The position numbers and the translations under genes were made by a program. From contig CM120649.1 of assembly GCA_051362555.1 (NCBI GenBank), positions 17,312,567-17,376,566 of the forward strand: a stretch of DNA of 64,000 bases, written 5' to 3'. This document shows, in pieces, positions 1-64,000 of the stretch. This DNA comes from Lingula anatina (Eukaryota > Animalia > Brachiopoda). Under the pieces are notes generated by a model, which worked only from the letters and a program-made list of their open reading frames with translations, made no database searches and was not told where the DNA came from. Position 1 is the first letter of the stretch. Every line of letters starts with the position of its first letter.

Positions 1-93
1 CATACTCTCATGCACACAGTTCAATTTGATCAATTGAATGTTTGATCAATTAAATTATTTATTTATTTATTTATTCATTTATTTATTTATTAG

Positions 94-237
94 TTGATAA
101 ATGAAAGTGAGGCAACAGTGATGAGGCTGACAGAACAGGCAAAGATTCTCAAGGATGAGATCAGGCGACTGGAGAGGAACCAAGAGAGGGAAAATGCCAT
201 ATCAAACCTTGAATACCTGAAGAATATTGTACTGAAG
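94..237 (+). CDS. GCC2: GRIP and coiled-coil domain protein 2, third-to-last coding exon (gene begins upstream of the window)
   Basis: TAG acceptor at 91-93 and GTAAGT donor at 238. Translates LINESEATVMRLTEQAKILKDEIRRLERNQERENAISNLEYLKNIVLK, matching the GCC2/GCC185 EIRRLERNQERE..NLEYLKN entry into the GRIP domain. Confidence 0.95.
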
Positions 238-467
238 GTAAGTGTTTACTCATAGTAACATTACACTGAAAAATTTGGAGATTTTCACCCCTTTAGTAGA
301 TTAAGCTTGAATAATGGCATAGAACTAGATCAAATTTTGATGCAAGGCTGGCATTTCTGGTCAAAAAATGGATTTCTTTCTAACCTCATCAACCCATTCT
401 TCCTATGAGCCCCACTTTTCATCAGGATACATGAAGTTTAGTGAAGGGAAAATGTTCTGTTTTCCAG

Positions 468-576
468 TTTGTCACATTAAAGACCAGTGAGGAGAGAGAA
501 CAGCTGGTGCCAGTGCTGAACACCATGCTGAAACTGAGTCCTGACGAGAAGACGCTCATCACTTCCATAGCCAGAG
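468..576 (+). CDS. GCC2: GCC2 penultimate exon (GRIP domain core)
   Basis: TTTCCAG acceptor and GTAAGG donor. FVTLKTSEEREQLVPVLNTMLKLSPDEKTLITSIAR is a typical GRIP motif; phase 0 in, phase 1 out. Confidence 0.95.
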
Positions 577-838
577 GTAAGGCTGCTTAGAATACTTGAG
601 ATATCAAACAGCTGTCACAATGAGCAAAAATGTCCTTCAGTTTGAGACCAACTATCATTATTTGTACACAAGCAAAACACTTATTTGCAGGATGCTCATA
701 ACAGGTTATTATACTGAAAAATCCAAAGTGCAAAGATTGTTTGTTGACATTCATATTCAGCCTGAATTTCTGGGGTGGATCATTCAATAAATGTACATAA
801 AACACTATGAATGTGATATACTTAAATTGAATTTTTAG

Positions 839-918
839 GTGAAGATGGCGCCACTGCAGGTAGTGAACAAGCTGGCTGGGGCTCGTACTTGCATCGATGG
901 TCAGGAGGACTGGTGTAA
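839..918 (+). CDS. GCC2: GCC2 terminal coding exon
   Basis: TTTTTAG acceptor, phase 1. GEDGATAGSEQAGWGSYLHRWSGGLV* carries the GCC2 C-terminal GWxSYLHxWSG motif; TAA at 916-918. Confidence 0.93.
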
Positions 919-2804
919 TCGACAGACCTTTGGAGAAGACTGTGTGGCTGGTTTAGGGGGTCTCTGGGGGGGGGGGGGGAGAGGGGGAAAAAGAGAGAGA
1001 GAGATCCTCAATGGAGTCCTTGGTGGAAATTATTTAATAAAATTTTGCTCACAATTTTTAATTTTTAAGAAATTATTTTTCACTGGGGAGGATCCTTGGA
1101 AGCGTTATCATTATATAAAATGGGATTTTGCAGAATTATTTTTCTACTCAAAATTATGGAACGTTTGTGATCTTCGTTTTTGTTGTTGTTGTTGTTGTAT
1201 GTAATCTGTTGTTAGTCTTGAGTATTCTTTGGGATCTGGCCAAAAATGTTACTGTAATACACCTGACCTTGGTGTGACAGTGACAAGTACAGTTACTACT
1301 CAGATTTAATTCATCTGGTTTTTTGTCGCTGTAAAGTTGTATGTAATTAATTATTCAGCTGTGCACAAGAAATAAGATGTTCAGTTTTGTCCGTCCAATG
1401 GAATTGTAATGACAGGTGTTTTCTCTGGATAAACAAGGAGACAGACTGATTATAATGTTATAACTTTAAGAATTTTTGAGAATTTATGACTTAAAAGATG
1501 CACTCTCTGCAAAATTCACGATTTCTTGCCCTTTGAAAAGATTGAGTTATTACCATGATGGGTCATAAATGATGTAGTGATATTTTCTTGTTAATTTTAT
1601 CTACTGCGTGTCATGAATATCATTTGACATGAATATCAAATGTGGGAGTCATTATGAGTACTTTAGAAATGTTTAAATCAGCATTATTTTCATATTAAAA
1701 GCTCAGAATTGTGGTGCTTTATTTAATTGATGATAATAAAGATAAAAATAATGCTAATAGTTTCAAATATTGCATTAATTGTTTTCACGTCATGATTTTA
1801 AATCTGCAAGTAAAATTGAAAAAAAAAAAAATCAAAATTACAGTTTAGGTGAAGGTTTGAAGGAATTTGCGTTAATACAACGAAGCACATTGGTTTTATT
1901 AAAAGACAAAACAACAGACCAATCTATCCCAGACAATGCTTTTCCAGTGACTTATGAAGGACGATGATCTACATTTAGTGGATGCAATTATAGCTTTGTA
2001 TATACATTACTGGAGAGCAATATGGAGAATTAAGCAGTGGCGCATGCTTCACAATGCCATCATTAATTTTATCCTTTGCTTGAGATGAGGTCTCAAATGC
2101 AATTACTGATATTCACTCTGAATGGTTTAGGTTGGATGACGTTATTACTTCACAGGATATTTCAGAATACCAGGAAGATTTTTGTAACAGAACTAATTAA
2201 GATAATAACCAAAAGCAATGATTTAAGTGTATAAGAATTAATTCAGATGTTAAGGTATGGCTGGTTCATATGAATTGATTAATAGAAATAATCTTGACAA
2301 TGGGAATTGGAAATGTTTTTGTTACATTCAAGAGATATGTAAATCATATTCTAAATGCTTACAGTAGTTGCAATGGTTAGCTTTTCTTTATTATTCAGAG
2401 GTGTTGTGGTTGTCAGTTGTTGGTTGTTTTTATCAATGTTCATATTAATAACTATCTGTTTAGTCTATGACACTGGAGTGTGTAATATACTCTGACTTGT
2501 TCTGTGATATATGACTAATAACTCAAGACATGAAAATGGATGACTCACTGTATACCAATGTGTTAAAGTCAGAATTATGAATTGCTGCATTTCATTCCAA
2601 CAGTGTGTATTTCTAGATTCCAGTCATCTTCTTTTTTTAAGGGGGTATACGCAAAAAAAAAAAAAAGGATTCATGTAATACAGATAGTTAATGTGCATGA
2701 AATTTTTGTTTTACATTGTGAGATTTATAAAAATCCAGATTTAATCTTATGTAATTTGGTATTTTGGGTGTGCATTGTTCTCAAGGATTTAATTGGGTAC
2801 TTGA

Positions 2805-2810
2805 AATAAA
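2805..2810 (+). terminator. Candidate distal polyadenylation signal for GCC2
   Basis: AATAAA followed by GT/T-rich sequence, at the end of an AT-rich UTR-like tract and before the CpG-richer AMMECR1 5' region. An earlier AATAAA lies near 1735. Confidence 0.35.
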
Positions 2811-3200
2811 AAAGGTGCATGAAAAAGTACACTGCAGTGTTTGTTAGCTTTTAAGATAATTGTATTACATATTTTTTGTATGATCCAATAGTTGAATACT
2901 GTGGTTTCAGAAATTATGTACTTGAGGGGGTATATAGAATAATTATGTAACAATATTTGGTATAACTGTTTAAAGGTCATCGTGTGTTTCAATTTTAGTA
3001 ATGGAAAAATAATGAATATCATTCGAGTTCAAAGACGAATTATGGTAAACGGCTTTCTTTAAATTAATGCAAAATAAGACGAGTAGCTTCATCAAAAATT
3101 AGCGCAATTTGTTAGTGTCGCAACAAACGCAATCAATAACTTCTGGCTTCCAACTCTCGCAGCCAGCTCCGAGAAACTCCGAGATCGTGGATTGCTAATC

Positions 3201-3412
3201 ATGGCTGCTGGCTGTTGTGGGGTGAAGAAACAAAAGCTCAACAACTCAATGCCAGCCGTCTGCTGCAATGGCTCATCAGTCCATCCAAATGGATATTCCA
3301 ATGGTCTCACGGTCCGGCCAGAGATGTGTTATTACTGTTTTGACGTTCTCTACTGCCATTTGTTCAACTGCGAGCCACCCAAAGGACCCCTTACATTCAC
3401 AAACGATCCATA
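3201..3412 (+). CDS. AMMECR1: AMMECR1 family protein, exon 1
   Basis: ATC-ATG-G start. MAAGCCGVKKQKL is the AMMECR1 N-terminus and MCYYCFDVLYCHL the start of the domain. The exon ends CCA TA|GTAAGT, so the TAG 'stop' in the ORF track is a split Tyr codon plus the donor. Confidence 0.95.
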
Positions 3413-3999
3413 GTAAGTGTGGGCGGGCGGGTATTTTTTTTTATCAAAACTTAAAAAGTCAAGATTTAAAGTCGAATCATTTAACGGTGACTCATTAGAG
3501 TAAGTTTGATGTTTACGTCATGCGTACCGTAAACGGTTTGAAGACAAGGCTTGAAATTTTAAAGAATATATCCTTTGTTTACGTCCTATGATTTCAACAC
3601 CCCTCTTCTCCTTATTAAACTCGCCCGAAGTGGCCGTTCCCTTTGATGATGAGCGGAGTGATGGAGGTCAGTTGGGGGTGATAGGAGGGGACAGTAAGGG
3701 GGACATTTCAGGTGACATATGGTCTAGCTGCCTTCTTTGTTCTTTTATAATTGATTTTTAGGACAGGTACAGGGACTCTACGGGGGTGTGACCCAGAGCT
3801 GACCTGAACTTAGGAGAATGATCCAGTTTTGAAATGTTGTTTATTTTTATGACACTTTCTGATTTATTTTTTATAGACTGAATGTTTGAATAAGTATTTT
3901 TGTAAAATGTTTTTTATTGCAAGAGAGAAGGAGAGAGAGAAAGAAGAAGAGGATTTTTCACCAGTTAAGGGTGACATTGAGTAGAAAAACCAAATCCAA

Positions 4000-4000
4000 C

Positions 4001-4048
<48 letters not shown>
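4000..4048. repeat. (GT)n microsatellite
   Basis: Direct reading; flanked by GA-rich tracts. Confidence 0.95.
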
Positions 4049-4060
<12 letters not shown>

Positions 4061-4427
4061 AGGAGAGAGAGAGGGGACAGCTAGGGTCTTTTAATCTTTG
4101 AATGAGGCCCAACCACTTTCAAGTGTGTGTGTATGAGGAAAAGAAAGGTCTCAAATAAAGAAAAATTAATATACCTACCTGTTATCATAAACCATATTAG
4201 GTACACCACAAATAAATGTAGAGTATGTGGTTATAATTGGAAAGCACAGGAAGACGTGCCTGTCACAGCCACCTTGCTGATGAGTGGCATATATCTGAAT
4301 CATACAGTCCTTTTTTTTTTTTTTTGAGAGTAAGTGACATATATGTATATATGCAAGGCACATGGCACCAGGATCTTTTGTTTTTTCTTTGTCCATTTTG
4401 GTACTAAGCCAACACACAGTGTTTTAA

Positions 4428-6001
4428 GGGGTCTAGGATATTAAAAATACGTCTAAAACTCGATTTTTAGTTTTTTATACGTTAGAAATAATCAATTTTG
4501 TATCTAATACTCAATTAAGTAATATTTGTGAAACACGGACTAAAAATATACATTTGGACGAGTTTTTCTACCTGTCCTGACTGGTACGGGTGGCAGGCTT
4601 TAGGCTCCGCCTCCGTTGTCAAGCACCGTTACTATGGGGGCGGGGCAAGAATGGTTGTCTAACTTCTTAAGCTGTTACGCGTGCCCTGGCAGCTCATAAG
4701 TCTTACGTCAGCTAAGCAGAACACAGTTATATACACAGTCATGGGAAGAAAGAAAGTCGTGAGAAAACGGATGAGCGAGGAAAGCAAGAGAATTTTGAAA
4801 GAGAGTGCTTCTGGTGGATGGAGAAACCCCGCGGTAAAGACTCGAGATCACACTTGAACTGCTGAGTATTCGTACAACGTCTGGGGTTGTCAGAAAAAAA
4901 TCGTTAGGCAATCATTTTATGCACAATAAAGATTGTAATAGCAAGCAAGTTTTAAAGTAATATTGCCACCCAAAACATTTTCAAATTCGCATATTACGGT
5001 CTTGGCACTCTGTGGCATCATGGCATATACGTACCCACATTCGGCCATTTCTCGGAGTAAATCTTGCTTTACTTTCTCAACTTTCGCGTCTTGGTGTGTA
5101 GAGCGGCGCCCACGCACGACGGGTGGCATTGTCCTCTGCTGGCACACCAAGTAATCCTCTTTTTGTTTGTAAGCGCTTCCTTAGACACTTCCTAGACAGT
5201 GCACAGACTCCTACTGCGTCAGGCACAATTATGATTAATTACGTCAGTGAAACGAGAGTAGGTAGACCTACTCAGCTGTCAATCATTTCCCAGGGAAGAG
5301 CGACTTTCGTGGTACGAATAAGTTTGCGTACAAAAGTAAGATTTTCTGGCATCTAGATAGAAACAAACAACCCAATTTTAACACGTAATGGTGTATAGAC
5401 CTTCCCGATCAACAAGATGATAACAGGTAAGGTGGAGGTGCAATTATTTTGCTTAAATAGCCCAATTACCTGAGCAAAATGGTTTAGGAGCGATTTCTCA
5501 GCTTTGAAGATTGATAACATAGTCTAAACTTCAATCCCCATATCTCATTCTGTAACTGTCAGATTGACATGAAATTTGATGTGTCTCTGTTTCAGTATAA
5601 TATCTAGTCGTCTGAGTCTTGGTTTTTGGATTGACCTTTTATTTTTGAAGTTATTAATACTGAAATTGGAAGGTCCATATATATTTCGTAAAATTCACGT
5701 TTTATCAAAATAAAATCAAAAGTAAAAATAAAAAGAGAAAATCCTGACAGAGTTTAATGGAGTTTGTGCTAACCTTTAGATAGCTATTTCAATCGTATTA
5801 ATAGGGCTTTTTGTTTAAGAGAAATTCTTGAATAAAAAAAAGACAATTTTAGCCTCAAAACGCTGATATTACGTCACTCGTGTTACACTGTGACTACAAA
5901 CTTTGAAAAATTGTTTGGCTTGCTAGACCTTTTCTTTAAGTTAATAGGAAATTTCATTAGCTGCATTAGTTTTGGACTTTTTCGTTAATATCCAAGATCC
6001 C
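4428..6001. mobile_element. Non-autonomous Kolobok-type DNA transposon in AMMECR1 intron 1
   Basis: TTAA on both sides (4424-4427 and 6002-6005). Imperfect TIRs: GGGGTCTAGGATATTAA..AAAACT versus reverse complement GGGATCTTGGATATTAA..AAAACT. Purine-purine termini with TTAA duplication are the Kolobok signature. The interior is CpG-rich. Confidence 0.85.
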
Positions 6002-7374
6002 TTAACATCCATTAATACTGTGTGTCTCTCTCTCTCTACTACTTAAATCACACCTGCTAAGAGCATATATATGTATATCCTCATAACCATCCCATTAGGT
6101 TTAAAAACATAGAGGCTGATGTTATATCAGTCCAGATGGATGATGGTATGTATTGGTGTAGGAAATTGGATGTGTTCACTGACTGAAATATGTTTAGGTG
6201 ATTCTTGTACATAATAGCCAGCATATTACGAAATTGTACGTTTGAACCGAGCATCAGTGGATTGTGGATTCCCATTAACACATACAAACCACTTCTAATA
6301 GTTTCTTATATGAGACAAATGAAGACCCCATACCGGGGATAAACCAAATTACTAGTACTATTAACCACTAGATCAGCCAAAAAAAGAGCTTTAAAGTGCA
6401 ACTTCTTCAGATTTTTTAATGTAAATTTGACCTACTTACCTGACCACTTTATATACAGCACAAATATCATTTTTCAGGAAATATACTTCATATTAGGAAA
6501 TGATGCCTCTTGGTACATCTCTAAGTTATACTATTTGAAACTATATGGTTGCATTTGGTGGGCTTTTGTGCCAAAAGGTTGACTTTTAATGTCTTTCTCC
6601 TGAGCAGAACAGAAAACTGTACACTGTACGTGAGAAGGGCCAAACTGTAGTAGAATGTTCTTTCCTGTCATTCTTAAACAATACAAGTCTTTGATTACAT
6701 GATTATTAGGATATTTTCAGGGCCCCAGAGAATAAGATGATATCAGACCCTGGATTTCCTGGAGTAAAACATAGTTACTATAGCAACAGCTTCTAGGTGC
6801 CTGTAACCCACTTTAATGAAAGTTAACCCTTACCTCAGCACAGTCATACAGAAATGTACATACACTTCACTTTTTTCAACCAAGTACACATACTTAAGAT
6901 TGACATGTACTTTTTCATTTAGTGTACGTACAAAATACCCCCAAGTTCTAAATCTTTTTGAAACCATATTGAAATTTGTTTTTTTTTTCAGTGGAGATAA
7001 TTTCCTGAGGCTGACATGATATTTTAGGTTATCTTATTAAAATGTGATATGAATGCTAAGAAAAAGATGAATGTGGAGACTGCATATATTCTTCCTCTTC
7101 CTGTTGCTGGCATTTAATATATATGTAATCATCAAGTGATGAATGATTGGCTGATATTATATCATATTTTTAAGTAGTGCAAGAAGGTCAAATCAAGCAG
7201 GGATGAGGGTTTTCCACAGAAATGCAGGTTTCTGAGTTTTTTTCCAGAGAAAAATGTCAAAATTGTTAATTTTCCAGAGTTTTTTTCATGTCAAACCATT
7301 CACATCTCTGATTAAGGTGATCATAGAAGTACTTCTATTTACCTTATTTCTGGGGTATAATTTGTTCTCTTTTA

Positions 7375-7589
7375 CACCCCATTTCCATAGATTAGATCGA
7401 TCTACTTTAGATCGACCTAACACCCTGGGGGTTCACGCTAAATAGCTGTCAGCCGGGCAGACACGAAAGTTAATTACCCCCTTACAGCTTGTAGTAGGCG
7501 GGACGGACATTTAAGTATGATTATCTGAAAGAAGTCTAGTGAGACTCCCTGTGGGGATAGATCGATCTAAAATCTATGGGAATAGAGCC
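7375..7589. mobile_element. MITE family A, copy 1 (Harbinger-like)
   Basis: TIR CCCCATTTCCATAGATT-AGATCGATC ... GATCGATCTAAAATCTATGGGAAT. The interior aligns by eye with 20444-20670 and 31487-31712. Confidence 0.85.
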
Positions 7590-8919
7590 TAAGATATGTA
7601 AAATGGGCTGTTGTATTATGTAAAAGTCCAAGGTTCATGGCAAAAGTAATGGATGGTTATGTCTGTCATGTATGATAAATCACCAGGCCAATTGTTAAGT
7701 AGTCAAAGCTTCAAAATGAGTTGAAAAAAGAGGAGGGGGGGGGGGGGGGCGGGGGGGGGGGGGGACCACTCATAGTGTAATGGTGAGCCCAAGACTTCAC
7801 AGCTGTTGAAGTTGATATATACAAAAATCTAAGATATAAGAATGATTTATTAAAAGTACAGAGCAAATATGTTTTTTGGTTGTACATAAACTCAAACTAG
7901 ACCATGACCTATGCCATGTTGAAGTGAAAAAAGAATTGCTCACGTAACGTGAGGCTGTTCAGTGTCGCTGATCTGGGGATAATGGAGCCAGGTTACAGTG
8001 GAAATTGCCATCAACATAATGAGAAAGGGAAAAAAAAGACATCTTGTTGTTGCAAAGAGAGTGTGTGTTAAGGACAGGATATTGGGTTCTGGTTCTGAAG
8101 TTCTTTGCCTGCTTTGTTAATATTTCTTTCTGTCTCATTAGAGAGGGCTGTTCTAGTTCACAGTAATGTGATATTGTATATATATATATAGTTTTTCTGC
8201 GTCCTGTTATGAGTATTATTTTATTCAAGATGTGTTATCTATATGAACACAAATACATTTACACACATTCGTAAATAGCCTCTATCCAGGACGGACACAC
8301 ACACACACACTCTTTCATTCTCACTCACTCACACACACACACGCACGCGCGCGCGCGGGGCAGGTACCAGTACAGGCCAGGGTGGATGGTCGGCAGTCTG
8401 TGATGTTATTGTCTGCTCCTATGGCCATCGTCAGTAAGATTTTGTTTGCACCAGTAGATTTTTTCAGAGTGTGTGAATCCTGATTGGGATCAGTAGACTA
8501 GTGTTTAGGGGAGTGGTCTGAATGGTCAGTCACCTGAAAAGGGTATGGCACAAAGATTGACCTGTGGTCAAATTTTTTGAGACTGTCTCCCAACTTGATG
8601 TGAATAGCTTCCAGGACTTTCTGGTAAAGTTCCTTTGTACCAAGCGCAACAACATTTTCAATATCAGCTTTTGATTGAAGAAAAACTACCTGCTTTATAC
8701 TTGATGAATGGATTTTCTGGATTTTATTCGCAATACCTGTATATTAAATCCAGTTCGTCATAAGTAACCTTACAGTAAAGGTAGTAGCACCTGTTCATAA
8801 CATTCAGCTTATAATATGAAGCCTTCTGGTTCAATACAAGTCAATAAAATCTAGCTCAACATAACGAGTAGCCTTGATGTACAAAACCTGTTAATAAAAT
8901 ACTGCTTATGATGTGAGAC

Positions 8920-9111
8920 TGGTTGCAGAAAAAGCTGCAGACCTAAGACTACACGGAGAAGAACTGTTGAGGCAGAGTTGAAACAACAGGGAGAAAACTG
9001 GGGAACGATCCAACACCTACTAGTAGGTCGTGACAGAGAACAGTGGAAGATCTTTGATGGTGGCCTTAACAACTTGCCGGTGTAAAAGGAATGGATGATG
9101 ATGATGATGAT
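8920..9111 (+). mobile_element. 3' remnant of an RTE-clade non-LTR retrotransposon
   Basis: Translates RPKTTRRRTVEAELKQQGENWGTIQHL..DREQWK, resembling the RTE C-terminal GRPKTTWRRTVE..W..DR..W pattern, and ends in a (GAT)n tail. Confidence 0.75.
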
Positions 9112-9610
9112 AAAGAAATTTAGGACTAGGGCGAGCCCAGGATGATGTAATGTGTGACTACTTCATGCAGTACCTTTGTATTGTCTCTGTTCGTTGTTGA
9201 CAGCCATTATGTGTCTGGTCATTTAGCCATCACCTGTATCTGTAGTCAGTATTGCAATCTGTTTAACTGTTGCTGTAATTACTTGTGATAAAAGCTGGTA
9301 TTCAGCATTTGTCTGCATCATTTTAAACAGGAAAGATTATTGTTGAGCAAAAAGGATACAGTTTAGCTTGGAAATTGTATATTTATAAATTCGTGCTGTT
9401 TTTTTAAGTGCAATTGGTAAATTGTGTGTCATAGTTCCAGGAAAAACTGGATGGTTTGAATTTTTTTTTAAATTCTTCTTTTCTGTTGATGGTGGTACAC
9501 TCAGCAGATCTCATTTTAGGATGAACACCGTTGTGGGGGAAAAAAAAAAGATAGACATTATATATATATGTCTGAGTCTGTTCAGATTGCATAGATCTGT
9601 GAATGAATAG

Positions 9611-9940
<330 letters not shown>

Positions 9941-10112
9941 TAATTAAATAAGCCCATACATCAATCTCATTCATTTTTTCTTTAATATTCACAAGGATTT
10001 TTTAATTCTTCCTTTAAATTAGAGATTTATTACGAGTTTTCTCAAAAAAACAGATCATATTTTAAACTCTTTCACAGCTTCATCTGTCCCAAGACTTCAT
10101 ATCTAATTGTAG

Positions 10113-10286
<174 letters not shown>

Positions 10287-11078
10287 TGATAATGCATGTG
10301 CGCACAGACATGCACGTGTTCATAAAAAAATAAGAATTTGTTGAATCTGTTTATAGGTATTCTGAAAAAAAATATTTTTCATCATATCCTAGCAAAATGT
10401 TTTATGTATAACTAGAAATTTCTGAAAAATGTATGGAGAAATAAAGCAGTTAAAGACAGGGTGAATTGGATTTAAAAAAATTAAAAAGTCTTGAAAAATA
10501 TGTTGAAATAAAGAGAATTTATACAGATAGTGCAGAGTCATAAAATGGTAGAATGAAGACTCTTCATATGCTAACTCCTAAACTCGGCCCCCCTGCCCAC
10601 TGCTGTGACCACTACTAGATAGATGTACATCACATATCATTTACTAAGTCAGGTATTTATAGACATTTAATAAAATTATAAGCTTAAGTTCGGTGAAAAA
10701 ACATTAGTACTGCACTGTAATCTTAAACAGGGATGCTGTCATGCCGTGCTTCCTTGAACGCCATCTAAAATTTCGTCTTAAAATGAAAAAGTAATTTGTT
10801 TACGACACAACGTAAACCGAGAGTGGAAAAGCTAACTGGGTAACTATCACCTGTAAAGATCTATGTGGTGGCAAGAAATGTTGTCTGGTTCATTGATTGC
10901 GTTAACCTCCCCTGTTGACACGCTGGCAAGGAAGATCTTGTTAATGGAGCTAAAAGCTTCTCCTTAAGTTAATTATCTGTCCTCAGTTATGTCATCATTC
11001 TGCTTTGGAAGGATGCTCTGTGGGGTTCTAAATTTAGAAAGGTTTTCTCTGAATGGTTTCTCTTCTAATGGTAATCAG

Positions 11079-11180
11079 GAGAGGCCATTCTAGTATCATT
11101 TTTGAGCTAGGCAAGCAGTAGAGGCCATTCTAGTATCATTATTGAGCAATGCAAGCGGTAGAGGCCATTCTAGTATCATG
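11079..11180. repeat. 40-bp tandem repeat, about 2.5 copies
   Basis: GAGGCCATTCTAGTATCAT recurs at 11081, 11121 and 11161. Confidence 0.9.
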
Positions 11181-11589
11181 ATGATTGAACAAGAAGTGTC
11201 AAGAAGTTTATATTTAGATATACAAGTTATATTTAGATCAACAGTCATTATTCACAGTCTCATGTACAACCTTGAACTTAAAATAATTTGTGAACACAGC
11301 TGCAATTTTGACTAGAAAGTTGGTTTCTTCTTACAAAGGCTTGGAGAAAAATGACATTTTTCAAGAAGATTCAATTTGTTAAATTGATTTCTTAGTTTAG
11401 AAACACGTATTGTTAGATGAACAAAGTGTTTGACTTTGAGAACATTTGATAATTTTTCACAAATTTATCAGAAATTTTGAAAAAAAAAATTCAAGGCTTA
11501 GGTTTAAGCAAGAAATATTCAGAAGTAACCCACAGACTTGTGGTTCTCAGTTTCAGCCAAGTCATACTGGCTCTAATTTCCATTTCTAG

Positions 11590-11745
<156 letters not shown>

Positions 11746-11909
11746 TGAAAGCTTCATTATGAGCTTTGATTATGATTCCATCTTTATGTTCGTTTATGAT
11801 GGTGTCAAAACTTTCACTTTGATATATTGATGTAGGGATGCTTGAAAGGTTTGAACTGAAATATGAAACATTAATGCATGCATGCACACTCATACACTCA
11901 CATTCCATA

Positions 11910-14900
11910 CTCTGAAGTGCCGAATAAGAGTGCCTACCGGAATAACAGTGCCCCCCGGAAAACTTTCCAAAATTAATAACAGTGCCTAGCGGAATAACTG
12001 TGCCCCCTGGAAAAATTCCCGATATTTAATAACAGTGCCTAGCGGAATAACTGTGCCCCCCGGAAAATTTTATCAATTTTGATAATTTCAATGAATAATT
12101 GTAATGGCAATTTTAAATTATATTCAAATCTGGAAAAATTATGTTTATTAAACATAAAAAAACCACAATATCTAGACAAATTTATCTTTGATTTTATACA
12201 CATAGTTTAACATATTTTAACTATTAAGAGTAATCTCTATCACCAAGCTCTCCCGGAAAATTTTTTCAATCGAGGTGCAATTTGGTGCATTTTCGGGTAT
12301 TTATGTAATTTTTTTTACATCTTATGTGTCACTGAATTGTCTTGTTTTAGATGTTTTGAGGAATTTTGTTTAGACAAAATTTATTTTCCTGTCTATGCAT
12401 TCACTCAGTTTAGTCAATCTTGAAGTTTAAGGTTCAGCAGCAGCAGTTCCTATAATGCTAATTTAAACATTCAAAAATTATAGAACATACTATTTCAAAA
12501 AAAAAAAAAAATTAACTACTTTAATACTTACAGGAATCAAGAAAAAGGGCTTCCTATATTGAATTATTTTTGGATTGACCAAAAAGTTTATATAATATGT
12601 TGTTCTTACCATTTTTCACCTTTCTGAAAGTAACTGGTCAATTGACTTTGCGTGTGGGAGCGTTTCATCCTTAAACAAAACTGCCGCAAAAAATGTTCTC
12701 TCTCCTGTCGTTCAGCGCAAAGCGACTCCCGCTACTAATTATAGTTTGAGATGTAATTTATAATCAACAACTTCAAACACCGTGAAATGAATTTTTCAGA
12801 ATTAAAGAGATTAAAATCACACTTATCACCAATTTGAGTTCTTCGTTTGTTCATTTATATGATTCTATTCAGTGATGGAAATTCATATTCAATACACGCG
12901 AAATACTGACGTGACCCAGTTTTTACAACGCTACTGCTTTCACAAAACTAACCCGTAAATCAGTAGAAAATCTTCTCCAAATTTATAAAATCAACGAAGT
13001 GCTCTTAATTTTCTCCATTTTTATCAGTGAATAAACGTAAACTATAAAAACACACAACAGGCGGTCTTAATTTCGGAACATGACGAAGTGACAGAGAAAG
13101 TGTATTTGTGACATGTGACTAAATGTTGTCGAGAGCAGTTGCCTCGTTTCGCTCTGTGTCGTATACTTCAAATAAAGCACAGAACTGCGAAAACGAGGCA
13201 CTCACAGGGAGATGGCATACGCGCATGCGTATTTTCGTTACTACTAAATCAAGTGCTCAGAAGCGTACGTATGTAAACAGAATGCCATATTTGCTTAGAA
13301 ATAAATATAAATTTCAGTTAGCATGAGTGAAAATATACTTTTTTGTTCCATTCAGCCCAGCGAGGCGGTGCTTTTGACAAATTTCAGAGCGGCGCCTCGC
13401 TCTTTATATGCTAGAGAAACACTGGCTTTTATTTACGCTAAAAACAAGTTCGAGTGTACTGCTCAGTCAGCCCGGGAGCCACCGGCTCGACGGTTATTTT
13501 GGAGAATATTAGATTTGGCCTCGTTTTCAAAACTTGAAGTGGCGGCCTTACCCAGATATGGCGGGAGGAGTAGGCATGGAGACAGGTAAGATGAACAGAC
13601 GTTTATACGCTGATATGTTGATAATTTTACTAATGCACTTGACAGAACGATAAAGTATATTCTGAAGCTATATTTTATATACCATAGTAGTGTTTAAGTA
13701 TCGGTTTCACTGAATCTTCTATCAAGTTACTGTCGTGTTCCAAAATGGCGGCACACAGAACCCAAATGTAAACACGTTCTTTTGAATTGTGCCAAATGCA
13801 GATAACAATGATTTTTCTTTATCTGTTAAGTTTTTTTAATAGTTTGACATTTGTTTTTGAACAGGTAAAAAATTTAGGTAGGAACCTAACCTGTAACTTA
13901 TCGATTTTCTACATTTCCGACAGGTAGTATATTTTGCAATGTTCCGAGTAACTACATGGGCAGTCTTGAGTGTACATCTTTAATGAATGTCGAAGTTTAA
14001 TATTGAATTTTTGCATTTTCATGCCATATTTTGGTGTTTTGAAGTTAACTAGATTAAATACTTCATGAAATGACAGTGTGTGTGGTTGGGGCGATCACAG
14101 TAGAGTGAATGTGGGGGCAGTCTTGCCTCAGGTCTTGTATGAATGTCACAATAAAATATTGAGAATTTGCCTTCTTATGCTTTTTTTTGTGCTTTGATGT
14201 TTATTAACAGAAATGGCCCGCGAAATGACATGTAGTATACTTGATTCTGTATAGATAGATATATTATGAGAGGGGGATAGGTCACTTTTGAGGATATAAA
14301 AGCCATTTTTTAGATATTCTGCATTATCCTTTTCATGCTATTTATTTGCATTTTGATTTAAGTAAGATGAAAAAAAAACAAAAAAAGTAATATTTTGAAA
14401 TTTCCATGAAAAAGGATTGAAACTTGTATAAACTGATAAAAAATATTTATCAGTTATTTATTATTATCATGTACAAGAATGCCCAATAAATGATAGGTTC
14501 AATATTTTATCTACCTTTTTATATACTTTCAGTGACCTAAAGTGTTGACAGTTCAAAGGCTTGTATTATAACAATTAAGATGTCGGTGTTCCACAGCTGA
14601 ATATACATGTACATTGCCAAGTAGTAAGTAGCTTTTCATATCAATTTGTTGGTATATATATCACTTGAACATATTTTTTATTTTATCATAAATTGAATAA
14701 TATATCATGCCCAAGAGAAAGCTTAGCTAGGACATTTACCCATGTGTTTTCCTTGTGGTCCGTGTCCAAGGTGTGGGAAAGTCGATTTATAGTTGTTGGA
14801 TGTTGATGTCAGTGAAAAGCAATGTTATCTGTCCTGCATGTGTGTGCATGGGGTGAGTTTGGGGCCACACATGCTTGTAAATTATAGTTGTGAAAGATAC

Positions 14901-17029
14901 AAAATTGAAAACCAACCACAAGCATCTTTTCAAAAATATGAATAACAAATTTTGACTTTTAACATGTTTGCTCCTTTGGCAGGGTACAAATGTACAATAT
15001 CAATATGGGGGAAAACTTGTTAGTCAAAATAAGTTTTATTACATTTTTACCCCCATTTGTTGACCATTTGCAATACATACATACATACATACATACTGTG
15101 CATCATAAAATGCCAAGTGCTATAACATTGTGTATATGTTTTCAAATTGTGATAGCCATATCATAGGCAATTTTTTGTTAGAAGGAACAGTTTAGTTTTG
15201 TTTAAAATCTCCCACACACACAACACATGGGTTATAAGTATGTGAGGGAAAAATGTTTCATGAAAAAAAGAACATTATATTAACAAAATTCCTCCTTTGT
15301 TTTATAGTGTATTATAGTTGTGAACACTGTAGTTTGTAGACTTCAATATTGATACACTTTAAGAGTACTATTTTAGATAAATCGATTGATACCAGCTTCC
15401 CTATTATCAAGATTGTGGTTTATTATTTATACTGATTTTAGTTTGTTGTTGTTTTGTGTGTGTAAAGATATATGCAGTTAAAAATGTTTTTGAATGTTAC
15501 CTTTTAAATCTTTTTAATGTTTTAATCCAATATTTTTCTAGGCTTGAAGAACATGAAAGGGACCAGGATTAATCATTTTGCCATTCCTTGGCAATTATGA
15601 CAGAAGCTCAGAAGTTACTTAATCCTTTTAAAACTGAAAACATTCTTTTAAAACTTGGTTACAGTTCTTTCTAATGAATAAAAAACAATAACAGATTCAT
15701 GTAATATAATTAAATGTGCAAGTTTTTAAATGAAGTTTGGCTGTGAAATCACCACTATGACACTTACAAAAATTAATTCAAATGAAAATATAGACTGGTA
15801 CAGGTCTAACTGGTATCAGTGAAATAAATTGCTGATTCCAGGTAAATTTATGAAATTATATAAATTGTTTATATTGATCTTGTTTTTAAAAGGAGTAGTG
15901 TGTCCTGTGGCTATAACTCTATGTTATGATCAAGAAGTGTAAAATAATTGCCATATCAATGTGTTGCAAAAGTAAAAAATAATTTTTGCCACAAATATAC
16001 ATGTATATTTGCATCAGCTTTAATTCCTGTTGGCTGTCACAATATTGATATTTTTGTTGATGATATTATGTTTTAAATGTTATATAGTTGTTCATATGTA
16101 AAAAAAACATTCAGTTGATAAAAAAGTCTTGTTTGTTTTGTTTTTATTAGTCTTTCAATAAAAAGAAACTGGCAGCGGGTGGCCTCGTGTAATAGATAAA
16201 TGCTTATTTACAAAAAAAAAATGAAATGTTCATTTCCTCTATTCTTCCTGTGCAAGCTTCTCTTCTCTATATAAAAAATATTGTTCGGGTGGGGAATTCA
16301 AAACGAGGTTAAATTACAACAAGAATGTACTAAGTCAAAACGAGGCTGGCTTACGGTTGTTGCAAGTACGATTTTTTTTTACATGGGTGTGAATTGATTT
16401 GTGCCATTCCTGGATAACGGTAAAGTTCCTTACATGCTTACATTGACAGAAAGCTGAATAAATTTGCCACAACTTACTGATAATTCGAAGTTGGAACCTG
16501 TTCTCTAAGAATGCAAGCATTAGAGGTAAAGTTGAACTTCAGTTACAGCTTTGGTAAAACTTCGATTTCAAATTCACTTTTGAACACAAAATATGGTTTA
16601 GATCAACTCGAGGAACATCTCACATCATTTGAAATTTATTTCTAAAGATGACAGTATACATAGTAAGACTCTCATACCCTTAGTACTCGATATATTCTAC
16701 CGTTTCTGACACCCTATAAATTTCACAAAAATGCACGCAATTCAAATTCTAGAACTTCCGGTTTGGTTAAAAGCCACCTAGCGGCAGACCGGTGGCTCCC
16801 GGGCTGAGTAGTGCTTGCGACAGGTCATTAATAATTATTAACTTGTCTAATGAAACGATCATCAACATTTCCGAAACGATCAAAAATATTTCCAACCGGC
16901 ACAGTGAGTGCCAAATAACCGTGCCGTGTGGAAAATTATTAATCGTGCCGGGGAGAATAAGATCGTGCCGGGTGGAAAATTTCCGGAAAAAAAATAAACG
17001 TGCCGGCACGTTTATTTGGCACTTCAGAG
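11910..17029. mobile_element. 5.1-kb TIR DNA transposon, non-autonomous, probably Tc1/mariner pogo/Tc2-like, in AMMECR1 intron 4
   Basis: TIR CTCTGAAGTGCCGAATAA ... TTATTTGGCACTTCAGAG. Arrays of AATAA-N-GTGCC subterminal motifs at both ends (about 53-bp unit x3 on the left). TA on the left flank but GC on the right, so the TSD is imperfect. No transposase ORF seen. Confidence 0.8.
12640..13760. promoter_or_regulatory. CpG-enriched promoter-like island inside the TIR element
   Basis: NRF1-like GCGCATGCG at 13221, YY1-like CAAAATGGCGGC at 13741, TGACGT at about 12907, strong + donor CAG|GTAAGA at 13585 and minus-strand donors near 12530 and 12609. Confidence 0.45.
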
Positions 17030-17369
17030 GCTTACCCTGAATAGTTTATCTGAAAATCAGTTTTAACTTAGGTAATTGGATGATTGAATGTTAAAAAAAC
17101 TTAATCGAAACAGTGAGACTAGTAAGTTCACATTAAAAAGATAATGTTTTAGTTTCATTGCCCTAAAGTATTTGAATTATGTTATTTGTACTAAGTTCAA
17201 CTTGATTTTTATGATAAATGACATTATTGTTGGCAGTACCTTTGTAAGACTCCCATTGAAACATATGGCCACTTCATGGGATTTTCATTGCTCATGTTAT
17301 GAAGTACTTTTTGCAGAGTAAACATGTAAAGCTGATGAAAATCTACCCATTGGTTGTTGTCAAGTTTAA

Positions 17370-17576
<207 letters not shown>

Positions 17577-20443
17577 TAAAAGTGGAACTTATCGTGATAA
17601 AGGAAGTGTATCTTTGTCATTGGTCATGATTTATTTGGGGAGGCCTTTTTTGGAGTCAGTTAATTTAAGGAAGTTTATTTGAATTTGTTCAGGGTTGCTT
17701 TAGATTGATAATCTGTCGTCAGCAGCAGATGACACAATTGATAAACTGGGAAATAAATAGCTGAAAGTGCAACGAGATGGTATTTGGAATTGGCCTTGGA
17801 AATAAGATGATTTTTCAATCTAAGGTGGCCCTTAGCTATACAAACTGTTAAGTTTTAGGATAAATAGAGAAACAGGCAAGAAAAAGTATGTATTCAGAAT
17901 TGAGCTTATATTTGGAGAAGTTGATAAAATAGTTTTTTCTTCCCTGTTTGGTTATAGCAAAAAGAATCTCTTATTGTTGGTTGTTTACACAGTGATTATG
18001 TCAGAGCAAGTTAGGGTGTTGTTTGAAAACAATAGCAGATCAGTCCCATTACAGAAGGTTACAAAACACTTCAAAATGCTTGCAACCAAATTCTTTGAAA
18101 AAAATCCTGCAGACAGTTTTGTGGTCAAAACTTCTGCTGTCCTTTGATGCACATCATTCACGTAATTTTATTCCGTATATGCTCTATGTAAACTCTGCTA
18201 TGACCACGGATACCCAAGTGGGCTCTGATGTGTTACAATATTAGACGAAACTGTATTTCCTTTCATTCTGACTCCAGAAAAGGTTTAGCCAATTATGAGT
18301 CGTGTTTCATATGCATTTGATGTCATCCATTCATTGCACAGGAGACTTGACAGCATGGAATTTGGAGAAGGCATTTTGGTCCAATAGAATACATTGTTAC
18401 AAACTTGCTCGGACCCTAAGGGGTCAAATGTCCTTTTTGTTACAAATTATTATCATGAACACCCTTTTAGTGTTGTTTTACAGCAATTTTTAGATATGAA
18501 GTTTAATTTTGATAGAATTCTGTGTTACAGAACTTTAGCCGGCAGATTTCTATCCTTCTGTGGTACCTCAAAGTTTTATTATGAGACTATAACAGTGGTA
18601 TAAGTACAGAAATATGTTGGCTTTGTTGACCCTGGCTGCTATACCAAACAGTTATTTATTGCGAAGACTGAATTTGAAAGCAAAGAGGTTTGAATGTAAA
18701 GAATTCTTTATGAAAGGGATTTCTAAGATTGTATTAAAAAGCTTGATATGTTGCAAAACAAAAAGATACCTTCTTCTAATTTTCCAATTTTTGATCTCAA
18801 ATTACATACTTTTTTGAAAAACAAAACACCCATTAAAAATTCTAGTTTGTTTGAAATGTGTTTGAATTATATATGAAGGCTGTCATTTTTAAGGGTGTGT
18901 ACAAAACCAGTATGGGACGAGGTAGAGCATCAGAGTCAACAGGATAGAGTTTTTGTTATGAAAGTCATCATTTCAGTAGTAAGATATATGTAGTGTATTT
19001 TAATACTTTGTTTATGAAACTCATACCTCATCTTGGGATGACTTACAGGTTCTTGTGCTTTATAGTGCGAGCTCAGCACAGTGACATTTTTTTGTTTCCT
19101 TTTAAAATTTGAAAAACTCATTTTTGTGTCAAAAACAAGAAGGCAACTTTTCCTGTTACCATGAATTCAATGATAAGTCACTTTTTTCTGTTGTCCATAA
19201 ATTTTTGGATATATAACATCTGCCAGAAGCTTTTATCTGCAAACAAACTATTGAGTAAGATAACAAACCATATATGGCATCTCATTCACACAAAAAAAGC
19301 CTTGTGTTGGAACAAAACATTAATTTTTGACATTGGAATTGGTTTATCTTGACCTATCAGATGAGATGTTAGCCACATAAAAAAAGCTTCCTGTTGGAAC
19401 AAAACATTCATTTGGGTCGGAATTGGTTTGAGATGTTCTTGAAGTGCAATTACTTGTATGTAGTCCTATATATCATTCATGAAACTAATTATATTATTGG
19501 GTATAGAGGCCGGTGCTGTGATAACAGGCAATTGTTTGAAATTTCAGAGGTCAGTTGGTAACATTTCATCTCCATTCTATTCGGGCATAGATTTTAGGTA
19601 AAAACTGTTCATTGGGAATCATCCAAGATGGCACTGCCTCCATGTTTAGCATAAAATCAAGCGAGGTTTTGCTGGATTTGGAAGAAAGTGAGGTCAGAGG
19701 AAAAGGCAGATTAGCAAGCGTGGTGCAGAAATAAATGAAAGCTGACAATTTATCTGCAGATATATTTCTGGTTGCTTTCTTTTCTGCTCTGTTAAAACAC
19801 AGTCTATTGCAAAACAGTACGAATCCGCCATGTTGTGGATGTCACTTTTTGTATTGCTTTCTAAGACAACATTCCTGGCACATAAAGTGTCACCCTTATC
19901 ACTAAAATGTTAACCCTATCTCAGATTCGCCTATGTTTTTAGTCTCGTATGATGTCACTCTGTGCTGAAGGATGGTTCCCATTAGAATATGTGGTTTTTA
20001 CGACAAAATGGTTTAATTAACCAGTTAGGTTACTGTCACAGGCCAACATCAAACGGACCCTAGTTTCACCAAAAAAAAAGAAAAAAAAAAAGGAAAAAGT
20101 GAAGTCAGTGTTACTAAGGATGTGTGCGTGTATCCATGAGAGTGTTGTAACACTATTCCTGATAGGGTAAGATGTGTGCATGTGACCATATGCATGTAAT
20201 GTAATGTTGGTAACAAAATTATAACCACTGGAACTAACTTAAGTATTTTGTGAAACTGGGGATGGAGCAACTCTGAGAGACATAATCTTTAGGAACAGAA
20301 AGAGAATAGTCCATAAAGCATCTGATATGCTTTTTAGCACAACCAAATTGCTAGTCTGTTAATTTGTTTGCCCAGCAGCCATATTGACTATTAAAACTGG
20401 CCAACGTCACAACTGAAACACACAAGTATTTGAACATGTCTAA

Positions 20444-20670
20444 CTGTGCATTCCCAGAGATTTAGATCGATCCAGAGATTTAGATTTAGATCGACCTAAC
20501 TCCCTGGGGGTTCACACTAAATTGCAGTCAGCCGAGCGCGCACGACAGTTAATTAACCCCCATACAGCTTTTAATAGGCGGGACAGACGCTTAAGCTGGC
20601 TAAGCTGACAGTAATCTAGTGAGATTCCTCACAGGGATAGATCGATCTAAAATCTACGGGAATGGGGTCT
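20444..20670. mobile_element. MITE family A, copy 2
   Basis: Same TIR and interior as 7375-7589; ends GGGAATGGGGTCT followed by TAG. Confidence 0.85.
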
Positions 20671-21518
20671 TAGTTTAGGTGTCACGGGCACAATGAGATT
20701 TAGCAACAATGGCCTCATAGTCCCCATTTTAGATAGCATTGCCTGTTATGAAATTGTCAACTACAGATTGAAGTAATGTCTCTAATAAGGCTCTGCATTA
20801 GTAGAACTTAGCAATTGTTAGAAGTCTTAGAGATGATGAAGATATATGAATTATTGAATGAAGAGAGTTGCAAATTGTTGCAGGAAATAAAGTATTTAGT
20901 CATACCATGCAAAGGCACCTAGGAAGTGGAGGTTTTATCGCCAGTATACTATAAGAGAGGAGAAGATGAGAAAGAAAAAAATGTCATCAGTCATTCATTC
21001 CGATTATCAGTGGGCTCTAATCAACAATTGTTGAGTCACACATATTGAGAATGTGTTAGGAAATGGTGATTTTAAGAGATGGACACCACAGAGTATGTGT
21101 AATGGCCACAGGACAGTTCTTGGTTTTATGGTATCTGAGAAGAACAAGCATATCAACAGAAATTACTTTAAAAAATTTTAAGCGTGTTAGCAGTTTGATG
21201 AGGTTAAACATGTAATTGTGTATTACACTGAATCAGGAAGCATGCTGCAGAAACTTATAACCAAGGTACCATATCACATTAAAGATGTTCACAAAGGGTT
21301 TGGTAATTATCCTTAAATTTCAAATGCCACTTATTTCTGTGTTTCACTATTCCAACATTTTTTTTTTCAATTTTAGTCAGCCATTAGATCAGGATTTATG
21401 TACTGGTCTTTCAGAATTTTTGATCCTAATTTTTGTGGGTTTTTCTATTGTGAAATTTAGTTGGTCTTTTTTTGTCCAATTGTAGTGAGTTATTTACCTT
21501 TTGGACTAGTCGCAGTTA

Positions 21519-21927
21519 CTCACTCTTCATGAGGGCCATACAGTACCATCACTCTTCATGAGGGCCATTCAGTACCATCACTCTTCATGAGGGCCACTTA
21601 TTAAAAACACTTCATGAGGGTTATTTAGTACCATCACCTTATGTTAAGGTCATTCAGTACCATCGCTCTTCATGAGGGCCATTTATTTAAAACACTTCTT
21701 GAGGGTTTTTCAGTACCATCACCTTATGTTAAGGTCATTCAGTACCATCACTCTTCATGAGGGCCATTTATTAAAAACGTTTCATGAGGGTCATTCAGTA
21801 CCATCACCCTTTTAGAAGGTCATTTAGTACCATCACCCTTTGAGAAGGTCATTCAGTACCATCACCCTTTATGAAGGTCATTCATCAGAACTATCACTCT
21901 TTGTGAAGGTCGTTTAGTACCATCAGC
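21519..21927. repeat. 29-bp minisatellite with higher-order structure
   Basis: Unit close to CAGTACCATCACTCTTCATGAGGGCCATT, about 14 copies. Variant units recur in a fixed three-unit order with a period of about 84 bp. Confidence 0.92.
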
Positions 21928-24900
21928 TTTCTTGGTGGTTGGGTGTTATGCCATTCTTATGACAGTTTTCACATGTCATGCTACAGGAAGACCATTTCCA
22001 CGTCTTCGGGCTGTTCCTGTGTGTCACAGTGTTCATTCAGTTCCATTGTTCTCCCAGGGGACCATAAGCAATTGTAATTTTACCATCCACATTGTCATTG
22101 CTTTGTCATGATCATTATCATATGTAACCAGTATGTTTATATATGACTTGTCATTGAAGGATTTTCTACATGTACAGAGTAAAGCGTGACACATGTACAT
22201 TTATATAAATATTATTGAAAAACAAAGGGACACTGGTGATCAACTTTGAATACATGAAATATGTAGTGCTGGGTAAATATCTGTGTCCCTTCAAATGTGA
22301 CAGACTGACATAGAAAGAGGGGGAGGGCAGCAGACTGCAGAAACAAATTGTTCTCTTTCTTTTTGAAACTAGTTTGGAAATATGCAGGTTTTCATAATTG
22401 GGTTTTGTGCTCTGAAACACATTTGGGCAGGAAGAGTGGTAAAGAGATGCCCTTTTACTCAGGATTCTCTTTAAAAAGCATAAATTTTCCACCCAAAATT
22501 AACGAGATCATAATGATGTAGTGCATTGTTTTGTTTATGCAGTCTGCTCCCATGGTAAAATACTGCCTTTGTTTGTCAGTTTTATAAGTTATTTTTGTTT
22601 ACTCAAATACTCCAGTGTAATTTGCCAAGTTCTGTCAAAGAGGGTGGACTGTCCTCCATCTTCTTAGTTCAAATGGAAAAAAAGATTTATCTTAGTTTGT
22701 TGCTGTAGCCATGTAAGTACTTGGTGCCAGTGGAATCTTCTTTTAAATTTAAACCATGTTAATTACCAGTGCAACAATATTCTTTGTTGCTATGGCAGGT
22801 TTTATTTCCTAGGCAACACTAAAACCTTCAGTGGTGTAGTCAAATTGTTGATAGTGTTGTCAAGGTTACCCAGGGTTATGTTTGTTGTTTTAGTGACTAT
22901 TTCAAACTTCGATATAATCAGTTCTATTTGTAAATGTTAAATCAGCATTTATACTCTTTTAGTGCATGGTATGAATTATGTATGCAAAGCCTTTGAAAAG
23001 ATATTGATATTTTAGTGTTAGACTTCTTAGTATGGGAATAAAGGATGCTAGTTATGAGTCATTTAGTATTGTAGAAAATGTATGGAAAAAAAGAAAAAAG
23101 ATTTACATGCAATCCTAGTTTTTTGTTGTCATGGGCAAAAAGTAATCACTTCTGACTTTTGATTTTATTCAAACTCATCAAATCAAATGTTGCATTCATT
23201 TAATTTTTACAATTTGTCAGATTTGAAAAAAAAAATGAAGTAAGCAAAGATACACGATATAAACACCAATGTAAAACTGTGGAACATGACCTTGTCACCC
23301 CGAGTTTCAGATGCCATTGGTAGTTGATATCTTTATTATCAGTATGCCTATGATTTTTCTGTTGACATCTGAAGTCCAGGGTCAGTCGGGGAACTACAAG
23401 CAAATGGAATGTTCATATTTGTAGTTGGTCAAAGTAAAAGCAAGCTTTCAAGTTGCTTCTTTGAATGCAAGAAAGCAACGGAAAATAACCTTTAAATACA
23501 GTGACTGTTAGTTTTGTAAAAGATTGATGGATTTGGCAACATGGTTAAAATATTTCGATAAAAAAAAAGTAAAAGTGATTTGTGTAAAAACTGACAAGAT
23601 TTTGCTAAATGTCTGAACACAATGAAGAAAATGTTAAAAAACTGTGAAAGATGCACACAAATGAAAGAATAATATGGTTAGTGGCTTATTATTTAGGTGT
23701 TGTTGAGCAAAATGTGTAGTAAATATTGTATATTAACTAAACTTCCTAACACCCTGAGTTAACTATGGTGCTGTCCATTTCATCACAGAGTGGTCATGAA
23801 TAAGAATACATTAAAAAAATACTTGGACTCTTATTGAAAGTTTCGCTGGCTAAATTCCTGTTAATTTACAGAATAACAGCAAGAAACACTTATTCTGAAG
23901 CCAGTTTCTGGCAAGCAAAAGTAGAAAAATTCAGGATGAATTCCTATGATGGTCACTATCAAGCTGGTAGCCCTACCTTGTAGACTACACCGATTACTTC
24001 AGTGGCAGAAGCTAAAACATCATCTGAAAGGGTATGCCCTCTTAGTCTGGAAGTGCACGAGTCCAAAGGCTCATTGGGTAAAATATGATTTCAAATTGAT
24101 CAGTCAGAAAATCTACTGGCTCCAATTTTAGTTTTAAATTTGAAATTTAATAATGTCACTTATGTAAAGCATTTCCACCCTAATTTATCTGTTTTGCTTT
24201 TAGTACAAAAATGGATTTAGCAATTAATAAGTAAATAGATAAAACATTTTGGGTCAATGAACTCTAATTAATGGAGGTTCAAGGAACTATCTAGGCTTTG
24301 GAAATGTTCCTATCAGCTAGAATGTCCCGCACTCTCCATCTTGAATACCAGTGCTGCTTGAAACGGATAGGATTATGACCGTAGTTATTAATCAGACTGC
24401 CGTGTATTGGAATTGTATTGGAAATAGAGGTTGTATAATCAATGGGTTAGTGGTAGGTTAAATGTTTGTGCACAAATAATAGGTAGTATTCTTTATGCAA
24501 AAATCTGAAGCTCGTACTTTTGTTGGATTTCATAGGAAGAAAGGGGTGGATGGGGAAATAGTCTGAAATTAGCATTACCATCCTTACAAATAGAACATAA
24601 CATATATCTCAAACAAGGGATGGGGGTAATTATGTTGATTGGTCTTAAGTGTGGTACTTATCCAATTTAAGGAAAAAATAAATAATCTTAGTCCAGTAGT
24701 TAAACCCGTTTTAAAATTCTTATATTGTTGTCACTGTGTGGAAATGAAAGGACCATTTACCATTTCAAGATAAAGATGTTGATGATGATGTTCATTGCAA
24801 ATAAATTTTGCAGATATTACAAACAGCTGCAATTGCAACTATTTGAATATGTTTTCTAAAGTTTTTTTCAAACTTCTTTTTGTTTTGTTGTGAATGACGT

Positions 24901-25249
24901 TGGTCAGCTTAATACAGCTTCAAACTTCAGCTGGATTATATTTGGTTAGTTAAATAAAATCTATTTTAATTTTCAGAATGTTGCACTGGAATTGACAATA
25001 TCATGTTTGCCAAGTCATTTTTAGTGCTGAAAACTTATAAAAATGTTTTTGCCAGTACATTGTACTAGTACAATATTGTAAGATAATTTTTTTTCAAAAG
25101 TAGATGTATATTCACTTTTTGCTGAAGTGGATGGCGTATATTGATTTTTGATATGCTAAAGAGGTAAGATTATACATATGTTATTAGTAAGAATCATTAT
25201 TATACTGTCAATATTTTCAAATGTCATTACTTCATACATTTAAAATTGA

Positions 25250-25312
25250 AATAAACATCAGTACAAGTGTCCTTATATTTGCGTTTTGACTCGCATAAGG
25301 TTTCAGAATAAA
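25250..25312 (+). terminator. Candidate distal polyadenylation signals for AMMECR1
   Basis: AATAAA at 25250 and 25307, followed by T-rich sequence, just before the next promoter-like region. Confidence 0.3.
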
Positions 25313-25559
25313 AGAAGTGGTGCCACTCTCACATCTTTCAAACACAAACTATTAGCATTTTCTACCTCACCAAACTATTAATGGACACATGTAGGATCTT
25401 GTCCCCATTAGTGTTTTTTTTTTTTTTTTTGACTTGACGCAATTTTTTTGTAAACGCAAGGTAGCCCTGACTTTCTTTGAAAAATTAGCAACAAACATAT
25501 TTAATCAAGCTAATTGTTTCAGTGTACTGTGGGTTCTAGTTGTTGCCTCTACCAGTGAA

Positions 25560-25754
25560 GATTATGCGTGAGTTAACCCACATATCTGACCTAGTTTCGA
25601 AATGTGTAACCTATTTACGAAACCGAGGCTTGGAAGCGCGTGTTTCTTGAAAGTGGGACAGGTTGTGTGCATTGATAATTTAGTTAAACAGCAGCGTGTG
25701 GTAAATTGAATTATTTAAGAGTGTTGTAATTTATCGCTTTACACATAGAAGGCG
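25560..25754 (+). promoter_or_regulatory. Promoter and non-coding first exon of the uncharacterised gene
   Basis: Local CpG enrichment ending in a consensus donor GCG|GTGAGT at 25754/25755, upstream of the ATG at 26339. Confidence 0.55.
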
Positions 25755-25843
25755 GTGAGTATATATTTCCCATGCGGTGACTGATCAAGGAATTAGAGGG
25801 GGCACTCTGGCCGGGCCACATGCGGCTCACCCCCCCCCCCCCC

Positions 25844-25887
<44 letters not shown>

Positions 25888-26338
25888 TTTTAAGGCAGTA
25901 TTACAAGCAAAACGACGAGACGAGACAGCAGTTTTACATTCCAGTGCCTACATATTTACAGTTCAGTTCTTAAAATTGTCATTATCAGAATTTTTATTTA
26001 CCCCTCTTCAATATTTCTTTCTCTAGCCAAATCGTACATGTATGTAGATCCGCCAGTGATTTGTATACAGAACACAGTTTTAATTTATGTAATAGCTGTA
26101 ATATAGTGGTAGGGGTTACATGGTACACTTTAGTGTTAGGCTGCTGCAGTGTGCAAATAGTGTGCAAAACCAATCCTATCAATTATCATACATGTATGCT
26201 TCAATGTTTGTATATTTTGGCTAGAAAATATTTAGTTCAGTATTATATTATTTACACAAATTAATTTACATTTGAACTAATTCAACTTGTGAAATAAGCA
26301 TAATTCATAATATTTGCAACAATTGACAAGGCACAGAA

Positions 26339-26503
26339 ATGCCACACACAATCCAGTGTGTAACCAAGACCCCAGTGGACGTCGTCCAGTGTCCCGTTCA
26401 TTGTAAAGATACCCCTGGCCAGAGGAGAGATGGTCTTGTGGTCACACAGCTTGCTTGGGATGGGAGCCAACAGCAGCTGTTCATGATCTTCAGTTGGTTC
26501 AAG
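26339..26503 (+). CDS. Uncharacterised protein, coding exon 1
   Basis: AGAA-ATG start. MPHTIQCVTKTPVDVVQCPVHCKDTPGQRRDGLVVTQLAWDGSQQQLFMIFSWFK, then AAG|GTAAAA phase-0 donor. GC content is higher than the flanks. Confidence 0.7.
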
Positions 26504-26526
26504 GTAAAATACAGACGACGTAGTTA

Positions 26527-26803
26527 CCCGCACGAAAATGAAATAGATACTCCAGCGCAGTAGACTACTGCAATCATACTGCAAACATGCTTCAAATCTG
26601 CTTTGATTGGGGAGCTAATTAGCATATTTGAAACATGCTTCTATCATGCTGCTAATCTACTGCATTAATGCTCCTCCTCTGTACAACCCTATGTAATTTT
26701 TTGAAGTAGAATTGCAGTAGGCTATACTGCATTTCTACTGCAAATATGCTCCACACCACTACTGCGTTAATGCTTCTTTGCTTCTACTGCATTTTCATGC
26801 GGG
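26527..26803. mobile_element. MITE with CCC termini and a 6-bp target duplication (TAGTTA)
   Basis: TIR CCCGCACGAAAATG ... CATTTTCATGCGGG. TAGTTA at 26521-26526 and 26804-26809. Internal CTACTGC/GCAGTAG repeats. Confidence 0.85.
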
Positions 26804-27135
26804 TAGTTATCAGTGTTGATTTGGGTAAATTTAAGGCTCACTTGTAAAGATGATATTATAGCTGTTGCACCAGGCCTCTTGTGTAGTGTTCAAGTCAGAT
26901 TTAATTTTATTATACCGTCTTCAATAAATCAAATTAAGAGAGAGGGACATACATTCAGTAAAATGTTATGAAGCCAGCAAGGGATGTTCAAATACCCCAA
27001 AATGTGCCAGCTTCATAATACTTTTTTTTGTGGGCACTTCTATTTTGTTACCTAAAATATGATATCTGCAGTGAAAGATAAAAAAAGAAAAAAAACCCTC
27101 CCAATTAATGAAACTTGTTTTCTTTCCCTCTGTAG

Positions 27136-27255
27136 GATTTCTTTGAAGGGAATGCCCATGCCCAGTTGGAGTTTTCAAAGTTGGCAATCAGATTGGGCCA
27201 ACTACAAGAGCTGAGCGAGCAGTTTGGATTGCATACTGCTTATCACAGAAAAGGG
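27136..27255 (+). CDS. Uncharacterised protein, coding exon 2 (R3H-like segment)
   Basis: TCTTTCCCTCTGTAG acceptor. DFFEGNAHAQLEFSKLAIRLGQLQELSEQFGLHTAYHRKG, 120 nt, phase 0/0. The donor GGG|GTTTGT is weak. Confidence 0.65.
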
Positions 27256-27679
27256 GTTTGTTGGGAAATCTTTCTTTGTGTCATTGTGTGTGTGTGCATG
27301 TATGTCAGCGTGTGCATGCATATATACATACAATACAATTTCTGTTTACTTGGATTTGAAGAAGTTTTAATGCAATTAGTTTTTCAAGCATCTTTAACAA
27401 AGCAACAATTGACCATCATTTGTATCAAGTTCAAAAAGTATAATTAGCATTTTAAAGCCCTCTTTTGTTCTCACTTGGTGTGGGTCTAATGAATACTGAC
27501 TTTCATTGATCCCCTGCATTTGATTACACAGAATTTTACTTTTGTATAGAGATTTGGTATGTAAAAATGTTCTGTTAGCTTTTTGTTTTTAGAAAAGAAT
27601 AAGAAAAAAAAAATGATTGGAATCCAGCCCTTCTTTTTTGTTCTCCAAAATGTGTATAACTTATTTTCTTTTATTGCAG

Positions 27680-27884
27680 CATTATTGGGTAGTGAAACCC
27701 AAGGAAAGGGAAGGAAAGGTGGCAGGTGAAGACAAGACAAGCCAAGAGGGTTGTCTGAGCGCAGCTCATTCTGCAGAATCCTTAATTACCTCTGACCTTA
27801 GAAGAGAACAGTATGGGATGGATGTTGTGTCTCCTGAAAAGGAAGATAAAATAAAGACTTGTGTGGATTCTGCATTTGATGGAG
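27680..27884 (+). CDS. Uncharacterised protein, coding exon 3
   Basis: TTTTATTGCAG acceptor. HYWVVKPKEREGKVAGEDKTSQEG...KTCVDSAFDG, then GAG|GTATCT phase-1 donor. Confidence 0.75.
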
Positions 27885-28122
27885 GTATCTCTCTCTCTCA
27901 AGCCAACCTTATTTTTTATTTTTCTTCCCTCCATATCAATCTCCCATACAAAAATGTAAGACTTTTATTTTTCAACAAATCTTTCATTAATCACATAAAT
28001 TCTATGTCCAACATTAAAATTACCAGATAGAAATTTGAACATATAATGATAAAACAAATACAGCAAGTCTCTTTCATATGATCACAGATTGTTGTCGATC
28101 ATGAAATAATCACATATTTCAG

Positions 28123-28234
28123 ATGGTAAGAGAGAGGCTGATATTGAGGACAAGGTCAAGGTCAGCAGTCTTGCTGAAGGTCATTTGGGTCATTTCTTTG
28201 TGAACAGGGTCAGGCTGAATGGAGACAAGTCAAG
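28123..28234 (+). CDS. Uncharacterised protein, coding exon 4
   Basis: TATTTCAG acceptor, phase 1 matching the previous exon. (D)GKREADIEDKVKVSSLAEGHLGHFFVNRVRLNGDKS(R), then AAG|GTAGGG phase-2 donor. Confidence 0.75.
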
Positions 28235-29722
28235 GTAGGGCTGGGCTGTTGGATAGGTATGAATCGTTTAGCAATGATAAGAAAATATTATAATTTATTT
28301 GTATCATTGAATGTATATTTTTATATTTGGTTGCTGATAAAAGGAACAAACTATTATTTTGTTTTACCAAACTTATTTTTAGTGCCTTAAACATGGCATA
28401 AAAATCCTTCAGTTGGCAGTTGCAAGAACGGTTTCACTTTCAGATTTGCCCAGTTTTTAATTAAACTATTGATGTTTCATCCTGGCATCACTTATTCCTG
28501 TTTATGTTCATTTCGTCACTGTTATTTATGCGTAAGTTATATTTTTACTGTTATTTATGCTTTCATTAGCTGAATTATTAGAATGCAAAAATCATGACAT
28601 TGTTTCAAAGTGGTCATAAAATGTATTTTCAGTTGGTATGACTATAATTGTATGGGATGAACGCTTGTGAATGTGCTCAGCTGCACAGCTACCGCAATGA
28701 TTAGCTGCATTAACATCTCTTGAATGTGTTGAAGTGCAACCCTATGAAAATGGGTGTGAAGCTATTTATTGAATGCACTAAGATGCACACCTAACACAAT
28801 GACTGGCATTCACTATTATTATATTGCCAAGGTACAGACCAAACACATTGGTTGTGATATTTACTGAATGTCTTGAGCTTCACAGCTACTGCAATGACTG
28901 TGCATGTTATCTAATCATTTTATAGCTGCAGTTTGTGTGCATTGTCAAGAACTTTGAAATTTTGTCATTTTTTTGATACTCTCTTTTTTTTTGTTAATAT
29001 ATAGTTATCACCAGTTTTGTTCCACTTGAAGTAACTGCAGGGAAATCTGTTGGCTGAGATTTTTACTTAACATTGGTGATAATTTTTCAGGCTTTGAAAT
29101 AATAACTATGAAAGTATCCATTTTCTAAATTAAAGATGAATTTATTCAAAATTGACATGATAATCTGATGGTATTTCAATGGGTGGGAGAGATCTATTAG
29201 AATAGCTCAGCCAGAACCATGAGGTACGAGTTGGATTTATGGTTTCCTGTGTTATTTTCCCCCTGGTATTTTCCTGAGTGTGCTTGACACAAGCCAAAAA
29301 AATTAAATATTTGAATAAGTGTGATTTCCTTCTGGAGGAAATTGTTGGTTTTGCATATGTCAATTAAGTTACTGATAGGAAAAGAAAAAGCTGCATTTTT
29401 ACTTTTGAAATTGGAACCAGAAAGAATGAGATGACAGGGAATTTCTTTGTCTGATTTATATCAAGAAAATCAATAAATACGAATGGAGTTTATAAAAGTG
29501 AAAATCCTAAAGCATTGCTTTGTTGGCAGTACTTCAGATTGATTAAGCCAGAAGTTATGAAAAGTGAGAGGAGTTTTTTGTTGTGAATAGTAAAAAAGGA
29601 GGAAGATTGAAATATATATAGGAATACTGAAGTGCTTAAAATTGCTAGTTTTGAGTCTGTTGTGGTTTTTGTAAACAGATTTTATGGGAGGTGCATTTAC
29701 ACTTAGCTGATTTGTGTCGCAG

Positions 29723-29843
29723 GTCAGAACTCATTTGCCAAAGCCAAAAGAACTTGGGTCAAAGGCTCAAACTGTTTAAACGGAAAAACTTAAGACAAAA
29801 AGATAGTTTTAGCTTGAAGATCAAGAGGTTTAGTTTATTTTGA
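29723..29843 (+). CDS. Uncharacterised protein, probable exon 5 (terminal, or internal ending at 29827)
   Basis: Branch-like GCTGAT plus TGTCGCAG acceptor. The phase-2 frame is open: (R)SELICQSQKNLGQRLKLFKRKNLRQKDSFSLKIKRFSLF*. AATAAA follows at about 29868 and 29916. The five exons total 723 nt (240 aa + stop). Confidence 0.5.
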
Positions 29844-31061
29844 TTCAGTATAAATGGGTAATAGTCAAATAAACATGCCTCTTTTATTAAAAAAAAAATG
29901 TTGATGTGTTTGACTAATAAATGCTTCATTTTAGAGGAGAGTTGCAAATTTTAGTTGAGGTACATTGAAATTTTTATTGTTCTTATTATTTTTGAAACAT
30001 GCCCCTGGTTGCCTTTCCACTAAAGTGCCTCAAACAAAATTTTATCTTTAATTTGGTACTTTTGAGGTGTCTCTTCCGTGTTGCTTTTGCAATGCTGAAG
30101 TGTATTTTTCACAGCAGGATAATAATTGTAATGTCTTGTAAAAATGGCTCTAATGTGTGGCAACTTTTAAAATACATTTTCATTCCATTAGGGATGCTTT
30201 TTTAAGGGGTTAGCCTTTTATTAAAGCAACATGCCAGTTGGGCTTGGTGTTTTCCAAATATTTTAAGGGAATAAATACTTGAAAGGTAACAGATTAATAA
30301 GTGGACTGAAAGTAAAAAAAAATCTATTATTATTATTATTATCTATTATCTATTATGTTTTTGATGCTAGCTTATTTATTTACTTACTGAGGGAAAAGAC
30401 TTCAGGGTTTCGGAGAAAGAAAGAACTACATTGTTGAAGAGCTTTCTGTTAAACTAAAAGTTATGTCAATATTTTAATATCTGTATTTAGGAACATTTTT
30501 TGTTTTTGTACACCACTTTTTGAAATTGAGCTTGGTTTCAATATAACTGACAAATTAATTGTTGTATCAATATTTTGGTATTCAATCTGAGGATATACTG
30601 CTTTCCTCAATAGAGGTTATTGTTTTTGGACACTGTATTTAAGAGCCAGCTTAGTTTGGAGGGTAATTAACAGTCAAATGGTTCATTATGTCAATATTTA
30701 TGTTACAGTATCCAAAATAAGACCATTCTTTGTTTTTGTACCAAGTTGTGTTTTTGGTACGTTCTAGATCGATCGTAAAAATGGACAAGGAAGTATTATT
30801 CAGCTGCTGTTCTTGATGGAGTCCCATGTCTCTCTCTTTCAGGGGTTTCAACATATTTGGTTGTTTAAGCTTATTCTGTGGAGTGGTATTACTACAGATC
30901 ATTTCATATTCAATGTCAACTAAGTGTTCAGCTGGCTATTACACTAGAGAGTCACCTAACTGGACACACGCACATGCACATGCACTCGCACACACATACA
31001 GAAGGAAACATACTTGTGGAGGACTTGTGAACAGAAGTAAAAATAATGTAATAATACCTAA

Positions 31062-31483
31062 GGATGCATTCACAACCAAAGTTGATCCATGGACTAACAG
31101 ATCCTCAGATCAAATATGGCTGACCCACTTGAAGGCTTGCTGCGTAATCCCTGTGGGGAATCTATTCATTGTCTGCAAGGGGATTCTGCTACAAGGTTTC
31201 AAGTGGTCTGTTAGATTGCATTCAGAACAGATGATCCATGGACTAACTGATCTGCGACTAACTATGGCCGACCCCACTTAAAAGCAAGATGCCTAATTCC
31301 CTGACGGTCTTCCTGCCTCTTCACATGCCATTAAACAGATTAAATATTGACTCCAAGGTTTAATCGCTAGCCCCCAGCAGGGGTGAACATCAGGGGATTA
31401 ATAGGCACTGCTTTTAAGTGGGTTGGCCATTTATGATCCATCGAATCGGTAAGTCTGAGGATCAAGTTGTTCTGAATGCGCTC
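31062..31483. mobile_element. MITE family B: one partial and one near-complete copy in tandem
   Basis: GCATTCAGAACA-GATGATCCATGGACTAAC-ATGGCCGACCC arms recur at about 31066 and 31218, and inverted at 31420-31483. Homologous to 34277-34560. Confidence 0.8.
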
Positions 31484-31486
31484 TGA

Positions 31487-31712
31487 GGGTGCATTCCCAT
31501 AGATTTAGATCGATCCAGAGATTTAGATTTAGATCAACCTAACTCCTTGGGGGTTCACGCTAAATTGCAGTCAGCTGAGCGCGCACCATAGTTAATTACC
31601 CCCTTACAGCTTTTAGTAGGCGGGACAGACGCTTAAGCCGGCTTAGTTGACAGTAATCTAGTGAGACTCTCCACAGGGATAGATCGATTTAAAATCCATG
31701 GGAATGGGGTCT
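31487..31712. mobile_element. MITE family A, copy 3, abutting the family B copy
   Basis: GGGTGCATTCCCATAGATTTAGATCGATC ... GGGAATGGGGTCT; separated from the preceding MITE by only TGA. Confidence 0.85.
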
Positions 31713-32612
31713 TAGTCTGCAGATCAACTTGTTGTGAATGTGCCCATGAGTCAAGTTAAATGTACTGCTCAATGTAAAAAGGGTCTGGAACCCAGGGTAA
31801 CTGTTAATGGTGCTACGTTTCCAATACACCTGAACTGATACAGTTGCTAGCACTCTCCAAATGTGCCTAGAAAAGATTAGCAAAACCGCAGAAAGTGTTT
31901 ATCAGAAACCCCTAGAGCTAATTAAGTAAAGCAACCAGTCTTCTTGGAGTAAAATACCACAGGAATTCTGCGGAAATCTTGCAGTGATAAGTGGATCTAT
32001 TGCTTAGAGAAACGGACTAATGTTTGAAAAATATTTTTGCAATGCTGATTAATAATGAAGTTATTTTTTGACAATTGCACAATTGAATTCGAAGAAAGTT
32101 CAATTTTTGTTTCAGTTAAAACCATGAATCATCTAAAAACTACATAATAAGTAAGTTATTTTCCAACATGTGCAAAGTTGTTATAGTAAAATATGACCAC
32201 AGAGACGTGTGTAATTATTGGTCTCCAAACTGAAAGGTCTGTCTTTCATTGAACATGTAGACTCATTTATTGCTGACATGACATGCACCGTTGGAACCAA
32301 TTTGGAACTGCTTCTGGCCACTTTTTTTTTATTTCCCTTTGACAAGTGCCATGAGCTAGCTATAGGTCAGTTTGACCTTTCTATTTGCCTCCTGTTCATC
32401 GAAAATGCCTAGAATATGTTTTCTGAATCATTGACAAACTTGAAATTCCAAATGCCCTGTTAGAGGGATCATTTTCACACAAATGATACTAATAATGATT
32501 TTAATATTGTACTCCCACTCCCAGTGACTTGTCTTGAAGTCATACAGCACGTCATTGTTGCTTGGTGGTAGTCATAGGGTTTGTATAAGTATATAATAAG
32601 TTTAAGTAAGTT

Positions 32613-32897
32613 CAGGCCTACCCTGCTACCAGGCTCGGCACCGAATGATCCTGAATTCATCGATAGATCGGACCACACTACCCGTTTCAGACGCAAAACC
32701 GCTCTTGCCTAGTACGCAGTGTGATAGTGATGATTCTCAGCAGGGTTGGAAAGTAGTGCATCTCATCTCAAAATTTGTTCCGGGGTATGATATTGTGCAA
32801 TGTGTACTGACACACACCTTGAAAACGGGTAGTGTGGTCCAATCTACTGGTGAATTCGGGATCATTGGGTGACAAGTCTGGTAGTTGGGTAGGCCTG
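32613..32897. mobile_element. MITE with long TIRs (about 75 bp) and apparent 5-bp duplication AAGTT
   Basis: CAGGCCTACCC..ACCAG..GAATGATCC.GAATTCA..TAGAT.GGACCACACTACCCGTTT is mirrored at 32822-32897; AAGTT lies on both flanks. Confidence 0.85.
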
Positions 32898-33628
32898 AAG
32901 TTTTCATTTAAAGATTCAGTGCAGATGTACTTCTACTGAATTTAAGAAACCACAGAGACTAAGCAAACCACATGTGTTAGAAACCACATCTGCCATCCAG
33001 CAAAAAGTTTTATTAAGTTGCTACAGAAGTGAAATAAAAAGGGCCACAGGGCTGATGTGCGAGAGATGGGGGTGGGGGCATTTGGCTGGGGGGGGGGGGG
33101 GGGGGTTGAGAAGTGCCCACTTGCCAGTAAAGATTAGCCATTAAAGTGCAGTGTCTGGAAGAAAAGGACAATACATCATTGTATGCATATCAGATCCTGC
33201 TACCACATACCACAGAGGAAGAGATGTTCAACACTTCAAGAACTGACTCAATATAAACGATGCCGTTTCCTTTATATTTATGCAAGCTTTCATTGTAATT
33301 GCACATGACGAACGCGGTTGAACTGATGTTTTGTAAAACTTTCTATTTTTCAGTTTTAATTGGCGAAGTGATAAATGCTTTCAAGACCAACTGTGGTGTT
33401 TTATAATCCTTATTAGGGATCTGATGATATAGGCTTACAGTGTTCCTGGGGGCAATTTATTTCTTTAATTGTTTTTGAAGGGAAATTTTGAAAGTTAACC
33501 TTATTTAGCAACTTGGTGCCAGTGCTACAATTAGCATCCAGGCACCTTGTAAAATATGTTGAATAACTCTGATACTGGAACTTAAATTGACAGACATCCA
33601 GGCAAAGTAGTTAATTATGGTATTTGTA

Positions 33629-33921
33629 AAGGGTGACCCCTGAAAAAAACAGAACCCATAAAATTTTTATTAAATCCTACAAAGGTTCATCAAATTTCAT
33701 GAAGACTTAAACTTCAGTATGTGCATGATCATTCCCTAAATTTTTAGTTATCTTGATAGCTTTGCAAAAACAAATTGATGTTTTTTTTAAATTTAATTTA
33801 ATTTAATTTTATTTTATTTTATTTTATTTTATTTTATTTTATTTTATTTTATTTTATTTTATTTTATTGTTATTTTTTTAACTTTTATTATTCATTTTTT
33901 TTTTTGAGGGGGGACACCCTG
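33629..33921. mobile_element. Degenerate Tc1/mariner-type MITE containing an (ATTTT)n expansion
   Basis: TA-AAGGGTGACCCC ... GGGGACACCCTG-TA, i.e. a CAGGGTGTCCC-type TIR with TA duplication. (ATTTT)n at about 33790-33867. Confidence 0.7.
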
Positions 33922-34276
33922 TATCATAAATTCAGTCTTGCTGTGACTACATGGCTAAATATAAAATACCTAGTAACATGTATCCCTGCCTGTTTTTTAT
34001 TTCATCAGTTATCAAACTACTTTCCAAAGGGAAATTTTGAAAATCAACCCTTTTAACAAGTTGATGCTACTGGTAACATCCACGCATGTTATTTTATTAA
34101 TGATGTAATTGTTGCCGAACAAGTCCAAATAATCAGGCAAGGAAGTATCAATTTTTCACCAATTCATGTTACATTTTGCAGCAATTATCTATAATATATT
34201 CAGTATTGCCGTGACTTGGTCACTGAATACCCAATAGTATATATACCTACCTCATTTTTATCTACTTATCAAATAA

Positions 34277-34560
34277 GAGCATCTTCAGAACAGATGCGGA
34301 CTAACTGCTCTGCCAACTAAATAAGGCTGACCCTACTTCAAAAGCAATGCCGTTGATTTCCTGATGGTCTCCCCTCCTCCACACCTGCCATTAAACAGAT
34401 TATCTCAGCTCCGAGGTTTAATTGCTAGACCCATGCAGTTATGGTGCATGTGGAGGCGGGGAAACCATCAGGGAATTAGCGGCATTGCTTTTTAAGCGGG
34501 GTCGGCCATATTTAGTCGGCAGAACAGTTAGTTCACAGATCATCTGTTCTGAATGTGCTC
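34277..34560. mobile_element. MITE family B, full fold-back copy
   Basis: Imperfect inverted arms of about 115 bp, GAGCA..TTCAGAACAGATG ... CATCTGTTCTGAATGTGCTC; flanks TAA and CAA. Confidence 0.85.
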
Positions 34561-36493
34561 CAAGACTGCAGAGTGATTGTGTGATATATTTTATGTAGCA
34601 TGGAAGATGTATAAGATGGCAACCTTGGAGAATACACTGGAACAAACTGAGAATATTTTGTGGCGAAATCCTGGCGCTGCAAATGTCAGACCTTTAACAT
34701 AATACAATCAGAAGATCTCAGTTGCTTGACTTTTAATGTGAAATCAATTTGTAACTCTCTCGGGGTTTGTTCTGTTTTCAGATTTCTTTCAGGAAGTTGA
34801 GTTTAACATTTAGCAGACAATTCAGTTTTTTTTTCTCTTAGATTGGATATAAAGATACCATTTGTAGGACTTGTGTTAAGTTCCTCTCCTTCATCATTGA
34901 ATATTCTGTGAGCATATGATAACCCTTTTAAGTAACAGATTGAAATTACTAAACCTGCACAAAATTAGTGTGTCAATGTATTCATTGCCTCGGTCTGTCA
35001 GTTATTGTTGTGTTCTTCTCGCTGTTGATGCAATAAATAGATACCCCTGAATTGCATTATCCTCAAACTTAGTGGAGTGATTCCAAGCACAAAAATAAAG
35101 GTCCTTTTTTGTGCACTGTTATAATTTTTTTTTGATGTCTGTACATTTGAAAGCTTTGCTGCCTTGTTTTTGTGCAGTTCCGTTTATTTTGTATGATTTC
35201 ATTTGCCACAAATCTTTTGTCTGGTTGTGGTAATACAATAAAACTTTGAGACAATATGGAATTGGAACCCATAGCACTTAGTGGCCCCCTTTTCTCAAAA
35301 ATTATTTGTGAAGACCAGTGCAGTCTAATTGAACATTACACGCCCTCACCCCGGATGTCCAGACGACAAAATAGCTCCGCACTACCCTACACAATCAAAA
35401 TATAATACTAATAACAACAGGTACTTCTTCAAATTACAAGAACATTAGAATGGAACGACAATGTATTAGTCAATCAAAATGTGCAGAAATTAGGAAATTA
35501 ACAACCCCCTCTATGAAAATAATGGGGAGATATCTAATTGTTTCCTCAATCTCATAGGTGCTTATGTTCTTTTCATGATGATTGGGTATTGTTAAGGCCT
35601 GGAAGTAACGATGCATTAGGGCTAGGTCGTACTTGCTTACTGGTTGTGTTACTTTTATCCTCTGCACTATTGCCAAATTTCTCCCTGCACTTCTTGATTG
35701 GCAAGTGCGAACTGGCCTTCAAAAGACCAATCGCAGATAAATTGACATTAAGGGTTGAGATTACCAATAGACAAATTAACAGTGGGCAGATTAACAGTGG
35801 ACAATAATGTCATTATTTCACAAATCACTTCATTCTGTAAAGGGCCATAGCAAGTTGTTGTGCATTGACATTTAGGTTTGCATGCTTTTTGTAGAAAAAC
35901 AAAAAACAAAGTACAGGCATTACAAGTTGCTGCCCAGGTTATACAGTCAGTTGTCATATTGATAAGCTACAAAATTTAACATGGATTGAAAAGCCTATTA
36001 TTATTTATTATAATGAATGAATTATTTCTTCATTTTGTTTTCAGAACACATACAAATGAAAAGTAGAAAAAAAATGACCATTGATGATTCAGCATTAAAA
36101 ATAAGTTTAATTCCTGACCAAATAAAAAACCTGGCATTGAGACTTGGATTGAGCAGCTATCTTGGTAAGGCATGAGATTCCTAGCCAAAAGCACAACTTA
36201 TTTCGGCCATTTCACAGCTTGCAGAATGTGCCAAGTTAAAATATCCCAGGAAATAAACATCAACACTCTGATAAATGTGGAAAAAAAATAAGCAATTGGA
36301 CTGTACTTTTACATGTGTATTTCTAAGAATTTTGGCGTCAAAACAGACTGATTACTTCCAACATGGGAAACATTGGCAGTGCTCACAAGAGATTACTAAG
36401 TTTACTAAACTAAGGCCTACTTTTGATCCAGTGTAATGGAATTAATTTTACAAAAAAAAAAAAAAAAACAAAAAAACTTGGGGTCATGTTAGT

Positions 36494-38376
36494 ATTTGTA
36501 CCACCAGCGTTAGCGCTGGCGGTACACATGGTTTCGGTCCCGTCCGGATCGTTCCGCCGGCTCCGCCAGCTCCGCCGGCTCCGCCGGACGGCTACCTTTA
36601 CCGCTTCTCCTCCTAGACGGTAAGGGCCCCCGTGCCCATCTCATGGATTTAGGTCACCTATAATCTCAACTCGTTACACGTAAAATTTGGGCTTTGTCGG
36701 TACTGGGGTCTGGGTGTGGCACTCATTACAATGCACCCTTGTCTAAAAATGGCAAAATTAAATGCTAATTATCTACCCTAAGGAAGGAGTTATGGGAAAA
36801 ATTTCTATAGACGGCTTTCCAAAAGTCATATGTGTAGATTTCAAATATACCCTTGGATTTGACCTTTGACCCTTACTTCAAGGTCAAATGGGCCAAAATT
36901 TTCAAAAAAATGAAATTTTTTACGAAAAAAATTTTTTTTGCCCTGTTATTCAGACACTACACAGACTTAACCAATAATATTATTACCCTTCAGGTCATCT
37001 TTCATCTCCATGAATTTGTGGTCAATCGGTGCATTTTCACGGGAGTAGCGGCCATAAGATACCGAAACTGAAAACTGTCTCTAATTCGGGAACCGTTAAT
37101 GCTAGAGACCCATTCTTTTTTGCATTTTGTAGAGCATGAAAAGCCCAACACTGGAGGTGGTCTCGGTTTTTTTGTATTCCATACGGTTTTCGAGTTACGC
37201 TGTATCAAAAAGTACATATTGGTGGTAAAAGCAAAATGTGCAGTACGGTAATGGATAATAAATTTTGAACTCTGGAAAAATAAAACATAAGGCTTGGCAA
37301 AGCAGACAACTTGTGTTCAAAAATGACATTATTTCATCAAATTTGAACTTCTGAAACTTCAGAGCACCTCCTATTTCAAGAATTTTGACCAAAATGACAT
37401 TTTCTTCATTTTAAATAATTTTTTCTGTACGAAATTTAAGGCACATTATGGTAACTCCAAAATTATAACATTTAGTCCCTTATATCTCCAAAACTGGCAG
37501 AGATAGGTCCATAGTTACTATTGAAGTTGAATAGGAAGTCATATACTGGCAATCTTACTGTGACCTTGAAATTGACCTTTGACCTACTTTTCACCATGAA
37601 CTGAACTTTGCAAATTTTGCTTCCCTTTTATCTCCAAAACTGGCAGAGATAGGTCCATAGTTACTATTGAACTTGAATAGGAAGTCATATACTGGCAATC
37701 TAAATGTGACCTTAAAATTGACTTTTGACCTACTTTTTACCATGAACTGAACTTTGCAAATTTTGCTTTCCTTTTATCTCCAAAACTGGCAGAGATAGGT
37801 CCATAGTTACTATTGAACTTGATAAGAAAGTCATATACTGGCAATCTAAATGTGACCTTGAAATTGACCTTTGACCTACTTTTCACCATGAACTGAATTT
37901 TGCAAATTTTGCTTCCCTTTTATCTCCAAAACTGGCAGAGATAGGTCCATAGTTACTATTGAACTTGAATAAGAAGTCATATACTGGCAATATAAATGTG
38001 ATCTTAAAATTGACCTTTGACCTACTTTTTATCATGAAGTGAACTCTGCTAATTTCTTTCTCTTTTAACTTCAAACTTGACAGAGCTAGGTCCATAGTTA
38101 CTCTTGAACTTGAATAGGAAGTCATATACTGGCAATTTACTGTGACCTTGAAATTGACCCTTGACCTATCTTACGAAGAACTTAAATTTGATTGTACCAT
38201 ATATATTTTTTGCAATAGTTTAAAAATTCTTGTTGATTGCATTTTTACAGCTTGTCAAGCACAAAACTGGTGGCTGTGTCCCTTTTTTTGTGTATGTGGG
38301 GGTCTATACGAATGCGCTTGCTCCAGCTGGTGGTACAATATTCGGAGGCAGTATCGCCTCTCTGATCCTCTAGTTT
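36494..38376 (+). mobile_element. Helentron-associated non-autonomous element (HINE/DINE-1-like)
   Basis: 5' subTIR TTGTACCACCAGC within the hairpin TGTACCACCAGCGTTAGCGCTGGCGGTACA, then a GTCC/CCGCCGGCT microsatellite and a central tandem array. The 3' inverted copy GCTGGTGGTACAA (38326-38338) is followed by a GAGGC..GCCTC stem-loop and CTAG-TTTTT. Confidence 0.85.
37478..38168. repeat. 146-bp tandem array (about 4.7 copies) inside the HINE
   Basis: AGATAGGTCCATAGTTAC recurs at 37501, 37647, 37793, 37939 and (variant) 38084. Confidence 0.95.
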
Positions 38377-38540
38377 TTATTTGAGATTTTAAGTTAATTG
38401 TAGACACTTGATGATCACATGCAGTAAATTTCATTTACCCTTTAAATGTTCTTTAGACTTAGTGCTCAGAACTAACTAGTGCCTTAATTTGGAGGCATGG
38501 ATTTCAAGTATCCTTTTACTGCCATGATGGAGCTTAGGTA

Positions 38541-38581
<41 letters not shown>

Positions 38582-41500
38582 GCAATACACTGAAAGTGAC
38601 TAGAAGTCAAACATAGTTTATTCTTGTGCTGATGTTAAATAAGGAGTAGTTTTTATTCAAAAACTTTATTTATTCAAAAGATAAAAGGTACAGTGTCACA
38701 TTTAATGCAGGTTGAACTAGATATTACATTGTATCTTCTTAATATGATAATTTACGATGCTCAGGAGAGCAATGCTGTTATGCTGGAATAGTGTGTAAGT
38801 GGTTATTATTGATTTAAAAATCTTGATCGTTCTAATTCTAATGTGAACATGCCTCTCACCTCTTAGTCTGTAAATACATTTTTTGAAAGTGCGAAGGGGA
38901 TTTATGCCAGGAGGGTGAGGCACGGTGCTGAAGTTTGATCCAAATAAATGTTTTTTCTCAATATTTTTAGCAACTTCTCAGTTGGCCCAGCACTGGGAAA
39001 ATTAGTGGTAATGGACTTTTAGCACCCCTGGGTGTTTTTATAGGTTCCTTATAGGTGAAGTGAGGTTAAGTTCTGTGAAAAGTGAATGTTGAGACGGAAA
39101 TCTTACATAATAAAATCCGGAGTTGCAGGCAAAAAAGTACTTTGGGTGTTGTGTTTACTTCACTTGATTTATTATTGGCATGAAAGAAAGAATACTTACA
39201 GATTGTTTTGGTCATTTTTAACATTTTGGAAAGTGATTAGTTACAGCCACATGTTAAGAAGTATGATGGAAAAGAAAGAAAAGTAATAGATATTGGATGC
39301 AATTTATTTTGGCATTGCTGTGGCTGTTTCAGATACCATATCGTGAAACTGTTTCATGTATGCTTGTCTAATAGGTTTTATTGAAGTCTAGCAATTAACA
39401 AATAAAAAATATATATTCTGACTGAAAACAAAACTCTTAACAAAAATTTTAAAAAGTCATGTTAGGAGGGACTGTCAGTTTTTTTTTTTTTTTTTTTTTT
39501 TAAGATAGTAAGACTGCATTGCCGTACTATCTAGATCAATCTAACAGTGTGGGGTTTTTCACTAAAGTGCCTTCATTGTAATCAGCTTACGATGGGTTTA
39601 CTATGGGACTGCCTGGCATTGCCCCTTGAGTTACTGGGGTAACTCACAATGAAACAAACAGAAATGAGTTTAAAGACACAAAAGAAATGATATTGGTAAA
39701 GAAAATAGGAAAGACACTGCACACTGCCCACACCCCAGGTGTCCCCATTTTTTTCTTCTCACCCTCTTGCTTCCCTCTCTCTCTCTCTTTCTAATTACTG
39801 TCCCTTCCCTTCTCTCCCACCCCCAGCCTCTCCCTCTGTCTACCCCCCCCCTCTGTCAGTGCCTACCCCTCTCCCCCACCTTTCTCTCGCAGATACTGTC
39901 TAGTATATAGATGCTACCTATGCCTACATATTTTCTCGCCAATTTAAGAACAGAAAAGGCAGCATTGCAAAATGACAGTCATAGCAGTTTGCATTTTTCA
40001 GTATTGACTAATTGGAACCCTTGAGACTTGGGAGTACTTACTCAACCTTGCCTCAGTATGATACTCCAGGGACATCAGAAATTGGCTCATTCATGCATGT
40101 AAATTGAAGCAGTATGGTAGATCAGTGTGTGCCTGGGTAGACAGTAAGTATGTATTATAAGATGCAGAAGTGTCTGTGCGTGTTACTATTACCCTACCAA
40201 CTGTGTCTGTTGGTACTCTGTAGCAAGAACAGGATCGAGCTGGGGACGTGCACATTTTGTGTCAAAATTTCAAAGTATAGGGTATTAAGATATTACCAAG
40301 CCTCTGAGATGAGAAATTAAAATAAATGTTCTAACTGCAATTGTTGTAAATAAAACACCATTTTATCAACAGAGACGAGTTTGAGTTACAAACATTATTT
40401 ACTGTCTCTTTACTTTTCATACACATGCAAGGGTATTTTTAGTCTTATCTCTCTGAACTCATCATATGTCTGCTTATTTTCTTTTCATTGTCTTTTCATG
40501 GTCAAGAAAATACCATTCTATACTTTGTCAATCAAATATTCATTATTTCCTTATCTGGCAATCTCTTGAAGTTTTTTATTTTTGTTAACTCACAATTTCA
40601 ATTAGAAAATAATCCCAAGCATTTGACTTAACAAAAAATGCAGAAAAAAGGCGTCTGTAAGTCAGTGCAGCTTCTTATTGTCTTGCTCTTTTTTATTGAT
40701 TAAAAGACATTAAATGCATTCAAAAATCTGTCTACGCTTGGAGAAAGTCTGTCAAAGCTCTCGAGACGCGGACATTTCTCCAGATGATTCCTGGGTAATT
40801 AAGAAGACTCGTCAGGAATTAGTTCTATTTCCGTTGATTTTCTTGGGTAATTATGTGCAAAGGTTGTGCGTGTTTTAGAATAAAAACCTCTCAGACATGA
40901 GAACATAATTATTTACTCTCACTGAATGGTATCATTGATGGAGAAATGTGTTAAACTGTAATATTTTGTTGTTAAATCATATGACAAGTTTCAGAGTTGT
41001 CTGGTAGTAAGTTCTGGTATAAAAAGTTGTCATGTCTTTTGGTTATAAAATAGAACATTCCAATTTAATTTAATGGACTTAAGTGATTTGTCTTTGGACA
41101 AAGTAGACTGCAATTTAAAGAAATATATGTCAAAAAATTTGACCATCAGTTTCTGGTGCTAAATAGTTCTCAGGACAGCTGTTATTTATATGACATTTCT
41201 ATTTCTATATCCATTTCTATTTCTGCACATGTTTTACCATGAAGTTATGTAACTTCATGCTAAAGTCACGTGTACATACACTCTGTAACATCCTGTCAGC
41301 CTAAGAGAAAAAAAAGATAAAAATTTCTTTAACTATTGCACTGAAAATTTTATCTTAATGATATAATTTCACAGAGACAGATTATGATTTTGATTAAATT
41401 GAACAACACCGTGGGCAGACTGGTAGTGGAAAACTGATGTGTCTGGATCATCAAAGTAATGCGATCACAGTGTGATGGGATGATTAACAATGGAAAGGAC

Positions 41501-43052
41501 ACTGATCATTTTGTATGTCATGCAACAGAACCATAAACTGTCAAAGCTTGTTTGTTAAGTAACTGTAAAGAAGCAGAGGTCCTTGAAGGCAGAGCTGCTT
41601 CAGAAGCTTACTGGGCCCTGATTTTGCTTTTTTACAAGGCATGTGGGGGTGGGAATTTGAGATGTCGGTTCTGCATGAAGTAGAGAGGGATTGAAGGCGT
41701 GTTTATGTGGAAGCAGGCTCAGTTATCCTTCTTAGGTAGTGATTTGGTGCATTTTATTTTACCTTTTAGACGTTTGTGTAAGGGATTGCTTAGGCATAAC
41801 AATGCTAATTTGATAAAGCATTGGCACATGTTAAATTATTTCAAGTCAGTTTGAAGTTTTCTTTAAATAAAGTAAAATAATGCAATTGGTACTTGTCAAA
41901 AAAATTTCCATGTAAAAAGGGTCGGTGGGTGGTGTTTTTGTTAATCAAATATTTGCTGATTCTATCCTCTGATTGGCTCCGATTGCTGAGCACTATCTCC
42001 TGATCAGATAAAGATGCAAGAGTTAAATTCTATTTACGTAGTTTGAGAACCTTTGTCTCTAGCCAGTGTCAAAGTGCAGTCACTGTACTTGGAGATTTTC
42101 CCCTGGGAAACAAAATTATATTGATCATAAGAAGACGTATTTAGTATTATTCTCTAAGGTACCCTTAGCCAACGGGGATCTAACTTTTGAGATAACTCTC
42201 CGGTAATGATTCTAATTCAAATGATCATGTGGTTTCAAATACCTCCTAAGGGAGCACAGAAATAGTAGTATTTGTATGGATTCAAAGCCAAGCTTTAGGA
42301 AATGTTTGCGTTTCATATGATTGGTTTTCAACCGATTTTACTCAAGGGAGCTTCAAAAAGATTATGACTATTATGTGTTTCAATCTCAATGTCCATCATA
42401 AGATATATTCAGACTGATAGAAAAATAATTTACAAACCCACTCGAGTTTTTTTTCTCTTTTAGCAGGAACGGGTGTTTCTTCCTGTTCCACAGAAATACT
42501 TGCGGTTTTCGTAACTACTATTTCATGGATTTTCTCCACCCAGTGTCAGTTATTGATGGTCAATATAGGCCTTCTCTTGGGGGGCACTGGCCATTTCGTT
42601 CAACTGCAATACCAGTAAAGCACTGGTCAGTAGAAGTTAATGGGCGAACTAACTGTTGGCTATTTAAAGTGGAAACTGTCAAGTGTCTGCTGGAATTACT
42701 CCATAGAATTAAACAGAATTTATTGACAATATTTTTAATTAAATGAAAGCAATGTTTTGCCTATGGTGGCATGCCCCAAAACAGAATCGGCCGATTTCAT
42801 AAAGGAGGTTTAACTAAACCTAGTTTAAGGCTAAAACCTAGTCTAGCAAAACCTGGTCTAACTCAAGACCTAAACTGCATTTCACTAACAGTGTAGGAAA
42901 GCTAGAAAACCAGGTTTAGCTAAACCAGTTTTAACTTGGTCTTGACCTCCTGTTGAATGTAACATGATTACATAGACAAAGAAATCACTGAACTGTGTCA
43001 GTAAGCTAGGCGTAAATGAATAGATGACACACACTAGCGTTAAAGCAGATAA

Positions 43053-43950
43053 AGCCACGGTCACAACCGGACGCACGAATTTCAGGATCGTACGTCCCCT
43101 GCGATTTTTGGGTGTTGCGGAGGCCGTGGAGGTCGTAGAGGTAGAGGAAAATCTGCCTTGCGAGTCGCAAGGGCCACATGAGATGTCCTTTCAAGCAGGA
43201 ACGCTAATTGCAAGGAGCGATGGCCGTGGAAATTGTACTAATTTCTTGAGTTTGTCTTGCTTCCTGTGTACATGGCACACACTCATCACTTACGAAGGGA
43301 ATGCAACGCACGGCGAAAGTAGTGCCCTTTTGCGTCAGTTTTGCTTCACACTTGCCTCACACATTTGTGGTGACGTACTGACGGCGTACGTCAGATTTGC
43401 TTCCTGTTCTCCTCTTCTTTCTTCTTCCTCCGCCCTTTTTTCTACTATGTAAGCTTTTTTCTCTTGCCTTTTGGAGGCATATTAGAAACTAAATTGAGCA
43501 AAAATTTGAAAATTTTGAAAGTTTGTGTAAACGTTACACAGTCGACGTTCATTGTAAAGATACGAGCGTGAGTCGTGAGCACGTCTTTTATACACCAGGC
43601 ATGGGGGTGACGCACGTGCGACGCATTCCCGGTGTGCTCTCGACTTTGTTCGTTAGTTATGAGGGCATGCGCCTTACTCAACACGCAAAGGGCACTCGCT
43701 CCTTCATTGCTTGCGACGCGTGTCTCTCTTGCTAACTCCGTGCGAGGGGAGCAAGTTACGCTTGCGGCCTTGCTGTTCGCAGACTATTCGTAGAATCTTT
43801 TGGACATGTCCAACATCCTCCGTACGTGCTTACGGGCTATCTGGGTACTCGAAATTTCGTAAGAAGGACTTGCGTGGGACGTGAGATTCTGCCCAAAATT
43901 TGGACGCAAACAGCCAGTAAGAGCCCGTACGACCGGTTGTGACCGAGGCT
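43053..43950. mobile_element. Second Harbinger-type element nested in the first
   Basis: TIR AGCCACGGTCACAACCGG ... CCGGTTGTGACCGAGGCT with TAA duplication (43050-43052 and 43951-43953). CpG-rich interior; minus-strand remnant MPPKGKRKKLT. Confidence 0.9.
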
Positions 43951-44003
43951 TAAGCTGTGTAGCTCATGTGAGAAAAACCTTTGGAAGTAAAGAGCACGTG
44001 AAA

Positions 44004-44180
44004 ATGAGCCGAAAGAGAGCGGAGAATCTTTCTGCTGAAGAGAAGGGATACATCTCAGAACTAATAAAGGAGAAGTCCAACATCATTGAATCATAGAAAA
44101 ATGATGTCACATCAAGTCAAAGAAAAAATGAGGCGAGGAAAGAAATTACAACAAGATTCTTCTTGCGTCCAAATTGTTAA
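44004..44180 (+). pseudogene. Truncated Myb/SANT-like (NAIF1/MSANTD-type) DNA-binding ORF of the Harbinger element
   Basis: MSRKRAENLSAEEKGYISELIKEKSNIIES*KNDVTSSQRKNEARKEITTRF fits the R..NFS..EK..L..LI....IIE.K..D.....K..AW..I...F pattern. It has an in-frame stop and has lost the conserved Trp. Confidence 0.8.
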
Positions 44181-47100
44181 GTGCTCGAATATCACGCAAG
44201 TCTACGTCAGCCATCTTTTTTCCAAGCTACAGAGTTAAACCTGGGTCTGACCAGGTTTATTTTTAGACTTGGTCTGGGTCCATAATCCGGGTATCAAAAA
44301 CTTAGACCTCAATTATGAAACACAAACCTGTCTAGACCAGGTTTAGAATGATGTTAAGCCATGTTTTACTAGACCACTGGTCCAATACTAAAACCTCCTT
44401 TATGAAATGCAGGTAATCCCTAAACCTGGTGTAAACTCACTTTAGACCAGGTTTAACTTTAAACCTCCTTTATGAAATTGGCCGAATATTTTCAGGAGCC
44501 TCAGTGGGAGAAACATTGTTTTCCCATTATTTATTTATTTATTTATTTATTTATCATCAAGAAATGTATGAAAATCAATGTGATGAAATGTTTTGTTTGA
44601 GTGTGGTTTGCAGAATTTTTTAGTAATTACCTTACCTCAGGTCAGATATAACATGTCCTTTGTATAACATTGGAGTGGAAAATGCCAAGCAAAGGTTACA
44701 TTGGTTACATGTAGAAGATTGCAGTCGATATGTCACAATGTCACTGCCTTATTGTGAAGTCATTTGAGAAATGGAATGTCAGGATTATTGGCAAAAAGTC
44801 TGCATTGTAGTTGATACATTTGTACGTTTTTATTCACTGTGATGTTATTTCACTTGGCGCTTTGTTTTATTCAAAAATATGTGTCAACTGTGTTGAATTC
44901 CTTTTATTTTTCATGACTATCAGAGAATGTGAAGGTACTTACAATGACATATCAAAGTCAAAGGATGATGTTATTATGGTTAACAACATGATGTTATTAT
45001 GGTCCAATGTCAGTTGTGTTATGCAATCAAAATTGATCATTGCAATCAGTCTAGTCCACTCTCCCATGAAGTCCACAGCATGAGGTCATGCAGCCTTTGA
45101 TGATTGCAATCAGCTTTCATAACCAGGAATATAAGCTTAGCACATCAAAGTGCAGTGTATTCATATAGGCTTTCACTGCAGGTTTTTCATCACTATCATA
45201 TCATATCTGTCACATGGGGCGCCAAAAGTAACCAAGTTCATTTCTATCTTTAAATGCATTTAACTGAATGTGTAAAGCGACCTGTTATTGTAGCACTTTA
45301 ATTTTGTTCCATCAGCAGCCGTATGCAATTAGTACATCATACCGCCAGCAGCTAGAACATTTTACTGTTATAATGCCGTTGTCCTCTCTAGGGTAGCAAT
45401 GGCGATATGGGTATATATCTAAAGATAGTCAATGAAACTTCAATAAAACCTTGAACCACCAACAGAGGTGTATCAGAATCATACTGTTGCAGAAGCGAGA
45501 ATGATGTAATTGTGGGTGCAAACTCAAGGCATTAGTGACTGTACGATGTACCCTGTAATTTTTGAGGCTCATCTGCTGCAAACGTCAACTGCATCGGTAC
45601 AGCTGCTCAGGCAATGGGGAAATATTAGATCAAAGGACAACAGATAAAATATCATCAGTTATTGACAAGTTATTGGAGAAGAGGGAGGGAGTGCCCTAAA
45701 TTTTGAAAACATTTGAGCATGTAATATGACATAAAAATGAAAATTAAGCTTGATGGAAACTGCCTAGGATTATATATTGCACAGGAGACGAGCAGAAGAA
45801 ATATTTTCAAATTAAGTTTTTCGAGAATTTGAGATGACAGGCTTTGGCATTTCTTTTAAGTTATGCTATTTGAAAACTATGATGGCATTTGGTTGAGTTT
45901 TGTGGCAACAATTTTACTTCATATGTAACTTTAATGTAGGAATTATAAAAAGAGAAAAAAAATAACAGGAAAGAAAGTTTATGGTGGCCCACAATATGTC
46001 TAGGTAACCAGCTTAGTGTAAATTTTAGATTCAGTGCAGGAGCAGCAAATTCTTTAATCTCACAGTGGGGATATCTGGATGTTTTTGTAGATGTCTTCAA
46101 TAGGGTTCGTAGGAGTTTTGAGCCCTCAACAGGGGTTATGCAATTGACCTGAAACTAAGGGTGGCTCCTAAATCTGGAAGATGAGGCGCTTTCACGAAGA
46201 ATTTGATAACCATGATAGATCTTTGGTTGTTCTTGTTTTTTATATTAAAAACTAAAGAAATGATCTATATTTTCTATCAAAAAGTACTTTGTTTTATTGG
46301 AGTATTACAGATTATTATTGATCTTGGATTATAATGGAACAAAAGTGTTTAACCTCCAAGTAAAATACATTTTTCGGTTTTTAGTTATTTTAAGAAACTA
46401 GCCAGTTGATTGGTTTTGGGAAATTAAGTTGCAAATGTTTTAGCTTTAATGAAAAGAAAATACAGTTGTCTACCAATACATTTTCTTGACGAGAGGCAAC
46501 GGTAAAATAAAATGAAAAGTAAATGTTTTTAATTCATCCGCTGAATTATTTTCCTAATTATCTAGACAGGGAGAAATACAAGTTAGCCGAGTTAAGCACA
46601 GGCAAAGATAGAAAAAGATCTCACTCTATTACAGGTGACCTTGCTGTTGACCTTGCTTTTGTCACTGATCTGCATAGCAGGAATGATACAGATGTTAAAT
46701 TATTAAAAGAGAACAATAAAATAAATGATGATTAAAATGAATAATGATAATAATAATACAGGAAAAAGAATTTTTGGGGATATAAAATGTACCATTCAGC
46801 TTTACCGATATTATTATTATTATTTATTAATTAATAATAATGATAATAATAATAATTTATTACAATAAAAACAACAACAACAAAAATTATAATAACAGCT
46901 ATAAGATATGGAGGGTTGATAGTAAGAACCCCACCATCCTGGTCATTGCCCCCCTGCATGTGTGAGACTAGACAGGTTAAGTAAGACCACCTGCCACAAG
47001 GTGCTCATAGTGTGGATGGTATTGGATAACAAAATGCCAGGGGGCGGTTGTTCAAACAAACAGCTAATGCGTCCCTCATGAAGGGCTGTGCCTCATGCAT

Positions 47101-47726
47101 GGTTAACCAGAAGTTATTCTGGCTCGATTTTTTTGTGTGTGTGTTTGAGGAGGGTTTGGGAAGAGGGGGGGGGGGGGGGGGGGGGGGCGATGAGGGAGGA
47201 TGGACTTACTGTTTTCATTGGGGGATGGGGGAGTTGGGGGAATTGACCAGAGTTAGAGGATAGCTAGGTGAGAGACGGCTGTGGGTAGGGATGAGGAGGA
47301 ATAAAACTGTTGATTTGAAGGGTATCACCTCTTGTTACATAAAGAATATCCCAAATTTTATGGTAGTTCCGCAAATGTTTTCTTTAGTTCTTCATACCAC
47401 CATGTATAAGAAAAAAAGATTATTATTGAATTGCTCACTCTCAGTTTTTTTCATTGATAAAGGTTGTGCCTCAAAAAAAGGTTTAGACGTGGGTGTTTTC
47501 TGGCTTGTTTGTACATGTGTGTGCACACGGGTGTACCTGTGGTAAACACATGGTTATAACTATATAAGTAAATTTTCTTATCAGGCACAGTCAGACGGAA
47601 CGATCACATTTCAACATTTCATGTTGATGTTACATAACACAATCAGATACATTGTTTTTTATAGGAGTCAAAAAAGTTTCATTGACCATTTCACGATTCC
47701 CCTTCATTTCACACTGGATAATCTTT

Positions 47727-47903
47727 GGCTCCATTCAGAATAGGGGACTAACTGGTCCGAAGTCAAATATGGCAACCTACTACAAAGCTTGCCATCTAAT
47801 CTGCTACAAGACAATGAATAGATATCTCGCGGGGAAGTATTCAAGTTGGTCGGCCATATTTGACCCACCGACTAGTTACAGTAGTCCCCTATTGAGAATG
47901 GCC
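47727..47903. mobile_element. Short MITE related to family B
   Basis: CCATTCAGAATAGGGGACTAACT..GTCAAATATGGC is inverted as GCCATATTTGAC..TAGTCCCCTATTGAGAATGG. Confidence 0.75.
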
Positions 47904-48111
47904 TTGTGGGATGGATCATATGCCAATGTCCCTGAATGCCCCTTTCAGCACACATGGCATATACAGATTTTGACTGCAGCTAGCCTCTCTGCGTAACACC
48001 TGTCATTTCTACAGCTGGAAGTATTACACATTTGTATGAGATAATAAAGCACAGATGAATGAGTTTTCATTTTAGTTCAGAAACACTACTTTTTATATGC
48101 TACTAGTGTTA

Positions 48112-48368
48112 GGCTTCGTTCACATGCAATGTCTATTTTCTAATTTCTATTTTCTATTTGCGCTATCTTATGATCACGGTCTGTGTCCTGAATATCCCGC
48201 CGCGTAATTACTGGCAGCGCGAGCCAGTTACTTATAGTAACTTATAGTAACTGGCTCGCGCTGCCAGTAATTACGCCGCGGGATATTCAGGCCACAGAAC
48301 GTGATCATAAGACATACCGCAAATAGAAAATAGAATTTAGAAAATAGACATTGCATGTGAACGAAGCC
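48112..48368. mobile_element. Near-perfect palindromic Harbinger-type MITE
   Basis: GGCTTCGTTCACATGCAATGTCTATTTTC ... GAAAATAGACATTGCATGTGAACGAAGCC with TTA duplication; the arms pair almost to the centre. Confidence 0.93.
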
Positions 48369-49632
48369 TTATAGTTGATGTTAACTTTACCATAATGCAA
48401 CACACGCACCGGTTGACCCTTCAACCATGAAATGGTCAATCTCGTCTTTGCTCTTTTTTTTTATTGCTTAATGCTTATGTGGTAGTTTTGATCTTACTTG
48501 ATGGGAGTATCATGAGAACTATAGAATCTATTTGAGCTGCATGCATATCTGGATTTCTGTTGCTTTATTAGCATTTGATGTTGTGGTTAGCATGAAAAGA
48601 AAAGCTTTTCTAATTTCATTTCTGTCGGACTTTTTATGTGTGTTGCGATCTTAAAGTTCAAGGCAAAGGCTGCCAAGGCACAGCTCGGTTATCAGACAAA
48701 AAAAAATCCTGTATAATTAAATTCAGCTTTACCGTTTAGAATTTTGTTACATTGCCAAAAATAAACTCGATGTCAGACAGGTAGGTTGGCTCCTTTCGAT
48801 CATGTAAAATTATTGGCCAGTAATCTGGTCTTTTTGAAATGATATCAGACTAAATAAATTGATTAAACTAGTAGTGTTTTCCAAAGTTAACTTTACGTGA
48901 TGTGGTAATTAATTAAAAGGAACAAGGATGGTTTTGTCTGTAACTCATTCATAATCGTGTAATAAACAGGTTTTCCCCACTGAATTTTGAATTTTCGGGC
49001 TTTTGTTGGGGGGGGGGGGGTTGAAATTCCATAGTTCAGATCGAGAGAGGAGAGTTCAATTTATTTAAATTAATTTTTACATGTTTTATATTTCTGGTTT
49101 AAATATTAAAAAAAAAATTAAAAATGTGAATCAAACACATTTGGGTATTTTTGATTTACAGTTATATTTATTTCACAAAAATATATTTTTCCATATTTAC
49201 AAATAAATTGTTTTCAAGAAAAATCTAAGTTAAATACTACAAGCTCCTGAATATGAATTCAAGAAAAATATTTTAAACATAACGTATCATTCGTATAATT
49301 AGTATACTTACAGACTTCTAGAATTGATGCATTCATTGCAAATAAGAATGAAATGTTGTAATATATTACAAAGAACATGCATCATTTTTAATTATCGATT
49401 CCCATTATTTGCCTCGGCTTGCCTTTGCAGATTGAATTCAAGAATTTGATAAAATACTGTGTTCTAATATAAAAAAACCCAACATTGCCAACTAAAAGGA
49501 TGCCATTTGTCAGTGTCAGATAAAAAGGAGATTGGCTTCCTCTAAAAGCAAGATTCATAACCGATCTCTTACTTAATTGTCTAATCAATCAGTAAGTTAT
49601 ACTTGGTTTTCTTTTTATGTAAAGCTACTCTC

Positions 49633-49837
49633 AGGGGCCGTTTGAATGGGTAAGTGTGCACTAACTAGTGCGCAGTAACTCCACGGGGACTCTTGCTGAA
49701 TGCAATCAGATTAACAGACTTACATACTCATAAAATCACCAGCTTATCTAAATTCTAGTTAAGGCCAAGAGTAGCTAGTTGCATTCAGCTAGTGTCCCCC
49801 TAGAGTTAATGTACACGAGCTAGTAAGAATGGCCCCT
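49633..49837. mobile_element. MITE family C, copy 1
   Basis: AGGGGCC..GGCCCCT termini with internal arms GGGGACTCTTGCTGAATGCAA / TTGCATTCAGCTAGTGTCCCC. Confidence 0.75.
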
Positions 49838-51351
49838 CTGTCTGTAAGTCTATAGCTGTTTATCTTTTATATTTCTGGATAAATATTAGAAGAAATTATT
49901 CTGTGGAAATTTATTTTCTTTCTGTAGATTTGTGCGTTAGAGATGAGAGGACTTGGGTGGGGAGGGGGTTAATTTCACAATACAACTAAAGGTGAAAGAC
50001 TGCTTAAGATTTAGCTGTCTCAGTTGCATTGAGGCATTTCAACTACACATAAAGGCCAGTTGTTTGTAAGATGCTCTGATTATATGGCAAAGTTAACTTT
50101 AAGTAGTTAGCTATCTGATGGTAGCAGTCTAAGCTAAGCACAAAAACTAACTTTTTGTAAAATAGTCCCCAAGCTGTAAGATTTTATGGGAAACATAAAG
50201 CCAGCATAAATGGCTTTATAAGATTGATGGCTATATATTGTCAGTGTGTTATATGTTCCTTATATTAGATAAGTGTATACCTTTTGTTTTTAGAATATGT
50301 AATAAATACTTTTCATATTGAAGGCAATTGTCCAGTATTTTTCAATACCTGAAAAATGGTAGGATTTTGAAATATGTTGATAGATATTTCCTAATAAGAA
50401 TCCAAGTACCTTAAACGTTTTTGCAGTTCATGAGTCAATATTAAGAAAAAAATACATTTATCAAATTGCTGAGAATAAATGCGTGTTGACTGTAGAATTA
50501 ATATAAGTAGATGATATGATCTGTAAACATCTCCCCGAAGGTGGGTGTTTTTTGCAAAATTAAAGCCTATGTCCACATGTTTATGATATATTTCCTTTAA
50601 AATGTTTTCAAAAAGAAAAAATAACATATCTTTTACATGCATCTGTACAGTATAGGTAGCCCCTGTAAAAAGGAGATGGATTTTAAAAAGTAGATGAATA
50701 AACGAAGTAGAAATCAAGTAAAAGATTTAAAAAAAAAAAAAATCCACAACACTTCGGATGCCAAGTTAACACATTTGTCCACCAATCAACAACTGATCAG
50801 TTGGATAAGAAAAATATATATAGTCTGTGAATTTTTACTTTCTCTGGCATAGTGCTAGCATGGCAAGTGGCTGATAATTACCAACCATTGATGACATAAA
50901 TTAAGCTCTAAGAACCATATAATTTCACTCATTGTGAGTACAGCCTAGTATTGAAGAATACCCAGATATTGTATATTGTCATATTAATAGCTTGAGGTTC
51001 GCCAAGTTCAGTAGAGTTCAGTTCTTAGTATGCAAGCAGACACGAAAGTCTGTGAAAGTTGGATTGAGCACTGATGTGGGATGTTCCAATTTCCCATAAT
51101 GCATTGCTGTTTCTGTGACGCAATCTATGAAAGAAAAGTCTTTGAAATATGACATGCATTGCTAATAATGGTAGGCAATGATGGAAAAAAACCCACATAG
51201 TTTGCAGAGTGATTTAAGTCTAAAATGAACATTCAACATTGTCCAAACTGTAAAGATGGATCGAGACAGCCAGTAGGATTCAGTTGATCCATTCTGAATT
51301 TTTTTTTTAGGTGATATGCTTGTGTTTATTTCAAGCAAATGGCTATTCCAT

Positions 51352-51635
51352 TCACTGCACAACATCCCATGTGTAGCGCTTGTTGCAGACCAAGTTCTCC
51401 TGTAACATTTTGTTTTTCGCACACGTTCGGCTCATGTAGATCCAGCAGTGCATTTTACGCCCTCCTGTTTCATGTCCGTAGCATGTATCGTGGAGGAAAA
51501 TCAGCTGACGACAGCATTTTTCGCTCTTAGGGGTGCCAGCCATGCAACAATCCTTCAACCTGTCGATGCTGTCGTAGCAGCATTGAAGGTCAAACAGGCA
51601 GCAGGCAGGCATAAGCCGTTCACAGCAATCGTAAC
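51352..51635 (-). CDS. Novel cysteine-rich protein, terminal exon
   Basis: Minus-strand acceptor TTTTCTTCTCCCCAG, phase 1. (G)YDCCERLMPACCLFDLQCCYDSIDRLKDCCMAGTPKSEKCCRQLIFLHDTCYGHETGGRKMHCWIYMSRTCAKNKMLQENLVCNKRYTWDVVQ*. GC-rich island; minus-strand AATAAA at 51330-51325. Confidence 0.8.
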
Positions 51636-54154
51636 CTGGGGAGAAGAAAAATTAAATGTATAACTTTGAATTGTGGAAAAATGCAAAACATTGAATATAT
51701 CGAATGAAAGACATAACTTCATGTTTTGGGTGGCAGGGGTGAAGAAATAAATATAAGAAAAATGAAGTACTGTAATTTCTTACTTAATTTAAACAAAATT
51801 GATTCATTGTATGCATTATAGAACAATGTTTTGTTAGTAAATGTAAAACAGATGATTTAAATGTCAAAGAAAAGGAAATTATTTGGGCTCCTGCCAGAAG
51901 GCCTTGTTTCGTGAGTGATTAAAATCATTTTGATAAATCTCGACAGGGTGAAATATTGCAATATGTGAGTTGATGGAAACATGAGAAATTGCCCTATCAT
52001 TTACAGAGTGGATGATTTATACTGATGCTGTGTAATAAGATTCTAGAGTTAGATATTGAAATCGTCTGTCAGTGATGAATTTAAGTAAGACAAAGTTAGT
52101 TTTTTATGAAGAAACTGCAGTCTTCTATTTCTTTTAGATGTTTCAAATTCTAGGTGTAATGACTGTTGATTTAGTTACTGTATACTATTTGGTTGCCATA
52201 AACAAAGCATTCCAACAAGCATTTTGTAAGGTCTTTATGACTGTGTTATGTGATATATTGGAAAGTTGAAAAAAAAAGTCAACATTGTAAAAAAAGTAGT
52301 CCTTTTTAGGAGTTGATTTGGTGTAAATTTTAAAAATAGGTGGACTATACAGGCAATTCACACATACACACACATGCACGCACACACACACACACACACT
52401 CACACACACATTCAAACATCATAGCTATCACGTAGTGTGAATACCTGTTGGGAATTTACTGTTCATTCTTTGTTTTATGCAGTAGCAGTCATGCCAAACA
52501 CATGAATCCTTGTTAGAAAAATGTGTTTTCTTGATTTATTGAACAAATTAATATTTTGAAGTGGCACATTTGTCACAACATTGGCAGGGTTTCAAAATTA
52601 ATCATGCACAAGTAATTCTACATTTAATGATTTCCTGTTGAAAGTATTTTTTTGTGCAGCAAAACTCATTTGTATAAAGGTTTTTCTGGACTTCTGATTT
52701 AAGTCCAAGTATCCAGTTCGTGCTTAAGAAATAACCTGAAAATATATATATGAAATCTATCCAAAGTCAAATACTTTAACTAAGGGCTTGGCATCAGAGG
52801 TGTCTATGGCTTAAAAATGCAATCAAACCAGGCTAGTTAAGCTATTTAATTAATGTCAAATCCAACCGACTGATTTCACTCTATTTATGTTACACATTTG
52901 TCCGAGTTGCTAAGCTACTGTTGAATAATAAGATGATCTGGACTTATTCCGTTATGCAACTTTGAGAAAGTACAAAATCTGATTCTACTTAAGACAGCTA
53001 CTGTTGTCTTTTTCTTCTTAGAATGAAAGCAAAATAAAAGGCTTTAGTTTGTCATTAAGTGTTCAATGTGATCACATTTGGAACATATTTTGCTACCAGT
53101 ACATAGGAGTTAGGATGGATGCATTGGGCAGACGTGAATGCCATGATGATGTAATGTTAAAAGAAAAAAAAATTAACCAGAAGAAAAAGTTGCATCATTT
53201 ACTTGCAAGTGAAGATATAATTGTGTAATGATATTGACATTGGTTATAAATGCACAGTGGTAGAAGTAAATAAGGCCTCAAATACAAATCGCTTTAAAAT
53301 ATAGCAAAAAGTCTGTCAGTTATCAGGACATCTTCATAACTGTATTTTTGCATGATTTGTTTTAAGAAAAAAATAAATAAAGCCATTAACATAAAAGGTG
53401 CTTCTAAAGATCGACATATGCAAAGACAGAATTGATGATGTAGAGGATTTTCAGTGGCATAAAATGGTACAATAGATATATAGTAAATGCCCAACACTTT
53501 TATAAGATTGGTCTACAAATAGTCAGTTTTCTATTTGTAACATCTTGTAGAAAACCCTCCCAGACAGGGAATATTAGATAATATTCTGTAAAGGTAAAAG
53601 AGCCTAGAATGAGTTAATGATTAGATCCCACCTTGTACGAGGTGGTGTAAAGCTTTGATTAATGGATATCAGACTCGTGTTAGATAATGGTTTACTCCGC
53701 TATTCAGACAGACAAACATGGCTGACACTACTAATTAATACCTGTTAGACCAGCCTGAAGCTATAGCAGCAGGTCAGAAATATCAGGATTGATGTATAAA
53801 TATATTCTGGAAACTATTTGAAGATCAAGGAAGTGCTAGTTTGGAGGTCAGGAAGAGATGAAGTCAGCATGTGCTGCAAATGAACAGAAATAAATCAATT
53901 TTTGATAGGAGGGGGGAGAGAGCTATTTTCTAAGCGATGATGAGTTTTTTTTTTCATAGGTAGACAGGTGGATCAGAAGGAGGTCTTGAACCTTTTTAAA
54001 CTTGTATTTGGATTGAGGAAGTGCATATTTGCGTGTTGGGATGTTTGGAAAATGAAACGGCAAAATCCTTGGAAGCTAGGGTATTTGGTTGGGATATTCA
54101 GATGCTATTATTCAGATAAACTTTTTTTGCAGGATGAGGTTGCATGGATGTGTG

Positions 54155-54157
<3 letters not shown>

Positions 54158-54202
<45 letters not shown>
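54158..54202. repeat. (GA)n microsatellite
   Basis: Direct reading; explains the ERERER ORF. Confidence 0.95.
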
Positions 54203-54205
<3 letters not shown>

Positions 54206-55650
54206 AGGAAAAGGAATTTATGTAAAAAAAAGCATAATAATATTAATAAAGATTATATACAGATGTGCTGTAAAAGTTATTTTATTAATTTTATGATAGA
54301 GAAATTGGGCTCTTATTAATCTCATGGTCATTTTTAACTACTTGTAAACACGCCCTTTCATATGTGCTTAGTAATAAGATAAATTGTGAACGAAGCTTCT
54401 CTTATTAAATTTAGGATATTTGTGAGCATGGCCTCTCTTACATCAAGTTAGGCTAGTTGTGAACGCAGCCTCCCATAAACGGGCCTAGCCCAGTTTCTGA
54501 CCCTGTGTCGGCACTAGTTTCATCACCGATGACCTCGCTAGCTTATGCAGTATTTTATAAACACAATGTGCTTTGAAAAGAAATAACCTTAGGCCCTACC
54601 AAGGAAGAGTGATTCAAAAAGAAATAACTTGCGGCTTTGCAAATATGAGATGCAAGGAAAATAAATACCCCGAAGTACACGAGAGGCGGGATGCTGCAAA
54701 ACTGGATTGATCCTGAGTTCTACAGGAAGTTACTAATGCCAACTTCCAAATGACAGGCTTTGTTGTGAAAGTCGAGATATTGGAGTTGAAGTTATCAACA
54801 AGTTATGAAAGAGAGGGGCAGGGGTGGGGAGGAACAGGTTTTGTACGACCCAGGTCACAGAAAAAGTGACCTGCCATTAACTGTGTAGAAACTTTTTTTT
54901 TATTCTTCTGCAACGCAATTTTTTAGTGTGTGGGTAATTGAAACACATGTTGAAAATGTTGCGTGCCAGTTGGTTGAGCCACATTGGAAGCAAAAGAATC
55001 CAATTGCAGAAACCACATGGTAGTATGAGTAGGTAGTTTCTTTTTCTATTAGAGAAACTAAGCTGATTGACTAACGACTTGACTTCCACAATGTTTTATC
55101 GTCAGTTAGGAATGTGCCTCATGAAATTTTGGCAAGGTTTCAAAGTTTTTTTCTGTTATATTTTTATATTTAGCTTTTTAAAGCCCTATTATATCCACCC
55201 CAAGGATCTTCAATTATAGCCAAGATGAGAACAGTGATCACATTTTTTTTTCCATACAATTTAAGCTTTTTTGGGGCTTGGGAAGGTCATCCTGCCCATC
55301 CTCCTGCAAAGGTTTTATTGCAATATAATGAATAGCTGAGATTGAGAACAGTGATTTTTTGGCTACCAAAAATATATACCATTGACAGACCAAAATATTT
55401 TGTCCAGCAAAGAATGCCACCAACTGTGTTGGGCACGCAAATTTACTTTGATTTATTCTTCTAAGAAGAACTTAATGTTGGTTTATAACATCATCCCCTG
55501 ACAAAGATTGCAAGAAGTGTAAGACAGAAATATTGGAGTAGTAACTACCAAGGTTTTTTTCTGTTGTTTGCAGATTCTGTTAATGTTGCAAAAGGACATA
55601 CTGTTATTTTTGTTTCCATTTATGCCTCTGTACACCTTTGTTGAGATTGG

Positions 55651-55685
<35 letters not shown>

Positions 55686-56457
55686 CATTATTATTAAACA
55701 AGATTAATGCTTTGCCTGTCAGTGATGGAATAAATTCATTTCTTGTCGGTTTGGATTGATCTGGTAATTGACTGGAAGATATATTGCCATTTGTCATTGC
55801 TACACTCCAGTTTTAACTAGTCTGAAATGCGAAAATCTCTTACCTACTCTCACCAACCCCCACAATATTGTTTGCTCTGATGTATTGTGGCATTTTTGTG
55901 TATATCTCTACATACAGTGGGGGTTCCCACACAGCTCTCCCACATACAATATATTCTTTGTTCTCAATAAGTTGGGCATGGAATTTATGAAATAAAGGGG
56001 AAAGATGCCCTCTCATAGTTATATTTCATGTCGTTTGTTTCTTTCAGAATTCTCAAAGTCATTATTTATGGCATTAAAATTAACTACTAGAGAAATATTT
56101 TCAGTCAGAATTGAAAGATAGAAAATTTTAGATTGAAATTTTTGATCTTATGGTAAAATGCACCAGCTCTTTAGTTATTAAAAAAAAATCGACCTTTAAA
56201 TGTAGTTTTGAGTGGGCAGTTTGGACTTGTTAGCATAAACACAGTTTTTTTTTTTTTTTGCTTATCTGAGACTACTGAAATAGGATAGCCCACTATACAA
56301 ATTTGAATCTTATCTCTGAGACTTACGGAACAATATACTAGTGAAATTTAACTAACTTAAATTCGTAGCAGTCTTTGCTCAGACCTCAGATCAGCTTCAG
56401 TAATTCTGTGAAAGAGGCCCTGATTTCCCATAGATGAAAACATGAATTGGAATTTAC

Positions 56458-56528
56458 CTTTTTCACAGCATCTGTCCACTTCTTTTCCAATGAAACTGTC
56501 ACCTCCCCATGTAGATCTTCTTGTTACT
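56458..56528 (-). CDS. Novel cysteine-rich protein, middle exon
   Basis: Acceptor TTATCATTACAG and donor AAG|GTAAAT. (K)VTRRSTWGGDSFIGKEVDRCCEK(G), 71 nt; the phase-1 end joins the terminal exon and continues the CC pattern. Confidence 0.75.
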
Positions 56529-56644
56529 CTGTAATGATAAATTTTAAAAGAATGGTATAATTATTCAGTTTTGCACTATATGGCTGAAGCTTTCCTTAAT
56601 GATTATAAGTCTGAAGTAAGAATTGAGATGTTCAGAGATCTTAC

Positions 56645-56655
56645 TTGATGTCCAT
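56645..56655 (-). CDS. Novel cysteine-rich protein, first coding segment (MDIK); the start may extend to the ATG at 56754
   Basis: CAAAC-ATG-G context, then CAA|GTAAGA phase-2 donor and a 116-nt intron. The frame is open upstream to an ATG at 56754 (MWFYLLLMWFFS...). Confidence 0.6.
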
Positions 56656-56851
56656 GTTTGAGCTGTCTTTGAAAAATGCAACTGAAAACCTAAAAACAAA
56701 ATCGAATTTGGACTTGCCTGAAAAAAACCACATCAGTAATAGATAAAACCACATCAGCTACAATTTATAGTAAATATATCATTGGAAAAGAGAGCTGGAA
56801 TTTAATTGACCTGATAGCACCTCATTAATGTTATGATATATATGGATATAA

Positions 56852-57190
56852 TCAAAATGGCAACAATGGATGTTGCAATATTGCCAACAATGGACGTATC
56901 ACATTGGCAACAACAATTAGAACCATATTGGCAATGGATGGAACCACATTGGCAACACTAGATGGAACCATGTTGCAATGGATAGATCCATCATAGAAAT
57001 GGATAGTTCCACTTTGCCACAACGGATGGAACCATGTTGGCAACAATGGATAGTCATGGAACCATTTTGGCAACAGACAAAGCCACATTGTCTATAATGA
57101 ATGAAACTGAGTTGACAACAGTGGAAGAAACAATATTGTAAGCAAATTGATGGAACCACATTGGTAACAGCAAAGAGCACTATATGTTGG
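56852..57190. repeat. Degenerate minisatellite, unit about 24 bp
   Basis: Units resembling TTGGCAACAATGGATGGAACCATG; accounts for the repetitive ORFs 56852..57088 and 56917..57240. Confidence 0.85.
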
Positions 57191-58026
57191 CACAACTGGA
57201 TAAAACTGTTTAAAAATGTCAACAAAGAAGAAAATCCCATTTTCTTTCATAGATAAAAAGCATGTTTAGCAGTATATATAACAATGGGCATAAAATGACA
57301 GATGTAGATTTGCAGCAAATGATATAAACACAGGCTTTATAATACATAACACCATCAGGTAACAGATTAGTAGCAAATTCATGAAATATTATGTCTTTGG
57401 TGAGTAACTTTCAAGCTATGACTTCCTGTTGAAATTTGTTTCTTTCATTTCCTGACTAACTAGCGTGTTAAGTTTTTTTCTTAAATGTGAAAAAATTATC
57501 CAAAAAGGGATTTAAGGTGTGATCCCAAGTCAGTGAGCTCACTAATTTTAGCTTCAAGTGATTTGTTTATATACAAACTGAATCCACTGTGTTAACAAAT
57601 TGTACAGTAGCATTTTTTTTTATTTCAGAAGTATTTCTCCAAATTAACTTGTCACTCGTCAAGAGCTACAGCCCACTGTTATCCACACAATTTTTCCAAG
57701 TTGACAAAATTTAAGCTACAAATGTAGGCTTTCCATTGTTTATGTAACTATGGTAGTTATTCGATCTTTTCAGTAGGGGAAAAGTCTGAATTTTACAGAT
57801 ACTATAATTTTTAAGTTTTATATTTTTGATATTAGAACATTACTATTGAGTGATAGATACAAAACTGAAAGGCAGGCCACCTTGTTTTTCTATTCTGTAC
57901 AGTAAAAACACCACATATGGTACACAAAAACATATTCTAATGATGACATGTATCTGAAGATTGATAATTTTTCTGCCATTGAAAAGACGGAGTCATTACC
58001 GTATAACACCCAAGGATGCCAAGCAG

Positions 58027-58172
58027 GGCCTCTTTACTCGAAAGCATCGCGCATTGCAACGGAGCGCAAGCGCTTCGATTCCATAACTAGCCATACTCGC
58101 CCCATATAATACACTGTAGCCTCTTTGTGATATCGCTATTCTCAATATGCGATTCTTTCGAATGATGGGGCC
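58027..58172. mobile_element. Short Harbinger-like MITE with CAG duplication
   Basis: GGCC.C...TCGAAAG.ATCGC ... GCGATTCTTTCGAATGATGGGGCC, with CAG on both sides. Confidence 0.7.
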
Positions 58173-60166
58173 CAGGACAGGATGGCTAAAGAAGCATATG
58201 CAGCCACCAAGGATGTATCACATCAGGACTGAGACCCATGTGTTTAAGTAATTAAAGAAAATGTTGGGAAAAAAGGAATGAAAATGATGCATAAGATTCC
58301 TTGAATTTTGTAAGGGTAAGAATTAAAGGCTAATACATATATCATTGTTTTTACTGTCCTGTGCTTGAGTCCTGCGTGAAGCACATTTCTGAAGGTGCAC
58401 TTTGTGTAATTTCTAATGTAAAACATCTCTCTTAGCTAATTTACTTATGAAGAGGAGGAGTGAGCTAATTAACTTATGTAGAGGAGGAGTGGGGGGGGGG
58501 GGGCTGATTGAAACCAGTTCAGTATCACTAAATATTAAACCTAATGGGCAGAATACAATGATAAATTCCAGTTCTTAGTCTATTATAGTAGACTGTAATT
58601 ATTGCCTGTTTCTCTGTGTTTCTGGCATACCTTTATATCTCAGCTGGAGCTTCCTGGCTTAATGAAGGCAATCAAAGCTCCTCTGGTTTTAAGTACTTCA
58701 GTATCACTTAATTCCTGTGTGGTTCTCACTGATGTCAGAACAATTCAATAATTGGTGATTTTTGCTTTCAAGGCCGTCTATAGTCTCCTGAGCATTTTGC
58801 AATTAGAGGAAAGATTCCAGTTTTTTTTTTTTTTCATCTCTCATTGCTCTATGAGCCAAATTGAAAAAAAAAGGCCCTATTAAGACCAAAGGTTAGCAAT
58901 GACATTTAGTCCTGAAGCTGCAAGGAAGATTTTTTCTCTGTTACCCTTTTTGGTCAACCTTTTAGGTTTTCCTAATAGAAACCCGGGCCCCAAGTAAGGT
59001 TGGTGGAAAGGGGGGGGGGCATACAAGGGACTAAAGCACCTGTTATTTTTCATTTGAAAACCAAATTTCTGTTTTGCATTTGTGACTCAAAGGCAGTAGT
59101 TCAAGAAATATTTGGCTTTTGCTGAAAACAGATACAGCTTTTTGAGAAAATACATGTTTCGTAAACCTAATGACTTCTCAAAAATGTGTTAGAAATATGT
59201 GGAAAAAAAGACAATTTGGTTAAGATATTTCAGATGAATTATGCACATAAATCAACGACACGTTCTCCCCAGTCATTGCAGGTGAAATCATATCTTTGAT
59301 GGAAATGAGGTTTGGGGCCACCAGTTGGAATCCAAGGGGGCCCAGCTGTGGATGTTTCCAGAAAACACCAATGTATTGCATATAGGAGCACTTGTAAGAG
59401 ACGGAACACTATGAACCACAGGTTAATCTCCAGATAGGAAGAACTTAAGACTGGTGGGTTTCAAAATGTCATATAAACAGACATGTCTGCTACAGCACTG
59501 TTAACGTTTGAGGCATGTTACCACAGTGGCTTTGCCATCTGTCACCTTTGACTCAGCAGACGGTACCAACATGTTATTTACGCTCCCAAACCTGCCCCTG
59601 ATATAATATTTCCTTCCAGCTAAATCGTTTGATCCTTTCGTTAAAAATGCAGGAAGAAAGAAAGCTTCTTGCGAGGCATTTTACAAGGTCCCTGCCTGGT
59701 TCTGCCTCAAAGTAATTAGGGTACTATTTTCACCAGGAATGTTCTATTTTTAGTCTTGGGTGGATTATGTGAGGCTTTGTTCTGCAACTGTGCACATAGT
59801 TTTTTGTCAGTCAAGTGTGAAATATTTTGAAGCCACTCCAAATGTTATTGTAAGGATATGCTGGAAAACACTAATGTGCCATTTGAGACGTAGAAGTAAA
59901 ATGTGTTTACAAGCAGCTACAAATAAAAACAGTATTGTACCTGTGGTGCAAAATGTAAAGAAAAAATGCCCTCTTCATCAAATAATTAACTGATTGACTT
60001 TTTCTGATAAGGTAAACTTTATCAAATAATTGACTTTTTCAAATTGCACATTTATTGATCAAATTATAGAAGGATAATTTGCTGAAATTTAGGGGGAAAG
60101 GCTGACCAGTGTAGTCTAGAGGCATCTTCCCCATGGAACTATCCTTCTATATGTAGATCTATCTAG

Positions 60167-60290
60167 TTCTGTGGGGACTCTCGCTGAATGCAATCAGACT
60201 AGCAGATTAACACACCTCTTGTTTCCAACACCAAGGAGGATGCATGTTAATTTGTACATCTGATTGCATTCAGCAAGTGTCCCCACAGAA
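60167..60290. mobile_element. MITE family C hairpin core, copy 2
   Basis: 32-bp inverted arms with 2 mismatches (TTCTGTGGGGACTCTCGCTGAATGCAATCAGA); same arms as 49686-49800. Confidence 0.8.
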
Positions 60291-63200
60291 TGGGATCAAT
60301 CAAAGTTAGGTGTTGGGTCCCATGATAAACGTTCTCACCTGATTTAGACGAGACAAACATTTCCGCTCAGGTTTTTTTTTTGTTAATGCAAAAGGTGGTC
60401 TAGGTGATGACTGCCAGGAGCAATGCAAATTTGCACGTGTTTTATGTCACAATACTGGTAGCCGTGGAGGAAATTGGAAAGGTTGTTAACAGGCGATCGG
60501 ATCAATCTTAATTTATATTAATCCGAGGCTTGTATAGTTATGGCAGACTATACTGCCTTTGCATGTCAATGAATATCTGTTTCTTTTCTTTCTTTTTATT
60601 TTCATTCCCCCCCTTGAAGATAGGTTTACATTTTCGTCTCACCTAGCAAAAGCAATGCTTGAAGTGAGAGGTATGTTCAATAAGCTAATCTGATCGCGTT
60701 GCAATAAGATATTTCTTTTTTTATCTGATCATTTTATCAGTGATGGAACATGACATTTGGATTTACTGCTTGGTTATTATTAGCTAAACTCAATTGTAAC
60801 TGTCAAATGAAACATATAGGCTCCGACAGCAGTCCATTGTTCAACCCGCAATATTGATTTTTCGTCTATTAATTTTAGACACTGTTTTACGTAAACGGAT
60901 ATGTGGCAGTCATTCTTCTTTGTATCTGAATTTAATAAATTTGAATATAAAGAGAACTGTGTTGCAGCTATTTCGTGCTGAGGTAAGGTTCTTGTTTGGT
61001 GATCGAATTTAATAAATTCATACCGAATACCGATTTTTTTCGTTTGTTGGTAAATATTACCAGCAGATAGTACCTATTTTTAGTTCACAATTTTTTATTC
61101 CATTTTTTGCCCTTTATTTAAAAAAAAGAAAAACAAACAATCTGCTCTCACAATAAAAAACAAACATTATTTCAAAGGTTTATGGACTCCCCTTCTTGTT
61201 TTCAATTTGTTTGATGGCTATTATCCTTCAGCAACACCTGCAGTACCACTTAATTAAGTCTTTTCTTAGCCTAATATCCCATTTAAGCTGCAGATGATTA
61301 TGAATCCTAAGCACAGGATTTCTAGGAAATTGGCCTGTCTGTTCCAGAATGTGGTGTTTTCCACACAAGTTGGCTCAACCCGTTTGTGCCAATCTAGTCT
61401 CAGCAGGCTGATTATGTCTGCTGATCAGAGTAGAACCCCCTTTTCACTAGACTGCATCCTTTATGTATCCCATAGTATGGCCCATTTGAGAGTAAAAAAA
61501 ACAAAACAAAACAAAACATGCTGACAACTGGCCGATCATTGAGCCGGTCATTGAATATCATTTTGCAACCAAAGCAATGCTTGTGCCTCCTTTCTATGAC
61601 CACAGCAACTAATTAGAACAATTTTGTTTGGAAAACCAGATCAGTTAGGCCTAATTATTACTGACCATTGTAGAATTAGAATCTGCTCGTCATGTTAGAT
61701 TCAGTCTGTTGATTTGTCTGCTACGATGGAACATGCTTGTATAGTTAGCTAGGCCCATCTTGGTTGGGAATATGCCTTTAGAGTTCATATTTGCAAAATG
61801 TTTCTGAATTTAACCTTTAAGGCATCTGCTATAATGCACAGTGAAAGAGCTATTAGTATCTTCTCATTGTCTTCTTACCCTTAACAAATCACCCTAGGGA
61901 GCACGCTATTTTAATTGGAATCATTTGATAGAGTGGGGTTTTTTTTTTTCACTCTTATCTCTATTATTTTATGTGACAGGACGCCTGTGCCTGAAAGCTC
62001 TCACACACCTAGGTCTTCTCTTATACTACTATTTAAGTCCGTTTTACACCAAAGTCGGCTATAGATCTTAGCTGACTAAATTGCTTTTTGCAGAGAAAGG
62101 CTGCCAGCCGTATTAAAAATGTTTAAGGGAAGTGGGCATGCAATGAGGCCCTTTTGATTGTCTTTACAATGGTTTTTATTATCAGTCATTTTACAGGTGT
62201 GTGTGTTTGTGTGCGTGCGTGCATGTGTGTGTGTGTGTGTTAACCACATTTATTGTGCACCATTCTTTTTGGTATATGTATGCATTTACAGTTATCAAAT
62301 GATATGCTGAATCGGTGTGCACAAAGTCAAGTTATAACTCAGCTGGGATTGCAACCTAAAGCAACTTTCTGATCCTTCACGAAAAATATGTTGACCCTGC
62401 TGTTACCAGTGAACCAATGTTTTATTTAGAACACTGCACTTGACTGAACTCCTCTCCGTGCATCACAACTTTTTTGTTGGCATTAAAATGAAGAGAGTTG
62501 TTAGAAAGAGACCAACAATGAAGGATGTCGATATAAAATGTTGTTCTTTTTTAAATAACTGCATGCTTATATTTCTTTAATCCTTTAGTTAAAATCGTTA
62601 AGCAGTCTGCCTACAGTTTAACTTGCAAAACAAGTGGTCAGCTCAGTTGATAGAAGGCATGGCCAGAAATAAACGGGGTACCATAATATTATTGAGTGTA
62701 AAGACAGGCAAGGGCTTGTTTTTCACATTGAATAGCATTACTATTTACAATATACTCTGTGAAAATAAAGGTTAAGTTGTATCTGTACGTGGGCCTAGGG
62801 GCCATCTGGACTGGCCTGTACCAACAGCAAAACTGTATTTTAAATTGGTAGACAGAAGATGTTGCTTAAAATAGACCCATTTCTTTTTATTAAGGAAAAG
62901 AAAGTATTTACAATTATATTATAATTAAAATAATCTATGCTAGTTAAATAGAACAGTGTATGAAAAAAAAAAAGAAAATTTTACAAAATGCATTGATTTT
63001 ACAATCTTATTATCTTATAGTGTATTTTTAAAGGATAGTGTAGGTTATATCTCAATGTATTTGGTTTACAGTATTAAGGTCTCTGGGCACCAGAAATAAG
63101 AATAGAAAGCCCAGGAGAGGAGGAAGAGCCATCTGGACTTGCTTGTGACACAAACCAAAAGGGGAAGTATGATATATTTGACGTGTGCCCTTTGGACTTT

Positions 63201-64000
63201 GGAATTACTTATAACTAAATATAGGTTGCATTTTTTAATCCTTTCAGTAGATAAGTTTATTGCAATCTTTCAATTTAATAGAATTTTTGAAATGTGTATA
63301 GGAACACTAAGGCAAAATTTTAATGATGATTGTATTTTGGCATTGTATTCAGGAGTTGCTCTTTTTAAGCTTTACTTTTAATCAATGCTGCAAATTAAAT
63401 GACTGTCCCTAGCAATACTGAAATGAAAAATTGTGTGGTGTAAGATTTTAGGTTAGAGGGAAAAGGATTATCAGTAAATGAACTTAAACCATGCATATCC
63501 TATCTGTAAAATAATGCAAGTATTTATAACCCCTTCTAAGTGCCAGTTGCACAAAACTGTTTTATTCAGAAATCAATTAGACTTTTATTTGTTATGGGTA
63601 AGTGATTTGTAAAATGCAGTAAAACCAATACCACAAAGTTGACATTGGGTTATTGAGTAGTCGGTTATCTTAGATTATCCATTTGACTTAAGATCAAAAT
63701 CTTCGGCCTTGTATGAAACATACTCCTGAACATTTGAGGACGTGTGGTCCTCATGTATTTAGGAGAGGAGGGCATCTGGAACTTCCTATAACTCAAAGAA
63801 AAAAAGAATAACTAAGCCATAACAATGTAATGCTAGTTGTCGGAGACTTTGAGGCAGACTTTGACACTTACTCGTCTGAATTGGTAAGACGCATTTAGAT
63901 TCACATGTGCTAAGGTGAGTTATGTCACGTGTAAGTTTTTTTTTTTTTTTTTTTATTTTTTTTTTTTTTTTATTTTGCTAGATTTGCCTAGTTTATTTAG

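What the first reader, a model, noticed from the sequence alone, without database searches (positions are those of the whole stretch)
51352..56754. Hidden minus-strand gene encoding a small protein with six CC doublets (16 Cys)
Seen: three exons (56655-56645, 56528-56458, 51635-51352) splice in frame to 121 aa: MDIKVTRRSTWGGDSFIGKEVDRCCEKGYDCCERLMPACCLFDLQCCYDSIDRLKDCCMAGTPKSEKCCRQLIFLHDTCYGHETGGRKMHCWIYMSRTCAKNKMLQENLVCNKRYTWDVVQ. The framework is CC-x5-CC-x6-CC-x5-CC-x9-CC-x9-CC-x9-C-x11-C-x7-C-x11-C. The CC rhythm continues across a 4.8-kb intron, which is unlikely by chance. The frame also stays open upstream to a hydrophobic start MWFYLLLMWFFS (56754), and an RR precedes the Cys region. 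I do not recognise the family. Inference, two alternatives: (a) a secreted prepro disulfide-rich peptide (toxin, pheromone or defence-like, loosely recalling helical CC-rich proteins such as con-ikot-ikot); (b) with the MDIK start, an intracellular metal-binding or S-acylated protein.
Basis: partly seen in the sequence, partly recalled or inferred. Interest (0 to 1): 0.8.

Follow-up and report, generated by a model that had tools for sequence, protein, structure and literature searches.

The report
Lamp-shell secreted six-doublet cysteine protein
This is the rear part of a real, spliced and already annotated but unstudied gene of the lamp shell Lingula, whose protein is likely secreted and likely cut to release a 16-cysteine domain of no recognised family (only one relative was found), which most likely acts outside the cell as a signal or binding protein rather than as a toxin.

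Summary
The gene is real but neither hidden nor built as first described. Exons 56528-56458 and 51635-51352 are 100% identical to residues 43-160 of RefSeq XP_013418122.1 (Lingula anatina LOC106179133, 160 aa), and RNA reads span their junction. The proposed first exon (MDIK) and the MWFY start have zero depth in 4 of 4 runs. In one run, 9 reads join exon 56528 to the RefSeq signal/pro exon, which is not in the window. The intracellular reading therefore fails. The protein is signal + pro-region + RVTRR + a 113-aa domain with 16 Cys. One relative exists among 1.84 billion cluster representatives (P0004, 39% identity): same layout, RSKR site, 16 of 16 Cys kept, mature domain better conserved than signal or pro-region. 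No Pfam, PDB or fold match was found; the models are low-confidence but helical. It does not meet the defining patterns of con-ikot-ikot, galaxin, granulin, albumin/ECM1 or phospholipase A2. Best reading: a convertase-processed, disulfide-locked extracellular ligand or binding protein of an undescribed small family. The function is untested. Moderate-to-low interest.

The parts
56458..56528 (-). Internal coding exon (71 nt): end of codon R43, the RVTRR processing site and the first CC doublet (residues 43-67 of P0003)
   Evidence: tblastn 100%; AG/GT ends; RNA depth 8.8 (X4), 7.9 (X7), 6.9 (X9), 0 (X1) in bin 56458-56541
51636..56457 (-). Intron, 4,822 nt, GT-AG, phase 1
   Evidence: loose read ends at 56456 match the start of the next exon in X4 and X9
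51352..51635 (-). Last coding exon: residues 67-160, five CC doublets and four single Cys, TGA stop
51325..51330 (-). AATAAA 22 nt behind the stop codon, likely polyadenylation signal
   Evidence: only AATAAA/ATTAAA within 550 nt downstream; use not tested
56529..64000 (-). Upstream intron (at least 7.4 kb); the signal/pro exon or exons for residues 1-42 are inferred to lie beyond the window's end
   Evidence: no exact 5-residue match or credible tblastn match to residues 1-42 in this stretch; degenerate motif 0 matches in the window with up to 3 mismatches; junction reads in X7
56645..56754 (-).
   Evidence: depth 0 over 56626-56793 in 4 of 4 runs

Best explanation
The window holds the last two coding exons of the expressed Lingula gene LOC106179133, whose 160-residue product is likely secreted, likely cut by a furin-type convertase at RVTRR, and predicted to release a 113-residue, mostly helical domain likely locked by eight disulfides, which most likely acts as an extracellular ligand or binding protein (hormone-, growth-factor- or pheromone-like). 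Shown: exon structure, splicing, expression in 3 of 4 runs, the conserved layout and 16 Cys in one relative. Inferred: secretion (about 0.9), convertase cut (about 0.85), eight internal disulfides (about 0.85), helical fold (about 0.6), ligand-like role (about 0.4). In the structural picture (inference) the CC doublets sit at the ends of short amphipathic helices and each Cys of a doublet staples a different neighbouring segment, giving a compact, protease-resistant bundle whose conserved N-terminal half carries the binding surface.
For: RefSeq protein with a hydrophobic N-terminus (11-residue hydropathy 1.9-2.7 for windows starting at residues 7-17) ending VVCG, and the same in P0004, ending FVCG. 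RxxR lies at the same place in both, RVTR(R) 43-47 and RSKR 46-49. 16 of 16 mature Cys align; the only length changes fall in the N-terminal tail and in one loop. Identity by region: signal 5 of 24, pro 6 of 23, mature 50 of 109, non-Cys residues of 63-98 13 of 26, the reverse of the conserved-signal pattern that defines conotoxin superfamilies (PMC10437998, passages). No paralogues found. Modest and sample-dependent expression: depth about 7-9 in three runs and 0 in X1 from 9.5-12.4 million records. Among reads, 3 listed or visible changes in the Cys-region codons are silent and 1 change in the N-terminal tail is not (read by hand; small numbers). Helical hydrophobic moments 0.5-0.7 in the segments flanking the doublets in both proteins; helices in both AlphaFold models.
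Against: No receptor, partner, tissue or phenotype is known; the tissues of the runs are coded. The family has two sequences, and the source of P0004 is unnamed, so orthologue versus paralogue is unknown. Models are poor (mean pLDDT 55.9 and 46.8), and residues 75-86 of P0003 have a higher strand-type than helix-type moment. No SignalP run was possible. The 5' junction was listed for one run only (36 loose-end rows were not shown). A single-copy conserved secreted protein could as well be structural or defensive. It matches no peptide-hormone family in the passages seen of PMC8557429 and PMC6425005.
Confidence: 0.42

Rival explanations
1. A galaxin-like di-cysteine matrix protein: secreted, cut at the basic site and cross-linked into shell, periostracum, setae or pedicle matrix.
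For: Galaxins have a signal peptide, a dibasic processing site and di-Cys motifs (PMC2726143, passages); the mussel protein cysrichin is 163 aa, 14.7% Cys, pI 8.15 and acts in shell formation (PMC10045328, passages); many Lingula-specific shell proteins are small, secreted and basic (PMC4595640 supplement).
Against: No ~30-aa sequence repeats (spacings 5, 6, 5, 9, 9; self-comparison gave only the diagonal); none of the 14 novel shell matrix proteins fits P0003 (160 aa, A 4%, G 6%, acidic 12%, pI 8.3; nearest is 09615 with 159 aa, A 6%, G 8%, pI 7.0), though that table gives no sequences and uses other gene models; expression is modest in the runs laid.
Confidence: 0.24
2. A host-defence protein (antimicrobial or deterrent) stored as a pro-form and released by a convertase.
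For: Prepro layout and high disulfide content are typical of invertebrate defence peptides (own knowledge); P0004's mature domain has net charge +6.8.
Against: The Lingula mature domain is nearly neutral (+0.6, pI 7.4); no paralogue array found; the mature region is the most conserved part.
Confidence: 0.2
3. An extracellular metal-binding protein that uses its 16 Cys as thiolates.
For: 16 Cys in 113 residues, 2-3 His; CC doublets occur in metal-binding proteins (own knowledge).
Against: Even Cys number, secretory route (oxidising) and many conserved aromatic and aliphatic residues fit a disulfide-bonded folded core; metallothioneins lack such residues (own knowledge).
Confidence: 0.07
4. A venom-type toxin resembling con-ikot-ikot.
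For: Tripartite precursor and predicted helices, as in con-ikot-ikot and Mu8.1.
Against: Con-ikot-ikot has 86 residues and 13 Cys, p21a 10 Cys with two CC; here 16 Cys with six CC; no PDB sequence or fold hit to it; Lingula is a suspension feeder without a known venom organ (recalled).
Confidence: 0.04
5. An intracellular S-acylated or metal-binding protein starting at MDIK.
For: The MDIK exon has a consensus-like donor and splices in frame on paper.
Against: Depth 0 in 4 of 4 runs; junction reads go to the signal/pro exon; the relative P0004 keeps the signal/pro layout.
Confidence: 0.03

Closest known systems
RefSeq XP_013418122.1 / UniProt A0A1S3K6J5 (uncharacterized LOC106179133, Lingula anatina)
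   Same: It is this gene: residues 43-160 are 100% identical to the two exons.
   Different: Residues 1-42 are not encoded in the window; no function, domain or paper is attached (0 papers for three identifiers).
Galaxin and galaxin-like di-Cys proteins (coral galaxin, mussel cysrichin)
   Same: Signal peptide, basic processing site, many CC doublets, similar size to cysrichin.
   Different: No tandem ~30-aa repeats, not acidic, not Ser-rich, predicted helical whereas cysrichin is predicted disordered/beta; no sequence hit.
Con-ikot-ikot / saposin-like macro-conotoxins (Mu8.1, p21a)
   Same: Signal-pro-mature layout; ~90-110-residue helical disulfide-rich domain.
   Different: 16 Cys with six CC against 10-13 Cys with two CC in framework XXI; no conserved signal; no venom context; no detectable similarity.
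Albumin/ECM1 double-loop domains (CCXnC motif)
   Same: Four CC-x7-10-C motifs in each of the two proteins; helical double loops would be one way to use the doublets (PMC5480655, passages).
   Different: Far shorter than an albumin domain, doublets much denser, no Pfam or PDB hit.
Snail CRASP (Achatina cysteine-rich atrial secretory protein)
   Same: A precedent for an orphan, secreted, all-helical disulfide-rich lophotrochozoan protein released into haemolymph (PMC4596865, passages).
   Different: 10 Cys in 158 residues, acidic, no pro-region; no similarity found.

Membership tests
Secreted convertase-processed disulfide-rich precursors (general kind) | N-terminal signal peptide | tested here: met
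   Hydrophobic core and G|M / G|L cut-like site at 24 in both proteins; junction reads tie this exon to the gene; no SignalP available
Secreted convertase-processed disulfide-rich precursors (general kind) | Conserved RxxR site between pro-region and Cys domain | tested here: met
   RVTR(R) and RSKR aligned; cleavage itself untested
Secreted convertase-processed disulfide-rich precursors (general kind) | Cys oxidised to disulfides in the mature protein | not testable with these tools
   Even number (16) conserved; needs mass spectrometry
Galaxin / galaxin-like | Signal peptide and dibasic processing site | tested here: met
Galaxin / galaxin-like | Tandem repeats of about 30 aa with two di-Cys each making up most of the protein | tested here: not met
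   Spacings 5, 6, 5, 9, 9, then four single Cys; no off-diagonal self match
Galaxin / galaxin-like | Match to a galaxin profile | tested here: inconclusive
Galaxin / galaxin-like | Presence in the skeletal matrix | tested here: inconclusive
   No row of 14 in Supplementary Table 26 of PMC4595640 fits length and composition; no sequences in the table
Con-ikot-ikot / saposin-like conotoxins | 10-13 Cys framework (XXI: CC-C-C-C-CC-C-C-C; con-ikot-ikot 13 Cys in 86 aa) | tested here: not met
   16 Cys, six CC, 107-113 aa
Con-ikot-ikot / saposin-like conotoxins | Saposin-like four-helix fold | tested here: inconclusive
   Models at pLDDT 47-56; best Z 5.4 (rmsd 3.5, 68 aligned, signal/pro helix) and 4.0 (rmsd 3.0, 65 aligned)
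Con-ikot-ikot / saposin-like conotoxins | Highly conserved signal peptide with variable mature region | tested here: not met
   Signal 5 of 24 identical, mature 50 of 109; two sequences only
Granulin module | C-C-CC-x8-CC-x6-CC-x5-CC-C-C pattern with DxxHCCP (pattern recalled) | tested here: not met
   0 of 2 proteins match either pattern; no Pfam hit; only the x6/x5 spacing is shared
Albumin / ECM1 | CCXnC motif | tested here: met
   Four CC-x7-10-C matches per protein; a weak, easily met pattern
Albumin / ECM1 | Albumin domain (about 176 residues, profile match) | tested here: not met
   Mature domain 107-113 aa; 0 Pfam families, 0 PDB sequences for A1
Secreted phospholipase A2 | Conserved catalytic His-Asp in CCxxHDxCY (motif recalled) | tested here: not met
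   HDTCY in P0003 is 7 residues from the CC and reads RNICY in P0004
Intracellular S-acylated / metallothionein-like proteins | No signal peptide (cytosolic) | tested here: not met

The most novel reading that the evidence does not exclude
LOC106179133 founds an undescribed, lineage-restricted family of secreted signalling proteins (a brachiopod hormone or spawning/settlement pheromone) built on a new disulfide scaffold: a run of short helices each stapled at both ends by CC doublets, eight disulfides in 110 residues, with no counterpart among solved folds.
Probability: 0.22. Interest if true: 0.55.

Novelty: new variant of a known kind. Interest (0 to 1): 0.3.

Why it matters
The gene model already exists, so the gene is not a discovery. 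What is new here is small: read support for the true exon chain, a relative that shows the prepro layout and all 16 Cys are conserved, and the exclusion of the obvious families. If the domain proves to be a new CC-stapled helical fold it would add an unusually dense disulfide scaffold, and if it is a ligand it would be a brachiopod signalling protein outside the families seen in the passages of the two neuropeptide surveys read. Without tissue or function data it remains one of many lineage-restricted secreted cysteine-rich proteins of marine invertebrates.

Tried and rejected
No whole genome is held, so the upstream exon and paralogues could not be located in DNA. No RNA holder was listed by index; raw-read runs of the same species label were laid instead. 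Only 56290-58790 was laid (4 of 9 listed runs, about 6-30 in 100 of each run read), so exon 51635-51352 and the 3' end have no direct depth. Pfam: 0 families for P0001, P0002, P0003, P0004. PDB by sequence: 4 weak rows for P0003 (E 0.3-0.63, enhancer of rudimentary homolog 2, Cys not matched), 0 for A1, 2 weak rows for A2 (E 0.6, IL-1 receptor-like 2); all rejected. ESM Atlas for P0003: no usable feature hit, structure rows mostly TPR-like at TM 0.39-0.53 from a pLDDT 0.50 model; not answered for P0001 and P0004. Foldseek: 0 matches at E up to 0.001 for both models; VIA-align best Z 5.4 and 4.0, within background; these blanks do not show a new fold. Longer fused forms: 0 of 46 candidates. Metagenome contigs: 0 of 95 pattern matches confirmed. 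Phospholipase A2, granulin, con-ikot-ikot, galaxin, albumin/ECM1 rejected as memberships (see table). Molluscan CRNF (123 aa, 11 conserved Cys, proposed cystine knot; PMC3966541, passages) and CRASP do not fit. Identity with shell protein 09615 rejected on composition. Identifier search: 0 papers; topic searches gave no paper on this protein in listings; the library lacks most subscription papers. Earlier-findings look-ups by sequence, place and one word set were empty. No complex prediction was sent, as no partner is proposed.
Full report
1. Observation. The minus strand carries a 71-nt exon at 56528-56458 and a last exon at 51635-51352, with AG/GT ends around a 4,822-nt intron. The last exon translates without a stop to 93 residues with five CC doublets. 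A stop-free stretch with 4 or more CC in 60 residues occurs once in the window and in 0 of 30 simulated windows of the same dinucleotide make-up.

2. Identity. The exon-3 peptide found 1 of 1 candidates: a 160-aa protein, 100% identical, named uncharacterized LOC106179133 of Lingula anatina, RefSeq XP_013418122.1. Residues 43-67 and 67-160 map to the two exons at 100%. Residues 1-42 (hydrophobic N-terminus, then a 23-residue pro-region) have no credible match in the window, so their exon or exons are inferred to lie beyond position 64000, behind an intron of at least 7.4 kb.

3. RNA. Four of nine listed runs of the same species label were laid on 56290-58790. The bin holding the 71-nt exon has mean depth 0 (X1), 8.8 (X4), 7.9 (X7) and 6.9 (X9); in X4 all first mates there lie on +, as expected for a minus-strand RNA in a usual stranded library. 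Loose ends at 56456 (X4 7 reads, X9 12 reads) are the reverse complement of the first 30 coding bases of the last exon. A loose end at 56530 (X7, 9 reads) translates by hand to 8 of 10 matches with RefSeq residues 33-42, in the right phase. Depth of 7-9 from 1.3-1.7 billion letters suggests an order of 10 transcripts per million (rough inference; short exons lose reads).

4. Relatives. phmmer over 1,835,955,588 representatives gave 1 protein at E up to 0.001: P0004, 156 aa, E 6.4e-32, from an unnamed Logan contig of 1,407 bases. It aligns end to end at 39%: hydrophobic N-terminus ending VCG, pro-region, RSKR at the place of RVTRR, and 16 of 16 mature Cys. A two-sequence profile found only these two among 78 candidates, none among 46 longer candidates, and none of 95 metagenome pattern matches was confirmed. 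Identity is 5 of 24 in the signal, 6 of 23 in the pro-region and 50 of 109 in the mature domain; without Cys 34 of 93, and 13 of 26 in residues 63-98. Mature domains: 113 aa, 13.1 kDa, pI 7.4, charge +0.6; and 107 aa, 12.5 kDa, pI 8.7, charge +6.8.

5. Structure. AlphaFold2 on two sequences gave mean pLDDT 55.9 (full length) and 46.8 (mature part), both mostly helical over the doublet region and unreliable in the last 40 residues. Segments before and between doublets have helical hydrophobic moments of 0.5-0.7 in both proteins, while residues 75-86 of P0003 lean to a strand period. Foldseek found nothing at E up to 0.001; VIA-align gave best Z 5.4 (rmsd 3.5, 68 aligned, all in the signal/pro helix) and 4.0 (rmsd 3.0, 65 aligned), which is background. 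The fold is therefore undetermined, not shown to be new.

6. Mechanism. Shown: a spliced, expressed gene with a conserved signal-pro-RxxR-Cys16 layout. Inferred from general knowledge of such precursors: entry into the ER, oxidative folding to eight disulfides, convertase cleavage, release. For the role, the points that weigh are single copy as far as searched, better conservation of the mature domain than of the signal, inconsistent charge between the two members, and modest, sample-dependent expression. They fit a ligand or binding protein under purifying selection better than a toxin or cationic antimicrobial peptide, but do not exclude a matrix or defence role. I put the ligand reading at 0.42, matrix 0.24, defence 0.20, metal binding 0.07, toxin 0.04, intracellular 0.03.

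7. Known families. Pfam gave 0 families, PDB sequences only chance rows, the Atlas no usable hit. Con-ikot-ikot has 13 Cys in 86 residues and p21a 10 Cys (PMC4278219, passages); saposin-like conotoxins have 10 Cys and a highly conserved signal (PMC10437998, passages). Galaxins share signal, dibasic site and di-Cys motifs but consist of ~30-aa tandem repeats and are acidic (PMC2726143, passages); cysrichin has five repeats (PMC10045328, passages). The granulin and phospholipase A2 patterns (recalled) are not met; the His-Asp of HDTCY is lost in P0004. The CCXnC motif of albumin/ECM1 (PMC5480655, passages) is met formally, the domain is not. In the Lingula genome paper (PMC4595640; passages of the main text, search of the supplement and its part 9 of 24) none of 14 novel shell proteins fits the composition of P0003. 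Passages of PMC8557429, PMC6425005, PMC4536745, PMC4453069, PMC4596865 and PMC3966541 name no such family; their supplementary sequence lists were not read and could hold it. A search for three identifiers found 0 papers. The galaxin and granulin leads came from earlier AI notes on unrelated proteins and were tested here on this protein only.

8. Verdict. It stands for a two-member, undescribed family of likely secreted cysteine-rich proteins with an unusual six-doublet framework. New variant of a known kind; interest 0.3.

Noticed in passing
window 3087-17576 (+): Exons of an AMMECR1 gene: Pfam PF01871 hits at 9611-9940 (E 1.6e-8), 10113-10286 (E 2.2e-10) and 17370-17573 (E 0.0026), with the N-terminal exon near 3087-3413.
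   Followed up: partly
window 58054-58221 and 57718-57885: Interspersed repeats inside the upstream intron that draw many diverged RNA reads on both strands in 4 of 4 runs (depth up to about 95 in X1; reads run on into unlike sequence), with one opposite-strand joint; likely copies elsewhere in transcribed regions.
   Followed up: no
   Followed up: partly
window 43863-44238 (+) and 46523-46735 (+): ORF pieces that recall the Myb/SANT-like protein of Harbinger-type transposons (recalled; Pfam gave no significant hit).
   Followed up: partly
window 37591-38170 (-): Three near-identical ORF translations starting 146 nt apart point to a 146-bp tandem repeat.
   Followed up: no
window 17836-29843 (+): Several exon-like ORFs (17836-18147, 23804-23983, 27136-27447, 27617-28030) may belong to a further plus-strand gene behind AMMECR1; no significant Pfam hit.
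   Followed up: partly
window 56505 and 56474: Reads of X7 and X9 differ from the window at 56505 (a Gly-to-Ala change in the N-terminal tail by hand reading) and at 56474 (silent); X4 matches the window, so the runs hold different alleles or populations.
   Followed up: partly
PMC4595640 Supplementary Table 26, gene 09615: A mantle-enriched, secreted, no-homology shell protein of 159 aa and 18 kDa; composition differs from P0003, but a distant paralogue cannot be excluded without its sequence.
   Followed up: partly
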